Below are positions 1-64,000 of a stretch of 64,000 nucleotides of DNA, piece by piece. The notes under the pieces were generated by a model, which saw only the letters and a list, made by a program, of their open reading frames with translations, had not been told where the DNA came from and did no database searches. The DNA is from an uncultured Methanosarcinales archaeon. GTDB lineage: Archaea > Nanobdellota > Nanobdellia > Woesearchaeales > CAXGTL01. Position 1 is the stretch's first letter; each line of letters begins with the position of its first letter. The DNA lies in contig CAZHVK010000004.1 in assembly GCA_964535955.1 (NCBI GenBank), positions 70,222-134,221 on the forward strand. The letters are read 5' to 3'. Position numbers and translations under genes: made by a program.

Positions 1-378
1 AGAATATTTAACAATTTATTTTGTGAAAAAGTAAAACCTATAGAAAGTAAAGATGAATTAGAAAAATACAAGGGTTTTGTTCTACTAAATGGAGTTTATG
101 TCAAAGATGTTAAAACAAGACATAAAAGAGAACACAGCCCAACTATTATTGGCCCTGATGGCAGGTTTGATAAATATTATACACTTTTTGACTGTGATTT
201 TAAAGGACAAAAACTAAAAGTTGTTTCAATTGATGAGGATATGTTTATGGGAAATACTGCCAAGGATGCTGTTAAAAAATTACTTTCATTAAAAGGCTCA
301 TATGTTTATTTAGGTGGTAAGGTTCGAAATAATCAAAATATGTTATTATATTCTTTTGGAAAAGCTTTAGAAAGGTGA
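1..378 (+). CDS. partial hypothetical protein (5' end outside window)
   Basis: Frame 1 is open from base 1 to TGA at 376-378; next gene starts 8 nt later. Confidence 0.6.
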   Translation, partial: RIFNNLFCEKVKPIESKDELEKYKGFVLLNGVYVKDVKTRHKREHSPTIIGPDGRFDKYYTLFDCDFKGQKLKVVSIDEDMFMGNTAKDAVKKLLSLKGSYVYLGGKVRNNQNMLLYSFGKALER

Positions 379-386
379 AATAAAGA

Positions 387-731
387 ATGGCACAACACTA
401 TAAACTAAAAGTAGGACAAAACTTGATGAAGTATTATGAAGAATTTAAAGAATCATGGATTAAAGAATTAATTGACATATTTAGAGGCACACCATCTGAA
501 CATGGAATCCAGGATCTTGTCTATTGTGGAATGTCACCAGAAGAATCTACTATTGAATTAAACATAAGCCATTATCAAGACGAAATAATGAAAGAAAGAC
601 ATATTCCTGTACATTATCCTGCAGATGCTAAAAAGATCACAGTAAATCATTATACATATAGAATAATAAGTGTAACACCAGAAGAACTTATTTTAGAATA
701 CATAATTAAGGAGAAAAATGAAAAATGCTAG
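387..731 (+). CDS. hypothetical protein
   Basis: 114-aa ORF with AGGTGA SD upstream; overlaps next gene. Confidence 0.65.
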   Translation: MAQHYKLKVGQNLMKYYEEFKESWIKELIDIFRGTPSEHGIQDLVYCGMSPEESTIELNISHYQDEIMKERHIPVHYPADAKKITVNHYTYRIISVTPEELILEYIIKEKNEKC

Positions 732-1135
732 ACATAGACACAATTTTAAACACAATGGCACAAACAAATCCATACTTAGCAAGCAATGCATGGAGGTCTA
801 TCGTAGGTTTTGGAACAGGCTTACTTTGTGGAATGATGGATATGTCATATAACAGAGCAAACAGAAGGATGACTAGGTGTTACTTAGATAAGAACACATT
901 CCACCAACTTGGCTTTGCAACTCTTATGGAAATTTCATCAAATGCTTTCATATATTTTGGAGGATTTGCAGAAAAAGCAAGCAAATATATGGTTAACCAA
1001 CACTTAGCAGACGATCTTGGTGGAATTATTGGTTTTATGTGTGGTTTTAAATTAGCACAAGCAGGAGATTACATAATAAAACAAGGTGAACAAGATTATC
1101 TGAAAAATCAAAAATCTCAGATTCAAGGTGAATAA
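725..1135 (+). CDS. hypothetical membrane protein
   Basis: Gly-rich hydrophobic segments; AGGAG SD. Confidence 0.6.
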   Translation: MLDIDTILNTMAQTNPYLASNAWRSIVGFGTGLLCGMMDMSYNRANRRMTRCYLDKNTFHQLGFATLMEISSNAFIYFGGFAEKASKYMVNQHLADDLGGIIGFMCGFKLAQAGDYIIKQGEQDYLKNQKSQIQGE

Positions 1136-1318
1136 AACATGAAAAAAACACATAAAAACACCTTCTCAAGCCCTCAAACCATCAAATTCATCAATTTCAA
1201 TTACTAACAAAAGCCCTAAACAAGGCTTCATTTACTACTTTAAAGTGACTAAAAATCAAAACATTTATATACTCCTTCTACACACTATATCCTATATAAC
1301 TATATATAAGGTGATAAT

Positions 1319-2074
1319 ATGAGAATTGCAAGAAATCTTATGGATGATAGGATAAAAGGTTCATATTTAGGAGTTAAACTAAGTCAAGTATTTGGTTGTT
1401 CTAGTAGAAGATCAAATTATAGAACACAAGACAAATACAAGACAAAAAAAGACAAAACAAAGTATGAAGTAAATCCATGCTTTGCAAAACCTGTTTATGA
1501 TTCTTTAGAAAGCATGTTTAATGGCACTGAAGATGAATTTGGTGCAGATAATGTCTTTCAAACATTAGTATTAAAAGACATGGGTTCTGCAGTAGAACAT
1601 TTTTCATTAGAAGATTATATTACAAAAGCATCAAAAGTACAAAAACAAGAACACAAGTTTGAAATACAAGGAAACAGCGACAAGACAGAATACATCTTAG
1701 ACTTTGGCAGAGAAGATATTGAACTTAAAGTTATCTATGAAAAAGGTAAAGATACAAGAATTCAGATTTCTAATCTTGCTTTTATTGATGAGATAACATT
1801 AGAATATCAAGTAGATCAAGATGGTAAAGTTAAGATAGTAGACAATGCTGGTTATAAAGACAAAGAAGCAATGACTGTTTTAGATGTTTACAAAGCATTC
1901 TTGTTAAGAGAAATACCAAATAAGTCATTCAAAGATTATACTTATAACTTAAACAGAGATGCATACACTTCTGAAAAACCAAAATCACAGAAACATCCAC
2001 AATTAGTTGTAGTAGGACCAAACTTAGTTTTAGAAAAACAGAAAGAAAAAGAAAAGATTTTTCCACAGATTTAA
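1319..2074 (+). CDS. hypothetical protein
   Basis: 251-aa ORF; AGGTGA SD; TTTATATA box near 1265. Confidence 0.7.
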   Translation: MRIARNLMDDRIKGSYLGVKLSQVFGCSSRRSNYRTQDKYKTKKDKTKYEVNPCFAKPVYDSLESMFNGTEDEFGADNVFQTLVLKDMGSAVEHFSLEDYITKASKVQKQEHKFEIQGNSDKTEYILDFGREDIELKVIYEKGKDTRIQISNLAFIDEITLEYQVDQDGKVKIVDNAGYKDKEAMTVLDVYKAFLLREIPNKSFKDYTYNLNRDAYTSEKPKSQKHPQLVVVGPNLVLEKQKEKEKIFPQI

Positions 2075-2130
2075 TTTTTAAAACATTTTTTTAGTTTTAA
2101 CATTTTTTCACAAAACAACAACAAACAAAA

Positions 2131-4212
2131 ATGAACTTAACAAACATAGTAAAAAGAGGCTGGAACAGTTTAGCCAAGAATTGGAAAAACACTGCAATAG
2201 TTTCACTTACAATTCCAATCATTGCGACAAGCACAATTGGTTATGCAATGAATTTTGGTGCTCAGTTAAAAAGAGATCAAGAAATACAAAGAATTCTTAC
2301 ATTATACAATCAGTTAGTAGAATTGAATTTTAGAACAGACTTTGATGATACTCTTAATGCAAGAATAAGCATAAACTATTTATTGAATTCAGATTCTTAT
2401 CAAGATAGGATAAATGAGATTGCAAGACTTAGAAAAGAGGTTAATGTAGAAGTATATAAATTAAAAACAAGGATTGACCATACAACAGGCATAGAACTAG
2501 AACAAGGACTTAGACAAATGAATCTTTTCACACCAGTTAAAGAAAGATCAACAGATCCAAACAGAGAAAAAGATGATGATTATGATATATTTGGAGAAGT
2601 ATATGATGATTTTGATCATACACAAGGAGAAAATATTTATCTAGAACAATTAACAGATGCTTTTTATAAAGAACACAAAGGCAAGACAGTAAGTGTAGGA
2701 AATAATTATACAATTAACATAAGTCAATTAAATGAGAAAGATGTTGAACCTATTGGTGAAGAAATATCAGTAACAGGGGTTGGTTTAACAATGAAATATG
2801 CAGTTATTGATGCATTATCAAGAATGAATGATATGCATGCAACAAGTAATTATCAGATGTTTGATATTATGGATAATGGTTTACAAGTTGGTTTTCTTGA
2901 GATGACTGGTAATTGTATAAAAGATTTTAAATTATATCCTCAACATAAAAAAATAGATGTTGGAGAAGACAATGGTGAAAGAGTCATAGTATATGAAGTT
3001 CTAGTAACAGGAAAACCAGGCAAGATAAAAAACATTCCATTGAATAAGGTGACAACTGTTAAGTTTTTGATAGAAGAACCAAAAGTAAGAAGAAATTTAG
3101 TAAGAAAGATAGATAAATCTAAATTAAGATCAAGTTCTGATTTCACTTTTTCTTATAATCTAAGAGATAAAGAAAGATTGGGTCATAATCCTAATCAAGA
3201 AGATATTATATATCTTGATTCTGATAAACTAGAAAATGGACAATTAGATTTTGTACATAATCATTTTGATGATGAAGAATACTTACTTGGACTTCAAAGA
3301 GACACACTTAACCATTCTGTTGATTTTCAACAGTTTAAGACAATCCCTACACCACAAATAACAAGAAAAACAAAAACAAGAAACCAAAAACAAGTAGAAA
3401 TACAAGACTTAGGAGAATTATTTGATGAAATATTTGAATTTTATTGGATGAGATATGGCGAACCATTCGGAGTCAGACTGGTTGACCTAGTAAAAGATGA
3501 GCCACAAGTAGAACAGATAGCAGGAAAATATACAACAAAAAAACTAAAAAAACACACTAAAAAAGGAATAAAGAGTTTATTAGACAGGCTTTACATAGGA
3601 AACAAACCAAAATCAGGATTTACAACAACAGCTGATAAAGGTAAAAACATTATTGATAAAATGAATAAAGACAAATATGAAAGTGTTTATGTTTCTTATG
3701 ATAGTGATTATAATCTCGGCGGGATTATGACAGTTGAAACATTGAATTATGATTCACAAGTATTTGAACAATTCAAACCAACAATTGAACAAAAACTAGA
3801 GGATATTGGTTTTGATAGAACAAGACCTGTAATCATAGTTGAATTATACACAGACAATGATGAGGAATCACACACAGAACACTTAATAAACAGATTTTCA
3901 CAAGATTATCAAGACGCAATCATATTTTCAACAGTCATAACAGATAATAAAGAATCATTAAGAATGCATGAAAGAACAGGTGAAAGATTAACACAAACAA
4001 CTATACAAAGACCTGAAAAATATATTCAAGATAATTTTAATGGTGAGCTAACATATGCTTTGTACATGCATGATAATCAAAAGCTAAGAAAAAAAACATC
4101 TTTAGGTAGAATGCTTAGGAAAAAAGCAAAACAAGAAATAAAAGCAGCTTACAAAGGTATGAAAGATTTAGCAAGATATTGTAGACAAGCAGTATCTTCA
4201 CAATTTGCTTAG
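2131..4212 (+). CDS. membrane-anchored hypothetical protein with possible C-terminal GNAT-like domain
   Basis: N-terminal TM helix; STVITDNKESLRMHERTG resembles the GNAT N-x-x-S-x-x-x-H-x-x-x-G motif. Confidence 0.5.
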   Translation: MNLTNIVKRGWNSLAKNWKNTAIVSLTIPIIATSTIGYAMNFGAQLKRDQEIQRILTLYNQLVELNFRTDFDDTLNARISINYLLNSDSYQDRINEIARLRKEVNVEVYKLKTRIDHTTGIELEQGLRQMNLFTPVKERSTDPNREKDDDYDIFGEVYDDFDHTQGENIYLEQLTDAFYKEHKGKTVSVGNNYTINISQLNEKDVEPIGEEISVTGVGLTMKYAVIDALSRMNDMHATSNYQMFDIMDNGLQVGFLEMTGNCIKDFKLYPQHKKIDVGEDNGERVIVYEVLVTGKPGKIKNIPLNKVTTVKFLIEEPKVRRNLVRKIDKSKLRSSSDFTFSYNLRDKERLGHNPNQEDIIYLDSDKLENGQLDFVHNHFDDEEYLLGLQRDTLNHSVDFQQFKTIPTPQITRKTKTRNQKQVEIQDLGELFDEIFEFYWMRYGEPFGVRLVDLVKDEPQVEQIAGKYTTKKLKKHTKKGIKSLLDRLYIGNKPKSGFTTTADKGKNIIDKMNKDKYESVYVSYDSDYNLGGIMTVETLNYDSQVFEQFKPTIEQKLEDIGFDRTRPVIIVELYTDNDEESHTEHLINRFSQDYQDAIIFSTVITDNKESLRMHERTGERLTQTTIQRPEKYIQDNFNGELTYALYMHDNQKLRKKTSLGRMLRKKAKQEIKAAYKGMKDLARYCRQAVSSQFA

Positions 4213-5192
4213 ATCAGATCCAAAGCAACACCAAAATCTTCTTTTAATTCTTTGAACAACATCAATGGTTTTATTTCTTTTATCATTCCAGGAAATTCAT
4301 GCCTCATCTTTTGAATCAGGTCTTGTAATTCAATCATTTTTCTAAACTCAACTCTTGTAGTAATGTTCCATTTACCAATAGTAAAGCTTATGCTGTTGAT
4401 ATTATCATGTTGTTTACAAAATCTTATTAATTTTTTTTCTTCATGTTCTGACAAGTTTCTAAAATCAATCAATAGTTTATACCTGTGCACATCTAGTTTA
4501 TCAGGATCATCTAATACAGAATAACCAGCAATAACACCTTGTTTTTGCATTCTTTTTATTCTAAATGCAATTGTCCTTAATGGTATTTCTAATTCCTTAT
4601 TCAATTCCACCAGACCAAGCCTTGAATTAGTTGCTAATAATCGCAATATATCTTTGTCCAATTGATCTAGGTGAACAATACTCTTCTTACCAGCATATTC
4701 TTTATGTTTTTCTTTTTTTACTTTAATATCTTTAAGATAATATGGCAAGAATTGGTGTGAATTTAGTCTAGGACTTATATAATAATCTTCTACTTCATCA
4801 TCTATATCATTTAATACTTGTTTAAACACCTCATTGGTGGATATGATATCTTTTCCACCTATTATAAAGAACAGATCATATTCTCCACCTACTAAAGCAA
4901 TATAACCTATTTTCTTATTATTTATTAGATTGTCTAAAACATGTTTTTCATGCCTATCTTTTTTTGTTTTTAGTTTTAGATATATTACAGAATGATACTT
5001 TATGCCTAGTCTAGATAAGTTGATAATTGTTCTAAATGTTTTGATTATTCCTTTATCTATTAAATTCTTTATTCTATAATTAACAACTTGTTTGCTCAAC
5101 CTGACTTTCTTAGCAATAGATGAATCACTTTGTCTAGAGTTAACAAATAAATTTGCTAATATCTTCATATCTTTTTTATCAATCTTGTTCAT
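4209..5192 (-). CDS. tandem (double) Lrp/AsnC family transcriptional regulator
   Basis: Two HTH+RAM units: IDKKDMKILANLFVNSR and LDQLDKDILRLLATNSR. Confidence 0.85.
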   Translation of the reverse strand: MNKIDKKDMKILANLFVNSRQSDSSIAKKVRLSKQVVNYRIKNLIDKGIIKTFRTIINLSRLGIKYHSVIYLKLKTKKDRHEKHVLDNLINNKKIGYIALVGGEYDLFFIIGGKDIISTNEVFKQVLNDIDDEVEDYYISPRLNSHQFLPYYLKDIKVKKEKHKEYAGKKSIVHLDQLDKDILRLLATNSRLGLVELNKELEIPLRTIAFRIKRMQKQGVIAGYSVLDDPDKLDVHRYKLLIDFRNLSEHEEKKLIRFCKQHDNINSISFTIGKWNITTRVEFRKMIELQDLIQKMRHEFPGMIKEIKPLMLFKELKEDFGVALDLI

Positions 5193-5335
5193 ATTTGACA
5201 GTATACAGTAACTAGTATATAAATCTTACGTTTTGTAAACAAAATCTATGAAAATCTTTAAATAAAGCAAAATATCTCCACTATATAATGACAAAAAGAG
5301 TGATAGAATACAAAAATCAAGAAGGTGAAAACAAA

Positions 5336-6019
5336 ATGGAAAGAAAAAAAACAAATTCAATAATCAACCTGTACTTAATACTGATGACTTTTTGTGCAGG
5401 AGCTTTTACAGGACATTGCCTGACTAAATACAACCAAAGGTCAAAAAGACCTGTTGCAGCACAATCAGTTCAAGTGTCTGGTCAAACAACAGAAATAAGA
5501 CCACAATATCCACAAGAATTCACATTAGATATGGTTGCTCAAGGTAAATATCATAAGATTGATACTGATCAAGACGGAGATTGGGATTATAATATTACTG
5601 TTAGTTCTGATCCAGAAACTGGTGACGATCGTTTTGTATTTTGGGAGCATGATGATCATGGAAATACAATAAGCTGTACATTCAAAGACAAAGATCTTAA
5701 TCCAATACAAAGGACAATATATGGAGCAGATATTGAGCTTAAAGATTCAAAATATATGAGTGTTGACCTTACTTACAGGATCAAGACAGTTGATGGTGTA
5801 GAATCAGAAACATTAAGTAAAATAGACACTAAAACATATGAAAGATTTGGTGACAAAGGAAAGATTCTTAGATATGTGTCAGAATCTTTATATGAAGATG
5901 GAACTACATGGGCTTTTTCTGATCTTGATTTTGTTACTGGTGCTCACAGAACAGTTTTTTATGATGAAGATGGCACTGTTAAAGAGGAAAGGTTAGATAC
6001 AATAGATGTTGATGAATAA
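5336..6019 (+). CDS. membrane-anchored hypothetical protein
   Basis: GGTGA SD before ATG 5336; single N-terminal TM; DTDQDGDWD Ca-loop-like motif. Confidence 0.6.
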   Translation: MERKKTNSIINLYLILMTFCAGAFTGHCLTKYNQRSKRPVAAQSVQVSGQTTEIRPQYPQEFTLDMVAQGKYHKIDTDQDGDWDYNITVSSDPETGDDRFVFWEHDDHGNTISCTFKDKDLNPIQRTIYGADIELKDSKYMSVDLTYRIKTVDGVESETLSKIDTKTYERFGDKGKILRYVSESLYEDGTTWAFSDLDFVTGAHRTVFYDEDGTVKEERLDTIDVDE

Positions 6020-6032
6020 AGGTGAAAACAAA

Positions 6033-6269
6033 ATGACAAAAAAATATAATATTAAAGACTACCTAGACCAGACAAAGGTTAGTTTAGCAAATGTCGCAGG
6101 AGTTGGAAGTTTATTTGGAATGGCTGCAGCATATGCTCATTCTGATGATAACTTGCTAATGGTTATGACAGGAACTTTGATAGCTTCAAATGTAATGAAA
6201 GGTGTTGATTACATAAAAGCATACTGCAATATGCAAGCTGATTTTTATAATAATGAAAAAAGTGAATAA
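6033..6269 (+). CDS. small membrane protein
   Basis: GGTGA SD before ATG 6033; two hydrophobic segments. Confidence 0.6.
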   Translation: MTKKYNIKDYLDQTKVSLANVAGVGSLFGMAAAYAHSDDNLLMVMTGTLIASNVMKGVDYIKAYCNMQADFYNNEKSE

Positions 6270-6272
6270 AAA

Positions 6273-6680
6273 ATGACTAACCTAGAAAACAAAATAGACA
6301 AAGAAAACAAAAAAGACAAACCAGAAATTAATGTTTTTGGTGTTTTGACAGTAGGTCTTGCATCAGTTGTTTTAACAATATGCGGGCTTTACATTGGGCT
6401 TGAGATGTATGAAACTGGAAGACATGCCAAAGTAAGACCAATAAAAGAATCTCTTTGGGATATCAAGGTTGCGAGAAGTTGTGATGAAAAAGACTATGGA
6501 TTCAATGCTTATATGGATGAAAAAACAGGAGAAATAATCTACTTAGATGAAAATCAAAGACTAGTAGATTCAGACGCACCACCAGGCATAGAATCAAGAG
6601 AAAAAGGAACATATTTTTCAGAAGAAGATTTGATAGATGACTGGAAATTCATAGGTAATAAGGAGTTGGATCAAGAATGA
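6273..6680 (+). CDS. membrane-anchored hypothetical protein
   Basis: MTNLENK start, single TM. Confidence 0.65.
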   Translation: MTNLENKIDKENKKDKPEINVFGVLTVGLASVVLTICGLYIGLEMYETGRHAKVRPIKESLWDIKVARSCDEKDYGFNAYMDEKTGEIIYLDENQRLVDSDAPPGIESREKGTYFSEEDLIDDWKFIGNKELDQE

Positions 6681-7987
6681 CAGACCTAGAAAACAAACTA
6701 GGATCAGAAGACCAGGACAAAACAGATCCAGAACTTTGGAAAGACATTTGTACAACCTTGATAAGTGGCTTAGTAATAGCAGCAGTAACTTTTTGTGCAT
6801 GTTACTTTGGTTCTGAATTCTACAAAAAAAGACCAGTACAATCATTCACTACAGATTCACAATACTCAGAACTAAGAACAAGACATAACAACAGAGTTCT
6901 TGAATACACAGACAAAAACAGAGACAATGATCCAGACACATTAAGAATAATAAAAAAAAACAAACTAGAAAAAGTTCTTGATCAAGAACAGATGACACCT
7001 CAACAAAGACAAACATACACTAAAGAAAGAGACAGATTAGTTCAGTATCATGTAGATAGATTCTTAGAACTTGGAACAGGAAAACTAGAAGCAAAACTAA
7101 TCAGTATAAGCAAAACAAGTAAGACAGACAAACATGGAGGAGATAAAAAGAGTTCAATAATAATTATCCATGACAAACTAGGTGGTAAATATATTGCTCA
7201 CCAGCGTGACGGCATAACAACAAACTTTTATTTTGGTGGTGAAGATCAAAAACAAAAAATAAGGATTAATTCCAATCATTCACAACAAATAACCAATATT
7301 ATAAAAGACATTACATCAAAAATAACAGAACACCACATAAAACAAACAAGTGTGTTTACAACAGACAAAATACTAAACAATCCAAACAACAGACTTACTT
7401 ACCAATCATTTGGTAATAAAGACCCAGCAATGAACCATTTCTTGACAAGATCTATTAATGAACGTTTTAAATTTTTTGGACCTATACTAGCACAGATGAA
7501 CATTGATTTGGAACAAGGTTATGCATTTTTCCTTGATGATAACAATGATAATAAACTGGATGGATTTTATCTAAGATACAGTTTACCAGACAATCCTAAT
7601 GTCACTTACTGTATAGAATGTATTGGTGAGCAAGCAGCAGAGACAGCAGCAGGTATTTTTTACAAAAAAACAAGAGATGAATTCATTAAATCACATGTTG
7701 ATCAATGTTTAGAAATCTTAGGAAATTCAAATTCTTATCCAGAGCCCAGACAAAAACAAGGTTTTGTAGAAGTTTATGCACACAATGATCAACAAAACCT
7801 TAATTATGTAGCACTAAGAACAGATGGATCAGGAACAACAACTTATTTCAAAGCAAGAAGAGGTAGTGACATGAATGATCATGCAGTTTTTATATGCAAT
7901 GATAAAACACCACACATGCGTGCTTTGATAGGTAATATTGTTGATAAAAGAACAGATCAGGTTGAAGAAAAATACAAAGGTGAATAA
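6677..7987 (+). CDS. membrane-anchored hypothetical protein
   Basis: MTDLENK start, single TM, two DxNxDxxxD loops. Confidence 0.7.
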   Translation: MTDLENKLGSEDQDKTDPELWKDICTTLISGLVIAAVTFCACYFGSEFYKKRPVQSFTTDSQYSELRTRHNNRVLEYTDKNRDNDPDTLRIIKKNKLEKVLDQEQMTPQQRQTYTKERDRLVQYHVDRFLELGTGKLEAKLISISKTSKTDKHGGDKKSSIIIIHDKLGGKYIAHQRDGITTNFYFGGEDQKQKIRINSNHSQQITNIIKDITSKITEHHIKQTSVFTTDKILNNPNNRLTYQSFGNKDPAMNHFLTRSINERFKFFGPILAQMNIDLEQGYAFFLDDNNDNKLDGFYLRYSLPDNPNVTYCIECIGEQAAETAAGIFYKKTRDEFIKSHVDQCLEILGNSNSYPEPRQKQGFVEVYAHNDQQNLNYVALRTDGSGTTTYFKARRGSDMNDHAVFICNDKTPHMRALIGNIVDKRTDQVEEKYKGE

Positions 7988-7989
7988 AA

Positions 7990-8664
7990 ATGCTCAACCT
8001 ATTCAAACCAAAAGACTATTTATCATCATCAGATGCATTAGATGCATTAGTAGTTCTTGCACTAGGCAAAGACATTGAGATATTTAATGGAAAAAGACAA
8101 GGAAAGATATTAGAACTTTTGCCAGACTTTACAACAAAACTTTTTGAACATAATAAAAATAATAAAAATATATTTTATAGGGTCAGAGACAGAACATTAT
8201 TCAGATCACACAGACCAACAGATAAGAATGCATTTGGCTTAAAGGTAGTTCCTGTTAAAAGATTAAGTGATGTAGACCCTTATAAATTTGATCATAGGGA
8301 AACTTTATTTTTCTTTAATAATTATGTTGTCAATAATCTGTCTCGTGCAATGGATTTTGGTAGAGATGAACATGGAAAAATTATCCTAGGGTCAGGTCCA
8401 TTAACATCAGAAGATGAGATCACTTTCCCAAGTTCACAATGTTGCTACCAATCACTTTTTCTTGAAGGAGATTTTAATAGTGAATACCTAGAATCAAGAG
8501 TAGAGACAAGGGACAAAAGATTTTGCAAAGATCTAAGAACAATCCAAAAACAGGATCATATATTTTTATTAGGTTATTTTAATGCATATGTTGGATCTTG
8601 GCAAGGCATGACAATTGTTGAGTTTGGTTCTGCTTTGAAAAAAGACTACTCTACTTCAACCTAA
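7990..8664 (+). CDS. hypothetical protein
   Basis: 224-aa ORF with GGTGA SD. Confidence 0.65.
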   Translation: MLNLFKPKDYLSSSDALDALVVLALGKDIEIFNGKRQGKILELLPDFTTKLFEHNKNNKNIFYRVRDRTLFRSHRPTDKNAFGLKVVPVKRLSDVDPYKFDHRETLFFFNNYVVNNLSRAMDFGRDEHGKIILGSGPLTSEDEITFPSSQCCYQSLFLEGDFNSEYLESRVETRDKRFCKDLRTIQKQDHIFLLGYFNAYVGSWQGMTIVEFGSALKKDYSTST

Positions 8665-10543
8665 TTGCTTCTAAATCCCTTGGACAAGTAGTTTCTAACC
8701 TAAACTGTTTATGCAAAGAAGAAGCTAAATCTAAACAACGAGAATTCTCACCATGATTAATTATGATCTTTCTAGGTCTTGGATCACATTTTTTAACAAA
8801 ATTAATCAATTCATTTCTATCAGCATGATTAGATATCTCAAGAGCACTATGAACTTGCATTTTTAGTTCTAACACATCTGTTCTTTGTCCATCTCTAAAT
8901 GCAATTTCTCTTTCACCTCTTTGAATACGTCTACCCATTGATCCTTCTCCTTGGTAACATGAAAATATCAAAGAATGTTTTTCATCAAAACCTAATTCTC
9001 TAAGATATTGCACAGATGGTCCTCCAACAAGCATACCTGAAGTAGCCAATATAACACAAGGCTTTTTTTCAAGTATCAAATCTTTTCTTTCTTTTTGTGA
9101 ACCAACTCTTTTAAAGATTGGAGATAAAAAAGGATTATTATCTTTATGAAATATTTGTTTAGTTATCTGCCTGTTCAAGAACTCAGGATAAGCAGTATGA
9201 ATAGCTGTAATATCCCAGACCATTCCATCAATATAAACAGGAACAGGTTTAATTTCTTTATTACTTACCATTGATTCAATCATCATCATTATTTCCTGTG
9301 CACGACCAGATCCTAGAACAGGCATCAAAACTTTACCTTTTCTAGCTAATGTATCCATCATGACTTTTTTAAGTTGTTTTTCAGATTCAAGCCTAGAAAT
9401 CAAAATATTTTCTCTTCCACCATATGTTGATTCCATCATAAGGGTTTCTAATCTAGGAAATTTATAAGCACAACCTTCTAATAATTGAGACCTATTAAGT
9501 TTAAGATCTCCTGTATATACAATATTATGCAAACCATTTCCAACATGAAGGTGTGCCATTGCAGAGCCAAGTATGTGCCCTGCATTGTACAATGTTAGTC
9601 TTACATCAGGTGTTACATCTGAAACTTCTTCATAATCTAAACAAATAGTGTGTTTAACCATTTCTTTTATATCATCAGTATCATATATTGGATTTTTACC
9701 TTCATTCTTCATTATCTTTACAGTATCTAATTGTAATAAAGACATCACATCACGGGTTGGTAAAGTACAATAAACAGGACCTTTGTAACCATACTTAAAA
9801 AGATAAGGCACCATACCACTATGATCAATATGAGAATGAGTAACTATTACAGCATCGAGTTCATTTATATTAAACTCAGGAGATTCTAAAAATGGATAAG
9901 CATGTTGTTCAGATGCAACATTTATTCCACAATCTAATAACACTCTTGACTCTGGTGTTTGTAAAAATAAACATGAACGGCCAACTTCTCTTGCACCACC
10001 AAGATAAGTTACCCTTATCCATTCTTGTTTCCTTCCGCGAATCCAACCATCATATATCCTGTGTCCTGATTTGTTAAGAAACTTTCTTCTTTCATCTGAA
10101 TTTTGATAAAGAACAGCACGAATGTTTTCAATTAATTTTGATCTTATTGATGGTGTTCTTTTTATCAAAGGCACCCATAATGTCTTACTTCTTATTTGCC
10201 TTAATAGTGAACCCTGCTTACCAATTGCTAATCCTGGCTTTTCAGCATGAATAATGACTTCAGATCTTTGTGAGTCAAAAATAATATCAGAGACTTTTGC
10301 TTCTTTTGGAATTATTTTTTTTATTTCTTTTTCAGCTTTTTCTATGTCTAAACAAATAGAAGGATCAGGTCTAAGCTCTATTCTTTTTTTAAATTCATCT
10401 ACAACCTTTTTTATTGTTCCTTTATTATCTAAGAAATATTCTTTATATTTAGTATATACAACTATGTTAGCAGCTTCAAAACTAATATCGCTTACTTTAC
10501 CACTAGGCAACCTTTTTGTAATCTCCTTAAGTATGTCCGGCAT
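8651..10543 (-). CDS. fttA: archaeal CPSF1 / FttA beta-CASP ribonuclease (KH + MBL + beta-CASP), transcription termination factor
   Basis: N-terminal KH region, LGGAREVGRS, THSHIDHSG, AGHILGSA, C-terminal HGE; adjacent to psmB as in many archaea. Confidence 0.95.
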   Translation of the reverse strand: MPDILKEITKRLPSGKVSDISFEAANIVVYTKYKEYFLDNKGTIKKVVDEFKKRIELRPDPSICLDIEKAEKEIKKIIPKEAKVSDIIFDSQRSEVIIHAEKPGLAIGKQGSLLRQIRSKTLWVPLIKRTPSIRSKLIENIRAVLYQNSDERRKFLNKSGHRIYDGWIRGRKQEWIRVTYLGGAREVGRSCLFLQTPESRVLLDCGINVASEQHAYPFLESPEFNINELDAVIVTHSHIDHSGMVPYLFKYGYKGPVYCTLPTRDVMSLLQLDTVKIMKNEGKNPIYDTDDIKEMVKHTICLDYEEVSDVTPDVRLTLYNAGHILGSAMAHLHVGNGLHNIVYTGDLKLNRSQLLEGCAYKFPRLETLMMESTYGGRENILISRLESEKQLKKVMMDTLARKGKVLMPVLGSGRAQEIMMMIESMVSNKEIKPVPVYIDGMVWDITAIHTAYPEFLNRQITKQIFHKDNNPFLSPIFKRVGSQKERKDLILEKKPCVILATSGMLVGGPSVQYLRELGFDEKHSLIFSCYQGEGSMGRRIQRGEREIAFRDGQRTDVLELKMQVHSALEISNHADRNELINFVKKCDPRPRKIIINHGENSRCLDLASSLHKQFRLETTCPRDLEAIRLK

Positions 10544-10574
10544 ATTTCTTCTTCTCCTATTTAGGTAGAAAGAT

Positions 10575-11210
10575 TCATTCTTTTAATCTGGTATCAAGTT
10601 CTTTTTCAAGAATTCTTTTAACACCATTTTGGGTAATAGATAAGATATCAATACCATTACCCGAAGCAATATCTCTTTGCATTGCAGCATTTACAGCTTT
10701 TAATGCAAGTTTCATTCCTTCCTCAACTGTTATATCTGGTTTGTATAAAGTTTCTAAAACTCCAAAAGCATACACAGATCCTGATCCTGAACAAGTATAA
10801 TCTTTATGTTCAGATAATGATCCATCTGGAAAAATATCATAAAGTGTAAATCCTAAATGATCAACACCAGCAAACAAGAAGTGTGATATTCCTGGTATTG
10901 TTGAAAACTTCCTTATATTTTGATAAACTAATCCTGCTAATAGATTGGCAGTCTCTTTTACAGTAGGTTCTCTATCAACTCTTAATGATTTTAATTTGAT
11001 TTCTGCTTTTACTAATTTAACCATTAATTGTATATCAGAAACTGTTCCAGCTGTTGTTAAAGCCATTTTATCTGTTATTTCATGTATTTTCTGTTCTTTT
11101 TTATGCATTACTAGGTAGCCAGCAGTAGCTCTTTTATCAGCAGCTAGTATTATTCCATCTTTACATTTTATTCCTATAGTTGTAGTGCCTGTTTTTAGAC
11201 TTTTTTCCAT
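10575..11210 (-). CDS. psmB: proteasome subunit beta
   Basis: KTG/TTT processing site, AADKRAT, GSGS, RDIASG. Confidence 0.97.
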   Translation of the reverse strand: MEKSLKTGTTTIGIKCKDGIILAADKRATAGYLVMHKKEQKIHEITDKMALTTAGTVSDIQLMVKLVKAEIKLKSLRVDREPTVKETANLLAGLVYQNIRKFSTIPGISHFLFAGVDHLGFTLYDIFPDGSLSEHKDYTCSGSGSVYAFGVLETLYKPDITVEEGMKLALKAVNAAMQRDIASGNGIDILSITQNGVKRILEKELDTRLKE

Positions 11211-11281
11211 GTTTTTACCCCTCTCACGAGAATTCCATATGTTGTTAGATAGAGGTTATTTATAAATGTTTTGTTTCATCT

Positions 11282-12733
11282 TTAATAACTCTTGCCAAAA
11301 TACATCCAGACCTTTGCCTTCTTACCGCAATGTACACAATTAGTCTTTTCCTTAGGTTGTTTTAATGGTGAGTTAAGAGTTTTTGCTCCACCAGACTTGT
11401 CCTTTATCCAATCTTCGCATTCAGAACCTTCACACCAAGGAGCAAATACTAATTTCTTATCTGAAATTGCTTTTTTAAACTCATCAAAGTCTTTTGGTTT
11501 TACAATATTACTCTCAAGCAAATGTTTTGCATTAACAAATAGGTCGTGTTGCATTTGATCTAACATTTCTCTAACTTTAACAATAACATCTTTCGATGGA
11601 ATGAAATCTTTTTTACCAGTATCTCTTCTAGCAATAACAACTTGATCCTTATCAACATCTTTAGGACCAATCTCCAACCTTAAAGGCATACCCTTCAACT
11701 CATGGTCATGAAACTTAAACCCAGGTGTAACATCTGAACGGTCATCTATAATTGGATTATATTTACCTAACATTGTAGCAATTTCTTTAACCTTTGTCAT
11801 TACCTTATCTTTACTATCTTCTCTATGAATTGGAACAATAACCAATTTATTGAAAGCTAACCTAGGCGGCATAACTAACCCTTTATCATCAGAGTGTATT
11901 GCAAACATCACTCCTAACATTCTAGTTGTAATTGCCCAAGTATTTTGATAAGCAAATTCTTCCTCACCTTTCTTATTCAAGAACTTTATATCATAAGCTT
12001 TTGAAAATATTTGTCCATCATGATGAAAATCTGGTCCTTGAATTGCTTTCCCACTTGGTAAAAAGAATTCCATTGTAATTGTATACTCTGCACCAGGAAA
12101 TGTTTCACTTTTTGATTTTTTCCCAATCAAAGATGGCAAAGCCATATAATTTTCACAAATATCATTGTATATTCCAATTATTTGTTTTCTTTCTGCTTCA
12201 GCTTCTTTTTTTGTAGCAAAAACTGTGTGCCCTTCATTCCATAAAAATTCTCTAGAACGTAAAATAGGAACAGGATGTTTAAATTCCCATCTAACCACAT
12301 TGTTCCATTGATTCAATTTTAAAGGCAGATCTCTATGAGAACGAATCCATTTAGAATACGATTCATACATAATTGTTTCAGATGTTGGCCTTATAGCTAA
12401 TTTTTCATTAAGTTTTGAACTACCTGAATGTGTAACCCATGCAACTTCTGGCGCAAAACCTTCAATATGTTTTGTTTCTTTCATCAAAGTTGTTTCAGGT
12501 ATAAACAATGGAAAATAAGCATTTTTAATTCCAATCTTTTTAAATCTTTTATCTGTTTCTTGTTGGATTTTTTCCCATATTGCATATGATCTAGGTCTGT
12601 ACACAATACATCCAGAAACATTAGTATAATCAGCTAACTCTGCTTTTAGCATTACTTGAACATACCATTCACTAAAATTTTCATCTTTCTTAATAGTGAT
12701 ACCAATATCTTTTTTATCTTTATTGCCACTCAT
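11282..12733 (-). CDS. proS: proline--tRNA ligase (archaeal/eukaryotic type)
   Basis: FSEWY, IRPTSET, HRDLPLKLNQWNNVVRWE, REFLWNEGH, C-terminal FGKSY; ATG 12733 follows the stop of the upstream microgene. Confidence 0.97.
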   Translation of the reverse strand: MSGNKDKKDIGITIKKDENFSEWYVQVMLKAELADYTNVSGCIVYRPRSYAIWEKIQQETDKRFKKIGIKNAYFPLFIPETTLMKETKHIEGFAPEVAWVTHSGSSKLNEKLAIRPTSETIMYESYSKWIRSHRDLPLKLNQWNNVVRWEFKHPVPILRSREFLWNEGHTVFATKKEAEAERKQIIGIYNDICENYMALPSLIGKKSKSETFPGAEYTITMEFFLPSGKAIQGPDFHHDGQIFSKAYDIKFLNKKGEEEFAYQNTWAITTRMLGVMFAIHSDDKGLVMPPRLAFNKLVIVPIHREDSKDKVMTKVKEIATMLGKYNPIIDDRSDVTPGFKFHDHELKGMPLRLEIGPKDVDKDQVVIARRDTGKKDFIPSKDVIVKVREMLDQMQHDLFVNAKHLLESNIVKPKDFDEFKKAISDKKLVFAPWCEGSECEDWIKDKSGGAKTLNSPLKQPKEKTNCVHCGKKAKVWMYFGKSY

Positions 12734-12738
12734 TTTAT

Positions 12739-12891
12739 TCAATACAAAGTACCGCAATCTTTACAATACTTATCTCCACCAAGTTTCTCAAAATTACCAC
12801 TTCCACACATCATACACTCAGACACACCTCTGTATGGTTGTTTTTTTGTCTTTTTGAATTTTGATTTTATTTTATTTAGTATATTTATCAT
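12739..12891 (-). CDS. 50-aa zinc-ribbon microprotein (not in ORF track)
   Basis: MINILNKIKSKFKKTKKQPYRGVSECMMCGSGNFEKLGGDKYCKDCGTLY; two CxxC pairs; stop lies 5 nt before proS ATG. Confidence 0.7.
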   Translation of the reverse strand: MINILNKIKSKFKKTKKQPYRGVSECMMCGSGNFEKLGGDKYCKDCGTLY

Positions 12892-12925
12892 TTTGAAAAT
12901 AGAGATTATTTAGTTATTTATAAAA

Positions 12926-13237
12926 TTAACCATAAGATAAGAACATTATTCCTATCATCATTGTAATAAAATTAGCAACAAGAGAAGCAATCATTGCTCT
13001 TGTATATGTGACCTCTAATAATTTTTTTAACAATAGTCCTTCTACAGCAATCACCAACACTTCAATCACCAAAAAGGCCAAGAAAAGTCCATAAAAAAAG
13101 TTTGCTAAAGGCCATGTAAAAATATTGATCAAAACAACATATAATAACACCTGTTTTACATCTTTTTTACATATAAAATAAACTACAATAAACTCAACCA
13201 GTACAAACAATATGAATCCAATTATGTGTTTGATCAT
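12926..13237 (-). CDS. small multi-pass membrane protein
   Basis: About four hydrophobic helices; start overlaps stop of upstream gene. Confidence 0.7.
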   Translation of the reverse strand: MIKHIIGFILFVLVEFIVVYFICKKDVKQVLLYVVLINIFTWPLANFFYGLFLAFLVIEVLVIAVEGLLLKKLLEVTYTRAMIASLVANFITMMIGIMFLSYG

Positions 13238-13812
13238 TTTTCAGGTTTTTTTTTAATTATATATAACATTATCAGTAATGATATCAAAGATAATAAGTAA
13301 GCAAAGCTTGCAAAAGACACATAATCTGCATCAACTTCTTTATCAACAACAAAACTATCTTCACCTTGCATCTTGAGTGTAAATATTTCAGTTACCTTAG
13401 ATCTAGGATCCCATGTTCCTGTTGATGTTCTTCTTTTGAAATCTACATTTAATGGAATTATAAAGTCTGATGATGATTCTATTATTGGTTCAAGATATCC
13501 TTGCGACAAATTCATATCTTCAATAGATTTAATTATATCAATGTCAGAATTTTTTACAGCATACAATTTTACCATATTAAACTTGTATCCAAAATAGATG
13601 CATTTATCTTGTTTAAGTTTCATGAATATGTTTTCAGAGCCACCTACTTTTTGATCATTATAAGCTAGAATAGTATAATCAGGAAAATCATCAATATTGT
13701 CAATCTTTGCACAGTATGAAACATCTTTAGTTCCAGGCATAATCAGATCAGCAGAAACAATCGAACCTAATAATATGATGATTCCAATTATGATTATTAA
13801 TCTATTTTTCAT
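13234..13812 (-). CDS. exported protein with C-terminal membrane anchor
   Basis: Signal peptide ending IVSA-D; C-terminal TM plus basic tail. Confidence 0.7.
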   Translation of the reverse strand: MKNRLIIIIGIIILLGSIVSADLIMPGTKDVSYCAKIDNIDDFPDYTILAYNDQKVGGSENIFMKLKQDKCIYFGYKFNMVKLYAVKNSDIDIIKSIEDMNLSQGYLEPIIESSSDFIIPLNVDFKRRTSTGTWDPRSKVTEIFTLKMQGEDSFVVDKEVDADYVSFASFAYLLSLISLLIMLYIIKKKPEK

Positions 13813-13813
13813 C

Positions 13814-14908
13814 TTATTTCTTTCCTTTCTTCTTCACCAACAACTTAAGCTGGCTTTCAATAGAACTTATTTTAATCTTTAATTGGTCATAAGTTTCTTT
13901 TAATTCTTTTTTGATCACTTTATTTGTAACTTGTTTTAATGCTTTTTCAAGATTTTCTTTTTTAGTTATCAATGTTCTTAGTTTATCTTCAAGTTTCTTT
14001 TTCTCTTTCAGAATCCTTCTTTCTTTTTCAGCTTTTTCAAACACCAATCTTTCAATATGTTTAGCCTTATCTTTTACCTCAGACACACTTTCTTTTACTT
14101 TGTATTTAGAAATAAATTTCTTTTTTTGAACATTTCTAATGTTAACAAAATTAGGTGAAACAATCTCAATATTTGCTTTATTACATTCATCCAATACATG
14201 TTTATGTAATTGGCTTCTCATTCCTGTAATTTGTTTAACATCTTTTAAAAAACCATTTATTTCATATGTGACTGAAAAATCTCCAAATTCTGTAATACTT
14301 ACAAAAGCTTCTTCTAAACCAATATTTTGTGCAGCTTTTAACAATACTTTTTCAACCTTAGGTCTTGGTAAATCATAACCAAGACTTACTTTTGTTGAAA
14401 TCACAGCACCTAATTCAGAATAATTAGTCATTTTTCCTGACATTACCAGACTATTTGGAATTGTTACTAATGTCCTTTTTTGTGTTTGTACTTCAGTATG
14501 AAACAAGCTTAATTCTGTTACTTCTCCTAATACACCTTGAAACTCTACAATATCTCCAATTTTATATTGTTTTAATAATTTCACCAACACTCCTGACATA
14601 CCATTTGCTATTATTGATGAAGAAGAAAAAGCAACAAGTCCTCCTGCAACCAAAATAAATACTTGGATTATGCCTGACTGAATTCCAGGAATATTTAATA
14701 AGAAAAAAATAACAGCAATAATATAAATCATAACTTTAATTGTGTATTTACTAAATAATGCTTTATACCCATAATGTTTTCTAATGAAATTATATATTTT
14801 GTCTGTGATAAAATTAGCAAAAAAAGCAACAACAATGATCATAAGAATATTGATTATATTTGGCATATAACCTTCAATAGCTTTTAAAAAAGATTCCAAC
14901 CCAATCAT
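13814..14908 (-). CDS. mscS: small-conductance mechanosensitive channel
   Basis: 3 TM then YKIGDIVEFQGVLGEV...VTIPNS...NYS; coiled-coil tail; start chosen from TATA spacing (ORF open to 14929). Confidence 0.9.
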   Translation of the reverse strand: MIGLESFLKAIEGYMPNIINILMIIVVAFFANFITDKIYNFIRKHYGYKALFSKYTIKVMIYIIAVIFFLLNIPGIQSGIIQVFILVAGGLVAFSSSSIIANGMSGVLVKLLKQYKIGDIVEFQGVLGEVTELSLFHTEVQTQKRTLVTIPNSLVMSGKMTNYSELGAVISTKVSLGYDLPRPKVEKVLLKAAQNIGLEEAFVSITEFGDFSVTYEINGFLKDVKQITGMRSQLHKHVLDECNKANIEIVSPNFVNIRNVQKKKFISKYKVKESVSEVKDKAKHIERLVFEKAEKERRILKEKKKLEDKLRTLITKKENLEKALKQVTNKVIKKELKETYDQLKIKISSIESQLKLLVKKKGKK

Positions 14909-15247
14909 ATATATAAAAAATAGAACCATATTATATAAATGTTTGTTGTTACTTTAGAATTGTCATAGAAATAAACTTAACAAGAATCTTCCTTAACAAA
15001 CATAAGAGGCCTTTTCTTCATCCTCATAAAAATCCTACCATCACGAACTTCTATCTGCCTGAATTTCATTACTAATCCTTCTATTTTTTGGAAATTGAAT
15101 AAAATAATATACACCCCCCACAACATGATAGCATAATACCACTATATGCACTCTTATATTGTACTTATTATATTAGTAATTTTGCTTTAAAAGTCTTTTG
15201 ATTTTATTATACAAAAACCTACACTAATGTAAATTAAAGTAGATTGA

Positions 15248-16090
15248 TTAAAGAATTTGAGCAACCACAACACACAAAAGAATAACAATTCCAGCTATTA
15301 ATTTCTTCATCTCAAGCTTTTCTTTTAACCAAACAAGAGCATAAATATAAAGCAGTATTGGCATCAAAGTCATTATCAGCATTGTATAGACAACTCCAAA
15401 CTTCTGAAAACTATAATATGTTAGAACAAGCTGGGTGATTATCAAGATCTGTGTAATAGTTAGATGAAAATATTTCTTTCTATCTAATTTCTTAAGATTT
15501 GGTCTAAAATATATCACAAGTATGATCATAATAAAAAAACATCTTATAAAATATAAAGTAAAGGCATTATATGTATATAATAAATATTTTACAATCACAT
15601 TTTCAACTGCAAATAATGCCATTGCACCTAAGATCATCAAAGCACTTTTATGAAACTTAAGATGATGCCTTTTCACATGAGACCATATCAATGCTAATGA
15701 TGCAATGAATGCAGGAATCAAGATATAAGGATTTCTTTCATCAATATAAATGATTGCAGAGAATAGTATAGTGAACATGTTTCCAAAAACAAGCAATGCA
15801 TCTGTTTCTGTTAATTGTTCAGATTTCATTCCATGAAAAAGCCAAACATTTGCAATTGTTCCTATAATAACTATGATCAATAAAAGGATAATATTCATAG
15901 GCAAAAGAAATCCTGCACTATATTCAAATAAAAAAGGTGAAATAATCAACATAATAAAAGAAAGAAGTATAAAAGACATAGCTGTAAATAATTTATAATT
16001 AACTTTATCTTTACTAAGTATAAATTTATTAAGAAACATTTCTAATGAACCAGACACAGCTGCAATTGTTGGTATTATGAATTGTAACAT
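15248..16090 (-). CDS. EamA/DMT family transporter
   Basis: About 10 TM in two repeats; WLKEKL..KKLIAG. Confidence 0.8.
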   Translation of the reverse strand: MLQFIIPTIAAVSGSLEMFLNKFILSKDKVNYKLFTAMSFILLSFIMLIISPFLFEYSAGFLLPMNIILLLIIVIIGTIANVWLFHGMKSEQLTETDALLVFGNMFTILFSAIIYIDERNPYILIPAFIASLALIWSHVKRHHLKFHKSALMILGAMALFAVENVIVKYLLYTYNAFTLYFIRCFFIMIILVIYFRPNLKKLDRKKYFHLTITQILIITQLVLTYYSFQKFGVVYTMLIMTLMPILLYIYALVWLKEKLEMKKLIAGIVILLCVVVAQIL

Positions 16091-16117
16091 TTAATCACTC
16101 TTTTTTTGTTTTTTTTC

Positions 16118-16819
16118 TCATATAATGCTTGTATACATCATTATTCCTAGCACAATAAGTATCAAACCTTCTGCCAGGTGAAGATACTTAATATTCTTTT
16201 CTTTCCATCCACTTACTTTTTCAACTGTTGTTAAGCCAAGATATATGACCATGGTAATCGCAATCATTGGCGCAACAAATATTAAATTATATAATAATAA
16301 CCAAGGAATTGATTCTAAAAAACTTAAACTTACAGAAACATCTCCTGAAAATATAATATATGGACCAATTGTGCATGGTAATAAAAATAATGTAACAATG
16401 ATTCCTGTAAAAAAAGCACCACGCGGTGTTTCTATGCCTTTAATTATTTTTTTAACAATTGGTCTTAGCTTGATTGGCATTTCTGTTGCAATTCCACCTG
16501 GTTTGTAATCAAAATAATCTCTCATATTAAGCAATCCTAGAATTATTGCAATCACTCCAAATCCTTGGAAAACAATGCTTGAATAAAAAGCACTTTCTTT
16601 TGGAATCAGGTGAGCAAAAAACTGAATCATTATTAGGCCATAAAGAAAATATAAAATATACACAGCCAATGTAAAAGACAATCCTCCTAAAAGAACATTT
16701 CTTTTTTTATCAGGATCAGCTACAAGTAATGACATGAGTACAATAACCATTACTGCTAATGCACATGGATTTATTGCATCAACACCTGCCAATCCTATTA
16801 ATTCTATCACACTAACCAT
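16118..16819 (-). CDS. CcdA/DsbD-type transmembrane thiol-disulfide protein
   Basis: DAINPCA and LLPCTIGPY Pro-Cys motifs, 6 TM. Confidence 0.85.
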   Translation of the reverse strand: MVSVIELIGLAGVDAINPCALAVMVIVLMSLLVADPDKKRNVLLGGLSFTLAVYILYFLYGLIMIQFFAHLIPKESAFYSSIVFQGFGVIAIILGLLNMRDYFDYKPGGIATEMPIKLRPIVKKIIKGIETPRGAFFTGIIVTLFLLPCTIGPYIIFSGDVSVSLSFLESIPWLLLYNLIFVAPMIAITMVIYLGLTTVEKVSGWKEKNIKYLHLAEGLILIVLGIMMYTSII

Positions 16820-16820
16820 A

Positions 16821-17189
16821 TTAACAACCTGTTAATTCTTTTAATACATCTATACTCTTAACACCAGAATGCTTTTCTCCATCTATAATCCATGTAGGAA
16901 CTCCTCTTATACTATTTTGACTGCATATCTCTGTTTCATCATAACAATCAGTCATGTCAAACAAATCAAGTGTTAAGTTAAATTGTTCAAGATGTTCACT
17001 TAATATTTGTTTTTGATTATGACAATGACCACATGTTTTTGAAACAAATAATTTAGAATTCTCAGCAATACATTTCATTGTATTTTCATCAGTGACATTA
17101 TTAATTTTAAGAGTATTAATACCTAAAATAACAAGAACTACTATAATTGCAAGTAAAAGTGTTTTTGCATTAGCACTTATTTTTTTCAT
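16821..17189 (-). CDS. membrane-anchored thioredoxin/glutaredoxin-like protein
   Basis: CGHC active site, GVPTW cis-Pro loop. Confidence 0.85.
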   Translation of the reverse strand: MKKISANAKTLLLAIIVVLVILGINTLKINNVTDENTMKCIAENSKLFVSKTCGHCHNQKQILSEHLEQFNLTLDLFDMTDCYDETEICSQNSIRGVPTWIIDGEKHSGVKSIDVLKELTGC

Positions 17190-17313
17190 ATAAATCCCCT
17201 AATTACTATAATTTGTGTTTTTATTTATATATCTTTTGATTGAAAATAGAATAAACACAAAAAATCATAAAAATATAAATTAAAAAAAAATACAACAAAA
17301 AACAAAAAAACAA

Positions 17314-17505
17314 TTAACTTTCTTCACTCAATCCTTCATCAATATCATCTAATGTTGACCCTACATTACTAATATCTTCACCAAGTTCACCTACTTTTGC
17401 AGCAGCTTCTTCATCAGACTTAACATCACTTGTTTCACAACCAGTTGCTGTTAAAACTACTATCACTAACATCATTATTATTAATAAACAAATTATCTTC
17501 TTCAT
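17314..17505 (-). CDS. small lipoprotein
   Basis: Signal peptide with ATGC lipobox-like Cys; overlaps stop of upstream gene. Confidence 0.65.
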   Translation of the reverse strand: MKKIICLLIIMMLVIVVLTATGCETSDVKSDEEAAAKVGELGEDISNVGSTLDDIDEGLSEES

Positions 17506-20500
17506 TGTTGTTCACCTCCTTGATTTGTTTCACCTTCTCCTTCAGATTCTCCTTCACCTTCTGCTTCTCCTTCTACTGGCTGTGGTGCTTCACCTTCTCC
17601 TTCACTTTCTCCTTCAGATTCTCCTTCACCTTCGCCCCCATCACTATCATCTCCTATATCTGGTTCATCAATATGATCATGAGGCATATCAGGATAACCT
17701 AAACACACACAATTATCATTTACACAATCTGTGTTTTGATCACCACATTCTTGATGACAACCATCTGCACATTCACTTACTTCATCTTCATAATAACATT
17801 CACACCTGTTATTTATACAATCTGTTCTTGAAGATCCTGGACAATCAGCAGCACAATCATCACACCCTGGTCCAACAGCTTCAACATCTGATAAATGTCT
17901 GTCACATGCTTCTCTTGAAAGTGCACCAACTCTTACACAATCAGGATCCAGTTTAGATGTATCTGGTTCAGGCTGTCTAAAGTCTATACATTTTATATCA
18001 ACAACACATTTGTAACCTTGTGATTCATCATATATTGGTTCATCACCTGCATTTGGTCCATACTTTCTCTGACATTCTGCTTTTTCCCTTTTCCAATCTG
18101 CATCTGTAAAACAAGGTCCTTCATAATGTTTAGTGCATTTTTCTTCACATTCTTTACACTTAGGGTTTTCATAACCATCACCAGGCATACAAAAAGTATC
18201 ACCAACACATTCCATGATGCATTGTTCTTCTTTACTTATTGGCATTGGTTGAGGTCCTGGATAATATACTCCAGAATCTCCTTCTTTTTCAGACCTACAA
18301 GATCCAGGTCCTTTACTTTTACTAGGATCTTTACAATATATTAGTTCACCTTTTCCCATAACACAATTACCACTACCACTTCCTTCAGGACATTCTCCAT
18401 CCAATACTTTTGATGTTCCTTTAGGACATTTGTCATTAATATCAACAATACATGCTTGTGGCAAACCTTGGCAGCATTTTCTTGTGAACATTGGTCCATA
18501 TGGATCTGGTCCTGCTCCACCACCAAAATGTCTAGGTTCTGGTCCTTCATCAGGTCTACCAAAACATTTTGCTTCACATCTTTGACAATCAGGGTCAGGA
18601 TCATACATTGGTCTGCATGGTTTATCAACACATTCCATCATACATCTTTCTGCTTCATTTCTTGGCTCTGGTCCACCTCTTGGTCCGCCAGGCCCTCCTG
18701 GCCCACCATGCATTTCAAACATCTCTTTCATCTTACCTTCACAATATGGCATAAGATCTTCTGGTCCCATCATTCCAAATGCATAATTTGGATAAAAACA
18801 AGTCATATCCATTTTACCCATTGGTGTATCAGCAAATGCATATATTTTACATTTTTTATTTTCCACTCCAACAATTTGAACAGTTGTTTTTGGATCTTCA
18901 GGTGGATGGAAATCATATGCTTTACATATTCTTAGATGTTCATCAAATATTCTTCCATCATCAGGATAATATTCATCACCATATTCATCTCTAAGCTCAT
19001 CAAATTCCAGATCAAATTCAGGCATTTCTATTTCACCTAATTCTTCAGCAGGTGTAAACATTACATAAAGAATATCATTTAAAATAACTTCTTTAATATA
19101 TTTGATATCATGTTTTATAGATATTAAATCTTCTTTTGATATTTTTCCTATCCTTCCTCTTATATCTAGCATTAGTTCATTGACTTTCCCTTTTGCACCT
19201 TCAAACATTCCTGCAACTCTTTGGAATTTTTCAGCATTTGCATCATCGCCTTGTGATTCATGATACTTTGCTAAATCTTCTGCTTTTGCACTTAATTTAT
19301 CAAATTCTACATTTAATTGTTCTAATTTTAATGCAATATCCATCAATGTTCCAACATCAATATTTTCTCTAACATCTTCATATTCAATTTTGTTTTCATC
19401 TCCTCTTCTTACACAATCAACAAAACCAACACATCCTTTATCATCAAAATTAACAATTAGTTTTCCACCTTCATATTCACATTTTTTATATGCTTTTTCC
19501 GGAGGTCCTTGTTTATTGCAAAATTCTCTTTTTCCTTGTGTTCCTCCTTCACATTTGATAAATTCAGTACATCCTTCTGTATTATATTTGATAATTAATT
19601 TTCCACCACTTGGCTCACAATTTTCAGTTTCTGGATTTTTTGGTGGAGGGCTACATCTCGCACCTTGTTTTTGTATTGTATGAGGTTTTTCACATAATGT
19701 GATTGGACATCCTTGAGGATCAAAACCTTTTATAGGTGTACCACCATTTTCTCCACACCTTGTTTTTATTTCCCTTCTAAAGGAATTATCATCTTCTGCA
19801 CATGCTCCAAATCCTCTTCCTTCATCAAACTCTTCATGAACACAATCAACAAAATTACATCCTCTTTCATTTTTAATTATTGTTTTTCCACCTGTTTCTT
19901 CACACTTTCTTTTTACATCATCTAATTCTTCAGGAGGAGGACATTCTGTTTCCCTTTGTTCAAAAAATGCTCTTTCTTTCTCATTTTCTTTAGGTCCTTT
20001 TCTACCAAACCTACAATCAACAAACATACATCCTCTATCACCAGGAAGTATTTTAGGATCACCACCATCTTTACCGCATTGTTTTGCTTTTTCACTAACT
20101 TCATAATTAGAAGGACAGTTTTCTTTTTTGAATTTTTTTTTTGTTTCTTTATTTTCATCACATATTATCCTAAAATTACCATATTTATCCTCTTTACCAA
20201 AACATCCAGGAGGCATATCTGGTTTTTTATCTTTCATTTCTTGTCTTTTTTGTTCATCTAATTCTCTCATTTCATCTTCAAATTTTAATCTTGATTTTTC
20301 ACTATCTTCTTCCCATTGTCTTCGTTCTTCTTCCCATTGTTTGTCTTTTTCTTCATCATGTCTTTGCCATTCATCTTCTTTTCTTTTCCAATCATATTCT
20401 CTTCTTTCATCTTCTGGTTTCCATCTTTCGTCTTCTCTCCATTCATCTGTTCTAGTTCTTTCACTTTCTTGTTCCCACCTTCTTTGGTCATCCTCTCTAT

Positions 20501-20975
20501 GATCATCTACATAATTATCATCTCTATGATCATCTACATAATGGTCATCTCTATGATCATCTACATAATTATCATCTCTATGATCATCTACATAATTATC
20601 ATCTCTATGATCATCTACATAATTATCATCTCTATGATCATCTACATAATGGTCATCTCTATGGTCATCTACGTAATTATCATCTCTATGATCATCTACG
20701 TAATTATCGTCTCTATGATCATCTACATAATGATCATCTTGTTGAAAATCATCTTTAGGTTCATCATGCATTACTGGCTCTTGATGCATTGGTTCAGAAC
20801 TTTGTTGTGGCTCAGGAGCCGGAGCAGTTTCACCACCAGCATCAACATTACCTTCATCAACTTGTCTTCCAGTGATTATATTTCCACTAAAGAAATCATC
20901 AAAAAACCCAGCGCTTGCAACACTCGCAAACAGAACAATTATCAAAAACACACTTAGAAATTTATTTTTATTCAT
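17502..20975 (-). CDS. large exported Cys-rich protein with Asp/His nonapeptide repeats and acidic GE tail
   Basis: AGGTGG SD before ATG 20975; signal peptide; 9x DD(H/N)YVDDHR; repeated C-x3-GG...GC-x3-C modules. Confidence 0.8.
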   Translation of the reverse strand: MNKNKFLSVFLIIVLFASVASAGFFDDFFSGNIITGRQVDEGNVDAGGETAPAPEPQQSSEPMHQEPVMHDEPKDDFQQDDHYVDDHRDDNYVDDHRDDNYVDDHRDDHYVDDHRDDNYVDDHRDDNYVDDHRDDNYVDDHRDDHYVDDHRDDNYVDDHREDDQRRWEQESERTRTDEWREDERWKPEDERREYDWKRKEDEWQRHDEEKDKQWEEERRQWEEDSEKSRLKFEDEMRELDEQKRQEMKDKKPDMPPGCFGKEDKYGNFRIICDENKETKKKFKKENCPSNYEVSEKAKQCGKDGGDPKILPGDRGCMFVDCRFGRKGPKENEKERAFFEQRETECPPPEELDDVKRKCEETGGKTIIKNERGCNFVDCVHEEFDEGRGFGACAEDDNSFRREIKTRCGENGGTPIKGFDPQGCPITLCEKPHTIQKQGARCSPPPKNPETENCEPSGGKLIIKYNTEGCTEFIKCEGGTQGKREFCNKQGPPEKAYKKCEYEGGKLIVNFDDKGCVGFVDCVRRGDENKIEYEDVRENIDVGTLMDIALKLEQLNVEFDKLSAKAEDLAKYHESQGDDANAEKFQRVAGMFEGAKGKVNELMLDIRGRIGKISKEDLISIKHDIKYIKEVILNDILYVMFTPAEELGEIEMPEFDLEFDELRDEYGDEYYPDDGRIFDEHLRICKAYDFHPPEDPKTTVQIVGVENKKCKIYAFADTPMGKMDMTCFYPNYAFGMMGPEDLMPYCEGKMKEMFEMHGGPGGPGGPRGGPEPRNEAERCMMECVDKPCRPMYDPDPDCQRCEAKCFGRPDEGPEPRHFGGGAGPDPYGPMFTRKCCQGLPQACIVDINDKCPKGTSKVLDGECPEGSGSGNCVMGKGELIYCKDPSKSKGPGSCRSEKEGDSGVYYPGPQPMPISKEEQCIMECVGDTFCMPGDGYENPKCKECEEKCTKHYEGPCFTDADWKREKAECQRKYGPNAGDEPIYDESQGYKCVVDIKCIDFRQPEPDTSKLDPDCVRVGALSREACDRHLSDVEAVGPGCDDCAADCPGSSRTDCINNRCECYYEDEVSECADGCHQECGDQNTDCVNDNCVCLGYPDMPHDHIDEPDIGDDSDGGEGEGESEGESEGEGEAPQPVEGEAEGEGESEGEGETNQGGEQQ
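20496..20738 (-). repeat. in-frame 27-bp tandem repeat, 9 copies
   Basis: Unit GATGAT(A/C)ATTATGTAGATGATCATAGA with a few synonymous changes; no unique spacers. Confidence 0.95.
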
Positions 20976-21104
20976 TAATACCACCTTCTTTTTTATTAAT
21001 AAAACAATGATTAGTATAATAATTACTAATCTCACTTATTTAGAAGGATGATATATATAAAGTTAACGTTAAAATTATAAGAATATATACCATAAAAATA
21101 AAAA

Positions 21105-21317
21105 TCATTTAAACTTATATTCCATTTGTTTTAATGCTTCTTTAAACAATTTTTCCATTAATTTAACAATTTTAAGTCCTTCAGCAAGAGTTGTGCCAGC
21201 ACCAAATTCAATTGCCACATTACCAAGTTTTTCTCTTGAAATTTTTCCACCCATAGTTTGGACATGCTTAAACAAAATATTTGCTATCTTTGCTTTTTGT
21301 GAATCACTAAGTTCCAT
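21105..21317 (-). CDS. small hypothetical protein
   Basis: GGAGGTGA SD and upstream TTTAAATA box. Confidence 0.7.
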   Translation of the reverse strand: MELSDSQKAKIANILFKHVQTMGGKISREKLGNVAIEFGAGTTLAEGLKIVKLMEKLFKEALKQMEYKFK

Positions 21318-21442
21318 ATCAAATTCACCTCCTTATATTTTACATTAATCCTTTTACAGTATTTAAAGATTTTGCATCTTTAACACATAAATATTTCCAA
21401 AACATTTATAAACTCAAAACAATCTTTATAATTTGATATAAC

Positions 21443-21571
21443 ATGACACAAAAAACACTTTTCATGGGCAAATAAAAGCATATTGCTTAGTCTAGAATGG
21501 AATGTGTTCATTTCATTTCTTGTGCAGTAATTACTCATCATCTAACCTACCACTGTAGAGACCCTAAGCAA
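21443..21571 (+). promoter_or_regulatory. putative leader: 10-aa uORF (21443-21475) followed by a multi-stem structure (21483-21571)
   Basis: MTQKTLFMGK* downstream of TTTATAAA; closing stem TTGCTTAG/CTAAGCAA with inner stems. Confidence 0.4.
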
Positions 21572-21618
21572 ATTTATCTTTATTTTACAAAAAACAAACA
21601 AAAACCGAGGAAATCAAA

Positions 21619-22611
21619 ATGCAATCAATAATAAAAGTAAAAAACTTAAAAAAAAGCTTTAAAACATTCAAAAGAGAAGCTGGTTTATTTAATGCATTCA
21701 AGTCAATGTTTACAAGAAAATATAAATTGACATATGCATTAAAAGGAATCAGTTTTGAAGTACCAAAAGGTGAGATATTAGGCTTTATAGGGCCTAATGG
21801 TGCTGGTAAATCAACCACAATTAAAGCCTTGTCAGGTATACTTTACCCTAGCTCAGGTATTGTTAAGGTAATGGGCTTTGTACCATGGAAAGATCGTGTA
21901 AAATATGTCAAGAACATAGGTGTAGTATTTGGGCAAAAGTCTCAGCTTCATTGGGATCTGCCTCCAATAGACACATATTACTTGAACAAGGAATTATATC
22001 AAACCCGTGATAAATCATTCAAAAGAAGACTAAAATATATGGTTGATTTATTAGACCTTCATGAGGTTATAAAAACACCTGTAAGAGATCTTTCCTTAGG
22101 TGAACGAATGAAATGCAAACTAGTAGCAGCATTACTACATAATCCTAGTATTGTGTTTTTAGATGAACCTACAATTGGGCTTGATGCAATTGCAAAACAC
22201 AAGCTAAGAGAGTTTGTTAAATATGTTAATGAGAAATATAAAACAACATTCATCATAACAACTCATAATATGGATGATATTGAGAAACTGTGTAAAAGAA
22301 TAATAATTATTAACAATGGTGCTATTGTATATAATGGTGCATTAGACAAGATCAAGAAAAGCTATGTCAAGTATAAATTATTAGATGTCAAATTTGATGA
22401 TAAAGCACCAGGCTTTAGATTCCCTGGGTGTAAAGTTATTTCAAGAGACAAGTATGAACTAAAGATAGAAGTAAACACAGAAAAACAATCAGTAAAATCA
22501 GTTGTTGATTACTTGATAAAACACTATCCTTTTGAAGATTTGATTATCAGTGATCCACCTATTGAAGAGATTATTCAACTTATTTATCAGTCAAAGAATA
22601 AGATAGAATAA
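21619..22611 (+). CDS. ABC transporter ATP-binding protein (ABC-2 exporter type)
   Basis: GPNGAGKST, LSLGER, FLDEPTIGLD, TTHNM. Confidence 0.95.
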   Translation: MQSIIKVKNLKKSFKTFKREAGLFNAFKSMFTRKYKLTYALKGISFEVPKGEILGFIGPNGAGKSTTIKALSGILYPSSGIVKVMGFVPWKDRVKYVKNIGVVFGQKSQLHWDLPPIDTYYLNKELYQTRDKSFKRRLKYMVDLLDLHEVIKTPVRDLSLGERMKCKLVAALLHNPSIVFLDEPTIGLDAIAKHKLREFVKYVNEKYKTTFIITTHNMDDIEKLCKRIIIINNGAIVYNGALDKIKKSYVKYKLLDVKFDDKAPGFRFPGCKVISRDKYELKIEVNTEKQSVKSVVDYLIKHYPFEDLIISDPPIEEIIQLIYQSKNKIE

Positions 22612-22620
22612 AAAAACAAA

Positions 22621-22730
22621 ATGAAACTGGCGTCTGTAAGACAAGTGAGTACCCACACAGATCATAAGAAAACAAGGACTTTCAATACAACATTAGAAAA
22701 ACATTGAAAGTACGAACGAGCCAGTTTCAT
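22621..22730. ncRNA. putative structured element, copy 1 (homologous to 45795-45908)
   Basis: Terminal IR ATGAAACTGGC/GCCAGTTTCAT; inner hairpin ACTTTCAAT/ATTGAAAGT; core CGTCTGTAAGACAAGTGA and GAACGAG shared with copy 2. Confidence 0.6.
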
Positions 22731-22820
22731 GATCCTTCCATACCTACCCCCAACCTCCCACCCTAGCAAGGTATAAGGTAAATAAAGGGTAAATAAAATA
22801 AAACAAAAACCAAAAGAAAA

Positions 22821-23621
22821 ATGAACATAAAAAAATACACAGCATTAATGAGAATAGGATTTAAAATAGCTGTGGCTTACAGATTCCATGGCATAGTTTC
22901 AATAATCATGACTCCAGTTTCATTGATTGTGTTTTATTTTTTATGGCAATCTATTTATTCATACACAGGAGAAACATTGATAAGAGGTTTTACATTTGAA
23001 GCATTGATAGGTTATTATGCACTTTCAATGATAATTGCCTTTTTTACGTGGAGCCATGTTGATAAAGATATAGAATCTGATGTAAGGCATGGTCACCTAA
23101 TCTTTAAAATGTTACAGCCAGTAAGTCATTGTTTGAATAGTTTTTTCATTGAACTGGGTATTCATAGTTATACAATTTTAATAGAAACAATTCCAATATT
23201 TTTGATAGGATATTTATTTTTTTATGTACCATTAGTTTCAGCAATAACAATAACTTTATTTTTCATATCATTGATGATGGCAGCTGTCTTATATTACCAG
23301 TTTGCATATTTTTTAGGATTATCAGCATTCTGGTTAAAAAGAATAGATGGAATCAGAAGGATGAGATCTCCATTGATAGCATTTTTATCAGGAGGAATCC
23401 TACCATTAACATTTTTTCCAGTATGGTACACAGACATACATCATTTACTACCATTCCAATACATGAGATATGTTCCAATCATGATTTATTTAGAACAAGT
23501 GCCATTTAACAATGTTTTATTATTAATGTTAGGTCAGTTTTTATGGATACTTGGCTTTGCATTTATCATAAAAATAATTTGGAACATTGCATATAAAAAA
23601 TTTTCAGGTGTAGGAACATGA
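22821..23621 (+). CDS. ABC-2 family permease
   Basis: 6 TM; FLSGGILPLTFFP..LPFQY. Confidence 0.9.
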   Translation: MNIKKYTALMRIGFKIAVAYRFHGIVSIIMTPVSLIVFYFLWQSIYSYTGETLIRGFTFEALIGYYALSMIIAFFTWSHVDKDIESDVRHGHLIFKMLQPVSHCLNSFFIELGIHSYTILIETIPIFLIGYLFFYVPLVSAITITLFFISLMMAAVLYYQFAYFLGLSAFWLKRIDGIRRMRSPLIAFLSGGILPLTFFPVWYTDIHHLLPFQYMRYVPIMIYLEQVPFNNVLLLMLGQFLWILGFAFIIKIIWNIAYKKFSGVGT

Positions 23622-24400
23622 GATATTTTAGAATATTTTGGAAATATGTAAGTCTTGATTTAAGTAGTGAATTCAGGTATAAGCTAAACATAGCTATGAA
23701 ATTCCTAAGCTTGATTATAATGGATTTCATAGGTCCATTGATAGCATTACTTATCTATGCAAATACTTTAGGAATTCCTGGTTGGACATTGTATGAGTTT
23801 TTACTATTCCAAGGAACTCTTACAATAGTGCTTGGTTTAGGCCATGCATTTGCATTCAGGTTTGCTTGGGAAGTGATGGACATGGTCAGACATGGTGAAC
23901 TGGATAAAATAATGGTTAAACCATTAAAACCTTTGACAAATCTGATGCTAGGATCATTTAATTTTCCAGGTGTAGCAGAAATAACAGCAGGCTTAGTTAT
24001 AATAGTTATAGCACTATCAAACCTTAACCTTGGTTTTACATGGAACTATATTCCTTATATAATGTTTATCTTACTAGGTGTCTTGTTTCAGCTTGGTGTG
24101 GCAACTTTGATATCAGCATCTGCAATATTATTCATAAAATCATGGGCATTGTTTGATGTTTGGTTCCATACTATCAATTTTGCTAGATACCCTGCTATGA
24201 TATTCAGCCTTGGAATCAGGTTCATAATCACATTTATATTTCCAATTGCAGTTGCATCATTTTTTCCAGCAGCAGCATTATTAGGAAGACTATCATTATG
24301 GGAAACTACATTACCAATGCTTTCAGTGATTGTGTTTTATATAGTGACACGTATATTTTGGTACATGGCAATGAGAAAGTATACAAGTGCTGGTGGGTGA
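23618..24400 (+). CDS. ABC-2 family permease
   Basis: GELDKIMVKP, FARYP, C-terminal YTSAGG. Confidence 0.9.
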   Translation: MRYFRIFWKYVSLDLSSEFRYKLNIAMKFLSLIIMDFIGPLIALLIYANTLGIPGWTLYEFLLFQGTLTIVLGLGHAFAFRFAWEVMDMVRHGELDKIMVKPLKPLTNLMLGSFNFPGVAEITAGLVIIVIALSNLNLGFTWNYIPYIMFILLGVLFQLGVATLISASAILFIKSWALFDVWFHTINFARYPAMIFSLGIRFIITFIFPIAVASFFPAAALLGRLSLWETTLPMLSVIVFYIVTRIFWYMAMRKYTSAGG

Positions 24401-24443
24401 TGTAATTATTTTCTTTTCTTTTCTTTTGTCAACCATATATCAC

Positions 24444-26756
24444 TTAAATAGAAACATACTTATGCACAACTTCTTTGATATAATCTAGATCATGCAATCC
24501 ATTAACAAATCTAGAAGGGACCTTTTCAAATCCATTATATGCACCGCTTATTGCACAAGCCATTGCACCAATTGAATCAGAATCACCAGAATGATTGATT
24601 GAAGTTATCAATGTTTTTTCAAAATCATCAGGACTGTGTAAAAAACTATACAAAGCACATGGTATTGTTCCAAGTGTACCTTTTCCTTTTCTTTTTTTGA
24701 CATCACGTGTTAAAGGCAGCTGCTCCAATGCTTCTGCTGGGTCTTGATCAATCATTTGGTTAAGGTATTGAAGTTCTGTTGCAAGTTCTAGTGATATTGG
24801 CTTTATTTTTTCAATTATTTCATCTAAATATTTTTGTTTATCAAATCCTGGTTTAAGATCATATGCTTTTTGTATTGCATAACCAATTGCCAGAGAACCT
24901 GCAATTGCTAGATTATTTTTGTGAGTTATTTTAGCTTGCTTGATAAGATCTTCTTCTAAATCCTTTGCTTGGGCAGATACAGGAGCAACCCTCATTGCAG
25001 CACCGCAACCAGTTGAATCATTTCCAGTGAATCTCCAATTAACACCTGCATACAATTTTCTAAAAGCCATTAGTGCCATGTATCCATAACCAATGTTTTT
25101 ATCAAAATCATCATCTATTTGTTTTCCAATTTCTCCAAATCTTTTTGATATGTCATATGGATCTATATATCCTCTGTCCACAACAGAATTTATTATTTCT
25201 AGAGCAAGTTCTCCATCATCACTATAACTTCCTGCAGGCATTTGATATCCTCTTCTGTGAAGATTATCAACATAGTCATCAACAGTACCGAATATTCTTT
25301 TTATTTTTTCAATAGGTAGTCCTTCAATAGGCAATCCCATTGCATCTCCAATTATTGTTCCATAGATACTTCCTTTAACTTTATCCTTATTATTGTTTAA
25401 CCTTGGTTTTACTTGTTTTTCCAACTTTTCAGAATCAACCATTGATTCAACAAAATTTAAAATATCTTTATCTCTTTCTTTTGAAAAATCATAAGACTTC
25501 ACAATTTTAGGATTTAATCTAGACATAAGTCTTATTGCTTCTTCTCTTACACCAGGATCTTTGTCACTAAAATAATTTAATATTCTTTTTTGACCAGCTT
25601 CATCAATATTTTTCATTCTTCCAATCATATTGATTGCAAGCGACCTTATGTATGGATCTTCTGAATCAAGTCCTTGAGATATTTCTGTTTTATACTCATT
25701 TAGGTTTGTCTCATGCAACAAAAGCGCAGCATATGTCCATTTATCTCTATCATCTTCTGATAAATATTCTAATGCAAGTTTACTTACTTTTTCATGTTTA
25801 AACCTTGATAACGCTCTTCCTGTAGTCCATCTGACAAGCATATCAGAATCATCTAATCTTTTGACAAGATAATCAATTGATTTAGGATTTTGTATATAAC
25901 CAAGTGTTTGAGCAGCATATTTTCTTATTCTTCCGCTGTTATCATTTAATAATTTATGAAGTAATATCATTGTTCTTCTGATTGGTGTGTGTTTTATTTT
26001 TTTCATAGCTTTTATTTTTTTGTCTCTTGAATCCCCATTTATCATCTCTAGTGTTTTTACATAATCCTCTACTTCATCAGATAAAGGCATTAATTCATCT
26101 GTTGGAACAAAAACAGCATATGATATTTTTTCTTTTTTAAGATGTTCTATAACTTTTCCATTTAACAAGTGTCTAAGACCTAAAATTTGAAACTTTTTTT
26201 CTGGAAACTTAGTGATTCCAAAATCTCCATATACAAAATTATAATCTCTTTGATCATTTATTTTTTGGAATTCTTCTACAATTCTTTCATTTTCCTCAGT
26301 CATTTGTAGATAATTCTCAGGCAGTTTATTTCTTATTTCTCTCAATTTTTCAACTAATTTATGATCATCATTAAATACACATATAACATTTCTATTACCT
26401 AGTTGTTTTTTAATATCATGTATATAACTTTCAGAAACATTAAAATATTTATAGATCACTTTTCCATTAAACCCTTCCATAAGTATTATATTTTCATGTT
26501 CAACACAGTCTAAGAGCACTTTTTCAATATTCTCAGCAAACCATTCAATATTTTGAGGATGATAATCACCTATTAATATTACATCAGGATCATCAGAAGT
26601 ATGATCATACAATACAAAACCTTCTTGTTCCATATTTTTATTTATATTATCTAGATAAGAATCTTCTACAATAGCAGTTAAATTTCGAGACTCATGACTC
26701 TTTTTTAATCTGTCTAATGATTCTCTTGAATTAAGTTCTTCTGGTCTTTTTTTCAT
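24444..26756 (-). CDS. three-part fusion: possible TraB/EreA/ChaN-like N-domain + HEAT repeats + ADP-ribosylglycohydrolase
   Basis: C-term IGDAMGLPIEG, YSDDG, GCGAAMRVAP, ITH, GDSDSIGA; central VRW..GRAL / VREEAI HEAT repeats; N-term LIGDYH..MEG..LGLRH (N-domain call weak). Confidence 0.85.
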   Translation of the reverse strand: MKKRPEELNSRESLDRLKKSHESRNLTAIVEDSYLDNINKNMEQEGFVLYDHTSDDPDVILIGDYHPQNIEWFAENIEKVLLDCVEHENIILMEGFNGKVIYKYFNVSESYIHDIKKQLGNRNVICVFNDDHKLVEKLREIRNKLPENYLQMTEENERIVEEFQKINDQRDYNFVYGDFGITKFPEKKFQILGLRHLLNGKVIEHLKKEKISYAVFVPTDELMPLSDEVEDYVKTLEMINGDSRDKKIKAMKKIKHTPIRRTMILLHKLLNDNSGRIRKYAAQTLGYIQNPKSIDYLVKRLDDSDMLVRWTTGRALSRFKHEKVSKLALEYLSEDDRDKWTYAALLLHETNLNEYKTEISQGLDSEDPYIRSLAINMIGRMKNIDEAGQKRILNYFSDKDPGVREEAIRLMSRLNPKIVKSYDFSKERDKDILNFVESMVDSEKLEKQVKPRLNNNKDKVKGSIYGTIIGDAMGLPIEGLPIEKIKRIFGTVDDYVDNLHRRGYQMPAGSYSDDGELALEIINSVVDRGYIDPYDISKRFGEIGKQIDDDFDKNIGYGYMALMAFRKLYAGVNWRFTGNDSTGCGAAMRVAPVSAQAKDLEEDLIKQAKITHKNNLAIAGSLAIGYAIQKAYDLKPGFDKQKYLDEIIEKIKPISLELATELQYLNQMIDQDPAEALEQLPLTRDVKKRKGKGTLGTIPCALYSFLHSPDDFEKTLITSINHSGDSDSIGAMACAISGAYNGFEKVPSRFVNGLHDLDYIKEVVHKYVSI

Positions 26757-26842
26757 TATTCTGCCTATGTTTATATATGACTTTATTTTAATATTATATT
26801 GATATTATATAGCACCTACATATATATAATTACTAGAACTAG

Positions 26843-26858
26843 TATATAAATCTTTTGT
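26843..26858 (-). promoter_or_regulatory. BRE/TATA promoter for the ARH fusion gene
   Basis: Minus strand ACAAAAGATTTATATA in the intergenic gap upstream of the gene. Confidence 0.5.
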
Positions 26859-26913
26859 TTTTTACTACTCAAAAGTAATCCTTCAAAACCCTTCAATTAT
26901 ACCTCTACAAGCT

Positions 26914-29900
26914 CTAAGAAGCTGCTTTCAGCATTTTTATTGCTTCTTCCCTTGTATGTATCAGGCCTTTAGCTTGCCAAGATTTAACCATGTTCATGTA
27001 CTTGCCTACTTCTGGTCCTGGCTTGACCTCTTTTATACTCATTATGTCACCACCTGTCAAGAATGGTTTTGCTTTAGGAGCTGGTTTAAGACTGAAATCA
27101 CCCAATGGTTTGGGCTTTAATTTAACAATATTATTGCCAAGATCCACCACATCTCCTCCTTCTAGACCAGATAAATGGGCATAAACACTCATCCTAGTCT
27201 CAGGACTTACATGTTCAGGTACACTCTTTCCTGGAATACATCTTCCCCACCCATCACCTTCAACCAAAACAACCTTTACTTTGCCTAACTGTCCTGTTTT
27301 TTTAAGTAATTCAATTACTTCATCTCTTCTTTCCATACTAGCTACAATCACACCTTTTGATAGGTCTGTTTGTTCAAATGGATGATGTCCTTCTATTCTT
27401 CCAAAAGCAGTATAATCATTTGCTCTTGCAGCACCACTTTCACCAAGTGTACTAGCATAATATTCATACCTTGATTCCGGTGTGTCTAATATTTCTTCTA
27501 GTTTTTCTCCTTGTTTTATTCTTTGTTTAATTTGTTCTTCAACTGGGTTTTTTTGTTTATTTGGTTTTGATTCTACATACTGTCTATACTTTGGATCATT
27601 TAATATGTCTTCTAATTTTTCACCTTGTGATAGTCTTTTGTTCATTTGTTCTAAAAATTGATTTTTTGGTGATTTTGGATTTGTTTCTAAATAATATCTA
27701 TACATATCTTGTTCAGTGAATGAACCTTTTTTTATCTGTTCTAAAGAATAACCTTTTTGTAATTTTCTTTCTACCATATCAATTACCATATTTTCACTAA
27801 GAAACTCTTTTGCATTTTCAGCATCCATAACACCATCTATTTTTTTACCAAAAGAGGTTCCTCCTTTTTGTAAAGCTATATTTTTTTGCACACCATTTTT
27901 AAGATCGCCAGGTAAATAAACACTTCCATCATCCAGAATTCTGGGCAGATAAAAAAATTCTACATCACCATATTGGTACGATGGATCAAGCATAGTAAAC
28001 ACATCTCCTTTAGATCCTTTTAAAGCATCTCTTGGACTTGGAATATCACGAGGTTTTAAAGAACCTGTTTCCAAGATTCTTTCAAGATTTTCAAAACTAG
28101 TTGAATGTGAATAACCTAAACTTTCTACTACTGCTTTTGACTGCCCTCTAAATTCCTGCATCAATGCTTGTATTTCTTCTGGTTTGACACCTGTTCTTGC
28201 AGCTACTTGTTGTATTTGTTGTTGTACTAATACTTCTCTGTTGTGCACAGAATTTTTCATTGCATTTTCCCTATACACTCTGAACATTGCTTCATCAAAA
28301 GCAGCATTATCTTCTTGTCTTAGTTTTAATAGATCATGTTCTTCTTTTATCACACTTTTTCTATCTGTATCTTGAGTCAATGTGTGTTCTATTTTTTGTC
28401 TCATTGATGCAACACTTTCTTCAGAAGCTTTTGCAGTGCTAAACCCTTCCATGTCAGACTGAAGTACTACACTAAATTCTCCCTTTTTTGTCACAAACAA
28501 TATTGTTTCCAAACCATTTTCAGATTTTATCACATATCCTGGACAACCATTTTTAACACTCCTGAACTCAATATTAGGATCATTAAGATTTATCTCTTTT
28601 CCTTGATAAACAATCACAGGACTACCATCACTGCCTTTTAAAACAGAAAGATCATCATCAAGATTTTCAAATGATATAAGTGCTGCTTGATCAGCTTTAT
28701 ATTCTCCTTGTAATAATACTGCTGCTTTTTCTGAAAATCTATCTTTTCCAATCTTTAGCTCTTGTCTTATCTTATCATCTAATGCATCTGCCACACCTGC
28801 ATCTTCTGTAACTGCATCATTCACTTTTTGTTCCAAGCTTGCATCAACTTGTTCTCCTTTTAGATAGAATTCAGTTTGAATTTCTTTTGCAGTCATCAAT
28901 CTTTTTAGGTCATCTGTTGTAGGTTCAGACATTTCAGCATTAAAAAGTGCTTGCAAAGTCATTGGTTCATCTATTGTTTTTCCATCTAATGCTGCTATTG
29001 CTTGTTCAAATTTATACTGTGCATCTGCTGCTTTGAACATTTGTTCCATGCCTTGTTTGACTTCAGTAATATCATGAAACCTTGGACTATTAAGATCAAC
29101 ATTTTTTGCAATAAAGAATGAATTGCCATTAGGATCCATGACTTTCCATCCACCTTCAAGTACTTCCATGTTTTTTAGAGCTAATTTACCTGCATTAAAT
29201 GTAGTGTCAGCTGCAAGAACATTCAATGTTTCACCATCAATAACAGTAAGTTTTGAAGTAGCTTCTAGACCTTGTTCAAGAAGATAATCAGCATCAGGCC
29301 CACCATCCAGAGCCATAACAAGTAATTCTAATGATGGATGAATATATCCTGCACCTTCTTCTATTACTTCGACACCAACTTCTGCTAATACTTTTGTAAC
29401 AACTCCTCCAGCATGTCCTAATTTTGCTTTAGCCAGAGCAAGTGTTTTTACCATCTTAGCACCAGTTGTTGTTGATGACAACAAAGCACCACCACCTTTT
29501 GCAATCAAACCATATCCTGCTAATGCAGCAGGGTTTGCAATTGCAAAAGCAGTTGAACCAATGCTGTATTGAGCAAATTCATCACCTACTAAGAATGCAT
29601 CTTTGAATTTTGATCCAGACCCTTCACCAGTTATACTTACATAAAGTTCTTTTGCTTGAGCAGCGATCTTTTCATCAGTTGAAGCCATTAATTGTTTTGA
29701 TATTACTGATGCTGCTGCTTGAAAATTATCTTGTGATCTGTATTTGATAGCAGCTTGAAGTTTTTTTGCTTCTATTTCCTCAACACTTGGTAATTCTTTG
29801 TTCCATCCTTGTGTTTGTATTGCAACTTGCATCATTGGATTATTTTCCAAAGATTCAGAAACAGCTTGTGTATACAATATTGTTTCTCTTGTTCTTGGGT

Positions 29901-32439
29901 CAGCGATTCTTAGTTCAGAATTAATTCCAGTAATTCCTTCTCTTTCAAAAATATTAACTGTTTCTCCTGTATCAATGTCAAAACTCATCCCATTATTTTT
30001 AATCAAATGGATAGCTGTAGGAATATCAGGTGCAATTCCTTTTTGTATAAGTTCAGAAGCAAAATTAAGCCCTTGTGACAAAACAACTTTATCATACTCA
30101 ACAATGTCTAATGCACTAAACTGTTCTTGTACAACATCTACTCCAAAATCAGCAATATTTCCAGGATTTAAAGCTGCAAATGCATTTGCTATGGAGATGT
30201 CTTTTGAAAAATCTTTATAAGGTTTTTTTAATCTTTGTTCCCATTGTTGATATCCTACTTCATTATTTTTTAATGCAACCCCAATATAATTTAATGAATC
30301 TAATTTTGTGATTGTTTTTTTAGCTTGTTTTCCTTCAGTGCTAATAGGATCATGTTTGATAATATCATTAAGATATTGTCTTGCAATATCAGTATTTCCA
30401 TGCCTGGAATAATATGCTGCAAGTTCTAATGAAGCAATACTAGCTTGTCTACTTCCTTTATGTTGAGAAGCTACTGATATTAATTCTTTTCTTCCTTTAG
30501 ACAAGTCACCTTTTGCAAAATATGCATGCGCTTTCATCAGATCCTGCATATTCTCTCCTAAAAACAATTGTGATTTTTTTGCACTTAACAAGTTTACAGA
30601 AGTTCCTTGTTTTAATTCTAGTTTTCTTATTCTGTTTTTAAGTTCTTTATAAAATTTCTCTCTTCCTTCAAGATGAAAAATAGCTTTTTCTTCCTGACTA
30701 TCTAGTTCAGTTAACTTTTTCTTTAACAACTTTAGTTCTTTTTCTTCAGATTCAGTCAGCCTGCTCTCAATATTATTGCCATACCTTATACCAAATATAT
30801 GATTAACACCAAAATATGCTTGTCTATCACCTAATTCTACCATTATGTCTTTATCAATTGCTAAAAATTTATCAGGATCAATATCAATATCTGCTAACAA
30901 TGCAAGGCTTTGTTTATCAAACTCTAGTTCTGGTTTGCCATCCTTGTTGACAACAGTTGTTTTGATTCTCATTGTGCCAGATACAAATCCTTGTTCTGCT
31001 GATAAGTCACCTGTCTTTACTTTTTTTGTTACTTCTGCAACAGCTCCATCCTGATCACTTTTTATATGGATTGACTCATCATCTTTGCTTACAATTATCT
31101 TACTATTTGTTCTATCCTGTAATCCTTTGCAATTACTATGTGGAGTATCAACTTCTACTTTTCCTACTGTTGCAACACCTTGTATCTCTCCTGCATCAAT
31201 GATCATTACCAATGATTCACCAGGAACCACACTCTTTTTTAGTTTAGCTGCCTTTTCTCCAACCACATTTATATCAAAATAAAGATTAGCAGCTGCAGAA
31301 TCGTGCTTGACCTTTATATCATTCTTTTTATCAGAATATTTTCCATCCTTTGACAATAATTTTGCTGTTCTAAGATAATTGCCTCCTCCAAACTCTACTT
31401 CAAACTCTCCTGAAAACAAATGCTGTCTGTCATCACTTGCTTCACTGAATATTTCACCAAACTCTGTTTCAGCATCTTTTGCACTCAACTTTTTCCAGCT
31501 ACCATCTTGGTTAAATTCAATTTGTGAAACTCCTTTAATCCTACCATGTAATAAGTCAGTTAATGAAGAACTCTTATCCAATAATTCAACACTACTAAGT
31601 TTTTCATTTTCTAGCTTAGCTACAAACTTACCTCTTATCTCTTTCATGCCCATTACAACTTCTGCATTGTCAGCACTTATCTCTTCAGAACTTATCATAA
31701 GTGTTCCTTCAAAATTAATAAACTCACCTAATTCAAACTCTCCTTCAGCATAGCCTTTGACAATTGTCTTAAGTTCTTCTATCTTCATATTTGTACCAGG
31801 AGCAATCTCAGAAACAACAAGTCCTGTCTTAGGGTCGACAACAGCACCGCCTGTGTTAAATGTGATAGAGCCGTCTTTTTCTAATACCATTTGTTCTCCT
31901 TGAACACCCATATTTCTTGGTTCAAACACAAACTCATTGTCTTCAGAATCATAACTTATCTTTGTCGCACCGTATGGAATCTTTCCTTGTTCTTCATCAC
32001 CTATTGTTAAGATAAGTTCACTGGTCTTTTCTTGATCACCATCATCATACTTAAACTTTATTTTAGCAGGATCATCTGAAAACTTCATACCTTTTACAAC
32101 ATTAAATTCAATCTCTTCATTACCAATCAAGTTTTGCATGTGCTTGTTAAATGCTTCAGCATTTTCACTTATGTCAACTTTAGAAAAATACTTATTGATA
32201 GATTCTCTATTTTCTTCAACATCTAGATTTTCCAGGTCACTAAAAAACTTTTTAGCACATTCAAGACACTCTTCAACATTCTTGGGATCTTTGAAAAATT
32301 CTATCTGTTTTTCATGAGGATACGCTTCAAACCAGCTTATATCTTTTTCTTCAGCATTAGCCTCATCACCATTTTCTCCAATAACATATAGGCTACATAA
32401 AACAATTACAATCATTAAAAAATACATTATTTTCTTCAT
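26914..32439 (-). CDS. giant exported protein, putative polymorphic toxin (stalk, TPR-like segment, hydrophobic region, ART-like domain, CCA-enzyme-like tail)
   Basis: Signal peptide; TPR-like LELAAYYSRHGNTDIARQYL; Ala/Gly-rich hydrophobic region; YSHSTSFENLERILETGSLKP...YGDVEF...RIEGHH; terminal PFLTGGDIM..KPGPEVGK...TREEAI. Confidence 0.7.
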   Translation of the reverse strand: MKKIMYFLMIVIVLCSLYVIGENGDEANAEEKDISWFEAYPHEKQIEFFKDPKNVEECLECAKKFFSDLENLDVEENRESINKYFSKVDISENAEAFNKHMQNLIGNEEIEFNVVKGMKFSDDPAKIKFKYDDGDQEKTSELILTIGDEEQGKIPYGATKISYDSEDNEFVFEPRNMGVQGEQMVLEKDGSITFNTGGAVVDPKTGLVVSEIAPGTNMKIEELKTIVKGYAEGEFELGEFINFEGTLMISSEEISADNAEVVMGMKEIRGKFVAKLENEKLSSVELLDKSSSLTDLLHGRIKGVSQIEFNQDGSWKKLSAKDAETEFGEIFSEASDDRQHLFSGEFEVEFGGGNYLRTAKLLSKDGKYSDKKNDIKVKHDSAAANLYFDINVVGEKAAKLKKSVVPGESLVMIIDAGEIQGVATVGKVEVDTPHSNCKGLQDRTNSKIIVSKDDESIHIKSDQDGAVAEVTKKVKTGDLSAEQGFVSGTMRIKTTVVNKDGKPELEFDKQSLALLADIDIDPDKFLAIDKDIMVELGDRQAYFGVNHIFGIRYGNNIESRLTESEEKELKLLKKKLTELDSQEEKAIFHLEGREKFYKELKNRIRKLELKQGTSVNLLSAKKSQLFLGENMQDLMKAHAYFAKGDLSKGRKELISVASQHKGSRQASIASLELAAYYSRHGNTDIARQYLNDIIKHDPISTEGKQAKKTITKLDSLNYIGVALKNNEVGYQQWEQRLKKPYKDFSKDISIANAFAALNPGNIADFGVDVVQEQFSALDIVEYDKVVLSQGLNFASELIQKGIAPDIPTAIHLIKNNGMSFDIDTGETVNIFEREGITGINSELRIADPRTRETILYTQAVSESLENNPMMQVAIQTQGWNKELPSVEEIEAKKLQAAIKYRSQDNFQAAASVISKQLMASTDEKIAAQAKELYVSITGEGSGSKFKDAFLVGDEFAQYSIGSTAFAIANPAALAGYGLIAKGGGALLSSTTTGAKMVKTLALAKAKLGHAGGVVTKVLAEVGVEVIEEGAGYIHPSLELLVMALDGGPDADYLLEQGLEATSKLTVIDGETLNVLAADTTFNAGKLALKNMEVLEGGWKVMDPNGNSFFIAKNVDLNSPRFHDITEVKQGMEQMFKAADAQYKFEQAIAALDGKTIDEPMTLQALFNAEMSEPTTDDLKRLMTAKEIQTEFYLKGEQVDASLEQKVNDAVTEDAGVADALDDKIRQELKIGKDRFSEKAAVLLQGEYKADQAALISFENLDDDLSVLKGSDGSPVIVYQGKEINLNDPNIEFRSVKNGCPGYVIKSENGLETILFVTKKGEFSVVLQSDMEGFSTAKASEESVASMRQKIEHTLTQDTDRKSVIKEEHDLLKLRQEDNAAFDEAMFRVYRENAMKNSVHNREVLVQQQIQQVAARTGVKPEEIQALMQEFRGQSKAVVESLGYSHSTSFENLERILETGSLKPRDIPSPRDALKGSKGDVFTMLDPSYQYGDVEFFYLPRILDDGSVYLPGDLKNGVQKNIALQKGGTSFGKKIDGVMDAENAKEFLSENMVIDMVERKLQKGYSLEQIKKGSFTEQDMYRYYLETNPKSPKNQFLEQMNKRLSQGEKLEDILNDPKYRQYVESKPNKQKNPVEEQIKQRIKQGEKLEEILDTPESRYEYYASTLGESGAARANDYTAFGRIEGHHPFEQTDLSKGVIVASMERRDEVIELLKKTGQLGKVKVVLVEGDGWGRCIPGKSVPEHVSPETRMSVYAHLSGLEGGDVVDLGNNIVKLKPKPLGDFSLKPAPKAKPFLTGGDIMSIKEVKPGPEVGKYMNMVKSWQAKGLIHTREEAIKMLKAAS

Positions 32440-32474
32440 CTTTTTATTTTCTTCTTCTCTTTATCTTTCCTTCA

Positions 32475-33509
32475 TCATCTCTCTTCAATACTCAACCTTA
32501 ACTTTTTCTCAACTTCATTCACACCATCACTTATTGTGATTGGTATTTCATAATTACCTACATCACCTGAAACAGGTGTAAACATTATTTTTCCATTCAT
32601 TCCAATATCAAACAACACTGTCTCATCTTCATATGTCAGTCTTTGATTTTCAGGATCATGACCACCAACATCCAAATAAAACAATTCACTAACATAAGCT
32701 GTCTGGTCACTTATATCATTAACAATAGGAATCTTATTTTCTACAAAACTATTTTCAACAGCAAAATTAAAAACAAAAACCTTATCATTAACATTAGAAT
32801 CAAGATCATATATTGAATAGACTAATGTGCTTTCATCATATGACATAAGACTAACATCAACACCGTGTGATGATAATTCTCCTAGATTAATTTTATCATT
32901 ATTCTTTGTTTTTTCTAGGATAGTATTTTTAACATCAAGAACATAACCAAGCCTTATAGGTAATACTTTGCTAAACTCAGACAACTCAGTCTTTTTGCTT
33001 CCTTCTATAATGGTGATTGGATAATTAATATTTACTTCAACATTATCCTCATTTACTCTGGTCTTAACATCTATTTCTCCATATTCAAAATCAAAATATT
33101 CTCTAAACAATTCAAAATCACTTAAGCACCCTTTGAATGAATCTGCAATAAACTTGTTTAGTTCATCTTGAATTTGTTTTTTTTCAGAAACAGGATCTAT
33201 ATTATTTTCATCATGATAATTAAGAATATATTTTTCAGTGATCAGCATTCCTGTGCTTGGAAAATAATCAGGATCATATACAAATCCTCCATTTTTTGCC
33301 AAAAGATATATTCCTGGTGCACTAACTTTTTCAACACAAGACTCTGCAAAATATTTAACAGAACTTTTGTCTGAAACTTTTACCACAAATTGTTGTTCTC
33401 CTTGTTGTTCTGTATACTTTGACACTAAAAAAAACAAACATGTTATTAGAATTACCAATACAATACCAATTATTATAAATACAGTCAATTGCCCTCTTTT
33501 ATTACTCAT
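32475..33509 (-). CDS. class III (pilin-like) signal peptide protein with C-terminal Ig/cadherin-like domain
   Basis: KRG/QLTVFIIIG prepilin-type motif; NKIP..DQT...DPENQRLTY...FTP...ITISDG. Confidence 0.75.
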   Translation of the reverse strand: MSNKRGQLTVFIIIGIVLVILITCLFFLVSKYTEQQGEQQFVVKVSDKSSVKYFAESCVEKVSAPGIYLLAKNGGFVYDPDYFPSTGMLITEKYILNYHDENNIDPVSEKKQIQDELNKFIADSFKGCLSDFELFREYFDFEYGEIDVKTRVNEDNVEVNINYPITIIEGSKKTELSEFSKVLPIRLGYVLDVKNTILEKTKNNDKINLGELSSHGVDVSLMSYDESTLVYSIYDLDSNVNDKVFVFNFAVENSFVENKIPIVNDISDQTAYVSELFYLDVGGHDPENQRLTYEDETVLFDIGMNGKIMFTPVSGDVGNYEIPITISDGVNEVEKKLRLSIEER

Positions 33510-33591
33510 AATACTATATTTATCCAACATATATATATAAATCTTACTTATTTATGTGTTGGTGCAACCACAAAGCTTACTTATTTTGACA

Positions 33592-34122
33592 TTACTTAGA
33601 AAGCTTTTTCTTTACTTTTTTTATTATTCCAGGAATCTTTTTTTCATCAATTCTTTTATACAAAGGGCCTATATAATCAAGAGCTTTATTATAACTTGTT
33701 ACAAAGTCTCTTATAGAAATAGCTATCAATACATTTCTTTGTTCTTTATTTTTTGGAAGCATCTTTTTAAGATCAGTCAGAAAATAATCAAGACTTTTGT
33801 CAAAAAACTCATTAATCGTCTCTTTATCAGACTTCCATCTGTATGGAATTATATCAATCTGTTTTATTAATTCATCATATACAGATTTATCTTTATCAAG
33901 ACAATAAACATTTAATTCAACAAATCCTTTATCATGTACATATTTTGAATTAAGGATCTTTTTATGGTTCTTGACAATTTCACACAATTTATTGAATATC
34001 TTTTCAAACTTAGTTTTCTCAATTCTATACTTCCACTTGCCTAATCTTTCTGTTTCAGTCAATACAAGATAATCTCCTTTAAGTTTCTTGCTTTTCTTAA
34101 GAATATATGTCCAAGCTTTCAT
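33592..34122 (-). CDS. hypothetical protein
   Basis: 176-aa ORF. Confidence 0.6.
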   Translation of the reverse strand: MKAWTYILKKSKKLKGDYLVLTETERLGKWKYRIEKTKFEKIFNKLCEIVKNHKKILNSKYVHDKGFVELNVYCLDKDKSVYDELIKQIDIIPYRWKSDKETINEFFDKSLDYFLTDLKKMLPKNKEQRNVLIAISIRDFVTSYNKALDYIGPLYKRIDEKKIPGIIKKVKKKLSK

Positions 34123-34234
34123 ATTATATAGTAGAATACTTCATAATATAAAAATTTAGCTTTTTACCTCATAATAATCACGAAATATGCAATATATACG
34201 AAACCTTTATATAGGTAAATTACTATAATACTTA

Positions 34235-34360
34235 TTGAAATTGAGGATTAGGACGGTTTCTAACGAAGATTTGGATAGTGAGGAAGATTTACACAAAGAG
34301 GAGACTGATTCTCTTGAAAATAAATACAATAAAACAAAAAAAACATGTCTTGAATTCTGA
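34235..34360 (+). CDS. possible 41-aa acidic microprotein (TTG start)
   Basis: Open frame about 22 nt downstream of a TTTATATA box at 34206; no homology recognised. Confidence 0.25.
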   Translation: MKLRIRTVSNEDLDSEEDLHKEETDSLENKYNKTKKTCLEF

Positions 34361-34361
34361 C

Positions 34362-34970
34362 TTAATTTATCTTAAAACTACTAATCATCTCTGTATACAC
34401 ATCAAAATTATCACATTGTCTAGGACATGAATATGTTATTGTGTATAACTTGTTATTAGCAATTGCAAATATCTGGTTTATTTCTGTTGTTTCTCCTTCA
34501 ATTATTTGTACAAATTTTAGAGTAGCTGCTTTATTATTATCAAGAGTGTCATCAACATTGCTCTTTATTAAGATAAAGTCTTCCACTTGCTCCTGTGTAG
34601 CTTTTATACTTACATCTAATAATTCTTTAAGATCTTTAACATATGTATCATCAATCTCTAGAACCACTATATTGATAACTTCATCATTTTCTGCTTGTTC
34701 TGGTACATAATTATAGATACCTTGCATAAGTAAAGTCTCTTTCCAGTCTTTTGGAATATTTACTTTAAAATCATCATTAGACACTGTTTCAAATTCTTCT
34801 GTTTTTTCTTGACTTGGTTTTTCTTGTTTTGGAAGAACATTTACTTTGTTTTGTTCTATGCTTTCACCTGGATCAGAATACAATTCTTGTTTATCAGGAG
34901 TCCCACACCCTGCAATAGGTAACATAATCATTAATAATCCTAAAAATATTATTAAAAAATTCTTTTTCAT
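34362..34970 (-). CDS. PsbP/DcrB-like lipoprotein
   Basis: IAGC lipobox; FKVNIPKDW...LYTITY...MISSFKI pattern. Confidence 0.75.
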   Translation of the reverse strand: MKKNFLIIFLGLLMIMLPIAGCGTPDKQELYSDPGESIEQNKVNVLPKQEKPSQEKTEEFETVSNDDFKVNIPKDWKETLLMQGIYNYVPEQAENDEVINIVVLEIDDTYVKDLKELLDVSIKATQEQVEDFILIKSNVDDTLDNNKAATLKFVQIIEGETTEINQIFAIANNKLYTITYSCPRQCDNFDVYTEMISSFKIN

Positions 34971-35109
34971 TATACAACACCTCTTGATTTTATTTATTAT
35001 TTATCTTTTGATTTATTATTTATTTAATATTATTAAATTGATTAATATTATTTAATTATATTAATAAATAACAAAATCATTTATAAACTTTTTCTTATTA
35101 ATTAAAGAT

Positions 35110-35838
35110 TCATGAATTTTCTATAAAATTATTTTCACCTAACAATCTTACAGCATTTCTAAACAAAATATTATTTTTATCTTTTTCACTAATATCGCAT
35201 CTTAACACTTTTTCCAACTCCAACTCTTGATCAGAATATGGAAAATCAGATCCAAACAATATCTTTTCACTTCCACACATCTTGACACCCATCTTGATAA
35301 TCATTGGTGATGAAACAATAGATGTTTCTAAATACAGATTCTTTAATTCTTTTGCTTTGCTGATCACAGATTCAACTCCATTTGCAAAATGTCCAAATAT
35401 AAAATTAATCTTAGGATATCTTTCAACCAACTCAATCAACCTGTCTGGATCTGTAGATGGAAGATTTTCTTTTCTTGTATGTATTAATACAACCAATCCA
35501 CTTTTCTCAATAATCCTAAATATTGGATCATACTTTTTGTCTAATGGGTCAAAGTTCTGCATTCTTGGATGAAGTTTTATTCCATCAAAACTTTTTAATT
35601 TGTTCTCTAGTTTATTCAGATCAATATTATTAGGATCTAGCCAAAAAAAAACAAAAAAAGAAAAACATGATTCATTGCATGCTTTTCTTAACTCATCACT
35701 TGCTTTTACCACATCATCACTCAACTTAAAACAAGCACAATGATTTACTTTGTTTTTCTTCATTTGTACTTCTAAGTCCCTCAGATCTACTGCAACATTC
35801 TTGTCCTTGCCAATATGTGTGTGTATGTCTATGATCAT
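35110..35838 (-). CDS. amidohydrolase family metal-dependent hydrolase
   Basis: IIDIHTH, GIKLHP, GH, YLETS, KILFGSDFP. Confidence 0.9.
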   Translation of the reverse strand: MIIDIHTHIGKDKNVAVDLRDLEVQMKKNKVNHCACFKLSDDVVKASDELRKACNESCFSFFVFFWLDPNNIDLNKLENKLKSFDGIKLHPRMQNFDPLDKKYDPIFRIIEKSGLVVLIHTRKENLPSTDPDRLIELVERYPKINFIFGHFANGVESVISKAKELKNLYLETSIVSSPMIIKMGVKMCGSEKILFGSDFPYSDQELELEKVLRCDISEKDKNNILFRNAVRLLGENNFIENS

Positions 35839-36425
35839 TTTTTCATCTCTAGGTATATCATAAAGTTTATTGTGTCTCCTTGTTCATAGTTCAGCACATC
35901 AAATATCTTATCTATTTCTTTTACACCACATTTTGGTTTTCCATCATTCAACATCCTTCCGCATACTTTTTCTTTTAACACTGTTTTTATACTATAACCA
36001 ATGATCTTTTTTTTTTGGACATAGCTATCTAGATTACTTTTCATCCCTTTAAAGACTATTGGATTTTGTGTATTGAATCCTAGTGCCTTTGTTTTATGCT
36101 TTAATGCTTCTTCAATTCCTTTACTCATCATTGCTTTTCCTATACCTTTCATTTGCGACTTTTGTCTTACAGCAGCTCCGCATAGGTAAACATGGTCAGG
36201 TTTGATCGTAGTGGTCTCAAATCCTTGGATCTCTTCACCTTCATAAACCAGGTACAATGTATCTGTCCCATACACATGATCAAACACTTCCTGAACAGTC
36301 ATCCCAGGACCAAATGCATCAAATGCTATATCTACTATCTGATTTATTGTTTTTTGCGGTAAAGATTCATACTCTTTCTTACCAATTACTTCTATGTCAA
36401 ATCCATTATACATTTTAGTTTTCAT
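35835..36425 (-). CDS. GNAT family N-acetyltransferase
   Basis: AVRQKSQMKGIGK acetyl-CoA motif. Confidence 0.8.
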   Translation of the reverse strand: MKTKMYNGFDIEVIGKKEYESLPQKTINQIVDIAFDAFGPGMTVQEVFDHVYGTDTLYLVYEGEEIQGFETTTIKPDHVYLCGAAVRQKSQMKGIGKAMMSKGIEEALKHKTKALGFNTQNPIVFKGMKSNLDSYVQKKKIIGYSIKTVLKEKVCGRMLNDGKPKCGVKEIDKIFDVLNYEQGDTINFMIYLEMKK

Positions 36426-36478
36426 TTTAACAGCCTCCGATCTATTTAGATCAATTTTTATTTCATAAAAAAAATAAG

Positions 36479-36574
36479 TGGGGTTGTTGGGACTTTCAAC
36501 AGACTGTCGTCTATATTTGAACCCAAACTTACTGGTCTGGAGCCAGCCGTGCTGCCAGACTACACCACAACCCC
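36479..36574 (-). tRNA. trnW: tRNA-Trp(CCA) with 23-nt intron in the T-loop (59/60)
   Basis: Acceptor GGGGTTG/CAACCCC-A; anticodon arm GCTGG-CTCCAGA-CCAGT; T stem TTGGG/CCCAA; splicing restores TTCAAAT; 3' CCA not encoded. Confidence 0.93.
36493..36515 (-). other. non-canonical tRNA intron with strict bulge-helix-bulge motif
   Basis: TTGGG-TTCA-AA/T-ATAGAC-GACA-GTCTGT-TGAA-AG/T-CCCAA: 4-bp central helix and two 3-nt bulges. Confidence 0.9.
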
Positions 36575-36795
36575 ATCATCAAAATTACAACTAACACCAA
36601 AATTTAGAATTAAATTTAATTTTTATAAGATGAAAAAAATTATGTTGTCTTGAATTTATTTTCAGTTTATCGTCTATAAAAATCTCAGAATTAATACTTC
36701 CAGGTACAATCACCGAATATGTTTGTGTTTGTCATATATGGAATGGTAAGTAAAGAAACTATTTAAAGTTTGTGATTTTGTGTTCGTGATTATTC

Positions 36796-37089
36796 CTAAG
36801 TCCAAACAACTACACATTCATTTCCGACAGTTTCACAATGACCTTGACCACAGTCCATTGTTTCTGGTTTACAATCCATTGTACACATTGTCATAGCACA
36901 GTCAGGTGCTTGCTGTTTCAGAACACAAGAAGTTGGATGACAGCATTGTTCAGGAACACATTGTCCTATAGAAGGTTGTACAGGAACATTTCCATCTTCT
37001 TCACCATTCTCAATATCAGTTTCACAGCCAATGATAGATACCAAAACAATTGCCATAACCGTCATCATGATCAATCTTATCTTTATCAT
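36796..37089 (-). CDS. small Cys-rich lipoprotein
   Basis: IIGC lipobox; CVPEQCCHPTSCV...CTMDC...C...C. Confidence 0.75.
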   Translation of the reverse strand: MIKIRLIMMTVMAIVLVSIIGCETDIENGEEDGNVPVQPSIGQCVPEQCCHPTSCVLKQQAPDCAMTMCTMDCKPETMDCGQGHCETVGNECVVVWT

Positions 37090-37144
37090 ACTTGTCTTAT
37101 TAATCACCATTATATTTAAATGTTGCTTATTATACCCACACAGC

Positions 37145-38083
37145 ATGGATAAAGATACATTAAAACAGACAATACATCAGATTGTGACAGATCATATAGA
37201 TTGTGATCCTAATATTTATACTGATCTTAAAGTGTTTGATAATCTAGAGATTATGAAAACTGATAATTTACTTGAATGTTGTTTTCAGATCATCAATTAT
37301 AAATATTTTTACAAACATCCTGTACTGGTTATGATGGAAGATGGAGATCTTTTTTATCATGAAACAGCACATTATATTACAAATGTAAGTCCTATTTTTG
37401 ATTTTTTAATAGAAAAAGGAGACAAGCTTGATTATTTTTGTGTAAAAGATTTAATTTATTATATTGCTGTCAATATCCTTGATCTTAATCCTAAAAACAG
37501 AGAAAAAAGAACTTTTACTACTATCACTCCTAATGCAGATGCATGGTCTGGTTATTTTTATATTTTGAATGAAGCTTTTTCTCAATATATCGAATCTGTA
37601 TACAATTCCCAAGATTTATCAAAATATTGTCTAGAAAATTATCTAGGTAAGACAAAGATCTTTCCAAAATATGTTCCTGATAAAGAAAACAAACTATTTT
37701 GTGATTTTAGAGACAAGGTTCTGATACCTTTTAAAGAAAATAAGACATATGATGTTGATACAATAAAAGATTTTGGCATAAAATTTCATAAGTATCCTAA
37801 TTCTTCTCTTATACATGAGATTGGTTTTATGCTTTCAAAAAAAGTTTCAGATGATTTGGAAAATAATAAGATAACTAAACAAGACATAGGAAAATACTTT
37901 ATCAAAGATTTGATAGAATTTTCATTCTTAAGATTTAATTATGCTTTTAAAGAATACAATGGAAATCATAAACATTTTAAAAAAAGAAAACAATTCTTCT
38001 CATCAATCCAAGACCTAGACATGGACTCAACAGAACTAAAATATAATCCTATGAATACATTTATAGAACTTTATATGAGGTGA
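37145..38083 (+). CDS. hypothetical protein with HExxH motif (possible zincin)
   Basis: YHETAHY and downstream LNEAFS; ATG 37145 chosen because the longer ORF overlaps the divergent gene. Confidence 0.55.
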   Translation: MDKDTLKQTIHQIVTDHIDCDPNIYTDLKVFDNLEIMKTDNLLECCFQIINYKYFYKHPVLVMMEDGDLFYHETAHYITNVSPIFDFLIEKGDKLDYFCVKDLIYYIAVNILDLNPKNREKRTFTTITPNADAWSGYFYILNEAFSQYIESVYNSQDLSKYCLENYLGKTKIFPKYVPDKENKLFCDFRDKVLIPFKENKTYDVDTIKDFGIKFHKYPNSSLIHEIGFMLSKKVSDDLENNKITKQDIGKYFIKDLIEFSFLRFNYAFKEYNGNHKHFKKRKQFFSSIQDLDMDSTELKYNPMNTFIELYMR

Positions 38084-39283
38084 TCACTCAAGAAAACAAT
38101 ACAGATTATAATCTTTCTCAATAAGATCGCAAACTTTTATCAATCTTATGTCAAGACCATCTTCTTTAGCTCTTATAGCTTCTTCATAAGAACCATCTTC
38201 ACCATGTGAAAAAGAAAAAGCAATAACAACACCTTTTGTCTTACCTTTTCTTCTCATCGCTGTTTCAAACTTATCAACCCATTCTCTTCCAACTTTTTCT
38301 ACTTTTTTTATAGAGATAGCGACTTGTGGATCATTTATAGGATACATCCCATCAATTCCTTTATCTCTTGTTGCTGGTGACCTTTGTGCACCTAAAATAT
38401 CGCAGATATAATGCTCAAATGCAATTGGTTTTAATTTTTCTAATTTCCTAATACTTAATTTTTCTAATTCATTTATGTCTGGTTTAAGATTAATACTTTC
38501 AACATATGAAACATTTCCATGCTTTTCCATTCTTTCCATTATGTCTTTACATAATATAGGAGAAATATCAATTCCAATATACTTTCTACCTAATGATTGC
38601 GCAATCTCTAGTGTCTGACCATTGCCGCACATTGGATCAACCACATTATCATTTTCATCAGTGCTTAATAATATTAATAATTCAACAAGATTTCTAGGTT
38701 TTCTTCTTTTATAACATTTGTATAATTGTTTATCTTGTTTATCAGGATCAATTTCCCACACATCACCATTTATTTCAATACCTTGTTTATTATTATATTC
38801 TTCAATAATCTCTTTATTAAATGTGATTAGTTTTTTATCACTTGGTTTTCTTATCTTAACATATCTTAGAATTACATCATATTTTTTATCAATATCTTTT
38901 TCTCTTGGTCTTCCTGATTTTTTCTTAACACTCCACACAATTCTGTTCCTGCACTTATCTCTTCCATTAAAAATATCATCCATCTTCATCTTAAGATAAT
39001 CAACATAATCAGGATTACAATGCAGATACATTGTGCCACCAGGTTTTAAAACCCTATGACATTGTTCTAATCTGAGTTCTACCCATGACAGATAATGCCT
39101 TATGCCGCCTTTTTTCATTTCTTCAAACATTTCTAATGTGTATTCATCATACTCTATTCCTTTTTTTCTTTTTACAGGAATATCAGCATATATAATATCA
39201 ATAATATTACTTTCAAAACCATCTCTAAAAACATCATAACAATCTCCACAGCATATTAAATTGTCTTCTAAACTGATTTGCAT
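38084..39283 (-). CDS. N6/N4 DNA methyltransferase fused to Mrr-like endonuclease, with degenerate motifs
   Basis: IIYADIPV, RVLKPGG, RNRIVW, VVDPMCGNGQT, IGIDIS; C-term FEHYIC..DKGIDG..ISIKK..KGVVIAFSFS. Confidence 0.85.
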   Translation of the reverse strand: MQISLEDNLICCGDCYDVFRDGFESNIIDIIYADIPVKRKKGIEYDEYTLEMFEEMKKGGIRHYLSWVELRLEQCHRVLKPGGTMYLHCNPDYVDYLKMKMDDIFNGRDKCRNRIVWSVKKKSGRPREKDIDKKYDVILRYVKIRKPSDKKLITFNKEIIEEYNNKQGIEINGDVWEIDPDKQDKQLYKCYKRRKPRNLVELLILLSTDENDNVVDPMCGNGQTLEIAQSLGRKYIGIDISPILCKDIMERMEKHGNVSYVESINLKPDINELEKLSIRKLEKLKPIAFEHYICDILGAQRSPATRDKGIDGMYPINDPQVAISIKKVEKVGREWVDKFETAMRRKGKTKGVVIAFSFSHGEDGSYEEAIRAKEDGLDIRLIKVCDLIEKDYNLYCFLE

Positions 39284-39364
39284 ATATATATAGTGGGTGA
39301 TTTTTATGTTTATAAGTATTATTAGGTTTGAGAGGATACTTACATTAGGTTTGAAAATACCTTT

Positions 39365-40183
39365 TCACAACTTCTGTATAGACTTCAAATTCTCAATCCT
39401 TTTTTTAGCAGAGATTGCTGTAGAAAACAGGTGCCAGAACACTTTTTGCATCCACTTTACCCAATCTTCATCATATATTGAATAAAACAAATAATTATAT
39501 GATTCTGTTTTTTTAAAAAAACATTTTTCTTTTAACCTGATAAGTGAATTATCAACAATAAAAGCTCTTAATGCTTGTTCGTGATGTCTTATTTCAATCA
39601 AATCTTTTCCTAGTTTATGGTTTAGGTTTAATATTTTTTCCACATTTTTCAATGAATTAAGATCAATATTAGCCATAATTTTTATTGGTATATTGTTTTT
39701 TATCAAATATTCAAAACCAGAGATCAATGGAACATTGTTTTGTTTGCCCTGAGCCCATGTCAGATCTCCTGCAAATATCAATAATTGTTTTTTACTTGAT
39801 TTTACAGTTCCAATCAAGTCTTGCTTAATATTAAGATTTTTTTCTTGTTTTTCTAGAAAAGCTCCTCTTTTATCATTGTCAATGTATTGGTAAATATCAA
39901 ATGCACTAAAATGCTTTTTTGAATAAATAATCTTGTTAAACAATTTTTCCTGAAATGTTGACTGGTTTTTATCTACAAGATTCCAATATACAATCTTTAA
40001 AGCACCCCTTGTACCACCTCTGAATGTTCTTACATCAATTGTTCCATATTCTTGTGATATTTTGCTTACATAAGAATCAGCAGTATGCCAGCTTTTGCTG
40101 ATTAATTGTGCTATTTCCTGGACTGTTCTAGGTTTTTGCGCAACAAAATCATTGATCTTGTTTATTATTTGTTTATTAAGCAT
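39365..40183 (-). CDS. HTH transcriptional regulator with TrmB/PLD-like C-terminal domain
   Basis: N-terminal PRTVQEIAQLISKSWHTADSY; C-terminal RAFIVDN...WMQKVFWHLF. Confidence 0.65.
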   Translation of the reverse strand: MLNKQIINKINDFVAQKPRTVQEIAQLISKSWHTADSYVSKISQEYGTIDVRTFRGGTRGALKIVYWNLVDKNQSTFQEKLFNKIIYSKKHFSAFDIYQYIDNDKRGAFLEKQEKNLNIKQDLIGTVKSSKKQLLIFAGDLTWAQGKQNNVPLISGFEYLIKNNIPIKIMANIDLNSLKNVEKILNLNHKLGKDLIEIRHHEQALRAFIVDNSLIRLKEKCFFKKTESYNYLFYSIYDEDWVKWMQKVFWHLFSTAISAKKRIENLKSIQKL

Positions 40184-40283
40184 GTATATAGAAAATGCAA
40201 CACCTTTATAAATTTTTTGTAAGAAATATCCATATATTATGCAACACTATTATAATATATCTAATGGTTTGGGGGTAATAAAC

Positions 40284-40745
40284 ATGGATAAAAAAGAATT
40301 ACAAATGCTTGCGCATTTAAGGACAAATGGTAGAATGAGACTGACAATCATGAGCAAAAAAATACATGTACCAGTTTCAACTTTGTATGACAAACTAAAA
40401 CAATTTCAAAAAGGTTTGATAAAAAAACACACAGCTCTTATTGATTTTAAAAAACTTGGTTTTCACACAAAGTCCAGAACAATGATCAAAGTTGATAAAC
40501 ATGATAGAAATTCTGTAAAATTATATTTGTCAAATCATCCAAACATAAACTCTGTGTACAAGATAAATAATGGCTATGACTTCTTAATAGAAGGAATATT
40601 CAGACATATAAGAGATGTTGAAGATTTTCTTGAAAAACTTGATCAAAAATTCAATATAAAAGAAGAAAAGACATATTATGTTGTAGATGAAATCAAAGAA
40701 GAAGGATTTTTGTCAAACCCTGATTTGTTGTTGGTTGTGATGTGA
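40284..40745 (+). CDS. Lrp/AsnC family transcriptional regulator
   Basis: LRTNGRMRLT..VPVSTLYDKL; VYKINNGYDFLIE; paralog of 42710-43186. Confidence 0.9.
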   Translation: MDKKELQMLAHLRTNGRMRLTIMSKKIHVPVSTLYDKLKQFQKGLIKKHTALIDFKKLGFHTKSRTMIKVDKHDRNSVKLYLSNHPNINSVYKINNGYDFLIEGIFRHIRDVEDFLEKLDQKFNIKEEKTYYVVDEIKEEGFLSNPDLLLVVM

Positions 40746-41278
40746 TGAACATAACAAAACCAATTGGAAAAAGAAACAGACTTTATACTAAAGAAGAAGC
40801 AATGGCTATGTTAGAAAAACAAAAAAAAGAAGAAAAGAAAAAAGAACAAAAACAACAAAATACAAAACAACAAAAAAACAAAAAACAACAAAAAAACAAG
40901 AAAACAAAAAGAGATGAAGAAGAAATCATAATAAAAGGACCACATTCCTACACAAACCATTATCTCTTTAAACTGTTTCCATTATTAGACCAAGCAAGAT
41001 GTGTCATAAACAATAACAAAGACGCACCTGATGAAATTGAGATTATTCATGAGGACAAAGTAAGTGAACATGTTTACCTCGCAACACACCTATACATATT
41101 AAAGCATTATTCTGGTTTGATCAGGCACAGGTTTGGTAGCCATCCTTATGAAGGAAGAATGGATTATGGAAGAGACTATTGTTCTCTTCAGGAGATTGTA
41201 GATAATAATTGGATTGAAGAAAAAAGTCTTGAGGTAATGTATAATAATTTGTTGGATATTGTTGATAAGTATTCTTAA
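40742..41278 (+). CDS. hypothetical protein, NITKPIG-leader family (paralog of 42151-42696)
   Basis: Shared N-terminus, K/Q-rich linker, C-terminal MYNNLLDIVDKYS. Confidence 0.7.
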   Translation: MMNITKPIGKRNRLYTKEEAMAMLEKQKKEEKKKEQKQQNTKQQKNKKQQKNKKTKRDEEEIIIKGPHSYTNHYLFKLFPLLDQARCVINNNKDAPDEIEIIHEDKVSEHVYLATHLYILKHYSGLIRHRFGSHPYEGRMDYGRDYCSLQEIVDNNWIEEKSLEVMYNNLLDIVDKYS

Positions 41279-41281
41279 AAA

Positions 41282-42157
41282 ATGATAAACATAACAAAGC
41301 CGATCGGAGAGAGAAAAAGATTGTTGAGTAAAGAAGAAGCTAAAGCAATGTTAGAAATATATGAAGCTGTTGGTAAAAGAATTCAAGATAAAAATCCAGT
41401 ATCCATAACCTATGATTCAGATTATTTTGTAATAGATGATTTTGTAAGAAAAGATGCAAATGGAAACATAATCGAGCAATATGATAAATTAGGCGTGATG
41501 AATGATGTTGTAAGATATAAAACAGAAACTTATAATAATAATACTCAACCTAGGCATAAAAGCAAAACACCTTATCTCTGGACTACTGTTTTTGAAAAAC
41601 AAGAAAATTTATGGCTGCCGAGCAGTGCTACACTAGCTGGAATCATGATCTGTTTGTTTAGAAAAGCTGTTGAAAAAGGTAAAAATGGTAATTTTATTGT
41701 TGTTGATGAAAAAGCAGCAAGATTGTTAGAACAGTTCAAAGATTATGGAAAAGTCACTGGATGGCATGCATGCAATACTGTTTTCATTGATAATAAAATA
41801 ATACATTATCCTGGTACAGATGATTATCCTGGTATTTATACAAATAACATCAATCAAAAATTAGATAGAAAAGTATTGCCATTTAATAGAGTATTAGAAT
41901 TACAATATCTGGGTAATTTTCTTAGATCTGATAAAGGAAGAATGAATATAATTAATTTTACAGGTGAGTATGATGAACCTGAAATTTTACTAGATATTGG
42001 TAAATATTTTAAAAGAACACCAATAATCCATGGACCTTTAAGCAGGTATATCAGAGCATGTTGGTTTGGCTGTGATAGTAGATCCCTTGAGCTTTATGCT
42101 GTTAAGAAGATTCATTTCGATGCTGGTGCCCGAGGAGTATGTAAAATAAAATGCTAA
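41282..42157 (+). CDS. hypothetical protein, NITKPIG leader plus CLec/DGR-target-like C-terminus
   Basis: Ends RACWFGCDSRSLELYAVKKIHFDAGARGV. Confidence 0.6.
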   Translation: MINITKPIGERKRLLSKEEAKAMLEIYEAVGKRIQDKNPVSITYDSDYFVIDDFVRKDANGNIIEQYDKLGVMNDVVRYKTETYNNNTQPRHKSKTPYLWTTVFEKQENLWLPSSATLAGIMICLFRKAVEKGKNGNFIVVDEKAARLLEQFKDYGKVTGWHACNTVFIDNKIIHYPGTDDYPGIYTNNINQKLDRKVLPFNRVLELQYLGNFLRSDKGRMNIINFTGEYDEPEILLDIGKYFKRTPIIHGPLSRYIRACWFGCDSRSLELYAVKKIHFDAGARGVCKIKC

Positions 42158-42696
42158 ACATAACAAGACCAATTGGAGAAAGAAACAGACTTTACACAAA
42201 ACAAGAAGCAATAGCTATGTTAAAAAAACATAAAAAAGAAGAAAAGAAAAAAGAACAAAAACAACAACACATGAAACAAGAACAAAAAGCAAAAGAGAAA
42301 AACAAAAAACCAGACAAATACACACAACAAGATCAACAAAAACAAGAAAACATAAGACCAGATTATTACAAACAAAACCTTGTCTCTTTATTAAAAAAAG
42401 CACAAAAAATAATAAAAAACAACAACAAAACACCAAACAAGTTTCTTATACTAAAACAATATTTTAAAGAAGATTCTTGTTTGCGTAATGGCAATCATTT
42501 CTATTTGTCAAAGCATTGTGATATAGGCTATATAATGAGGCATCATTTTTATTATCTTTCGTCATGTGTAGAAGTAGATTGTGGTAAAGAACCAGCAAAA
42601 CTTGAAGATCTTTTAAAAAATAATTTTGATAATTCAGAAGGAATTAAGATCATGTATGATAATTTGTTGGATATAATAAAGAAGTATTCAGTCTAA
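42151..42696 (+). CDS. hypothetical protein, NITKPIG-leader family
   Basis: Shared N-terminus; C-terminal MYDNLLDIIKKYSV. Confidence 0.7.
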   Translation: MLNITRPIGERNRLYTKQEAIAMLKKHKKEEKKKEQKQQHMKQEQKAKEKNKKPDKYTQQDQQKQENIRPDYYKQNLVSLLKKAQKIIKNNNKTPNKFLILKQYFKEDSCLRNGNHFYLSKHCDIGYIMRHHFYYLSSCVEVDCGKEPAKLEDLLKNNFDNSEGIKIMYDNLLDIIKKYSV

Positions 42697-42709
42697 ACTT
42701 TTATTCTAC

Positions 42710-43186
42710 CTAACCATCACTCTCTCCAACAATCTCAACCAATTCAGGACTACTCAGAAAACCTTCTCTTTTTATTTCATCTATAATATAATAGGCTTTC
42801 TGATCTATGATTGTAAACTTTTCATCTAATTTTTCAATAAAGTCCTCTGCATCTTTGACATGCTTAAATATGCCTTCAACTAAAAAATCATAACCATTAT
42901 TAATCCTAAACACAGAATTAACAAGATGATGTTTTTCTAGATAACTTCTCACCAAATCCCTGTCTGTTTTATTAACTTTTACCATGATATTTGCTTTGGT
43001 ATGAAACCCTAGTGCTTTGAAATCAAGCAAAACAGTATGTTTTCTAATTAATAATTTCTGAAAATTTTTCAACTTATCATATAATGTAGTCACAGGCATG
43101 TGTATTTTTTTGCTTAGCTTTGTTAATTTAATTCTTCCACTTTGCCTTAAATGTGCTAACATTATTAGTTCTTTTGGTTTTAACAT
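42710..43186 (-). CDS. Lrp/AsnC family transcriptional regulator
   Basis: LRQSGRIKLT..MPVTTLYDKL; VFRINNGYDFLVE; GGTGA SD. Confidence 0.9.
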   Translation of the reverse strand: MLKPKELIMLAHLRQSGRIKLTKLSKKIHMPVTTLYDKLKNFQKLLIRKHTVLLDFKALGFHTKANIMVKVNKTDRDLVRSYLEKHHLVNSVFRINNGYDFLVEGIFKHVKDAEDFIEKLDEKFTIIDQKAYYIIDEIKREGFLSSPELVEIVGESDG

Positions 43187-43197
43187 ATTTATTTCAC

Positions 43198-43470
43198 CTA
43201 ATTAAATATCCATATCCTTCTACCCTTAACCTTGCTCCACACATAGATATTTCTTATTCTTTTATCTTTCCTATCAAATGTACTTCCAATAGTAATGTCA
43301 AAATTTGTAATAGGAGCACCTGTTCTTCTTTTTCTCACATCTATCTCACTAAACTCTCTCCATTCTTTACCAAAGTCTATAGGTGCATCATCAACTACAT
43401 TTCCGCACCTAGTACAATAGACTATGGTTGATTCAACTTTCAATATTCCATTACATTCTCGACATTTCAT
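43198..43470 (-). CDS. stand-alone TFB/TFIIB N-terminal module (zinc ribbon + B-reader)
   Basis: KCREC...YCTRCGNVVDD..IDFGKEWREF...RRTGAP; ATGA overlap with upstream gene. Confidence 0.88.
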   Translation of the reverse strand: MKCRECNGILKVESTIVYCTRCGNVVDDAPIDFGKEWREFSEIDVRKRRTGAPITNFDITIGSTFDRKDKRIRNIYVWSKVKGRRIWIFN

Positions 43471-45773
43471 TTTATAGTTGTGAGGGCTTTTTCGATCTTT
43501 TCAACATCTACATCTGCTGCTTCACTTATATCTTTCATGTCATACTTAACATTGTTCTTTTCATAGATCCTACACATAGCAACAGCTACCAAGATCTTCA
43601 TGTTCTTGTCTCTTAACCTTCCTTGTTTGATAAATTCTCCTAACTTCAGCATAAGTTCTTCTTTTTCTTTTATGCTTAGGTTAAGCATTGCAGACACTAT
43701 TTTTGTCTGTCTTAGCAAGATTCCAATGCACCTGTTAGCACGGTCTTCCCAAGTACCTATCTTGTACTTGGTTCCACTATATGCTGTTCTAAGATCCTCC
43801 AGTGTAATACCAAACTCACCGTATGGCATAAAATGTGTGCCTATTGTTACACCACGTTCATGAATGTCTGTACCAAGTCCTCTGTCATATTCTGTGTATT
43901 TTTCACTTCCAAATATTGCTCCAAGACCAGCTCTTCCACTATCTTTTCTTGAAACCTTAGAGAGTTGCATCCTTAACTTCCTTTCTATAGGAGTGCTTGA
44001 ACGATTCTGCCATCTTCTTAGTCTGTAGAATTTCCCACTACTAGGCATTTTTCTGCAAGCATGGAGTCCACTCAAAACACCAACTCTTGCACCAGCCATA
44101 ACAGGATCCACATCTTGCGGAACTTCATTACCAATCTCTGCATCAATCACAGCTTTTTCACCTTTTTCAGTATCAACAGCAACAAGAGATGTATATTGTG
44201 ACATCAGATGATACTTTAATGCAATCTTTGTAATCTTTGCTTCTAATTCTTTGTTCAGACCTCTTGCATGGTGTGCAATATAATCTTCAGACATTAGTTT
44301 AGCAATATGTTTTCTAGCCCATAACATTGATATTGCACTTCCTTGTTTTTTCTTACTAAACTTGATTTTGATCTTTTTCTCAAATCCATCTGCTTTTATC
44401 ACTAAGATGCCATCTTTTTTTGTTTTACCATACACAACAACAGGTTTATTACTAAACAGATCATTTACCATTTTCGGATATATTTCTGCACCCGCCATAT
44501 TAATTTGTATATTTTTTAGCAATGGATTAGCAATCATGCTATAAAATTTCTTAGCAGCTTGTTTTGCATCATCATCAGTTGTTACATACAATATTTCCCC
44601 TCTTCCTTCTTCAGCCATTTTTTCAGTAAGATACCTGTTAGAAGAATAACCTACCCCAAACACAAAAAACCTTGCATGTTTTGACCTTGCTTTGATTTCT
44701 TCAATCACTTCAAACTCATTTCCAATTGCACAGTCAGACATAAAACAAACAATCCTTAATCTGTCTTTATCATATGGTAATCCTAATGCTTCTCTTACAG
44801 CAGGAACCATTTGTGTTCCACCATTACCATATCTTTGCACTAAAAATTGTAGTGCTTGTTCAACATTTTCTTCTGTATTCTTTCTTGGAGCTTCAAATAC
44901 TTTTATCATATCATTTGAAAAAGATATCAATTGAAATGTATCATCTTTATTCATATTCTTAATACAATGTTTCATTGTTTCTTTTGCTTTTTCAATAGGC
45001 CATCCACTCATTGAACCAGAATCATCTATCACAAAGATCATTTCTTTTGGCAAAACTTTTTCTTTATCAATTTTCTCAGGAGGATGTATAACAGCCATAA
45101 AAAATTTTTCTTTACCAGCATTTTGTGTAATCACAGCATCTGATATTTCTTTTTCAGTTACATTATATGTTAAGATGAAATCCTTGTTTCTTCTTGCTTT
45201 TTTAACAAGGATCTTATCTTCTTTTACATTTATCTTATGAGACTTTGACTTGATCTTTGTAGGTTTTTTACCAGGATTTAATACTATCTCAAAATCAGCA
45301 ACACATTCTCTTTTAAGACTAAACAATGTAGTGACTTTTTTAGTATCCTCAACACCATGAGGCACAAACTTAGGCATCATTGTCAATGGATGTACATAAG
45401 TATAAGTATTATCTTGTCTTTTTATTTGTTGCAGAAACTTGATTGTTACTTTAATTTCTTGCTTTGGCTGCATATTTGCAATGTTTTGCGTAAACAGGTT
45501 AGGCCTTTCTTGTTCTATCAAGCTTGCCACTTTTCCTTGTTCTTGAGCTTTTTCAAATATTTTTCTAGCTTCTTTTCTTTCTTTAATCTGTGACACAATT
45601 TTTCTTTTTCCTATTTCTATAACACTTTCATATACAGCAGAATTCTCTGGTAATGGAAACTGATATACAACATTTGTAGCTTGTTCTAGATCATTTCCAA
45701 AACATTGTTCTACTTCTACTTCAGCTATATGATTCAATATTTGTGTTTTTATATTCATTTGTTTTAGTTTCAT
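43467..45773 (-). CDS. VIT + vWA domain protein with C-terminal TFB-derived segments
   Basis: VIT: YQFPLPENSAV..IKERKEARKIFEKA..ASLIEQERPNLFT; MIDAS DDSGSMSG, GGT, SD; LWAR, SQYTSLVAVD; TFB-like tail from ~44039; GGTGG SD before ATG 45773. Confidence 0.88.
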   Translation of the reverse strand: MKLKQMNIKTQILNHIAEVEVEQCFGNDLEQATNVVYQFPLPENSAVYESVIEIGKRKIVSQIKERKEARKIFEKAQEQGKVASLIEQERPNLFTQNIANMQPKQEIKVTIKFLQQIKRQDNTYTYVHPLTMMPKFVPHGVEDTKKVTTLFSLKRECVADFEIVLNPGKKPTKIKSKSHKINVKEDKILVKKARRNKDFILTYNVTEKEISDAVITQNAGKEKFFMAVIHPPEKIDKEKVLPKEMIFVIDDSGSMSGWPIEKAKETMKHCIKNMNKDDTFQLISFSNDMIKVFEAPRKNTEENVEQALQFLVQRYGNGGTQMVPAVREALGLPYDKDRLRIVCFMSDCAIGNEFEVIEEIKARSKHARFFVFGVGYSSNRYLTEKMAEEGRGEILYVTTDDDAKQAAKKFYSMIANPLLKNIQINMAGAEIYPKMVNDLFSNKPVVVYGKTKKDGILVIKADGFEKKIKIKFSKKKQGSAISMLWARKHIAKLMSEDYIAHHARGLNKELEAKITKIALKYHLMSQYTSLVAVDTEKGEKAVIDAEIGNEVPQDVDPVMAGARVGVLSGLHACRKMPSSGKFYRLRRWQNRSSTPIERKLRMQLSKVSRKDSGRAGLGAIFGSEKYTEYDRGLGTDIHERGVTIGTHFMPYGEFGITLEDLRTAYSGTKYKIGTWEDRANRCIGILLRQTKIVSAMLNLSIKEKEELMLKLGEFIKQGRLRDKNMKILVAVAMCRIYEKNNVKYDMKDISEAADVDVEKIEKALTTIK

Positions 45774-45794
45774 ATTAACCACCTTTGTTAGTTC

Positions 45795-45908
45795 TGCTGA
45801 AACCCTCGTCTGTAAGACCAGTGAACCAAGGTTAAACCTCGTCAGATGACATTGGTGCTCCATTTGATTTTGCATAGATTGGAGCAGGTGAACGAGTGGG
45901 TTTCAGCA
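45795..45908. ncRNA. putative structured element, copy 2, in the 5' leader of the VIT-vWA-TFB operon
   Basis: Terminal IR TGCTGAAACC(C)..CTCGT / ACGAG..GGTTTCAGCA; hairpin TGCTCCA/TGGAGCA; core CGTCTGTAAGACCAGTGA and GAACGAG. Confidence 0.6.
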
Positions 45909-45974
45909 TACTTTTCAATACTATTATTATAACAATACTCTATATCATCAACCCCATACTATGGTAGGTTATAC

Positions 45975-46030
45975 TCCTATTTAAAGATTTCGGTTTTTTC
46001 GTGGTAAAAATAGATACATTTATATACTAC
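45975..46030. promoter_or_regulatory. divergent BRE/TATA promoters
   Basis: Minus GAAATCTTTAAATA toward the VIT operon; plus ACATTTATATA toward the AbrB gene. Confidence 0.55.
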
Positions 46031-46056
46031 TTCTACTATTATATCTTATATATCTT

Positions 46057-46359
46057 ATGAGGCTGGTAAAAATAGACATAAAAGATGAAGACATTGTAAA
46101 GGAAAAGATCAATGAAATAGAAAATGACTGTCTTAGACAAGAGCTTGAGGTTATAATGAAACACATGAAAGTCAACAGAGACCAAGCCTACACGCTTCTG
46201 ATGAAGTATCGGGATATATGGGAATTTACTAATAATGTCTCAACATCAGGCTCTAGTCTTATTATCACTCTTCCTAAGAAAGATGCAAAAGAAAAAGGCA
46301 TTGAAAAAGGCACTCCAGTGTTTATTGCTCTGAAAAGGCTAAGATTTAAGCATATTTGA
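46057..46359 (+). CDS. AbrB/MazE/SpoVT-type DNA-binding protein
   Basis: VSTSGSSLIITLPKKDAKEKGIEKGTPV. Confidence 0.8.
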   Translation: MRLVKIDIKDEDIVKEKINEIENDCLRQELEVIMKHMKVNRDQAYTLLMKYRDIWEFTNNVSTSGSSLIITLPKKDAKEKGIEKGTPVFIALKRLRFKHI

Positions 46360-46401
46360 TTTCTGATAAAGTTTATATATCATAAAACACTCCCAATTAC
46401 T

Positions 46402-47289
46402 ATGGAACCAAAACTAGACCTTGTCAAAGGCTGTATATTTGGACTGGCAATAGGAGATGCACTTGGAGCAACAGTTGAAAACCTAAATTCTACACAAATA
46501 AAAAACAAGTTTGGTATATTGAAAGATATTCTAGGTGCTGGATGGTTAGGTCTAAGACCAGGCCAGTTCACAGATGATACACAAATGATGTTATGCTTAG
46601 CACATTCTTTAGTAGAAAAAAAAGGTTTTGATATAAATGACATTGCACATAGATATGTTATATGGAAAAATTCTAATCCACCAGACATTGGCAGAACAGT
46701 TAGAAAAGCAGTTACTAATCTAGAAAATGGTGTTCCACCTACAAAGTCAGGCATTCCTGCACCAGCAGCTGGAAACGGCAGTGTAATGAGATGTGCACCA
46801 ATTGGAATAGCATTTTGTAATTCTAAGTTTTTAGAAGAATATTCAATGCTTGACTCAGGAATAACACACGCAAACCCAATGTGCAGAGAATTGTGTGCAA
46901 TGATTAATCTTATGATTTCAAAATTAATAAAAGGTGAAGAACTTAAACAGGTTTTTAAATCAGTAACTTCAAAAATAGATTACAAAGACAATCAAACAAT
47001 TGTTTTTGGAACACAACCTGCTAATTATCCATCTGCATACATACTAGACACATTACCAACAGTATTTGCAGCACTTAATAATAATTCAGACTTTGAATCA
47101 ACATTAATAACAGTTGTTAATTATGGTGGTGACGCAGACACAACAGGTGCAATTTGCGGTGCAATTGCAGGCGCTTATTATGGTTTTAGTTCTATACCTA
47201 AAAAATGGTTAGATAAGATAGATTGTTATGAAGAATTAGAAAAGGTTAGTATTGGTTTGCTTGAGTTGAGTAAAAAGATAAAGAAATAA
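46402..47289 (+). CDS. ADP-ribosylglycohydrolase (DraG/ARH family)
   Basis: GLAIGDALGATVE, FTDDTQM, GNGSVMRCAP, ITH, GGDADTTGA. Confidence 0.95.
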   Translation: MEPKLDLVKGCIFGLAIGDALGATVENLNSTQIKNKFGILKDILGAGWLGLRPGQFTDDTQMMLCLAHSLVEKKGFDINDIAHRYVIWKNSNPPDIGRTVRKAVTNLENGVPPTKSGIPAPAAGNGSVMRCAPIGIAFCNSKFLEEYSMLDSGITHANPMCRELCAMINLMISKLIKGEELKQVFKSVTSKIDYKDNQTIVFGTQPANYPSAYILDTLPTVFAALNNNSDFESTLITVVNYGGDADTTGAICGAIAGAYYGFSSIPKKWLDKIDCYEELEKVSIGLLELSKKIKK

Positions 47290-47344
47290 TAAAAGAATCA
47301 ACTAACATTAAATTTATATACAAGAACCTCTTTGTAAATAGAAT

Positions 47345-48070
47345 ATGAAAGAAGAAGTCCTTAAAGAAATTGGGTTTAGTAAAAACCAAGCAAAAGTATA
47401 TCTAGCTTTATTGGACCTAGGTTCTGCTACTGCCAATAGGATTGCAGACAAAAGCAAAGTCCATAGGACAAATGTATATGATACACTAAAAGGATTGATT
47501 AAAAAAGGACTTGTTACTTATGTTTTCAAAGACAAGATAAGATATTATCAAGCAACAGATCCAAAAAATCTTATAAACTTGTTAAAAGAAAAAGAACTTC
47601 ATTTATTAGAGATTCTGCCTCAGCTTTCTTTGACAAACAAGATGACTAAGACAAAACCAAGAGCAAAGATATATGAAGGCATGGCCGCATTCAAGCTTTT
47701 TTGTTATGACATACTTAAGTATAAAGATGAAATTACTATTTTTGGCATACCTAAAAGAGTTCCTAATTTAGTTAAACATTGGATTGATAATTATCATAGA
47801 GAACATGCAAGACAAAAGATACTTATGACTCACATCTATAATTCTGGTGCAAAAGAAAGAATTAAATATCTTAATACACTTCCATATTGTAGGGCAAGAT
47901 CATTACCAAAACAATATGATTCTCCTGTTTCGACTTTTGTCTGTGGTGATGAAGTAGTTCTTGTAATGTGGGACATAGATCCTTTGCTTTTTGTAAGGAT
48001 AAATAACCGCGCTCTTGCAGACTCATATAAAAAATATTTTTCTTTGATGTGGAAGATTGCAAAAGAGTGA
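47345..48070 (+). CDS. TrmB family transcriptional regulator
   Basis: LKEIGFSKNQAKVYLALL..HRTNVYDTLKGL..KGLV. Confidence 0.9.
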   Translation: MKEEVLKEIGFSKNQAKVYLALLDLGSATANRIADKSKVHRTNVYDTLKGLIKKGLVTYVFKDKIRYYQATDPKNLINLLKEKELHLLEILPQLSLTNKMTKTKPRAKIYEGMAAFKLFCYDILKYKDEITIFGIPKRVPNLVKHWIDNYHREHARQKILMTHIYNSGAKERIKYLNTLPYCRARSLPKQYDSPVSTFVCGDEVVLVMWDIDPLLFVRINNRALADSYKKYFSLMWKIAKE

Positions 48071-49129
48071 TTAGATTTCCTCTCTTAAGGCCTTCTCAGA
48101 TTTTTGAATGTAATTTTCTAAAGCTTTGTAAGTATCTCTGACTTTGGAAGTGCTTAAACCTCTTTCTATTGCATATTTAATTTCTCCATTTTCAACGCCC
48201 ATTTCATAACCATAAACAATCAACTTTAAATTATTTATATCTTCCCACGAATCTAACAAACTCATTTCATTTATTTCTTTTTGAACCCTATCTAAACGAG
48301 ATTCCCAAGAGGCACAACTAAATTCACCTAAAAAGATATATTTAAGTTTATGAAGATCATAATTCGTAGAATTCTTTAACCTCTTGATATAATCAGTAAA
48401 ACTAAAATAACTATCCTCATCTTCACAACCCGTATCTGTTTGTAATCTAAGGCGATCAATCCTATCAGATAATAATTGCATTAATTTCTCTTTTTTATTT
48501 TCATACATTTTTTGTAATTCTTCAAAATTTTTGTTAAACTTTTCAACTTTATTTTTTAATAATTTACCAGCATAAAATATATTATTAACATAAAATTCAT
48601 TACTTTCAAAAACAGATGCTTGTTTCTTAATTTCCTTTAGTCTATCTAGAGTTATTTCGTTAAGATTATCTACAACAATATTCTCCAGTTTTGCTTTGAT
48701 TTGATTTATTGTATCATATGAATCTTCAAGATTTCTTTTCTTTCTCAAGGTAGAATAATATCTTTCAATCTTGTCTGTCACATAATCTTCTGCATCATTA
48801 AATTGTTTAGGCAGTGGCAAACCTTTATTTAGTTTAATATAATCTTTTTTTAGATTAAATATATCTTCTAACCTGTTTTTAATTGATTCAATATAAGGCT
48901 TTACTTGATTAAGTGTTTTTGGTTCATCTTCACAATAAGAACAGATTTCACCTAATTGGATAAGCAAATAGTCTCTTTTCTTATGAATGTTTGGATCTTT
49001 TTTTATTTTATGGATTTTTTGGTTTTCTTTTTTTTCAGCTTTTTTTTTAACATCCAAAACATCTTTTATTGAATCATCTACAAAAGATACCAATTCTGAC
49101 AATGTGTTTGTAAACATATTTTTTTTCAT
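48071..49129 (-). CDS. hypothetical helical/coiled-coil protein
   Basis: 352-aa ORF, GGAGG SD. Confidence 0.65.
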   Translation of the reverse strand: MKKNMFTNTLSELVSFVDDSIKDVLDVKKKAEKKENQKIHKIKKDPNIHKKRDYLLIQLGEICSYCEDEPKTLNQVKPYIESIKNRLEDIFNLKKDYIKLNKGLPLPKQFNDAEDYVTDKIERYYSTLRKKRNLEDSYDTINQIKAKLENIVVDNLNEITLDRLKEIKKQASVFESNEFYVNNIFYAGKLLKNKVEKFNKNFEELQKMYENKKEKLMQLLSDRIDRLRLQTDTGCEDEDSYFSFTDYIKRLKNSTNYDLHKLKYIFLGEFSCASWESRLDRVQKEINEMSLLDSWEDINNLKLIVYGYEMGVENGEIKYAIERGLSTSKVRDTYKALENYIQKSEKALREEI

Positions 49130-49247
49130 TTTGTAACCTCCTCCACCAACCTCTTAATAGAAATATAGGTAGTAAATTATAGATATAAACTTATGTTGTA
49201 GTAAGAAATACAGCAGAATTAAATAGAAAAAGAAAATACAAAAAAAA

Positions 49248-49682
49248 TCAACTAACTTCTAAAATCTTTATCTTAAAATTAAGATTCTTCCCAGCCAATG
49301 GATGATTAAGATCAACAGTTATCTCTGTGTCACTTATTTCAACAATCTTTGCAGGAAACTGTTTTCCTTCAGGTGTTGCAAACATCAGCATCATGCCAGG
49401 TTTTGGCTCTGGTTCTTTTGGTAATTTATCTCTAGGAACCTTTTGCATTAACTGTGGATTTGGTTGTCCATATGATTGTTCAGGTGTTAGTTTGAATGTC
49501 TTTTCTTCATCTTTTTCCATACCAACAACTGCATCATCAAACCCTTGTACAACTTTACCAGCACCTACTTCAAATTCTAATGGATGAGAATGATCACCAT
49601 GCTTAGATGAGTCAAAAACAGTACCATCATCAAATGTTCCTTCATAATCAACTTTTACCTTGTCTCCTTTCTTAATTGCCAT
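49248..49682 (-). CDS. slyD: FKBP-type peptidyl-prolyl isomerase (SlyD-like)
   Basis: VDYEGTFDDGTVFDSS, PEQSYG, DLNHPLAGKNLNF. Confidence 0.95.
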   Translation of the reverse strand: MAIKKGDKVKVDYEGTFDDGTVFDSSKHGDHSHPLEFEVGAGKVVQGFDDAVVGMEKDEEKTFKLTPEQSYGQPNPQLMQKVPRDKLPKEPEPKPGMMLMFATPEGKQFPAKIVEISDTEITVDLNHPLAGKNLNFKIKILEVS

Positions 49683-49751
49683 ATTGAATTCCTCCTATAT
49701 TGTTATTTATGAAGAAAATTAAGATTGGTTTATAAGTGTTTGTGTGAACAA

Positions 49752-50441
49752 TCAAGGATTAACAACTACAAACACCATCTTTGATTCGTATATGTTTTCA
49801 GAATTTTCTTGCATTGCATCAAAATGACATACATAAGTTCCTAAAGAAAGACCTTTTTCTTTTATTATTATTTTAAACCCAATTGCTTCATTTTGTTGAA
49901 CATCTCTTTTTATTGATAATATCTCTGGTATTAATGCATCATCCATAACTTGTTCAGTATCAACATTTGTACATTCTCTAAACCTAAACCTAACATCTTG
50001 TGCAATGGACTCGTTTCTGTTATAAAATTGCACTTTTTCTTCTTCAGAATCTAATGGTTTTAGGTATATATTATCTTTTGTTATCAATGGATCATAAGCT
50101 GTTGCTGGGATTGCCTCAACAGGGATTATCACTGGTGGACGTATAGGTACATATGTAAACACCATTACATAAGCAAACACAATCAATACAAATATAATTC
50201 CACTTAATACCAGACCAATTATAGCAAACCATTTACCTTTTAATTCATTAGTACTTATTTTTACTAGACCAATAATACCAAACACTATTGATAAGATTAT
50301 TAGTAAAGGTGATAATATTGGTGGTGGTGGTGCTGCACCAACCATACCAAAATTAAGTATAAACCACAGAAATAATGAACAAAGTCCTGTTATGCTTAAT
50401 ACTAAGGACCATATTGCAAGTTTTGATGTTTTTTTTTCCAT
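49752..50441 (-). CDS. DUF4190-like membrane protein with extracellular beta domain
   Basis: TSKLAIWSLVLS...FGIIGLVKI..KGKWFAIIG. Confidence 0.7.
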   Translation of the reverse strand: MEKKTSKLAIWSLVLSITGLCSLFLWFILNFGMVGAAPPPPILSPLLIILSIVFGIIGLVKISTNELKGKWFAIIGLVLSGIIFVLIVFAYVMVFTYVPIRPPVIIPVEAIPATAYDPLITKDNIYLKPLDSEEEKVQFYNRNESIAQDVRFRFRECTNVDTEQVMDDALIPEILSIKRDVQQNEAIGFKIIIKEKGLSLGTYVCHFDAMQENSENIYESKMVFVVVNP

Positions 50442-50545
50442 AATAATATTTATGTTAAAAGAATTTATAAGATTTGTGGTTTGTTCCGCGATAATCACAT
50501 TAATCAACCAAAATCTTTATTAAAAGCAAGAGATTCACACACTTT

Positions 50546-50908
50546 ATGACAAACCCATACCATGCAATATTATTAGACACACAATTCACAGACAAAAGTT
50601 TCATACAAAAATGGAAAGGTTTGAGTTCAAAAAAGTCTCGTAATAATCCTTGGTGGCAGATAAAGATTGAAGTTCCTGAAGAAAGATTAGAAGAACTTGT
50701 AAAAGACGGACAAAAATTATTAAAAAATAATAAATTCTATTTCCATGCTTATAGAGATAATGAACTTATTGTTGTCTTTCCAGAAAAAGTATTCTATATC
50801 ACACCAGACAGATCTACATGGGATGAAATGTTGAAATATTGCAGACAATGTGGCATTCCAGAAGATCAAGATGTAGAACCCGCAAGATTTGAAGATGAAA
50901 AATATTAA
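50546..50908 (+). CDS. hypothetical protein (paralog of next gene)
   Basis: WWQIKIEV..FYFHAY..IVVFPEKVF..GIPEDQ. Confidence 0.7.
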   Translation: MTNPYHAILLDTQFTDKSFIQKWKGLSSKKSRNNPWWQIKIEVPEERLEELVKDGQKLLKNNKFYFHAYRDNELIVVFPEKVFYITPDRSTWDEMLKYCRQCGIPEDQDVEPARFEDEKY

Positions 50909-50912
50909 TAAA

Positions 50913-51299
50913 ATGTACAAAGGAATCATAATTGAGGAAAGCTTGGAAAACAAAAATGTTCTTGATAAACTAAAGATAATATCAACAGAGATAGACCCAG
51001 TCACAGAATCACACAAAACACCTTGGGTCAAACAATGGACAATGCATCTTGTAGAGATTGAAGATGAACAAGCAGATGAAATAGCACAAGAACTAAGTCA
51101 ATCATTAGATCCAGACCATGTTTGGTATTGTGACTTTTGTAACAAGACAACGCATTACATAGTGTTTAGAAATAAAATCTTTAAAGTCGATAGAACTAAC
51201 CAGGAACAATATGATAAAGCAAAAGATTATGGCATATCATTGGGCATACCAGCACACCAAGTGGATTTTCATCCTGGTGTAAAGAGATGGGAAAGATGA
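50913..51299 (+). CDS. hypothetical protein (paralog of previous gene)
   Basis: WTMHLVEI..WYCDF..IVFRNKIF..GIPAHQVDF. Confidence 0.75.
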   Translation: MYKGIIIEESLENKNVLDKLKIISTEIDPVTESHKTPWVKQWTMHLVEIEDEQADEIAQELSQSLDPDHVWYCDFCNKTTHYIVFRNKIFKVDRTNQEQYDKAKDYGISLGIPAHQVDFHPGVKRWER

Positions 51300-52246
51300 A
51301 ATCAAAAATATTAGGAATAATCAATACAAAAGATTCTGTTTGGTTTAAATTCAGACCTACTGCATTTATATTAAGAGATTTGGACAAGATATTTGACTTT
51401 AGTTATGATCAAGATATACATGACTTGTCATACAAATCTTGTTTTAGTACTCATCTTTACAGATATTTTGTTATTGGTAATGATGAGTATGATGCATTTG
51501 TTCTTTTGACTAAATCTAGATTGCATTTTATACTTCTAAAAACAAAGAGATATAAAAAATTCGTTGATAAAATCCTAGCATCTTCTTCATTAAAAAGATT
51601 TGAAGAAAAAATAAAACAAAAAAAGAAAGGAGTTATTCATATTTTTAAAAACATGATCAAACCTAAAAAAAAGATTGTTCATTATAAAATCCCTGTTTGT
51701 AATGATATAATATATAAGAAGGATAAAAAAGAATTCATATGTAAAGGTTGCGGCTTGGTATTATCATGTGTAGAATGTAATAATGATGATCTTGTAAAAA
51801 AAGGTGATAAGTTTGCATGCAAACACTGCGGTCTTGTCCAAACATCAAAACAGATACATAAAATAGCTGATAAAGCATTAATACACATGTACACAGAAAA
51901 AGCAATGACAAAAAAGCCAAAGATAAAAAGTGTGTTAAACACTGATGATTGTGTTTGGCTTAGGATTGAGCCTAGTGATTATGTGATACCTCATCTAGAG
52001 AAAATCTTTGGAATATTTGAACATTTGAAAAAGGTTTGTTCTCCTAGAGTAGAATTGAGTAATTATTTTTTATACAATCGCTGGCTAAGACCAGTATTAG
52101 GTGATTTTGTTATGGAAAAACCAGGATTCACTGTTTATTTAATATTCGCACCAAATGAATTACATCTCATATTAAGAAAAACCAAGAAATATAAATCTTA
52201 TAAAGAAAAGATTTTGAAGAGTTTTGTGTTTGGTAAGTATGAGTGA
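51287..52246 (+). CDS. hypothetical protein: duplicated domain flanking zinc ribbons
   Basis: KILGIINTKDSVW...LHFILLKTKRYK repeated as KIKSVLNTDDCVW...LHLILRKTKKYK; central CKGCG, CVEC, CKHCG. Confidence 0.7.
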   Translation: MGKMKSKILGIINTKDSVWFKFRPTAFILRDLDKIFDFSYDQDIHDLSYKSCFSTHLYRYFVIGNDEYDAFVLLTKSRLHFILLKTKRYKKFVDKILASSSLKRFEEKIKQKKKGVIHIFKNMIKPKKKIVHYKIPVCNDIIYKKDKKEFICKGCGLVLSCVECNNDDLVKKGDKFACKHCGLVQTSKQIHKIADKALIHMYTEKAMTKKPKIKSVLNTDDCVWLRIEPSDYVIPHLEKIFGIFEHLKKVCSPRVELSNYFLYNRWLRPVLGDFVMEKPGFTVYLIFAPNELHLILRKTKKYKSYKEKILKSFVFGKYE

Positions 52247-52295
52247 ATATATTTCTACCAATATCTTTAAATAATCAAAAACAATCCCATTTAAT

Positions 52296-53102
52296 ATGCA
52301 AACAAAACAAATAGATTCTATTGCAAATGTTTATCTTTTTCTAGATTATAAAATAAAACACAAAGATGAGTTAATAAAAAGTATATTAAAAGACAATCCA
52401 AGTAATGTTGGTTTTAACAATAAAACACATCTTAAACAGTATCTTAACTTTATGATGTTTGATTATGATCAACAACCAGAATTACCTGTTTATAGTTTTG
52501 ATCAGAAAAAGATCATGTCTCTTATAAAAAGCACAATAACAAAGTGTCATAAGACAATTCCTTCAAAACCTACAAACATGTTTGTATATCCTAATTATAG
52601 TTCTTTTATAAAACAGACAATGTCTGGTGTTCATGGTGATTCTAGAAAAGAAAATGTTTTTGCTTTAGGCATTAATCCTAGTGCAAAACATTGGAAAACA
52701 GGATTAAAAAATGTAATATGTCATGAATATCTTCATTCAGTAACTCTTGATTATCATCAAAAAAACACTTTATTAGACATGATCATCTATGATGGTTTGG
52801 CAGAACATTTTAGAGAATCTGTAATTGGTGGAAAAAAAGCACCATGGTCTAATTCAGTATCAAAACAAGAATGTATAAAACATTTCAAATCATTAAAAGA
52901 CAAACTAGATTCAAAAGATGACATTCTTTACAGAGAAGTTTTCTTTTTTGGTAAGCAATATCCTAAATGGTTAGGTTATTCTTTAGGTTATCATATTGTA
53001 GCATCATTTCTAAATAAAAACAAATTATCTTGGCCAGACATAATAAAGATAAAACCTAAGTATGTGTTTGAGAAGAGTGGGTTTCAACACATAAATCTTT
53101 AA
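52296..53102 (+). CDS. DUF2268-type putative Zn-dependent protease
   Basis: ICHEYLH, TLLD.IIYDGLAEHF, APW, GYSLGY. Confidence 0.85.
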   Translation: MQTKQIDSIANVYLFLDYKIKHKDELIKSILKDNPSNVGFNNKTHLKQYLNFMMFDYDQQPELPVYSFDQKKIMSLIKSTITKCHKTIPSKPTNMFVYPNYSSFIKQTMSGVHGDSRKENVFALGINPSAKHWKTGLKNVICHEYLHSVTLDYHQKNTLLDMIIYDGLAEHFRESVIGGKKAPWSNSVSKQECIKHFKSLKDKLDSKDDILYREVFFFGKQYPKWLGYSLGYHIVASFLNKNKLSWPDIIKIKPKYVFEKSGFQHINL

Positions 53103-53128
53103 AAATAAACATAGATCTCTATCTTAAC

Positions 53129-54019
53129 ATGAAAAAACATAGTCATAAATCCATGGCACAACATTTTAAAGAATTAGAAGAATATGTAGAATCATTACCA
53201 ATAGAGATAAGACCAGTAGCCAGATACAAGTTTAGGTATGAAAAAACAAGAAGATTGACAACAATATTTCCAGATTTCTGTGATCATGTACTAAAACACT
53301 ATCCTAATCATACTTATATATTCATTGATAGAGATGCAAGACCATTATATAATACAATGGAGATATTTAAAAAACAAAAACAACTTGGCATAGAGAACAG
53401 GATAATAACATTGACAAGAGACATGCTGCCTGTAGAGATCTGTGCTATAACAGACAAACTTTCTTTTATATCACAAGATGCATCACTGACATTTGGAGAG
53501 ATTGAAAAACAAATCTCTGAATTTGTAAAACAAAACAAACAATATGAAACAGACTTACACAGATACTTATCACAAGAATTTGATAATCTTGAAAACATGT
53601 TATTTATTGATATTGGTTATTGGGGAAGATGTACTTCTTATCTCATGAATTATTTTGATGATTCTGATTATATGTTGGTTAGAGGCCCTAGATCATCAAA
53701 GTGTTTTAATTCAGATGATTTTGGTGGTGAATCTGTGAATGGTCTGGAAAACCAGATAAAGCATGGTTTTGAAATAAAAGGTTTAGTAGAACAAGATGGT
53801 ATGATAATCATCAGAACAGAACCAGAACATTATTACAAAAACCATAACCTTCACATTGTAGATTACATGGCTATTGAAGCAAATGCTTATGATCATCTTA
53901 GTTTACTTACAGATGAAAAAGAGTTTGAGATCAAGAAAGAATACAGTAAACACATAAAAGAATTTCCAAAACCAAGACCAGTAGATCCATTGATAGATGC
54001 TGGTTTGGGTTTGTGTTAG
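53129..54019 (+). CDS. hypothetical protein
   Basis: FIDRDARPL and FIDIGYWG motifs; family not certain. Confidence 0.6.
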   Translation: MKKHSHKSMAQHFKELEEYVESLPIEIRPVARYKFRYEKTRRLTTIFPDFCDHVLKHYPNHTYIFIDRDARPLYNTMEIFKKQKQLGIENRIITLTRDMLPVEICAITDKLSFISQDASLTFGEIEKQISEFVKQNKQYETDLHRYLSQEFDNLENMLFIDIGYWGRCTSYLMNYFDDSDYMLVRGPRSSKCFNSDDFGGESVNGLENQIKHGFEIKGLVEQDGMIIIRTEPEHYYKNHNLHIVDYMAIEANAYDHLSLLTDEKEFEIKKEYSKHIKEFPKPRPVDPLIDAGLGLC

Positions 54020-54103
54020 TGTGTAGTTGTATTTCTTTATTCCAGCACATAAATCTTTAAAAACACTTTCTGATTCTTCTACTGTAATTAGGAGGATGAT
54101 AAT

Positions 54104-54463
54104 ATGGAACATAAAATAGAAATTCAAGAATTTGTCAGTAAATTAGGGTCAAGATATTCTGATGCAAAGGTTGAAGAAGCATATAGAATGAACAATTGTA
54201 TACAAGATGCTATACAGGATTTATCAAATGCTGAGTGTGAGACAAAGCTTCGTTTTCATTTACGTACTAAAGGTATAGGTATAATGGGTGATTATAAAGA
54301 TGGTGGTGTGATTGGGTCTGGTCCAGTAGCAGTTTTAGCAAGTGCAGAGCATTTTGATGGTGCTCCTTCGCATATGTACCTTATCACTCTTCGACCAGAA
54401 AAATTTAGTCATGAATATTTAGGACCAGATATTTTAGAAACACTTAAAAAATATATTGTTTAA
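54104..54463 (+). CDS. hypothetical protein
   Basis: AGGAGG SD. Confidence 0.65.
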   Translation: MEHKIEIQEFVSKLGSRYSDAKVEEAYRMNNCIQDAIQDLSNAECETKLRFHLRTKGIGIMGDYKDGGVIGSGPVAVLASAEHFDGAPSHMYLITLRPEKFSHEYLGPDILETLKKYIV

Positions 54464-54478
54464 TGGAGGTTTATTAAA

Positions 54479-54925
54479 ATGAGATTTAAAATATATCTAG
54501 ATGATGAATTAGTTGATAAGTTGGTTGAAATGGCACCAGAAGAAATAACTGGTAGAATTGCTGAGGTTAATAAACAAACTATTAGAGATTTAGTTGCAAG
54601 ATTAAAGACTGATGACAAATCTTATAAGAGATTTAGAGACATGGATAATTATGTTATGAGGGTCAATGATCAGTTTTATGATACTGAAGGATGGAACTGC
54701 GGCATTTGTATCAAGAATACTGTAAGAGAAGGAGATCCATTAGGTCACCATCCAGGAGACAAGAACTATTCATTCCGTGAGATAACTAACTTGCCATTCA
54801 GTCTTACAATTAAAGAAGGAAAAAAGACAACTGTTTCAGTAAAAATGGACACTCTGCCTTTGATCGCATCTGTAAGACAAATAGGTGATTACTGCAAACA
54901 AATAGGTTATATCTATAAAGAATAA
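54479..54925 (+). CDS. hypothetical protein
   Basis: GGAGG SD. Confidence 0.65.
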   Translation: MRFKIYLDDELVDKLVEMAPEEITGRIAEVNKQTIRDLVARLKTDDKSYKRFRDMDNYVMRVNDQFYDTEGWNCGICIKNTVREGDPLGHHPGDKNYSFREITNLPFSLTIKEGKKTTVSVKMDTLPLIASVRQIGDYCKQIGYIYKE

Positions 54926-54927
54926 AA

Positions 54928-55284
54928 ATGCAAGGAAGATTTTATAATTCATTTGATGCATTTGGGTCATTGTGTGAGACTGATTTATGTTATATCTGCG
55001 GATGTTATCAAGATGCAGGAAGAGCAAAAGGTCGTTATAAGATTGGTGATCAAGTAAAAGAATGCAATATGACTACTTTCTGGAATGATTCTAGATTTGT
55101 CAGGTCTTTATTATCACAAGGCGGTTCAATAGATATATATTGTGGTGTGTGTTGTTCTCGTGTTGAGCTTACGCAAGATCTTCTTGATAAGATTAGTGAT
55201 GATTTGCCAGGTGAACATGCTATGAGAAGTTCTAGACCTGAGTTTCTTAGAAAGATTTTGTCTAAAGAAGTTGGTTATTGGTGA
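54928..55284 (+). CDS. hypothetical zinc-finger protein
   Basis: CYICG and CGVC pairs. Confidence 0.6.
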   Translation: MQGRFYNSFDAFGSLCETDLCYICGCYQDAGRAKGRYKIGDQVKECNMTTFWNDSRFVRSLLSQGGSIDIYCGVCCSRVELTQDLLDKISDDLPGEHAMRSSRPEFLRKILSKEVGYW

Positions 55285-55310
55285 AAAATAATATGAAGAT
55301 CTTAATATCA

Positions 55311-55646
55311 TCACTTCTTTCTTCTAAAATGCTTTCGTTTAAAATATATAAGATATACCTTAGCCCATAACGCTAACAAAAATATCAAGAAAAACGATGC
55401 ACCAAATATGATAAGGAAAACATTGCCTATGATAAGGACAACTTCCAGGTCTAGCAAAAATGCAATGCCATAGGTTATAAGTCCTAAAAATAATGGTATT
55501 GTTGCAAATGCTAACAATATAGGTATAGCTCCTTCCTTAGAGTCTTCTATGGTGTTCTTAACTATTAGTATGAACATCTTTGGAAAGTTCCAGATTACAA
55601 AACCAGTTATCTTTATGAATTCTTTTAGACTGAATTTCTTTTTCAT
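55311..55646 (-). CDS. small membrane protein
   Basis: Two to three TM helices, basic tail. Confidence 0.65.
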   Translation of the reverse strand: MKKKFSLKEFIKITGFVIWNFPKMFILIVKNTIEDSKEGAIPILLAFATIPLFLGLITYGIAFLLDLEVVLIIGNVFLIIFGASFFLIFLLALWAKVYLIYFKRKHFRRKK

Positions 55647-55753
55647 ATCTTATGGTATAATCATTGTTTTTATTTAAATTATTGGATGTTTTTCGTGATA
55701 ATCACATCATGTTTATCAATACTTTTAAAAACTGATACAACCCACCTATATAT

Positions 55754-56185
55754 ATGAACCCTGAAAAGATATACAAAGAGCTTATGGAAAAGATCAAAGA
55801 ACTAGGTGTTGAAGACAAGATAAAGATAAGGAAAGACACCATCATTAAGATATTTAATATACTAAAACATCCTAACAAAAACTTTCTTAGCTCGCATAAC
55901 ATCTGGGTTGAGATCAAAAGTTTAAAACAAGAACATCTCATGAGATTAGATAAGATAAAACAAAACACAGAACTAAGAAAGTTTCACCCAGCATGCCCAA
56001 ACTGTGAAAATGCTTTGATTGCTACGGGTTTAGGAAGCGGACACACTGTTAGTGTCACTTATTATATATGCTTAAACTGTGGCAAATGTTATTCTTCATC
56101 TAATGTTTGTGGTTTTTCAGAAGACATGGGCAAAGTTAGCTATAAAGAACTTGCAGAACCTTGTTTTGATCAATGGATAGAGTGA
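55754..56185 (+). CDS. hypothetical protein with C-terminal zinc ribbon
   Basis: CPNC...CLNCG. Confidence 0.7.
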   Translation: MNPEKIYKELMEKIKELGVEDKIKIRKDTIIKIFNILKHPNKNFLSSHNIWVEIKSLKQEHLMRLDKIKQNTELRKFHPACPNCENALIATGLGSGHTVSVTYYICLNCGKCYSSSNVCGFSEDMGKVSYKELAEPCFDQWIE

Positions 56186-56222
56186 ATAGGTTTTGATTTT
56201 ATTCTTTGAATGGGTGTATTTG

Positions 56223-56246
56223 TTTCTTTTTATATGTTGCCAGCAT
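56223..56246 (-). repeat. fragment copy of microgene 61248-61394 (CWQH region)
   Basis: 23/24 identity to 61282-61305. Confidence 0.75.
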
Positions 56247-56300
56247 GTTTTTTAACCTTTACAGAAACATTTATATAATCTAAACATATCATCAATAATA

Positions 56301-56684
56301 ATGAATAAAAACAAATTTTTCAAATCATTATTCTTAATAGCAGCATTGTATGACTTGATACTAGGTGTGGTTTTCTTAACAATGTACAAGTTTATATATT
56401 CTTATTTTAATATTGCATTACCTACATATCCAATGTATTTGCAATTATCAGCAGCATTTGTCATTGCAATTGGTATTGCATATTATTTTGTTTATTTGAA
56501 TATGTATAGAAACATTGACTTGGTTAAGTTAGGTATAATCTATAAATTGATATATATTTTAGTTGCTGGTTATTATTATTTAATTGGTATTGCTCATGTA
56601 ATCTTCTTTTGGTTTGTTGTGTTTGACATTATATTCTTAGTATTGTTTGTATGGTTTTTGGTTTATGCTAAGAAAAGAAAATAA
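56301..56684 (+). CDS. 4-TM membrane protein
   Basis: AALYDLILG...FDIIFLVLF. Confidence 0.75.
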   Translation: MNKNKFFKSLFLIAALYDLILGVVFLTMYKFIYSYFNIALPTYPMYLQLSAAFVIAIGIAYYFVYLNMYRNIDLVKLGIIYKLIYILVAGYYYLIGIAHVIFFWFVVFDIIFLVLFVWFLVYAKKRK

Positions 56685-56690
56685 ATTTTA

Positions 56691-58199
56691 TCACACTAAC
56701 ATATAAGGCTGCAGACCTAGTTCAGAATCAGTTGTCACATTTAATTTTAATTTATTTAATCCTGCTTCATCACCATGCTTAGGAATATGTGTTAGATGAA
56801 GGTTAAGGTTTTCTAACTTATTAAGATTATCTATTGCACGTTTCATATAAGAATTAGTACGTGCACCAATTGCCAACAATATCAGGGTTTCTTCTGCATT
56901 CAAAGAAGCAGTCAAAGAACCAAATTTTTTTTTATAATCAATCATCTGTTTTATCAAATATTTTGGCAATAATTTTCTTTTTTTAGGAATACCTGATATT
57001 TGTTTAAGTGATTTTAATATCATTGCAGACTCTGCATGCAGTAGATGAGAATTATGTGCTTTGATAATTTTTTCATTAGGCAGTTCAATAGCAGCGCCGC
57101 AATATACACCTTCATTACCTTCTTTATTTTTTTCTGTTTGTATTTTAGCTTGCCTTGCTTTTTTGATCAATGGATATATTTTTTCATTAACTTTTGCTTT
57201 TTTCATGATAAGTTTTATCTGATCAATTGTTTCTTGTGTTTCAATCCCTAGCACAAACTCTTGTTTATAACGAAAATACCTTCTTACTATCTCTTGTTTT
57301 GATTTTTTTCTTACCACCTTATCATTAACAATACCATGTTTTGCCATGTTCACACCCATGTCAGTCGGAGAATTATATTTATTGACAAAATTTTCACTTT
57401 TTGTGATTGATCTCATTATTCTTTTTAAGATATAAAAATTTTCAATATCCCTGTTATAATTAACAGCTTTTTTTTTATATTTTTTTAGGTGGTAAGGATC
57501 AATAATATTAACATCTTTTAAGTCAGCTGTAGCAGATTCATAAGCAATATTAACTTCATGATTAAGTGAAAGGTTCCAGATAGGAAATGTTTCAAACTTA
57601 GCATACCCTGCATTTATGTTTCTTTTTTGCTCATGATACAATTGTGTAAGACACACAGCCATCTTACCACTTCCACCACCAGTACCAGTCACAATTATTA
57701 AAGGTTGTTTGGTTTTGATATATGGTCGTTTATTAAACCCTTTTAATAATTTTTTTATGTTTTTAGGATAACCAGGAATATTTTTATAAATATACACTTT
57801 ATTGCCTGCATTTTCTAATTTTCTTTTAAACCTCATTGCAAGGTTTTCGTTTTCATACCTAGTTATCACTATTGCAGACACTTTAAGTCCTTTTGCCCTG
57901 ATCTCACTTATTTCTTTTATTGCTTGCAGATCATATGTCAATCCAAAATCATGCCTGATCCTTCCTTTTTGAATATCTTTTGCACTTATACAATAGATTA
58001 TTTCAAGATTCTTTAGATTCTTTAGAAGTTGTACTTTTGCATCTGGTTCATATCCTGGCAAAATTCTTTGCGCATGACCATCATATAATAATTTTCCACC
58101 AAACTCCAGATAAAGCTTATTATCAAACTTTGCTAATCTTTGTTTTATTTCTTTAGTCTGATGTTTAAGATATTTTTTAGTGTCAAAACCTCTTTTCAT
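56691..58199 (-). CDS. DUF1846 family protein
   Basis: KLYLEFGGKL, GSGKMAVCLTQLYHE, YAKFETFPIWNL, NYNRD, SPTDMGVNM. Confidence 0.92.
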   Translation of the reverse strand: MKRGFDTKKYLKHQTKEIKQRLAKFDNKLYLEFGGKLLYDGHAQRILPGYEPDAKVQLLKNLKNLEIIYCISAKDIQKGRIRHDFGLTYDLQAIKEISEIRAKGLKVSAIVITRYENENLAMRFKRKLENAGNKVYIYKNIPGYPKNIKKLLKGFNKRPYIKTKQPLIIVTGTGGGSGKMAVCLTQLYHEQKRNINAGYAKFETFPIWNLSLNHEVNIAYESATADLKDVNIIDPYHLKKYKKKAVNYNRDIENFYILKRIMRSITKSENFVNKYNSPTDMGVNMAKHGIVNDKVVRKKSKQEIVRRYFRYKQEFVLGIETQETIDQIKLIMKKAKVNEKIYPLIKKARQAKIQTEKNKEGNEGVYCGAAIELPNEKIIKAHNSHLLHAESAMILKSLKQISGIPKKRKLLPKYLIKQMIDYKKKFGSLTASLNAEETLILLAIGARTNSYMKRAIDNLNKLENLNLHLTHIPKHGDEAGLNKLKLNVTTDSELGLQPYMLV

Positions 58200-58261
58200 T
58201 CTGATATAAATAAAGAAAATAGTTTATATATCTTTCTGTTAGTACTAGTTTGTTTATTTCT

Positions 58262-58277
58262 TAGCCCTTACTCTATG
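58262..58277 (-). repeat. fragment copy of microgene 3' end
   Basis: TAGCCCTTACTCTATG identical to 61253-61268. Confidence 0.7.
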
Positions 58278-58375
58278 GAACTGTTTTTTAGTGTGTTGTT
58301 GGGGGGACCACAGATCCTAGAATTGTTTATTAGTGGTCACCTGTTTTAGAGTTTTCTTGTATTATTTTTCTCAAA

Positions 58376-59430
58376 TTTAACCACTACATTTTATATACAA
58401 ATTATGATTTTGATTATCATTTAACCACTACATAAACTTATACTGTTCAAGATATTCTTTTAAACAGAATTTACAGATTGCCTCTACTTTACCTTTTCTT
58501 GAATTTTCTAAAGCTTCTAGGTAGTCTGTTCTTTTTCTTACATGTATTGCTAATGGAGCAAGTTTCTTGTACATCAAAAGCCAACAAAGAACCAATCTCC
58601 CCACCCTTCCATTACCATCAACAAAAGGGTGTATTATCTCAAATTGTGCATGTGATTGAAAAGCAACCTCAAAATCATTTATTTTCTTAAAACCTTGTTT
58701 TATCCATCTTAACAATGTTTCCATCCTTTCTTTGATAAATAAATAAGAGGAAGTATAAACATCGCCTACATAATTCTGAACTTTTTTGTATTTGCCTAAT
58801 GTTTCATCAGATTCAATATCTTTGTTTACTAGTTTGTGAAGTTCAAACAGATCTTTGTGCTTAGGTAATCTCTTATGATTAGCTTCAACATAGTTCCATG
58901 CTTTTAACAGATTATCTGCCATATGGAGTTCTTTTTTCTTATGACCTTTTGGAACAGTATCTTTGAATAAGTAATTGAATGTTTCTTTGACTGTCAAGGT
59001 AGAACCTTCTATTGCATTGCTGTTTGATATGAATATACTTAAGAATTTCTCTTTTTCTTTTTGTTTTGACACTTTGTCTAATTCTTTTATATATCTCTTG
59101 TATGTGTCTGAAGCTTTTTTTAGTCTATTATGGTCTTGGTAAGATAAAGTATCTTTGTATTCTTTAAGTATCCAGTCTTGTTTACTGTATGAGTATTTCA
59201 TACATTCAAACTCATCTTTGGTTATTGGTCTCTTTTTTCCAATATATTTTATAGTCTTTTGTATTACTTTGTTTTTTTTTCTTATACTATGTACTAGATA
59301 AAGATATTCATTTCCATTGATCTTCTTTGTTACTATGCTTACCATGAAAGATATTAACCACTACATATATTTAAATCTTTCGTCATAAAATATAAAATAA
59401 TAAGAAATGCAGATGAATTTAACCACTACA
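58376..59430. repeat. four direct copies of TTAACCACTACA bracketing the Fic gene
   Basis: Copies at about 58376-58389, 58420-58433, 59353-59366 and 59418-59430. Confidence 0.85.
58428..59345 (-). CDS. Fic family protein (AMPylase)
   Basis: HPFVDGNGRVGR catalytic motif; SNAIEG autoinhibitory motif. Confidence 0.95.
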   Translation of the reverse strand: MVSIVTKKINGNEYLYLVHSIRKKNKVIQKTIKYIGKKRPITKDEFECMKYSYSKQDWILKEYKDTLSYQDHNRLKKASDTYKRYIKELDKVSKQKEKEKFLSIFISNSNAIEGSTLTVKETFNYLFKDTVPKGHKKKELHMADNLLKAWNYVEANHKRLPKHKDLFELHKLVNKDIESDETLGKYKKVQNYVGDVYTSSYLFIKERMETLLRWIKQGFKKINDFEVAFQSHAQFEIIHPFVDGNGRVGRLVLCWLLMYKKLAPLAIHVRKRTDYLEALENSRKGKVEAICKFCLKEYLEQYKFM

Positions 59431-59438
59431 GTTCAATA

Positions 59439-59467
59439 TTTACCTAGCCCTTACCATATGAAACACT
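59439..59467 (-). repeat. fragment copy of microgene 3' end including its stop codon
   Basis: 27/29 identity to 61247-61275. Confidence 0.8.
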
Positions 59468-59474
59468 ATTCACC

Positions 59475-60134
59475 TTATATCAATCTACTCCTATTGATAA
59501 ACAATTCAAATTTACAACCAAGTGAACTTGCAGCTCTTTTGCAAGCAATCATTCTTTCTAGAAAAATCTCAAAATATTCCATGACTGAAGCTATTTTTTT
59601 ATCAGTAGTTAAGCTTAGCCTGATTGTTTTCTTTTTCTTATTAACACTTAGTTTTGAGGATTTAGTAGCATAATTAACCCTGTCATGGATGTCAAGATCC
59701 ATTGTTTTTACATTCCTAACCCTGGACCTTCTAACATCTGATTTATCAGCAATGATCACAGCTGCTCCTAAAGCATTAACAGGATCACCTTGTGTTTCAT
59801 GATGATTTCCAATTGCTGTTGTTATTCTTATTAGCTCTTCTACTCCAATATCTCTATGAAATATTGAATAAACAATTAAAGCAGATGATTGAGCATGTTG
59901 GTGTCTGCTAACAATATTGCCTATATCATGAAGATATCCTGCAATTGCTGCTAGTTCAGCACCTTGTTTTGAATAATTAAGTTTTAGTAATATATCCTGT
60001 GCTCTTTTTGACACTATTTCAGCATGTTTAAATCCATGCTCTGTTATACCTACTTTTCCCATGTATTTATCGCTCTTTGTAAGAAGCATCTTTACTTCAG
60101 GAATCTTTTTTATTTCATTTAATGTTAGTTTCAT
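59475..60134 (-). CDS. HD-domain metal-dependent phosphohydrolase
   Basis: TEHGFKH, LHDIGN, GNH, IIADKSDV, DIHDRVNYA. Confidence 0.9.
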   Translation of the reverse strand: MKLTLNEIKKIPEVKMLLTKSDKYMGKVGITEHGFKHAEIVSKRAQDILLKLNYSKQGAELAAIAGYLHDIGNIVSRHQHAQSSALIVYSIFHRDIGVEELIRITTAIGNHHETQGDPVNALGAAVIIADKSDVRRSRVRNVKTMDLDIHDRVNYATKSSKLSVNKKKKTIRLSLTTDKKIASVMEYFEIFLERMIACKRAASSLGCKFELFINRSRLI

Positions 60135-60187
60135 TTTGTATCACCTTTTTATGTATTTATGTTTATAGAATTTATAAGAGTTTTGGT

Positions 60188-60652
60188 TTATTCTAATTTT
60201 TCTAATATCTTTTTCTTAAGTAGATTAATGTAAACATTTAATTGCAATTCTATTTCTTTAAAATCATTATAACTAACTGGCTGGCCATAATAATTGATCC
60301 CATTTCTTTTTGTTCTAATTTTCTCAAAGAATTCCCAGCTTAATTCTAGTTCTGGATGTTTTATGCATAAGTATGCAAACAAACATTGGTGGTTCAGAGA
60401 TTTTATTTTATCAAATCTTATGAAAGCTTCTACAAGTTGTCTCAACACATCATAATAATTTCTAAAGATTATACTCCATCCATAACTCTCTTTAGGAGTC
60501 TTTTTAATTAATTGTTGTATTACTTCAAGACCTGCCACCGAGATATTTAACATAGTTTTAATTTTATCTAAATCAATTTTCTCCATAAATATAAACATGC
60601 CATTTTGTTCGCATTTATTAAATATTTCCTCTTTAGTTTTTTCTTTAGGCAT
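60188..60652 (-). CDS. HEPN-like protein (partner of MNT)
   Basis: YYDVLRQL..NHQCLF..IRTKRNGINYYG; overlaps MNT gene. Confidence 0.7.
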   Translation of the reverse strand: MPKEKTKEEIFNKCEQNGMFIFMEKIDLDKIKTMLNISVAGLEVIQQLIKKTPKESYGWSIIFRNYYDVLRQLVEAFIRFDKIKSLNHQCLFAYLCIKHPELELSWEFFEKIRTKRNGINYYGQPVSYNDFKEIELQLNVYINLLKKKILEKLE

Positions 60653-61193
60653 TTAATTTCACCTCGAAGAAATTTATCTCACCTTTAACAAGATGACCTT
60701 CTATAATGTTTCCTATTAATCCAGGACCCATCTTCTTTAAATCTCTTTTATTTTTTGCAGTAAATAACTGTATCTCTCTATGCAGTTTTAATTCATATTT
60801 CCCTAACTCAAAATCATCATCATCACCATATATAAACAAATCAATATCACTTTCTTTGTACCAGTCTGATCTTGCCATACTTCCGAATATAATAACAGTT
60901 TTTGCTTTTTTTAGTGATAGTAGATGGTTTAGAAAACCTGTTTTATAGAATTGCTGTAATGTGAAGAGTTTTTTTCTATTTCTGTATGAGGGGTGTTCAT
61001 AATTGCTAATATAATAAGGCATTTTTCCTTTTTCTTTAATTCTTTTTATTATATTTTCTTTTATTAATCTTTTTAACCAATTATTTGTTTTATCTCTACT
61101 TACCTTACTTTGCTTTAATATATCTTTAAAATACCAATATTTGGTAGGTTGGTTAAAGAATAGTTCTAGTATTTGGTATTCTTTACTTCTCAT
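60645..61193 (-). CDS. HTH + minimal nucleotidyltransferase (MNT) protein
   Basis: N-terminal wHTH; IIFGSMARSDWYKESDIDLFI. Confidence 0.9.
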   Translation of the reverse strand: MRSKEYQILELFFNQPTKYWYFKDILKQSKVSRDKTNNWLKRLIKENIIKRIKEKGKMPYYISNYEHPSYRNRKKLFTLQQFYKTGFLNHLLSLKKAKTVIIFGSMARSDWYKESDIDLFIYGDDDDFELGKYELKLHREIQLFTAKNKRDLKKMGPGLIGNIIEGHLVKGEINFFEVKLNA

Positions 61194-61247
61194 ATTAGTA
61201 CCTATAATAGGGACTATTATTTAAATCTTTTGGTTTTGTGGTTAGCT

Positions 61248-61394
61248 TTACCTAGCCCTTACTCTATGAAACACTGGTTTCTTTCTTTTTGTATGTTGCC
61301 AGCATCTTTTCTTGAAAGTTCTTCTGTCACATTTTCCATATTTTTTATAGTTTTTGCATCTTACTCCGCACTTGTGTGCTTTTTTCTTAGCCAT
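61248..61394 (-). CDS. 48-aa basic Cys/His microprotein (not in ORF track)
   Basis: GAGGTGA SD; MAKKKAHKCGVRCKNYKKYGKCDRRTFKKRCWQHTKRKKPVFHRVRAR. Confidence 0.75.
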   Translation of the reverse strand: MAKKKAHKCGVRCKNYKKYGKCDRRTFKKRCWQHTKRKKPVFHRVRAR

Positions 61395-61409
61395 GATTAT
61401 TCACCTCTT

Positions 61410-61835
61410 TTATTCACATAATGAACATAATTCTTCAGTCATTGGTTCTTCATGTCTACAATAACTTTCAAAACCTTTTTCACAAAACTCTTCAACTGTT
61501 TTGAAGTTTGATTTATCTTTACCTATACAATCTTCACAATTACAAGGATTTTCTTGTTCTTCACATACACCATTGCCACAGTTAATACAAGTACCTACTG
61601 GATAACCAGACATTAGTCCTGTGTCATAACACTTATCTGCAACAGATATACTAGTATCATGTCCAGACTCCCATTCAGTCAATCCTTCACAGCATGTTTC
61701 AGGATGTTCTTCTTTGTATACAACTGAGAATCTTTCACCTTCTTGTGCACAGTCTGCTGTTATTATTCCAGCTGGTCTTGTACAACCACTCAGAACTAAT
61801 ATTGATATTATTGTTAGTATTATTAATAGTTTCAT
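61410..61835 (-). CDS. Cys-rich lipoprotein
   Basis: LSGC lipobox; CCEGL, CGNGVCE..ENPCNC..DC; GAGGTGA SD. Confidence 0.8.
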   Translation of the reverse strand: MKLLIILTIISILVLSGCTRPAGIITADCAQEGERFSVVYKEEHPETCCEGLTEWESGHDTSISVADKCYDTGLMSGYPVGTCINCGNGVCEEQENPCNCEDCIGKDKSNFKTVEEFCEKGFESYCRHEEPMTEELCSLCE

Positions 61836-61888
61836 AAGTATCACCTCTTTACACTATTTATATCAACAGAATTTATAAAAGCTTTGGT

Positions 61889-62713
61889 TTATTCTAATCT
61901 TTTTTTCTTTTCAGGCTCTTTTAAATAATTTTCATCAGAAACAATTGTTTTGCCTAACCTTTTTTCAATATCTTTTCTAGTTGCACCTGCAACATCACCA
62001 CCATCTTTTGCATCTTTTTTCAAACTAGGAAATTTTTCAGAATCTTTCTCTTTAGTAAACTTTGTAGTAGTTGCTTCACCAAGCATAGTAAGAACTAATT
62101 CCATGTCATCCATATGATCTCTTAGGTTATGATGTTTTAAACCTTTAAAGTTTTTATATTCAGATGGAGTCATATTAAAAGTTGCTTTGCTGATTTCTGC
62201 TGTTAATATTGAAAAATCATTTGGCTTTTTTACTCCTCTGTTTCTCCATTCATCTGTTAATTCATCTCTTATTGCAATTCCTCTCACTCTTTTCTCTATC
62301 CATTGATCAGAATATCCTTTTAATTTGTATAATGTTTTCATACGTTTTTGTGCTAATTCAGGATTTTCTATTTCTTGTACTCTTTCATAACCAACCTTAG
62401 CAAGCCACCTTTTGAATGGTTCTGCTTTTTTAGACGGTATTGATTGAACTAATCTAAAAGCACCCCTTGTAGAAACACAATTAAGCTTCTGCATGCCTCC
62501 TGATGTTTTTATAGGAAGGGGGGTGGCAATTTGCACCCACCCTTGTGAAAAGCCTTCATCTCTCCTTCTCATATCTTTTAAATAACCAGAAGGATTAACA
62601 CTATCTGTTAAAACTGCAATAATATCAACAGCAACAAACCACCATTCATCATTAAACCAAGTTCTTCTAATCTTATTTCCTTGAAATATAACTAATGCTT
62701 TATCTTGATCCAT
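61889..62713 (-). CDS. BRO-N domain protein (phage antirepressor-like)
   Basis: FQGNKIRRTW...WWFVAVDII; RLVQSIPSKKAEPFKRWLA; NLRDHM. Confidence 0.9.
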   Translation of the reverse strand: MDQDKALVIFQGNKIRRTWFNDEWWFVAVDIIAVLTDSVNPSGYLKDMRRRDEGFSQGWVQIATPLPIKTSGGMQKLNCVSTRGAFRLVQSIPSKKAEPFKRWLAKVGYERVQEIENPELAQKRMKTLYKLKGYSDQWIEKRVRGIAIRDELTDEWRNRGVKKPNDFSILTAEISKATFNMTPSEYKNFKGLKHHNLRDHMDDMELVLTMLGEATTTKFTKEKDSEKFPSLKKDAKDGGDVAGATRKDIEKRLGKTIVSDENYLKEPEKKKRLE

Positions 62714-62884
62714 TTAAACCACCTTGTATATATAGAAAGTACTTCTCCTTTATAAATCTCACGCGCATCTGACCAGTGACCAGTGAGAACCTTCTAAGAA
62801 GCTGTATTGCTAGGATTAAAGTGTCTAAGGTCAGTGGACATGTGTTTTTGAGATGTCTAGTGAGAAATGTTTAGAAGCTTTGCT

Positions 62885-63265
62885 TTATAACAAATACCTA
62901 TCCAATGTATGACATTTTCTTATTAAACACTTCATCACTATTGGATCATTCTCAAGTTCTTGTCTTGTATCTTTGGTAGCAAGGTCAACAACTGCACTAT
63001 ATACTGGTTCCTTTCCTTGTGAGCCAAAAGGAATTCCTCTAGAATCAACATAATCTTGTTCTGCATCTAATAATGTTTGCATTGCTACAGCTTCTTCTTG
63101 TCCTGACTTGTTACCTAAGATAATGTTTCTTGTTGTTAAATATTCTAGCATTTTTATTGCATCATATGCTCTTTTTAGTATTTCATCTGTTTTAATTAAA
63201 TCTCTTAATGTTGTTACATCTTCTGGTTTGTCTAGGTTAAAGGTTTGCATTTTGTATTTTATCAC
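62885..63265 (-). CDS. hypothetical protein
   Basis: 126-aa ORF; start uncertain. Confidence 0.55.
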   Translation of the reverse strand: MIKYKMQTFNLDKPEDVTTLRDLIKTDEILKRAYDAIKMLEYLTTRNIILGNKSGQEEAVAMQTLLDAEQDYVDSRGIPFGSQGKEPVYSAVVDLATKDTRQELENDPIVMKCLIRKCHTLDRYLL

Positions 63266-63381
63266 AAATCTATCATTTTACATTAGTCTATCAGAATGTC
63301 TTTTTTTAGTATTTGGAGTGGAAGGAAGTATTTAAAGGTTTTGTCCTAATCTTTATATACTTCCATACCTTCCCCTTTATC

Positions 63382-63906
63382 ATGAACCTAGAAATCATAA
63401 ACAAAGACATAACAACCTTAGATGTAGATGCAATTGTGAATGCAGCAAACTCAGGATTATTAGGTGGTGGAGGAGTAGATGGAGCAATACACAGAGCAGC
63501 AGGACCAAATCTTATTGCAGAGTGCAAAGAGATAAGAGAAAAAACCTATCCAGAAGGATTACCAACAGGACAAGCTGTGATAACAAAAGGATATGATCTC
63601 AAAGCAAGACATGTTATTCACACAGTTGGTCCTGTTTATGGTAAAGGTAAATTGCCATCTAAATTACTTGCAGATGCTTACATCAACTCATTAAATCTTG
63701 CAGAACAACATAATCTAAAGTCAATAGCATTTCCTGCTATAAGCACAGGAATATTCAGTTATCCAAAGAGAGAAGCTGTTAGAGTAGTAAAGGAAGTTAT
63801 GGAAGAATATGATTTCAAATCCTTGGAAAGAGTAATACTTTGTTTCTATTCTAAAGAAGATATGGAGATTGCAGTGGGAGTGTTTAAGGAAGAGGGTATG
63901 TGTTGA
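63382..63906 (+). CDS. macrodomain protein (MacroD/YmdB type ADP-ribose hydrolase)
   Basis: DIT, DAIVNAAN..LLGGGGVDGAIH, VIHTVGP, AFPAISTGIF. Confidence 0.95.
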   Translation: MNLEIINKDITTLDVDAIVNAANSGLLGGGGVDGAIHRAAGPNLIAECKEIREKTYPEGLPTGQAVITKGYDLKARHVIHTVGPVYGKGKLPSKLLADAYINSLNLAEQHNLKSIAFPAISTGIFSYPKREAVRVVKEVMEEYDFKSLERVILCFYSKEDMEIAVGVFKEEGMC

Positions 63907-64000
63907 GGTTGTGTAAGTGGGTATTGAAGGGTTTTGTGAATATTTTATTACAATTCTTCTCTTTTGATAAAATCCTTTATTTCAGTTACAAACTTACTTT

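Follow-up and report, generated by a model that had tools for sequence, protein, structure and literature searches.

A VIT-vWA protein with a TFB-derived tail, encoded next to a stand-alone TFB zinc ribbon protein in an archaeal genome

Gene arrangement at the locus

The window, a stretch of 64,000 nucleotides of archaeal DNA with a GC content of 30%, encodes on its minus strand a protein in which VIT and vWA domains are followed by a tail derived from TFB (P0003), a small protein that corresponds to the N-terminal module of TFB (P0002), and an Lrp/AsnC-family regulator (Table 1). The ATG of the P0002 gene overlaps the stop codon of the fusion gene (43467-43469) in the tetranucleotide ATGA at 43467-43470. 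The regulator gene, which lies 11 nt downstream of the P0002 gene and has its own GGTGA, is probably the third gene of an operon. All the features listed in the first-pass annotation, including the overlap and the Lrp gene that follows the zinc ribbon gene, are present in the sequence where it placed them.

The open frame of the fusion gene reaches upstream to position 45875, encompassing 802 codons (45875-43467, minus strand), and a 798 amino acid form that differs from P0003 only in its start is also present in the database. Because the ATG at 45773 is preceded at 5 nt by the Shine-Dalgarno-like sequence GGTGG, and because both the database form P0003 and its homologue P0004 begin at the equivalent position, the start at 45773 is the most likely one. 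The fusion is not a misassembly: several sources provide 5 + 2 contigs that encode a protein identical to P0003, the small protein recurs on 7 contigs, and the junction is shared with P0004. The Pfam matches of the regulator, to AsnC_trans_reg (E 1e-3) and HTH_24 (E 6.8e-3), are both below the cut-offs of these models. A paralogue of this protein, 65% identical to it, is encoded at 40239-40745.

Table 1. Genes of the locus and the domains and motifs that they encode, with positions in the window
Feature	Position	Strand	Evidence
VIT-vWA-TFB-tail protein gene, 768 aa (P0003)	43467..45773	-	ORF list
VIT domain, P0003 residues 3-113	45435..45767	-	Pfam PF08487, E 1.7e-30, profile 1-111/111 (full length)
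vWA domain with MIDAS	44598..45044	-	Pfam VWA_3 2.7e-15, VWA 3.9e-11, VWA_2 1.1e-10
Extra TFB piece GKFYRLRRWQNRSSTPIERKLRMQLSKVSRKDS, tail residues 17-49	43938..44036	-	Alignment with P0006, phmmer
B-linker-strand motif YDRGLGTDI, tail residues 66-74	43863..43889	-	Aligned to FDRGLGTDI of TFB P0006
Single divergent TFIIB-type cyclin repeat, tail residues ~111-205	43470..43754	-	AF2, Foldseek, hhalign, Atlas
Stand-alone TFB N-terminal module gene, 90 aa (P0002)	43198..43470	-	ORF list, Pfam, NCBIfam
Zinc ribbon C3-x2-C6 ... C19-x2-C22, P0002 residues 1-40	43351..43470	-	Pfam PF08271, four Cys
Stretch with RKRRTGAPIT, P0002 residues 31-55	43306..43380	-	Alignment with P0006, ends GAPIT/GAPMT
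Lrp/AsnC-family regulator gene	42710..43186	-	NCBIfam Lrp_Halo 6.2e-11

The VIT-vWA body and its bacterial relatives

The body of the fusion protein had been described as a complete VIT-vWA unit with a MIDAS, and this description is borne out by the Pfam matches and by the MIDAS residues (DxSxS at D250/S252/S254, T320 and D347 of P0003), which are invariant in an alignment of 31 sequences (A3). In the full-length AF2 model, the body is confidently predicted and the tail is left unplaced, with pLDDT below 50. The best PDB match found with Foldseek is ITIH1 (6fpy_B, E 1.7e-35, 604 columns); the chain 8s05_B of the ArnAB complex (E 1.6e-15) is outranked just by ITIH1 and one flagellar protein, and 5a8j, an ArnB paralogue, is matched with E 1.4e-11.

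Among VIT-vWA proteins, the closest relatives are secreted and bacterial; they show about 40% identity over about 72% of the length and end C-terminally in TonB_C, MotA/ExbB, LolA or a sortase signal. The fusion protein scores 421.2 bits against TIGR03788 (‘marine proteobacterial sortase target’), below the curated equivalog cut-off of 551.65, and membership in this equivalog was accordingly rejected. A signal-peptide-like N-terminus was detected in 25 of 29 homologues, picked from the top of the match list and examined with a simple Kyte-Doolittle scan, compared with neither of the two archaeal proteins; the maximum 15-residue hydropathy within the first 70 amino acids is 0.48 in the window protein, 1.11 in P0004 and at least 1.98 in those 25 of the 29 others. 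The Kyte-Doolittle scan found no TM-like segments. The body is probably of bacterial, secreted ancestry and would have lost its signal peptide, and the fusion protein is predicted to be cytoplasmic.

TFB-derived parts of the two proteins

The small overlapping gene encodes a TFB zinc ribbon and a B-reader, as the first-pass annotation recognized. P0002 scores 33.4 bits against the Pfam model Zn_Ribbon_TF (cut-off 29), retains all four cysteines, and matches positions 18-90 of the NCBIfam TFIIB profile PRK00423 (E 8.6e-10); the fusion protein itself has no zinc ribbon. Over 57 amino acids P0002 is 46% identical to the N-terminus of the TFB P0006, with IDFGKEWREF ... RRTGAP in alignment. It could not be aligned with P0005, a TFB fragment, at E <= 100. 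No similarity to any sequence was detected for the last 35 residues of P0002 (43201-43305), and a search for homologues of 49-158 amino acids yielded P0002 itself as the single candidate.

An exhaustive phmmer search of 1.84 billion representatives with the last 205 amino acids of the fusion protein as the query produced three matches at E <= 1e-3, namely, the sole other fusion protein and two TFBs (E 8.5e-5 and 7.5e-4), P0005 and P0006, both confirmed as TFIIB by Pfam and one also by a PDB search. With partners chosen as the best database matches, so that the E-values are pairwise, BLASTP aligned tail residues 53-197 collinearly with TFB residues 568-699, with 52% identity in a second segment, and hhalign of the tail with those TFBs gave a probability of 96.2%. 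The AF2 model of the tail (pLDDT 70-86) comprises helices at residues 111-133, 138-153, 162-176, 183-190 and 194-204. The first 21 PDB matches listed by Foldseek for this model are all TFIIB, TFB or Brf2 cores or initiation complexes that contain them; none reaches E <= 1e-3 (best E 0.023), and the core crystal structures superimpose with an rmsd of 1.7-2.4 A over 82-90 columns (1.7 A over 84 columns for 1ais_B). A phmmer search of the PDB placed the tail in register with residues 4-89 of the P. woesei TFB core at a non-significant E of 0.3-0.8, and in an Atlas language-model look-up 19 of the 30 tail matches were TFIIB-repeat clusters (score 0.92). The Pfam TFIIB repeat model gave no match to the tail even at E <= 10, an outcome that the first-pass annotation had named as counting against its reading, and the cyclin assignment therefore rests on profile-profile, fold and language-model evidence.

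Within the last ~190 amino acids, three TFB elements can be delineated: an extra B-linker-helix/ERNL piece, the motif YDRGLGTDI, and one divergent TFIIB-type cyclin repeat. The extra piece, GKFYRLRRWQNRSSTPIERKLRMQLSKVSRKDS, corresponds to the C-terminal half of the B-linker helix and the beginning of the first core helix; it is 52% identical over 33 amino acids to residues 602-634 of P0006 and forms the best stretch in the database-wide matches to both P0005 and P0006, with a non-significant E of 1.1 against positions 103-134 of the NCBIfam TFIIB profile. The conserved sequence of the linker helix thus occurs twice in the tail, once as a sharp copy (KFYRLRRWQNR..IERKL) and once in degenerate form (YKIGTWEDR) immediately before the cyclin repeat, and the order is non-canonical: the sharp copy at residues 17-49 precedes a collinear TFB segment (residues ~62-198) that consists of the linker strand, the degenerate linker helix and cyclin repeat 1. 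Hence, the earlier description of the tail as an assembly of TFB pieces stands at the level of domains, and a simple permutation does not, since the extra ERNL copy precedes the collinear segment. The motif D-x-GL-x-T-x-I, previously assigned to the B-reader, is the B-linker strand, as indicated by its spacing in P0006 and by the residue ranges given for P. furiosus TFB1 (PMC13502027). The second cyclin repeat, with its BRE-reading helix-turn-helix, is missing, as originally noted: before the stop codon there is room for just one five-helix repeat, the protein ends after repeat 1, and the next gene opens with the zinc ribbon.

A second fusion protein

The only other protein with this fusion, P0004, comes from a Nanoarchaeota MAG and is 55% identical to P0003; the fusion family thus amounts to two protein clusters. 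The bodies of the two proteins are 60% identical and the tails 36% (57 of 159 aligned residues), with no frame break. This level of conservation, together with the unbroken frame, suggests that the tail is under selection. Both sharp TFB motifs are absent from P0004, in which 49 residues of the P0003 tail are opposite gaps: YDRGLGTDI falls within a missing stretch of 21 amino acids, and GKFYRLRRWQNRSSTPIERKLRMQLSKVSRKDS also faces a gap. Because P0004 lacks both motifs, a function common to the family cannot depend on them. No second genome was seen to have the gene pair; a genome scan returned 56 loci, all bacterial by title, in which the match covers the VIT-vWA body only. The literature searched contained no description of a VIT-vWA/TFB architecture, in agreement with the initial impression that it is new.

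Possible functions of the gene pair

In archaea and eukaryotes, TFB/TFIIB places RNAP on promoters. The zinc ribbon contacts the dock, the reader the RNA exit channel and active site, the linker the clamp, and cyclin repeat 1 the wall and TBP, and the helix-turn-helix of cyclin repeat 2 reads the BRE. The two proteins described here jointly contain every TFB element that contacts RNAP in known initiation complexes. Because these elements are kept and cyclin repeat 2 is missing, we tentatively take the pair, with somewhat less than even confidence, to be a promoter-blind TFB mimic that would occupy or tether RNAP, and maybe TBP, at the TFB sites. The first-pass annotation had proposed a split TFB mimic that could decoy, inhibit or redirect RNAP or TBP; against such a system speak the missing Pfam match of the tail, the lack of both sharp motifs in P0004 and the fact that no second small zinc ribbon protein of similar length was found. 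In this scheme, a low-GC, DPANN-like archaeon would possess a three-gene operon for a VIT-vWA protein with a TFB tail, a free TFB head and an Lrp-type regulator. The DPANN assignment is plausible on indirect grounds, namely the archaeal character and 30% GC of the window and the Nanoarchaeota label of the only fusion homologue. The first gene would have arisen from that of a bacterial secreted VIT-vWA protein by loss of the signal peptide and gain of the TFB-derived tail; the second, translationally coupled to it, would supply the zinc ribbon and the helix and loop of the B-reader; and the pair would either compete with genuine TFB or tether RNAP to the VIT-vWA scaffold. The cyclin repeat is only ~25% identical to TFB and, therefore, the contacts with TBP and the RNAP wall may be gone. 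In TFIIB structures, certain elements become ordered only on RNAP. There is precedent both for truncated TFBs that act in trans, such as TFB3 (PMC6101594, PMC7289017), and for the conversion of a basal-factor paralogue, TFS4, into a global inhibitor of RNAP (PMC7289017).

If the pair binds RNAP, it would represent a naturally dissected TFB, in which recruitment (ribbon, reader, linker and cyclin 1) is set apart from promoter reading (cyclin 2). It would then also be a candidate for a factor that regulates or inhibits transcription globally in DPANN archaea, a group for which, to our knowledge, very little regulation has been described. Few natural proteins that reuse only the polymerase-contacting parts of TFB have come to our attention (TFB3 and some Brf-like or viral forms), and we know of none with these parts on a vWA scaffold. 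The fusion would also show in a clear-cut way how an adhesion-type module that is secreted in bacteria was moved to the archaeal cytoplasm and rewired by fusion. The rarity of the family, with its two protein clusters, limits the weight of these considerations.

The promoter-blind mimic might, in addition, be a switchable anti-initiation factor, a proposal to which we attach a small probability. A signal perceived through the MIDAS would cause the RNAP-contact elements of TFB, mounted on the VIT-vWA sensor, to clamp RNAP at the TFB sites, through both the ribbon/reader protein and the linker/cyclin tail, and so halt or re-route transcription. In its logic, such a factor would be an archaeal counterpart of bacterial anti-sigma or RNAP-sequestering systems; the signal could be, for example, infection or stress, and the outcome dormancy or an abortive-infection-type response, as proposed for TFS4. 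The break points of the TFB pieces fall at an intein insertion site, a hint that the parts were made by intein-associated breakage.

Another explanation, to which we give a modest but real chance and which can coexist with the TFB mimic, is a switch resembling ArnA/ArnB, in which the P0002 ribbon would dock on the beta-sandwich or the C-terminal helical domain of the large protein. The TFB parts would then serve as protein-protein adaptors, and a signal at the MIDAS or the tail would free or capture the TFB head, which would act on transcription. Apart from the Foldseek matches to 8s05_B and 5a8j, this possibility draws on a two-gene layout like that of ArnA/ArnB, in that a vWA protein whose C-terminal domain is helical is paired with a translationally coupled small zinc ribbon protein. 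In the ArnAB crystal structure, the zinc ribbon domain of ArnA is described as binding the beta-sandwich and C-terminal helical domain of ArnB (PMC12852372), and tfb3 is reported among the genes repressed by ArnA/ArnB (PMC10470591). However, the ribbon of P0002 is of the TFIIB type as opposed to the RanBP2 type of ArnA, P0002 has no FHA domain according to Pfam, a Pfam scan of 67 window ORFs revealed no kinase or PP2A/PP2C gene, and the full-length AF2 model leaves the tail unplaced.

There is also a minor but appreciable possibility that the TFB pieces are the functionless, decaying debris of a rearrangement, in which a broken, maybe intein-bearing TFB paralogue came to lie beside a horizontally acquired VIT-vWA gene, and that only the VIT-vWA body has a function. 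The order is scrambled, with the C-terminal part of TFB upstream, the N-terminal part downstream and the linker piece duplicated; both sharp motifs are gone from P0004; the 35 amino acid end of P0002 matches nothing, and this protein has no relatives of similar length; and the family, with two clusters, is extremely rare. Furthermore, the TFB homology of the small ORF ends, and that of the tail begins, exactly at the intein of P0006 (residues 74-576). Against decay speak the intact ribbon cysteines, EWREF and RRTGAP, a linker helix piece still 52% identical to a present-day TFB, the preserved ATGA coupling, and a tail whose frame remains open and whose sequence remains foldable in both lineages although their bodies are by now 60% identical; moreover, the loss of the signal peptide coincides with the gain of a cytoplasmic-type module.

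We consider it quite improbable that the TFB pieces are an integrated decoy, that is, bait displayed on an immune-type vWA scaffold for virus factors that target TFB or RNAP, with the VIT-vWA part triggering a response. The surroundings look like a variable region of the conflict type (an MTase-Mrr fusion, two ADP-ribosylglycohydrolases, Macro, Fic, a nucleotidyltransferase and BRO-N), archaeal viruses with TFB genes exist (Halorubrum tailed virus), and vWA proteins recur in prokaryotic conflict systems (PMC7159879). This argument is one of gene context, however; the operon encodes no MoxR, STAND NTPase or effector domain, PADLOC assigned the large, small and Lrp proteins to 0 families at E <= 1e-3, and TFIIB and cyclin are mentioned 0 times in PMC7159879. 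A split intein or a trans-spliced TFB was rejected: neither protein has an Intein_splicing match in Pfam, the 35 residues of the small ORF after the break are too few for an N-intein, and G.GAIF alone resembles the last residues of the P0006 intein, with HN replaced.

Comparison with known systems

The motif pieces of the promoter-blind mimic proposed here are 46-52% identical to a DPANN-type TFB. In contrast to archaeal TFB/TFIIB, the elements are distributed over two polypeptides in non-canonical order, with the linker piece duplicated and the core-side pieces encoded upstream of the ribbon; there is one cyclin repeat, which the Pfam TFIIB model does not match, without the BRE-reading helix-turn-helix repeat; and the pieces are fused to a 560 amino acid VIT-vWA body.

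Among the truncated or divergent TFB paralogues, with which Sulfolobus TFB3 and P. furiosus TFB2 are grouped as comparators, TFB3 is described as retaining the ribbon, lacking the C-terminal helix-turn-helix and acting in trans with canonical TFB (PMC6101594, PMC7289017). P0002, likewise, is a TFB fragment that contains the ribbon and no DNA-reading parts. It differs from TFB3 in retaining the B-reader, in its much smaller length and in its coupling to a vWA fusion protein; crenarchaeal TFB3 depends on a coiled-coil for activation.

ArnA and ArnB of Sulfolobales, too, are products of adjacent genes, one a protein with a vWA domain, a beta-sandwich and a C-terminal helical domain and the other a zinc ribbon protein that binds the first through its ribbon; together they are reported to regulate genes (PMC12852372, PMC10470591). 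The likeness established by Foldseek is a structural resemblance of the body only: ArnB has no VIT domain, and the archaeal pair described here has no FHA domain, a different type of ribbon and a helical end derived from TFB. With TFS4 of Sulfolobus, which keeps its mode of RNAP binding and is reported to inhibit instead of assisting (PMC7289017), the analogy is one of function only; TFS4 and the viral RIP/ORF145, which bind RNAP as global inhibitors, belong to other protein families and act at other sites of RNAP, the secondary channel or the clamp. Finally, ITIH and bacterial VIT-vWA surface proteins share with the fusion protein the succession of VIT, vWA with MIDAS, and a beta/helical region, but those proteins are secreted or surface-exposed and have signal peptides, whereas the archaeal protein has none and ends in a transcription factor tail.

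Gene organization of the operon

The window, about 30% GC, is archaeal, and its genes include those for a KH-beta-CASP nuclease of the FttA/aCPSF1 type, for a proteasome subunit and for a prolyl-tRNA synthetase of class II that has the ProRS-C_1 end. Three closely packed genes in the ORF list encode a large VIT-vWA protein with a C-terminal tail (P0003, 768 aa), a small zinc-ribbon protein (P0002) and an Lrp/AsnC-type protein; the ATGA overlap of the first two genes, followed by an Lrp gene, had been described in the first-pass annotation and is found as described. The reading frame of the large gene is open for 34 codons upstream of its likely start. We place this start at the ATG preceded by an SD-like GGTGG, because P0003 and its only close homologue, P0004, both begin at the equivalent ATG; the end coordinate initially proposed, 45773, is thus the likely gene start. 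An upstream ATG is used in some database entries (798 aa). The leader upstream of 45773 has a higher G+C content than its surroundings, and the 5' leader segment folds no better than shuffled sequences (z -0.79). There are no Rfam matches and no tRNAs in the window, and a scan for sigma-70 promoters and terminators, bacterial signals that are not meaningful for an archaeon, gave counts equal to those in shuffles.

Features of the VIT-vWA operon and its neighborhood (window coordinates)
Feature	Position	Strand	Remark
Three closely packed genes	45875-42710	minus	from the ORF list
5' leader segment	45773-45900		
Open frame upstream of the likely start	45774-45875	minus	34 codons
VIT-vWA gene	45773-43467	minus	ATG at 45773, SD-like GGTGG 5 nt ahead
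Start of collinear TFB homology in the tail (YDRGLGTDI)	43863-43925		
Zinc-ribbon gene	43470-43198	minus	90-aa ORF; start overlaps stop of VIT-vWA gene (ATGA)
End of TFB homology in the zinc-ribbon ORF (GAPIT)	43306-43320		
Lrp/AsnC-type gene	43186-42710	minus	11 nt after zinc-ribbon gene; own GGTGA
Three consecutive paralogues	40742-42696	plus	178, 291 and 181 aa
Lrp/AsnC-like paralogue	40239-40745	plus	
N6/N4 DNA methylase-Mrr fusion	38084-39283	minus	
Large ORF	26914-32439	minus	1841 aa
Large ORF	17502-21035	minus	1177 aa
ADP-ribose/AMPylation-related	24444-26756	minus	
ADP-ribose/AMPylation-related	46402-47289	plus	
ADP-ribose/AMPylation-related	58428-59345	minus	
ADP-ribose/AMPylation-related	63313-63906	plus	
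AbrB/MazE-like ORF	46057-46359		
Nucleotidyltransferase gene with overlapping 154-aa ORF; nearby BRO-N domain protein gene	60188-61193, 61889-62713	minus	

A bacterial-type VIT-vWA body

Pfam assigns the large protein a full-length VIT domain (E 1.7e-30) as well as a vWA domain (VWA_3, 2.7e-15; VWA, 3.9e-11), and all 31 sequences of an alignment share the MIDAS residues (DxSxS, T, D), so that the complete VIT-vWA(MIDAS) body recognized at first reading is borne out. With the same alignment, AlphaFold modeled residues 1-540 with pLDDT mostly of 80-95; the pLDDT of the tail in this full-length AF2 model was below 50, and its position on the body is not given by the model. The best PDB match to the body model was human ITIH1 (6fpy_B, 604 columns, E 1.7e-35), and further matches included a trypanosome flagellar protein (1.3e-20), the archaeal ArnAB complex (8s05_B, 1.6e-15) and the ArnB paralogue (5a8j, 1.4e-11).

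With a cut-off of E <= 1e-10, a word-based search yielded 1675 proteins. The best 120 of these, the query and P0004 aside, are about 36-42% identical over some 69-80% of the query, that is, over the body alone, and the named homologues among those listed are bacterial (Pyrinomonadaceae, Acidobacteriota and others), with differing C-terminal ends such as TonB_C, MotA/ExbB and LolA. In a simple hydropathy scan, a signal-peptide-like hydrophobic N-terminus was present in 25 of 29 homologues chosen from the top of the list; in the large protein and P0004, the VIT domain lies at the very start, and the same scan detected no hydrophobic segment anywhere. Because most of the homologues chosen have such an N-terminus and the two archaeal proteins lack it, the body appears, on sequence grounds, to be a bacterial module that was once secreted and took on a cytoplasmic location in these archaea. 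Among phage-collection records, the body matched only bacterial VIT-vWA genes on plasmids (tblastn).

The small protein carries a TFB zinc ribbon and B-reader

The small protein contains a CxxC-x12-CxxC pattern, passes the Pfam cut-off for the TFIIB zinc ribbon (33.4 versus 29 bits) and matches positions 18-90 of the 312-position NCBIfam TFIIB model (E 8.6e-10). Its alignment with the N-terminus of P0006, a TFB, runs through IDFGKEWREF and RRTGAP at 46% identity over 57 residues, and the residue ranges for P. furiosus TFB1 in PMC13502027 identify the matching region as the ribbon, the helix of the B-reader and its loop. The assignment of a TFB zinc ribbon and B-reader to the overlapping gene therefore stands. 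The last 35 residues resembled nothing in the comparisons made; their reading, by eye, as a degenerate B-linker strand was rejected, since BLASTP gave no alignment to the TFB P0005 at E <= 100. Among proteins of 49-158 aa, the search for relatives recovered only the small protein itself, and in the phage collection it found nothing besides weak ribbon matches (tblastn, E 0.03) to the full-length TFB genes carried by Halorubrum tailed viruses. In one such virus (OP630574.1, 31688-32620), the gene, which is full-length and bears the annotation transcription initiation factor IIB, lies beside a PCNA gene.

A probable TFB origin of the large protein's tail

Standard profiles speak against a TFB origin of the tail: Pfam finds no family at E <= 10 in the last 205 residues alone, and the NCBIfam TFIIB model gives E 1.1, so that the TFB core pieces first seen there by eye obtain no support from this source. 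Phmmer and hmmsearch against the PDB place the P. woesei TFB core no better than E 0.3-0.8, albeit in register (tail 114-199 versus core 4-89), with an unrelated MxiA match (E 0.044) ranked above the TFB cores. Exhaustive phmmer comparison with 1.84 billion representatives returned three matches at E <= 1e-3, namely P0004, which has the same fusion (2.3e-7), and two TFBs, P0005 (8.5e-5) and P0006 (7.5e-4). Both are confirmed as TFBs by Pfam TFIIB (9.4e-16 and 1.1e-47, respectively), and the match of P0005 to the P. woesei TFB core has E 1.1e-26. In BLASTP, tail residues 17-49 (GKFYRLRRWQNRSSTPIERKL...) are 52% identical to P0006 602-634, and tail 53-197 is collinear with P0006 568-699 at 25% identity, taking in FDRGLGTDI, a linker helix that is degenerate (YKIGTWEDR) and all of the first cyclin repeat. 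Alignment of the two tails with the two TFBs by hhalign gave a probability of 96.2% over 122 columns; the BLASTP and hhalign E-values are pairwise with pre-selected partners, and hence supporting rather than independent evidence.

Modeled by AlphaFold with both tails, residues 1-86 of the tail are disordered and residues ~88-205 have pLDDT of ~70-86 (54 at the lowest, within 101-110), with five repeat helices across 111-204. The 21 top rows listed by a Foldseek search of PDB structures are TFIIB, TFB or Brf2 cores or initiation complexes with TFIIB or Brf1, the chain identities in the complexes being taken from entry titles and chain lengths. None of these matches reaches E <= 1e-3 (best, 0.023); for core crystal structures, the superposition is 1.7-2.4 A over 82-90 columns, and the first non-TFIIB family, cyclin D1, is at rank 23. 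In an ESM Atlas look-up of tail 60-205, TFIIB-repeat clusters account for 19 of 30 matches (score 0.92, 186-188 shared features).

On the combined sequence, fold and Atlas evidence, we regard the tail as derived from TFB, and its order as an extra C-terminal half of the B-linker helix with the ERNL core start, then the B-linker strand motif, a linker helix in degenerate form and cyclin repeat 1. The D-x-GL-x-T-x-I motif had been taken for a B-reader; it is the B-linker strand, because, when P0006 is numbered onward from the threonine of RTGAP (T58 in P. furiosus), the motif's D falls at the E74 position. Cyclin repeat 2 with its HTH is absent, as originally noted: the large protein ends after repeat 1, and the next gene begins. 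The tail had no match in phage records (tblastn).

P0006 contains an intein of ~500 aa (Pfam Intein_splicing 74-576, LAGLIDADG) between GAPMTY and TRFDRGLGTDI. TFB homology in the small ORF stops at GAPIT, and collinear homology in the tail starts just before YDRGLGTDI, at the same site as the P0006 intein (P0006 63-577); the tail alignment runs 9 residues into the end of the intein (G.GAIF, 5/9 identical). This coincidence could be due to chance, or the two TFB parts may have originated when a TFB allele with an intein broke at that intein. A split intein with trans-splicing was rejected because no splicing blocks remain.

Distribution and divergence of the fusion

The identical large protein occurs on 5 contigs, and the form with the other start on 2 more, from several sources; the small protein is found on 7 contigs, again from several sources. 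These repeated records argue against a one-off misassembly at the fusion, a concern raised in the first-pass annotation, and, being identical, leave no variation for analysis. The fusion is represented by just one other protein cluster, P0004 (NCBI protein MFC1774937.1, 716 aa, 'VIT domain-containing protein [Nanoarchaeota archaeon]'), which has both body and tail. The 56 loci found by a scan of genome contigs with alignment A1 are all bacterial by title and match the query only up to ~534-610, within the body; the loci of the window and of P0004 are not among them. A search by tail among proteins of 441-1404 aa recovered no fusion relative besides the query.

P0003 and P0004 are 60% identical in the body (336/557) and 36% in the tail (57/159), with a further 49 tail residues of P0003 opposite gaps. 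Because exactly the RLRRWQ and DRGLGTDI pieces are missing from P0004, the older portion, common to both tails, is the PYGE(F/L)GI segment with the cyclin-like repeat; the sharp TFB motifs were either kept in the window lineage only or re-acquired there. The tail has stayed open and foldable despite this divergence, which suggests purifying selection.

Genomic neighborhood

The Lrp/AsnC-like gene that ends the operon has a paralogue, 65% identical over 149 aa, which faces it across 2 kb and heads a plus-strand block of three genes. All three consecutive paralogues begin with the pattern M.NIT(K/R)PIG.R.RL..K.EA.AML and have Y(D/N)NLLDI..KYS in their C-terminal part; two contain a long K/E/Q-rich low-complexity stretch, and none belongs to a Pfam or PADLOC family.

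ADP-ribose- and AMPylation-related genes are clustered in the window and include a 770-aa fusion of HEAT repeats with an ADP-ribosylglycohydrolase at 24444-26756, a Fic protein at 58428-59345 and a Macro-domain protein at 63313-63906. A stand-alone ADP-ribosylglycohydrolase at 46402-47289, preceded by an AbrB/MazE-like ORF, lies directly upstream of the operon on the opposite strand. VIT-vWA is combined with ADP-ribosylation in the eukaryotic vault PARP. The methylase-Mrr fusion, with a Mrr-type restriction endonuclease, is supported by Pfam (7.5e-40 and 1.5e-7) and PADLOC (MTase_II). The two very large ORFs match no Pfam family at E <= 1e-5, and the 1841-aa ORF has no PADLOC match. A nucleotidyltransferase gene (Polbeta/NTP_transf_2) overlaps an unassigned 154-aa ORF, an arrangement that we presume could be an NTase/HEPN-like pair, and a nearby BRO-N domain protein hints at mobile or viral DNA.

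Possible function of the protein pair

In solved Pol II-TFIIB complexes, the ribbon contacts the RNAP dock, the reader extends into the RNA exit channel in the direction of the active site, the linker lies at the clamp coiled-coil and the upstream edge of the bubble, cyclin 1 contacts the RNAP wall and TBP-DNA, and cyclin 2 reads the BRE. The element positions for archaeal TFB are given in PMC13502027. Together, the large and small proteins contain the ribbon, reader, linker and cyclin 1, and lack cyclin 2. Since the first four contact elements are present and the BRE-reading one is missing, the simplest reading, which we hold tentatively and at somewhat less than even confidence, is that the pair is a promoter-blind TFB mimic. 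The two proteins would bind RNAP, and perhaps TBP, and would compete with genuine TFB or tie RNAP to the VIT-vWA scaffold; the MIDAS site could serve as a switch, and the operon may be under the control of the Lrp gene or share its regulation. The architecture of the pair is solid; the function is conjectural.

Alternatively, the zinc-ribbon protein might dock on the vWA protein as a switch, in the manner of Sulfolobus ArnA and ArnB. In that system, ArnA, a zinc-ribbon protein, binds to two parts of the vWA protein ArnB, its beta-sandwich and its C-terminal helical domain (PMC12852372); together they regulate genes, tfb3 among them (PMC10470591). The structural resemblance of the body to ArnB (8s05_B, 5a8j) is in favor of this possibility, which the lack of an FHA domain and of any kinase or phosphatase among the window ORFs scanned nonetheless renders unlikely.

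We also doubt that the TFB pieces are rearrangement debris, passengers from a broken gene beside a VIT-vWA gene. The scrambled order of elements, the 35 unmatched residues that end the small ORF, the loss of the sharp motifs in P0004 and the rarity of the fusion would fit such an origin, but the zinc-ribbon cysteines and motifs are intact, the ATGA coupling is kept, and the tail is conserved and open. It is quite improbable that the TFB pieces are bait in an integrated decoy of a conflict island, given that PADLOC matches neither the large, small nor Lrp protein and that no NTPase or effector is attached, even with a methylase-Mrr fusion, two ADP-ribosylglycohydrolases, Macro, Fic, BRO-N and nucleotidyltransferase proteins as neighbors.

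Comparison with known systems

A fusion of VIT/vWA with TFB was not described in the openly accessible full-text literature searched, which agrees with the initial impression of novelty; neither TFIIB nor cyclin occurs in PMC7159879, which concerns prokaryotic conflict systems. The component domains, truncated TFBs and vWA/zinc-ribbon pairs are already known, and it is their combination that appears to be new. It is a genuine oddity in archaeal transcription, its weight limited by its rarity and by the conjectural function. A promoter-blind TFB mimic would have counterparts in TFB3, a truncated TFB acting in trans (PMC6101594 and PMC7289017), and in TFS4, a basal-factor paralogue turned virus-infection-induced global RNAP inhibitor (PMC7289017). 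The operon shares with ArnA/ArnB adjacent genes for a zinc-ribbon and a vWA protein, and differs from that system in the absence of FHA and in the type of its ribbon.
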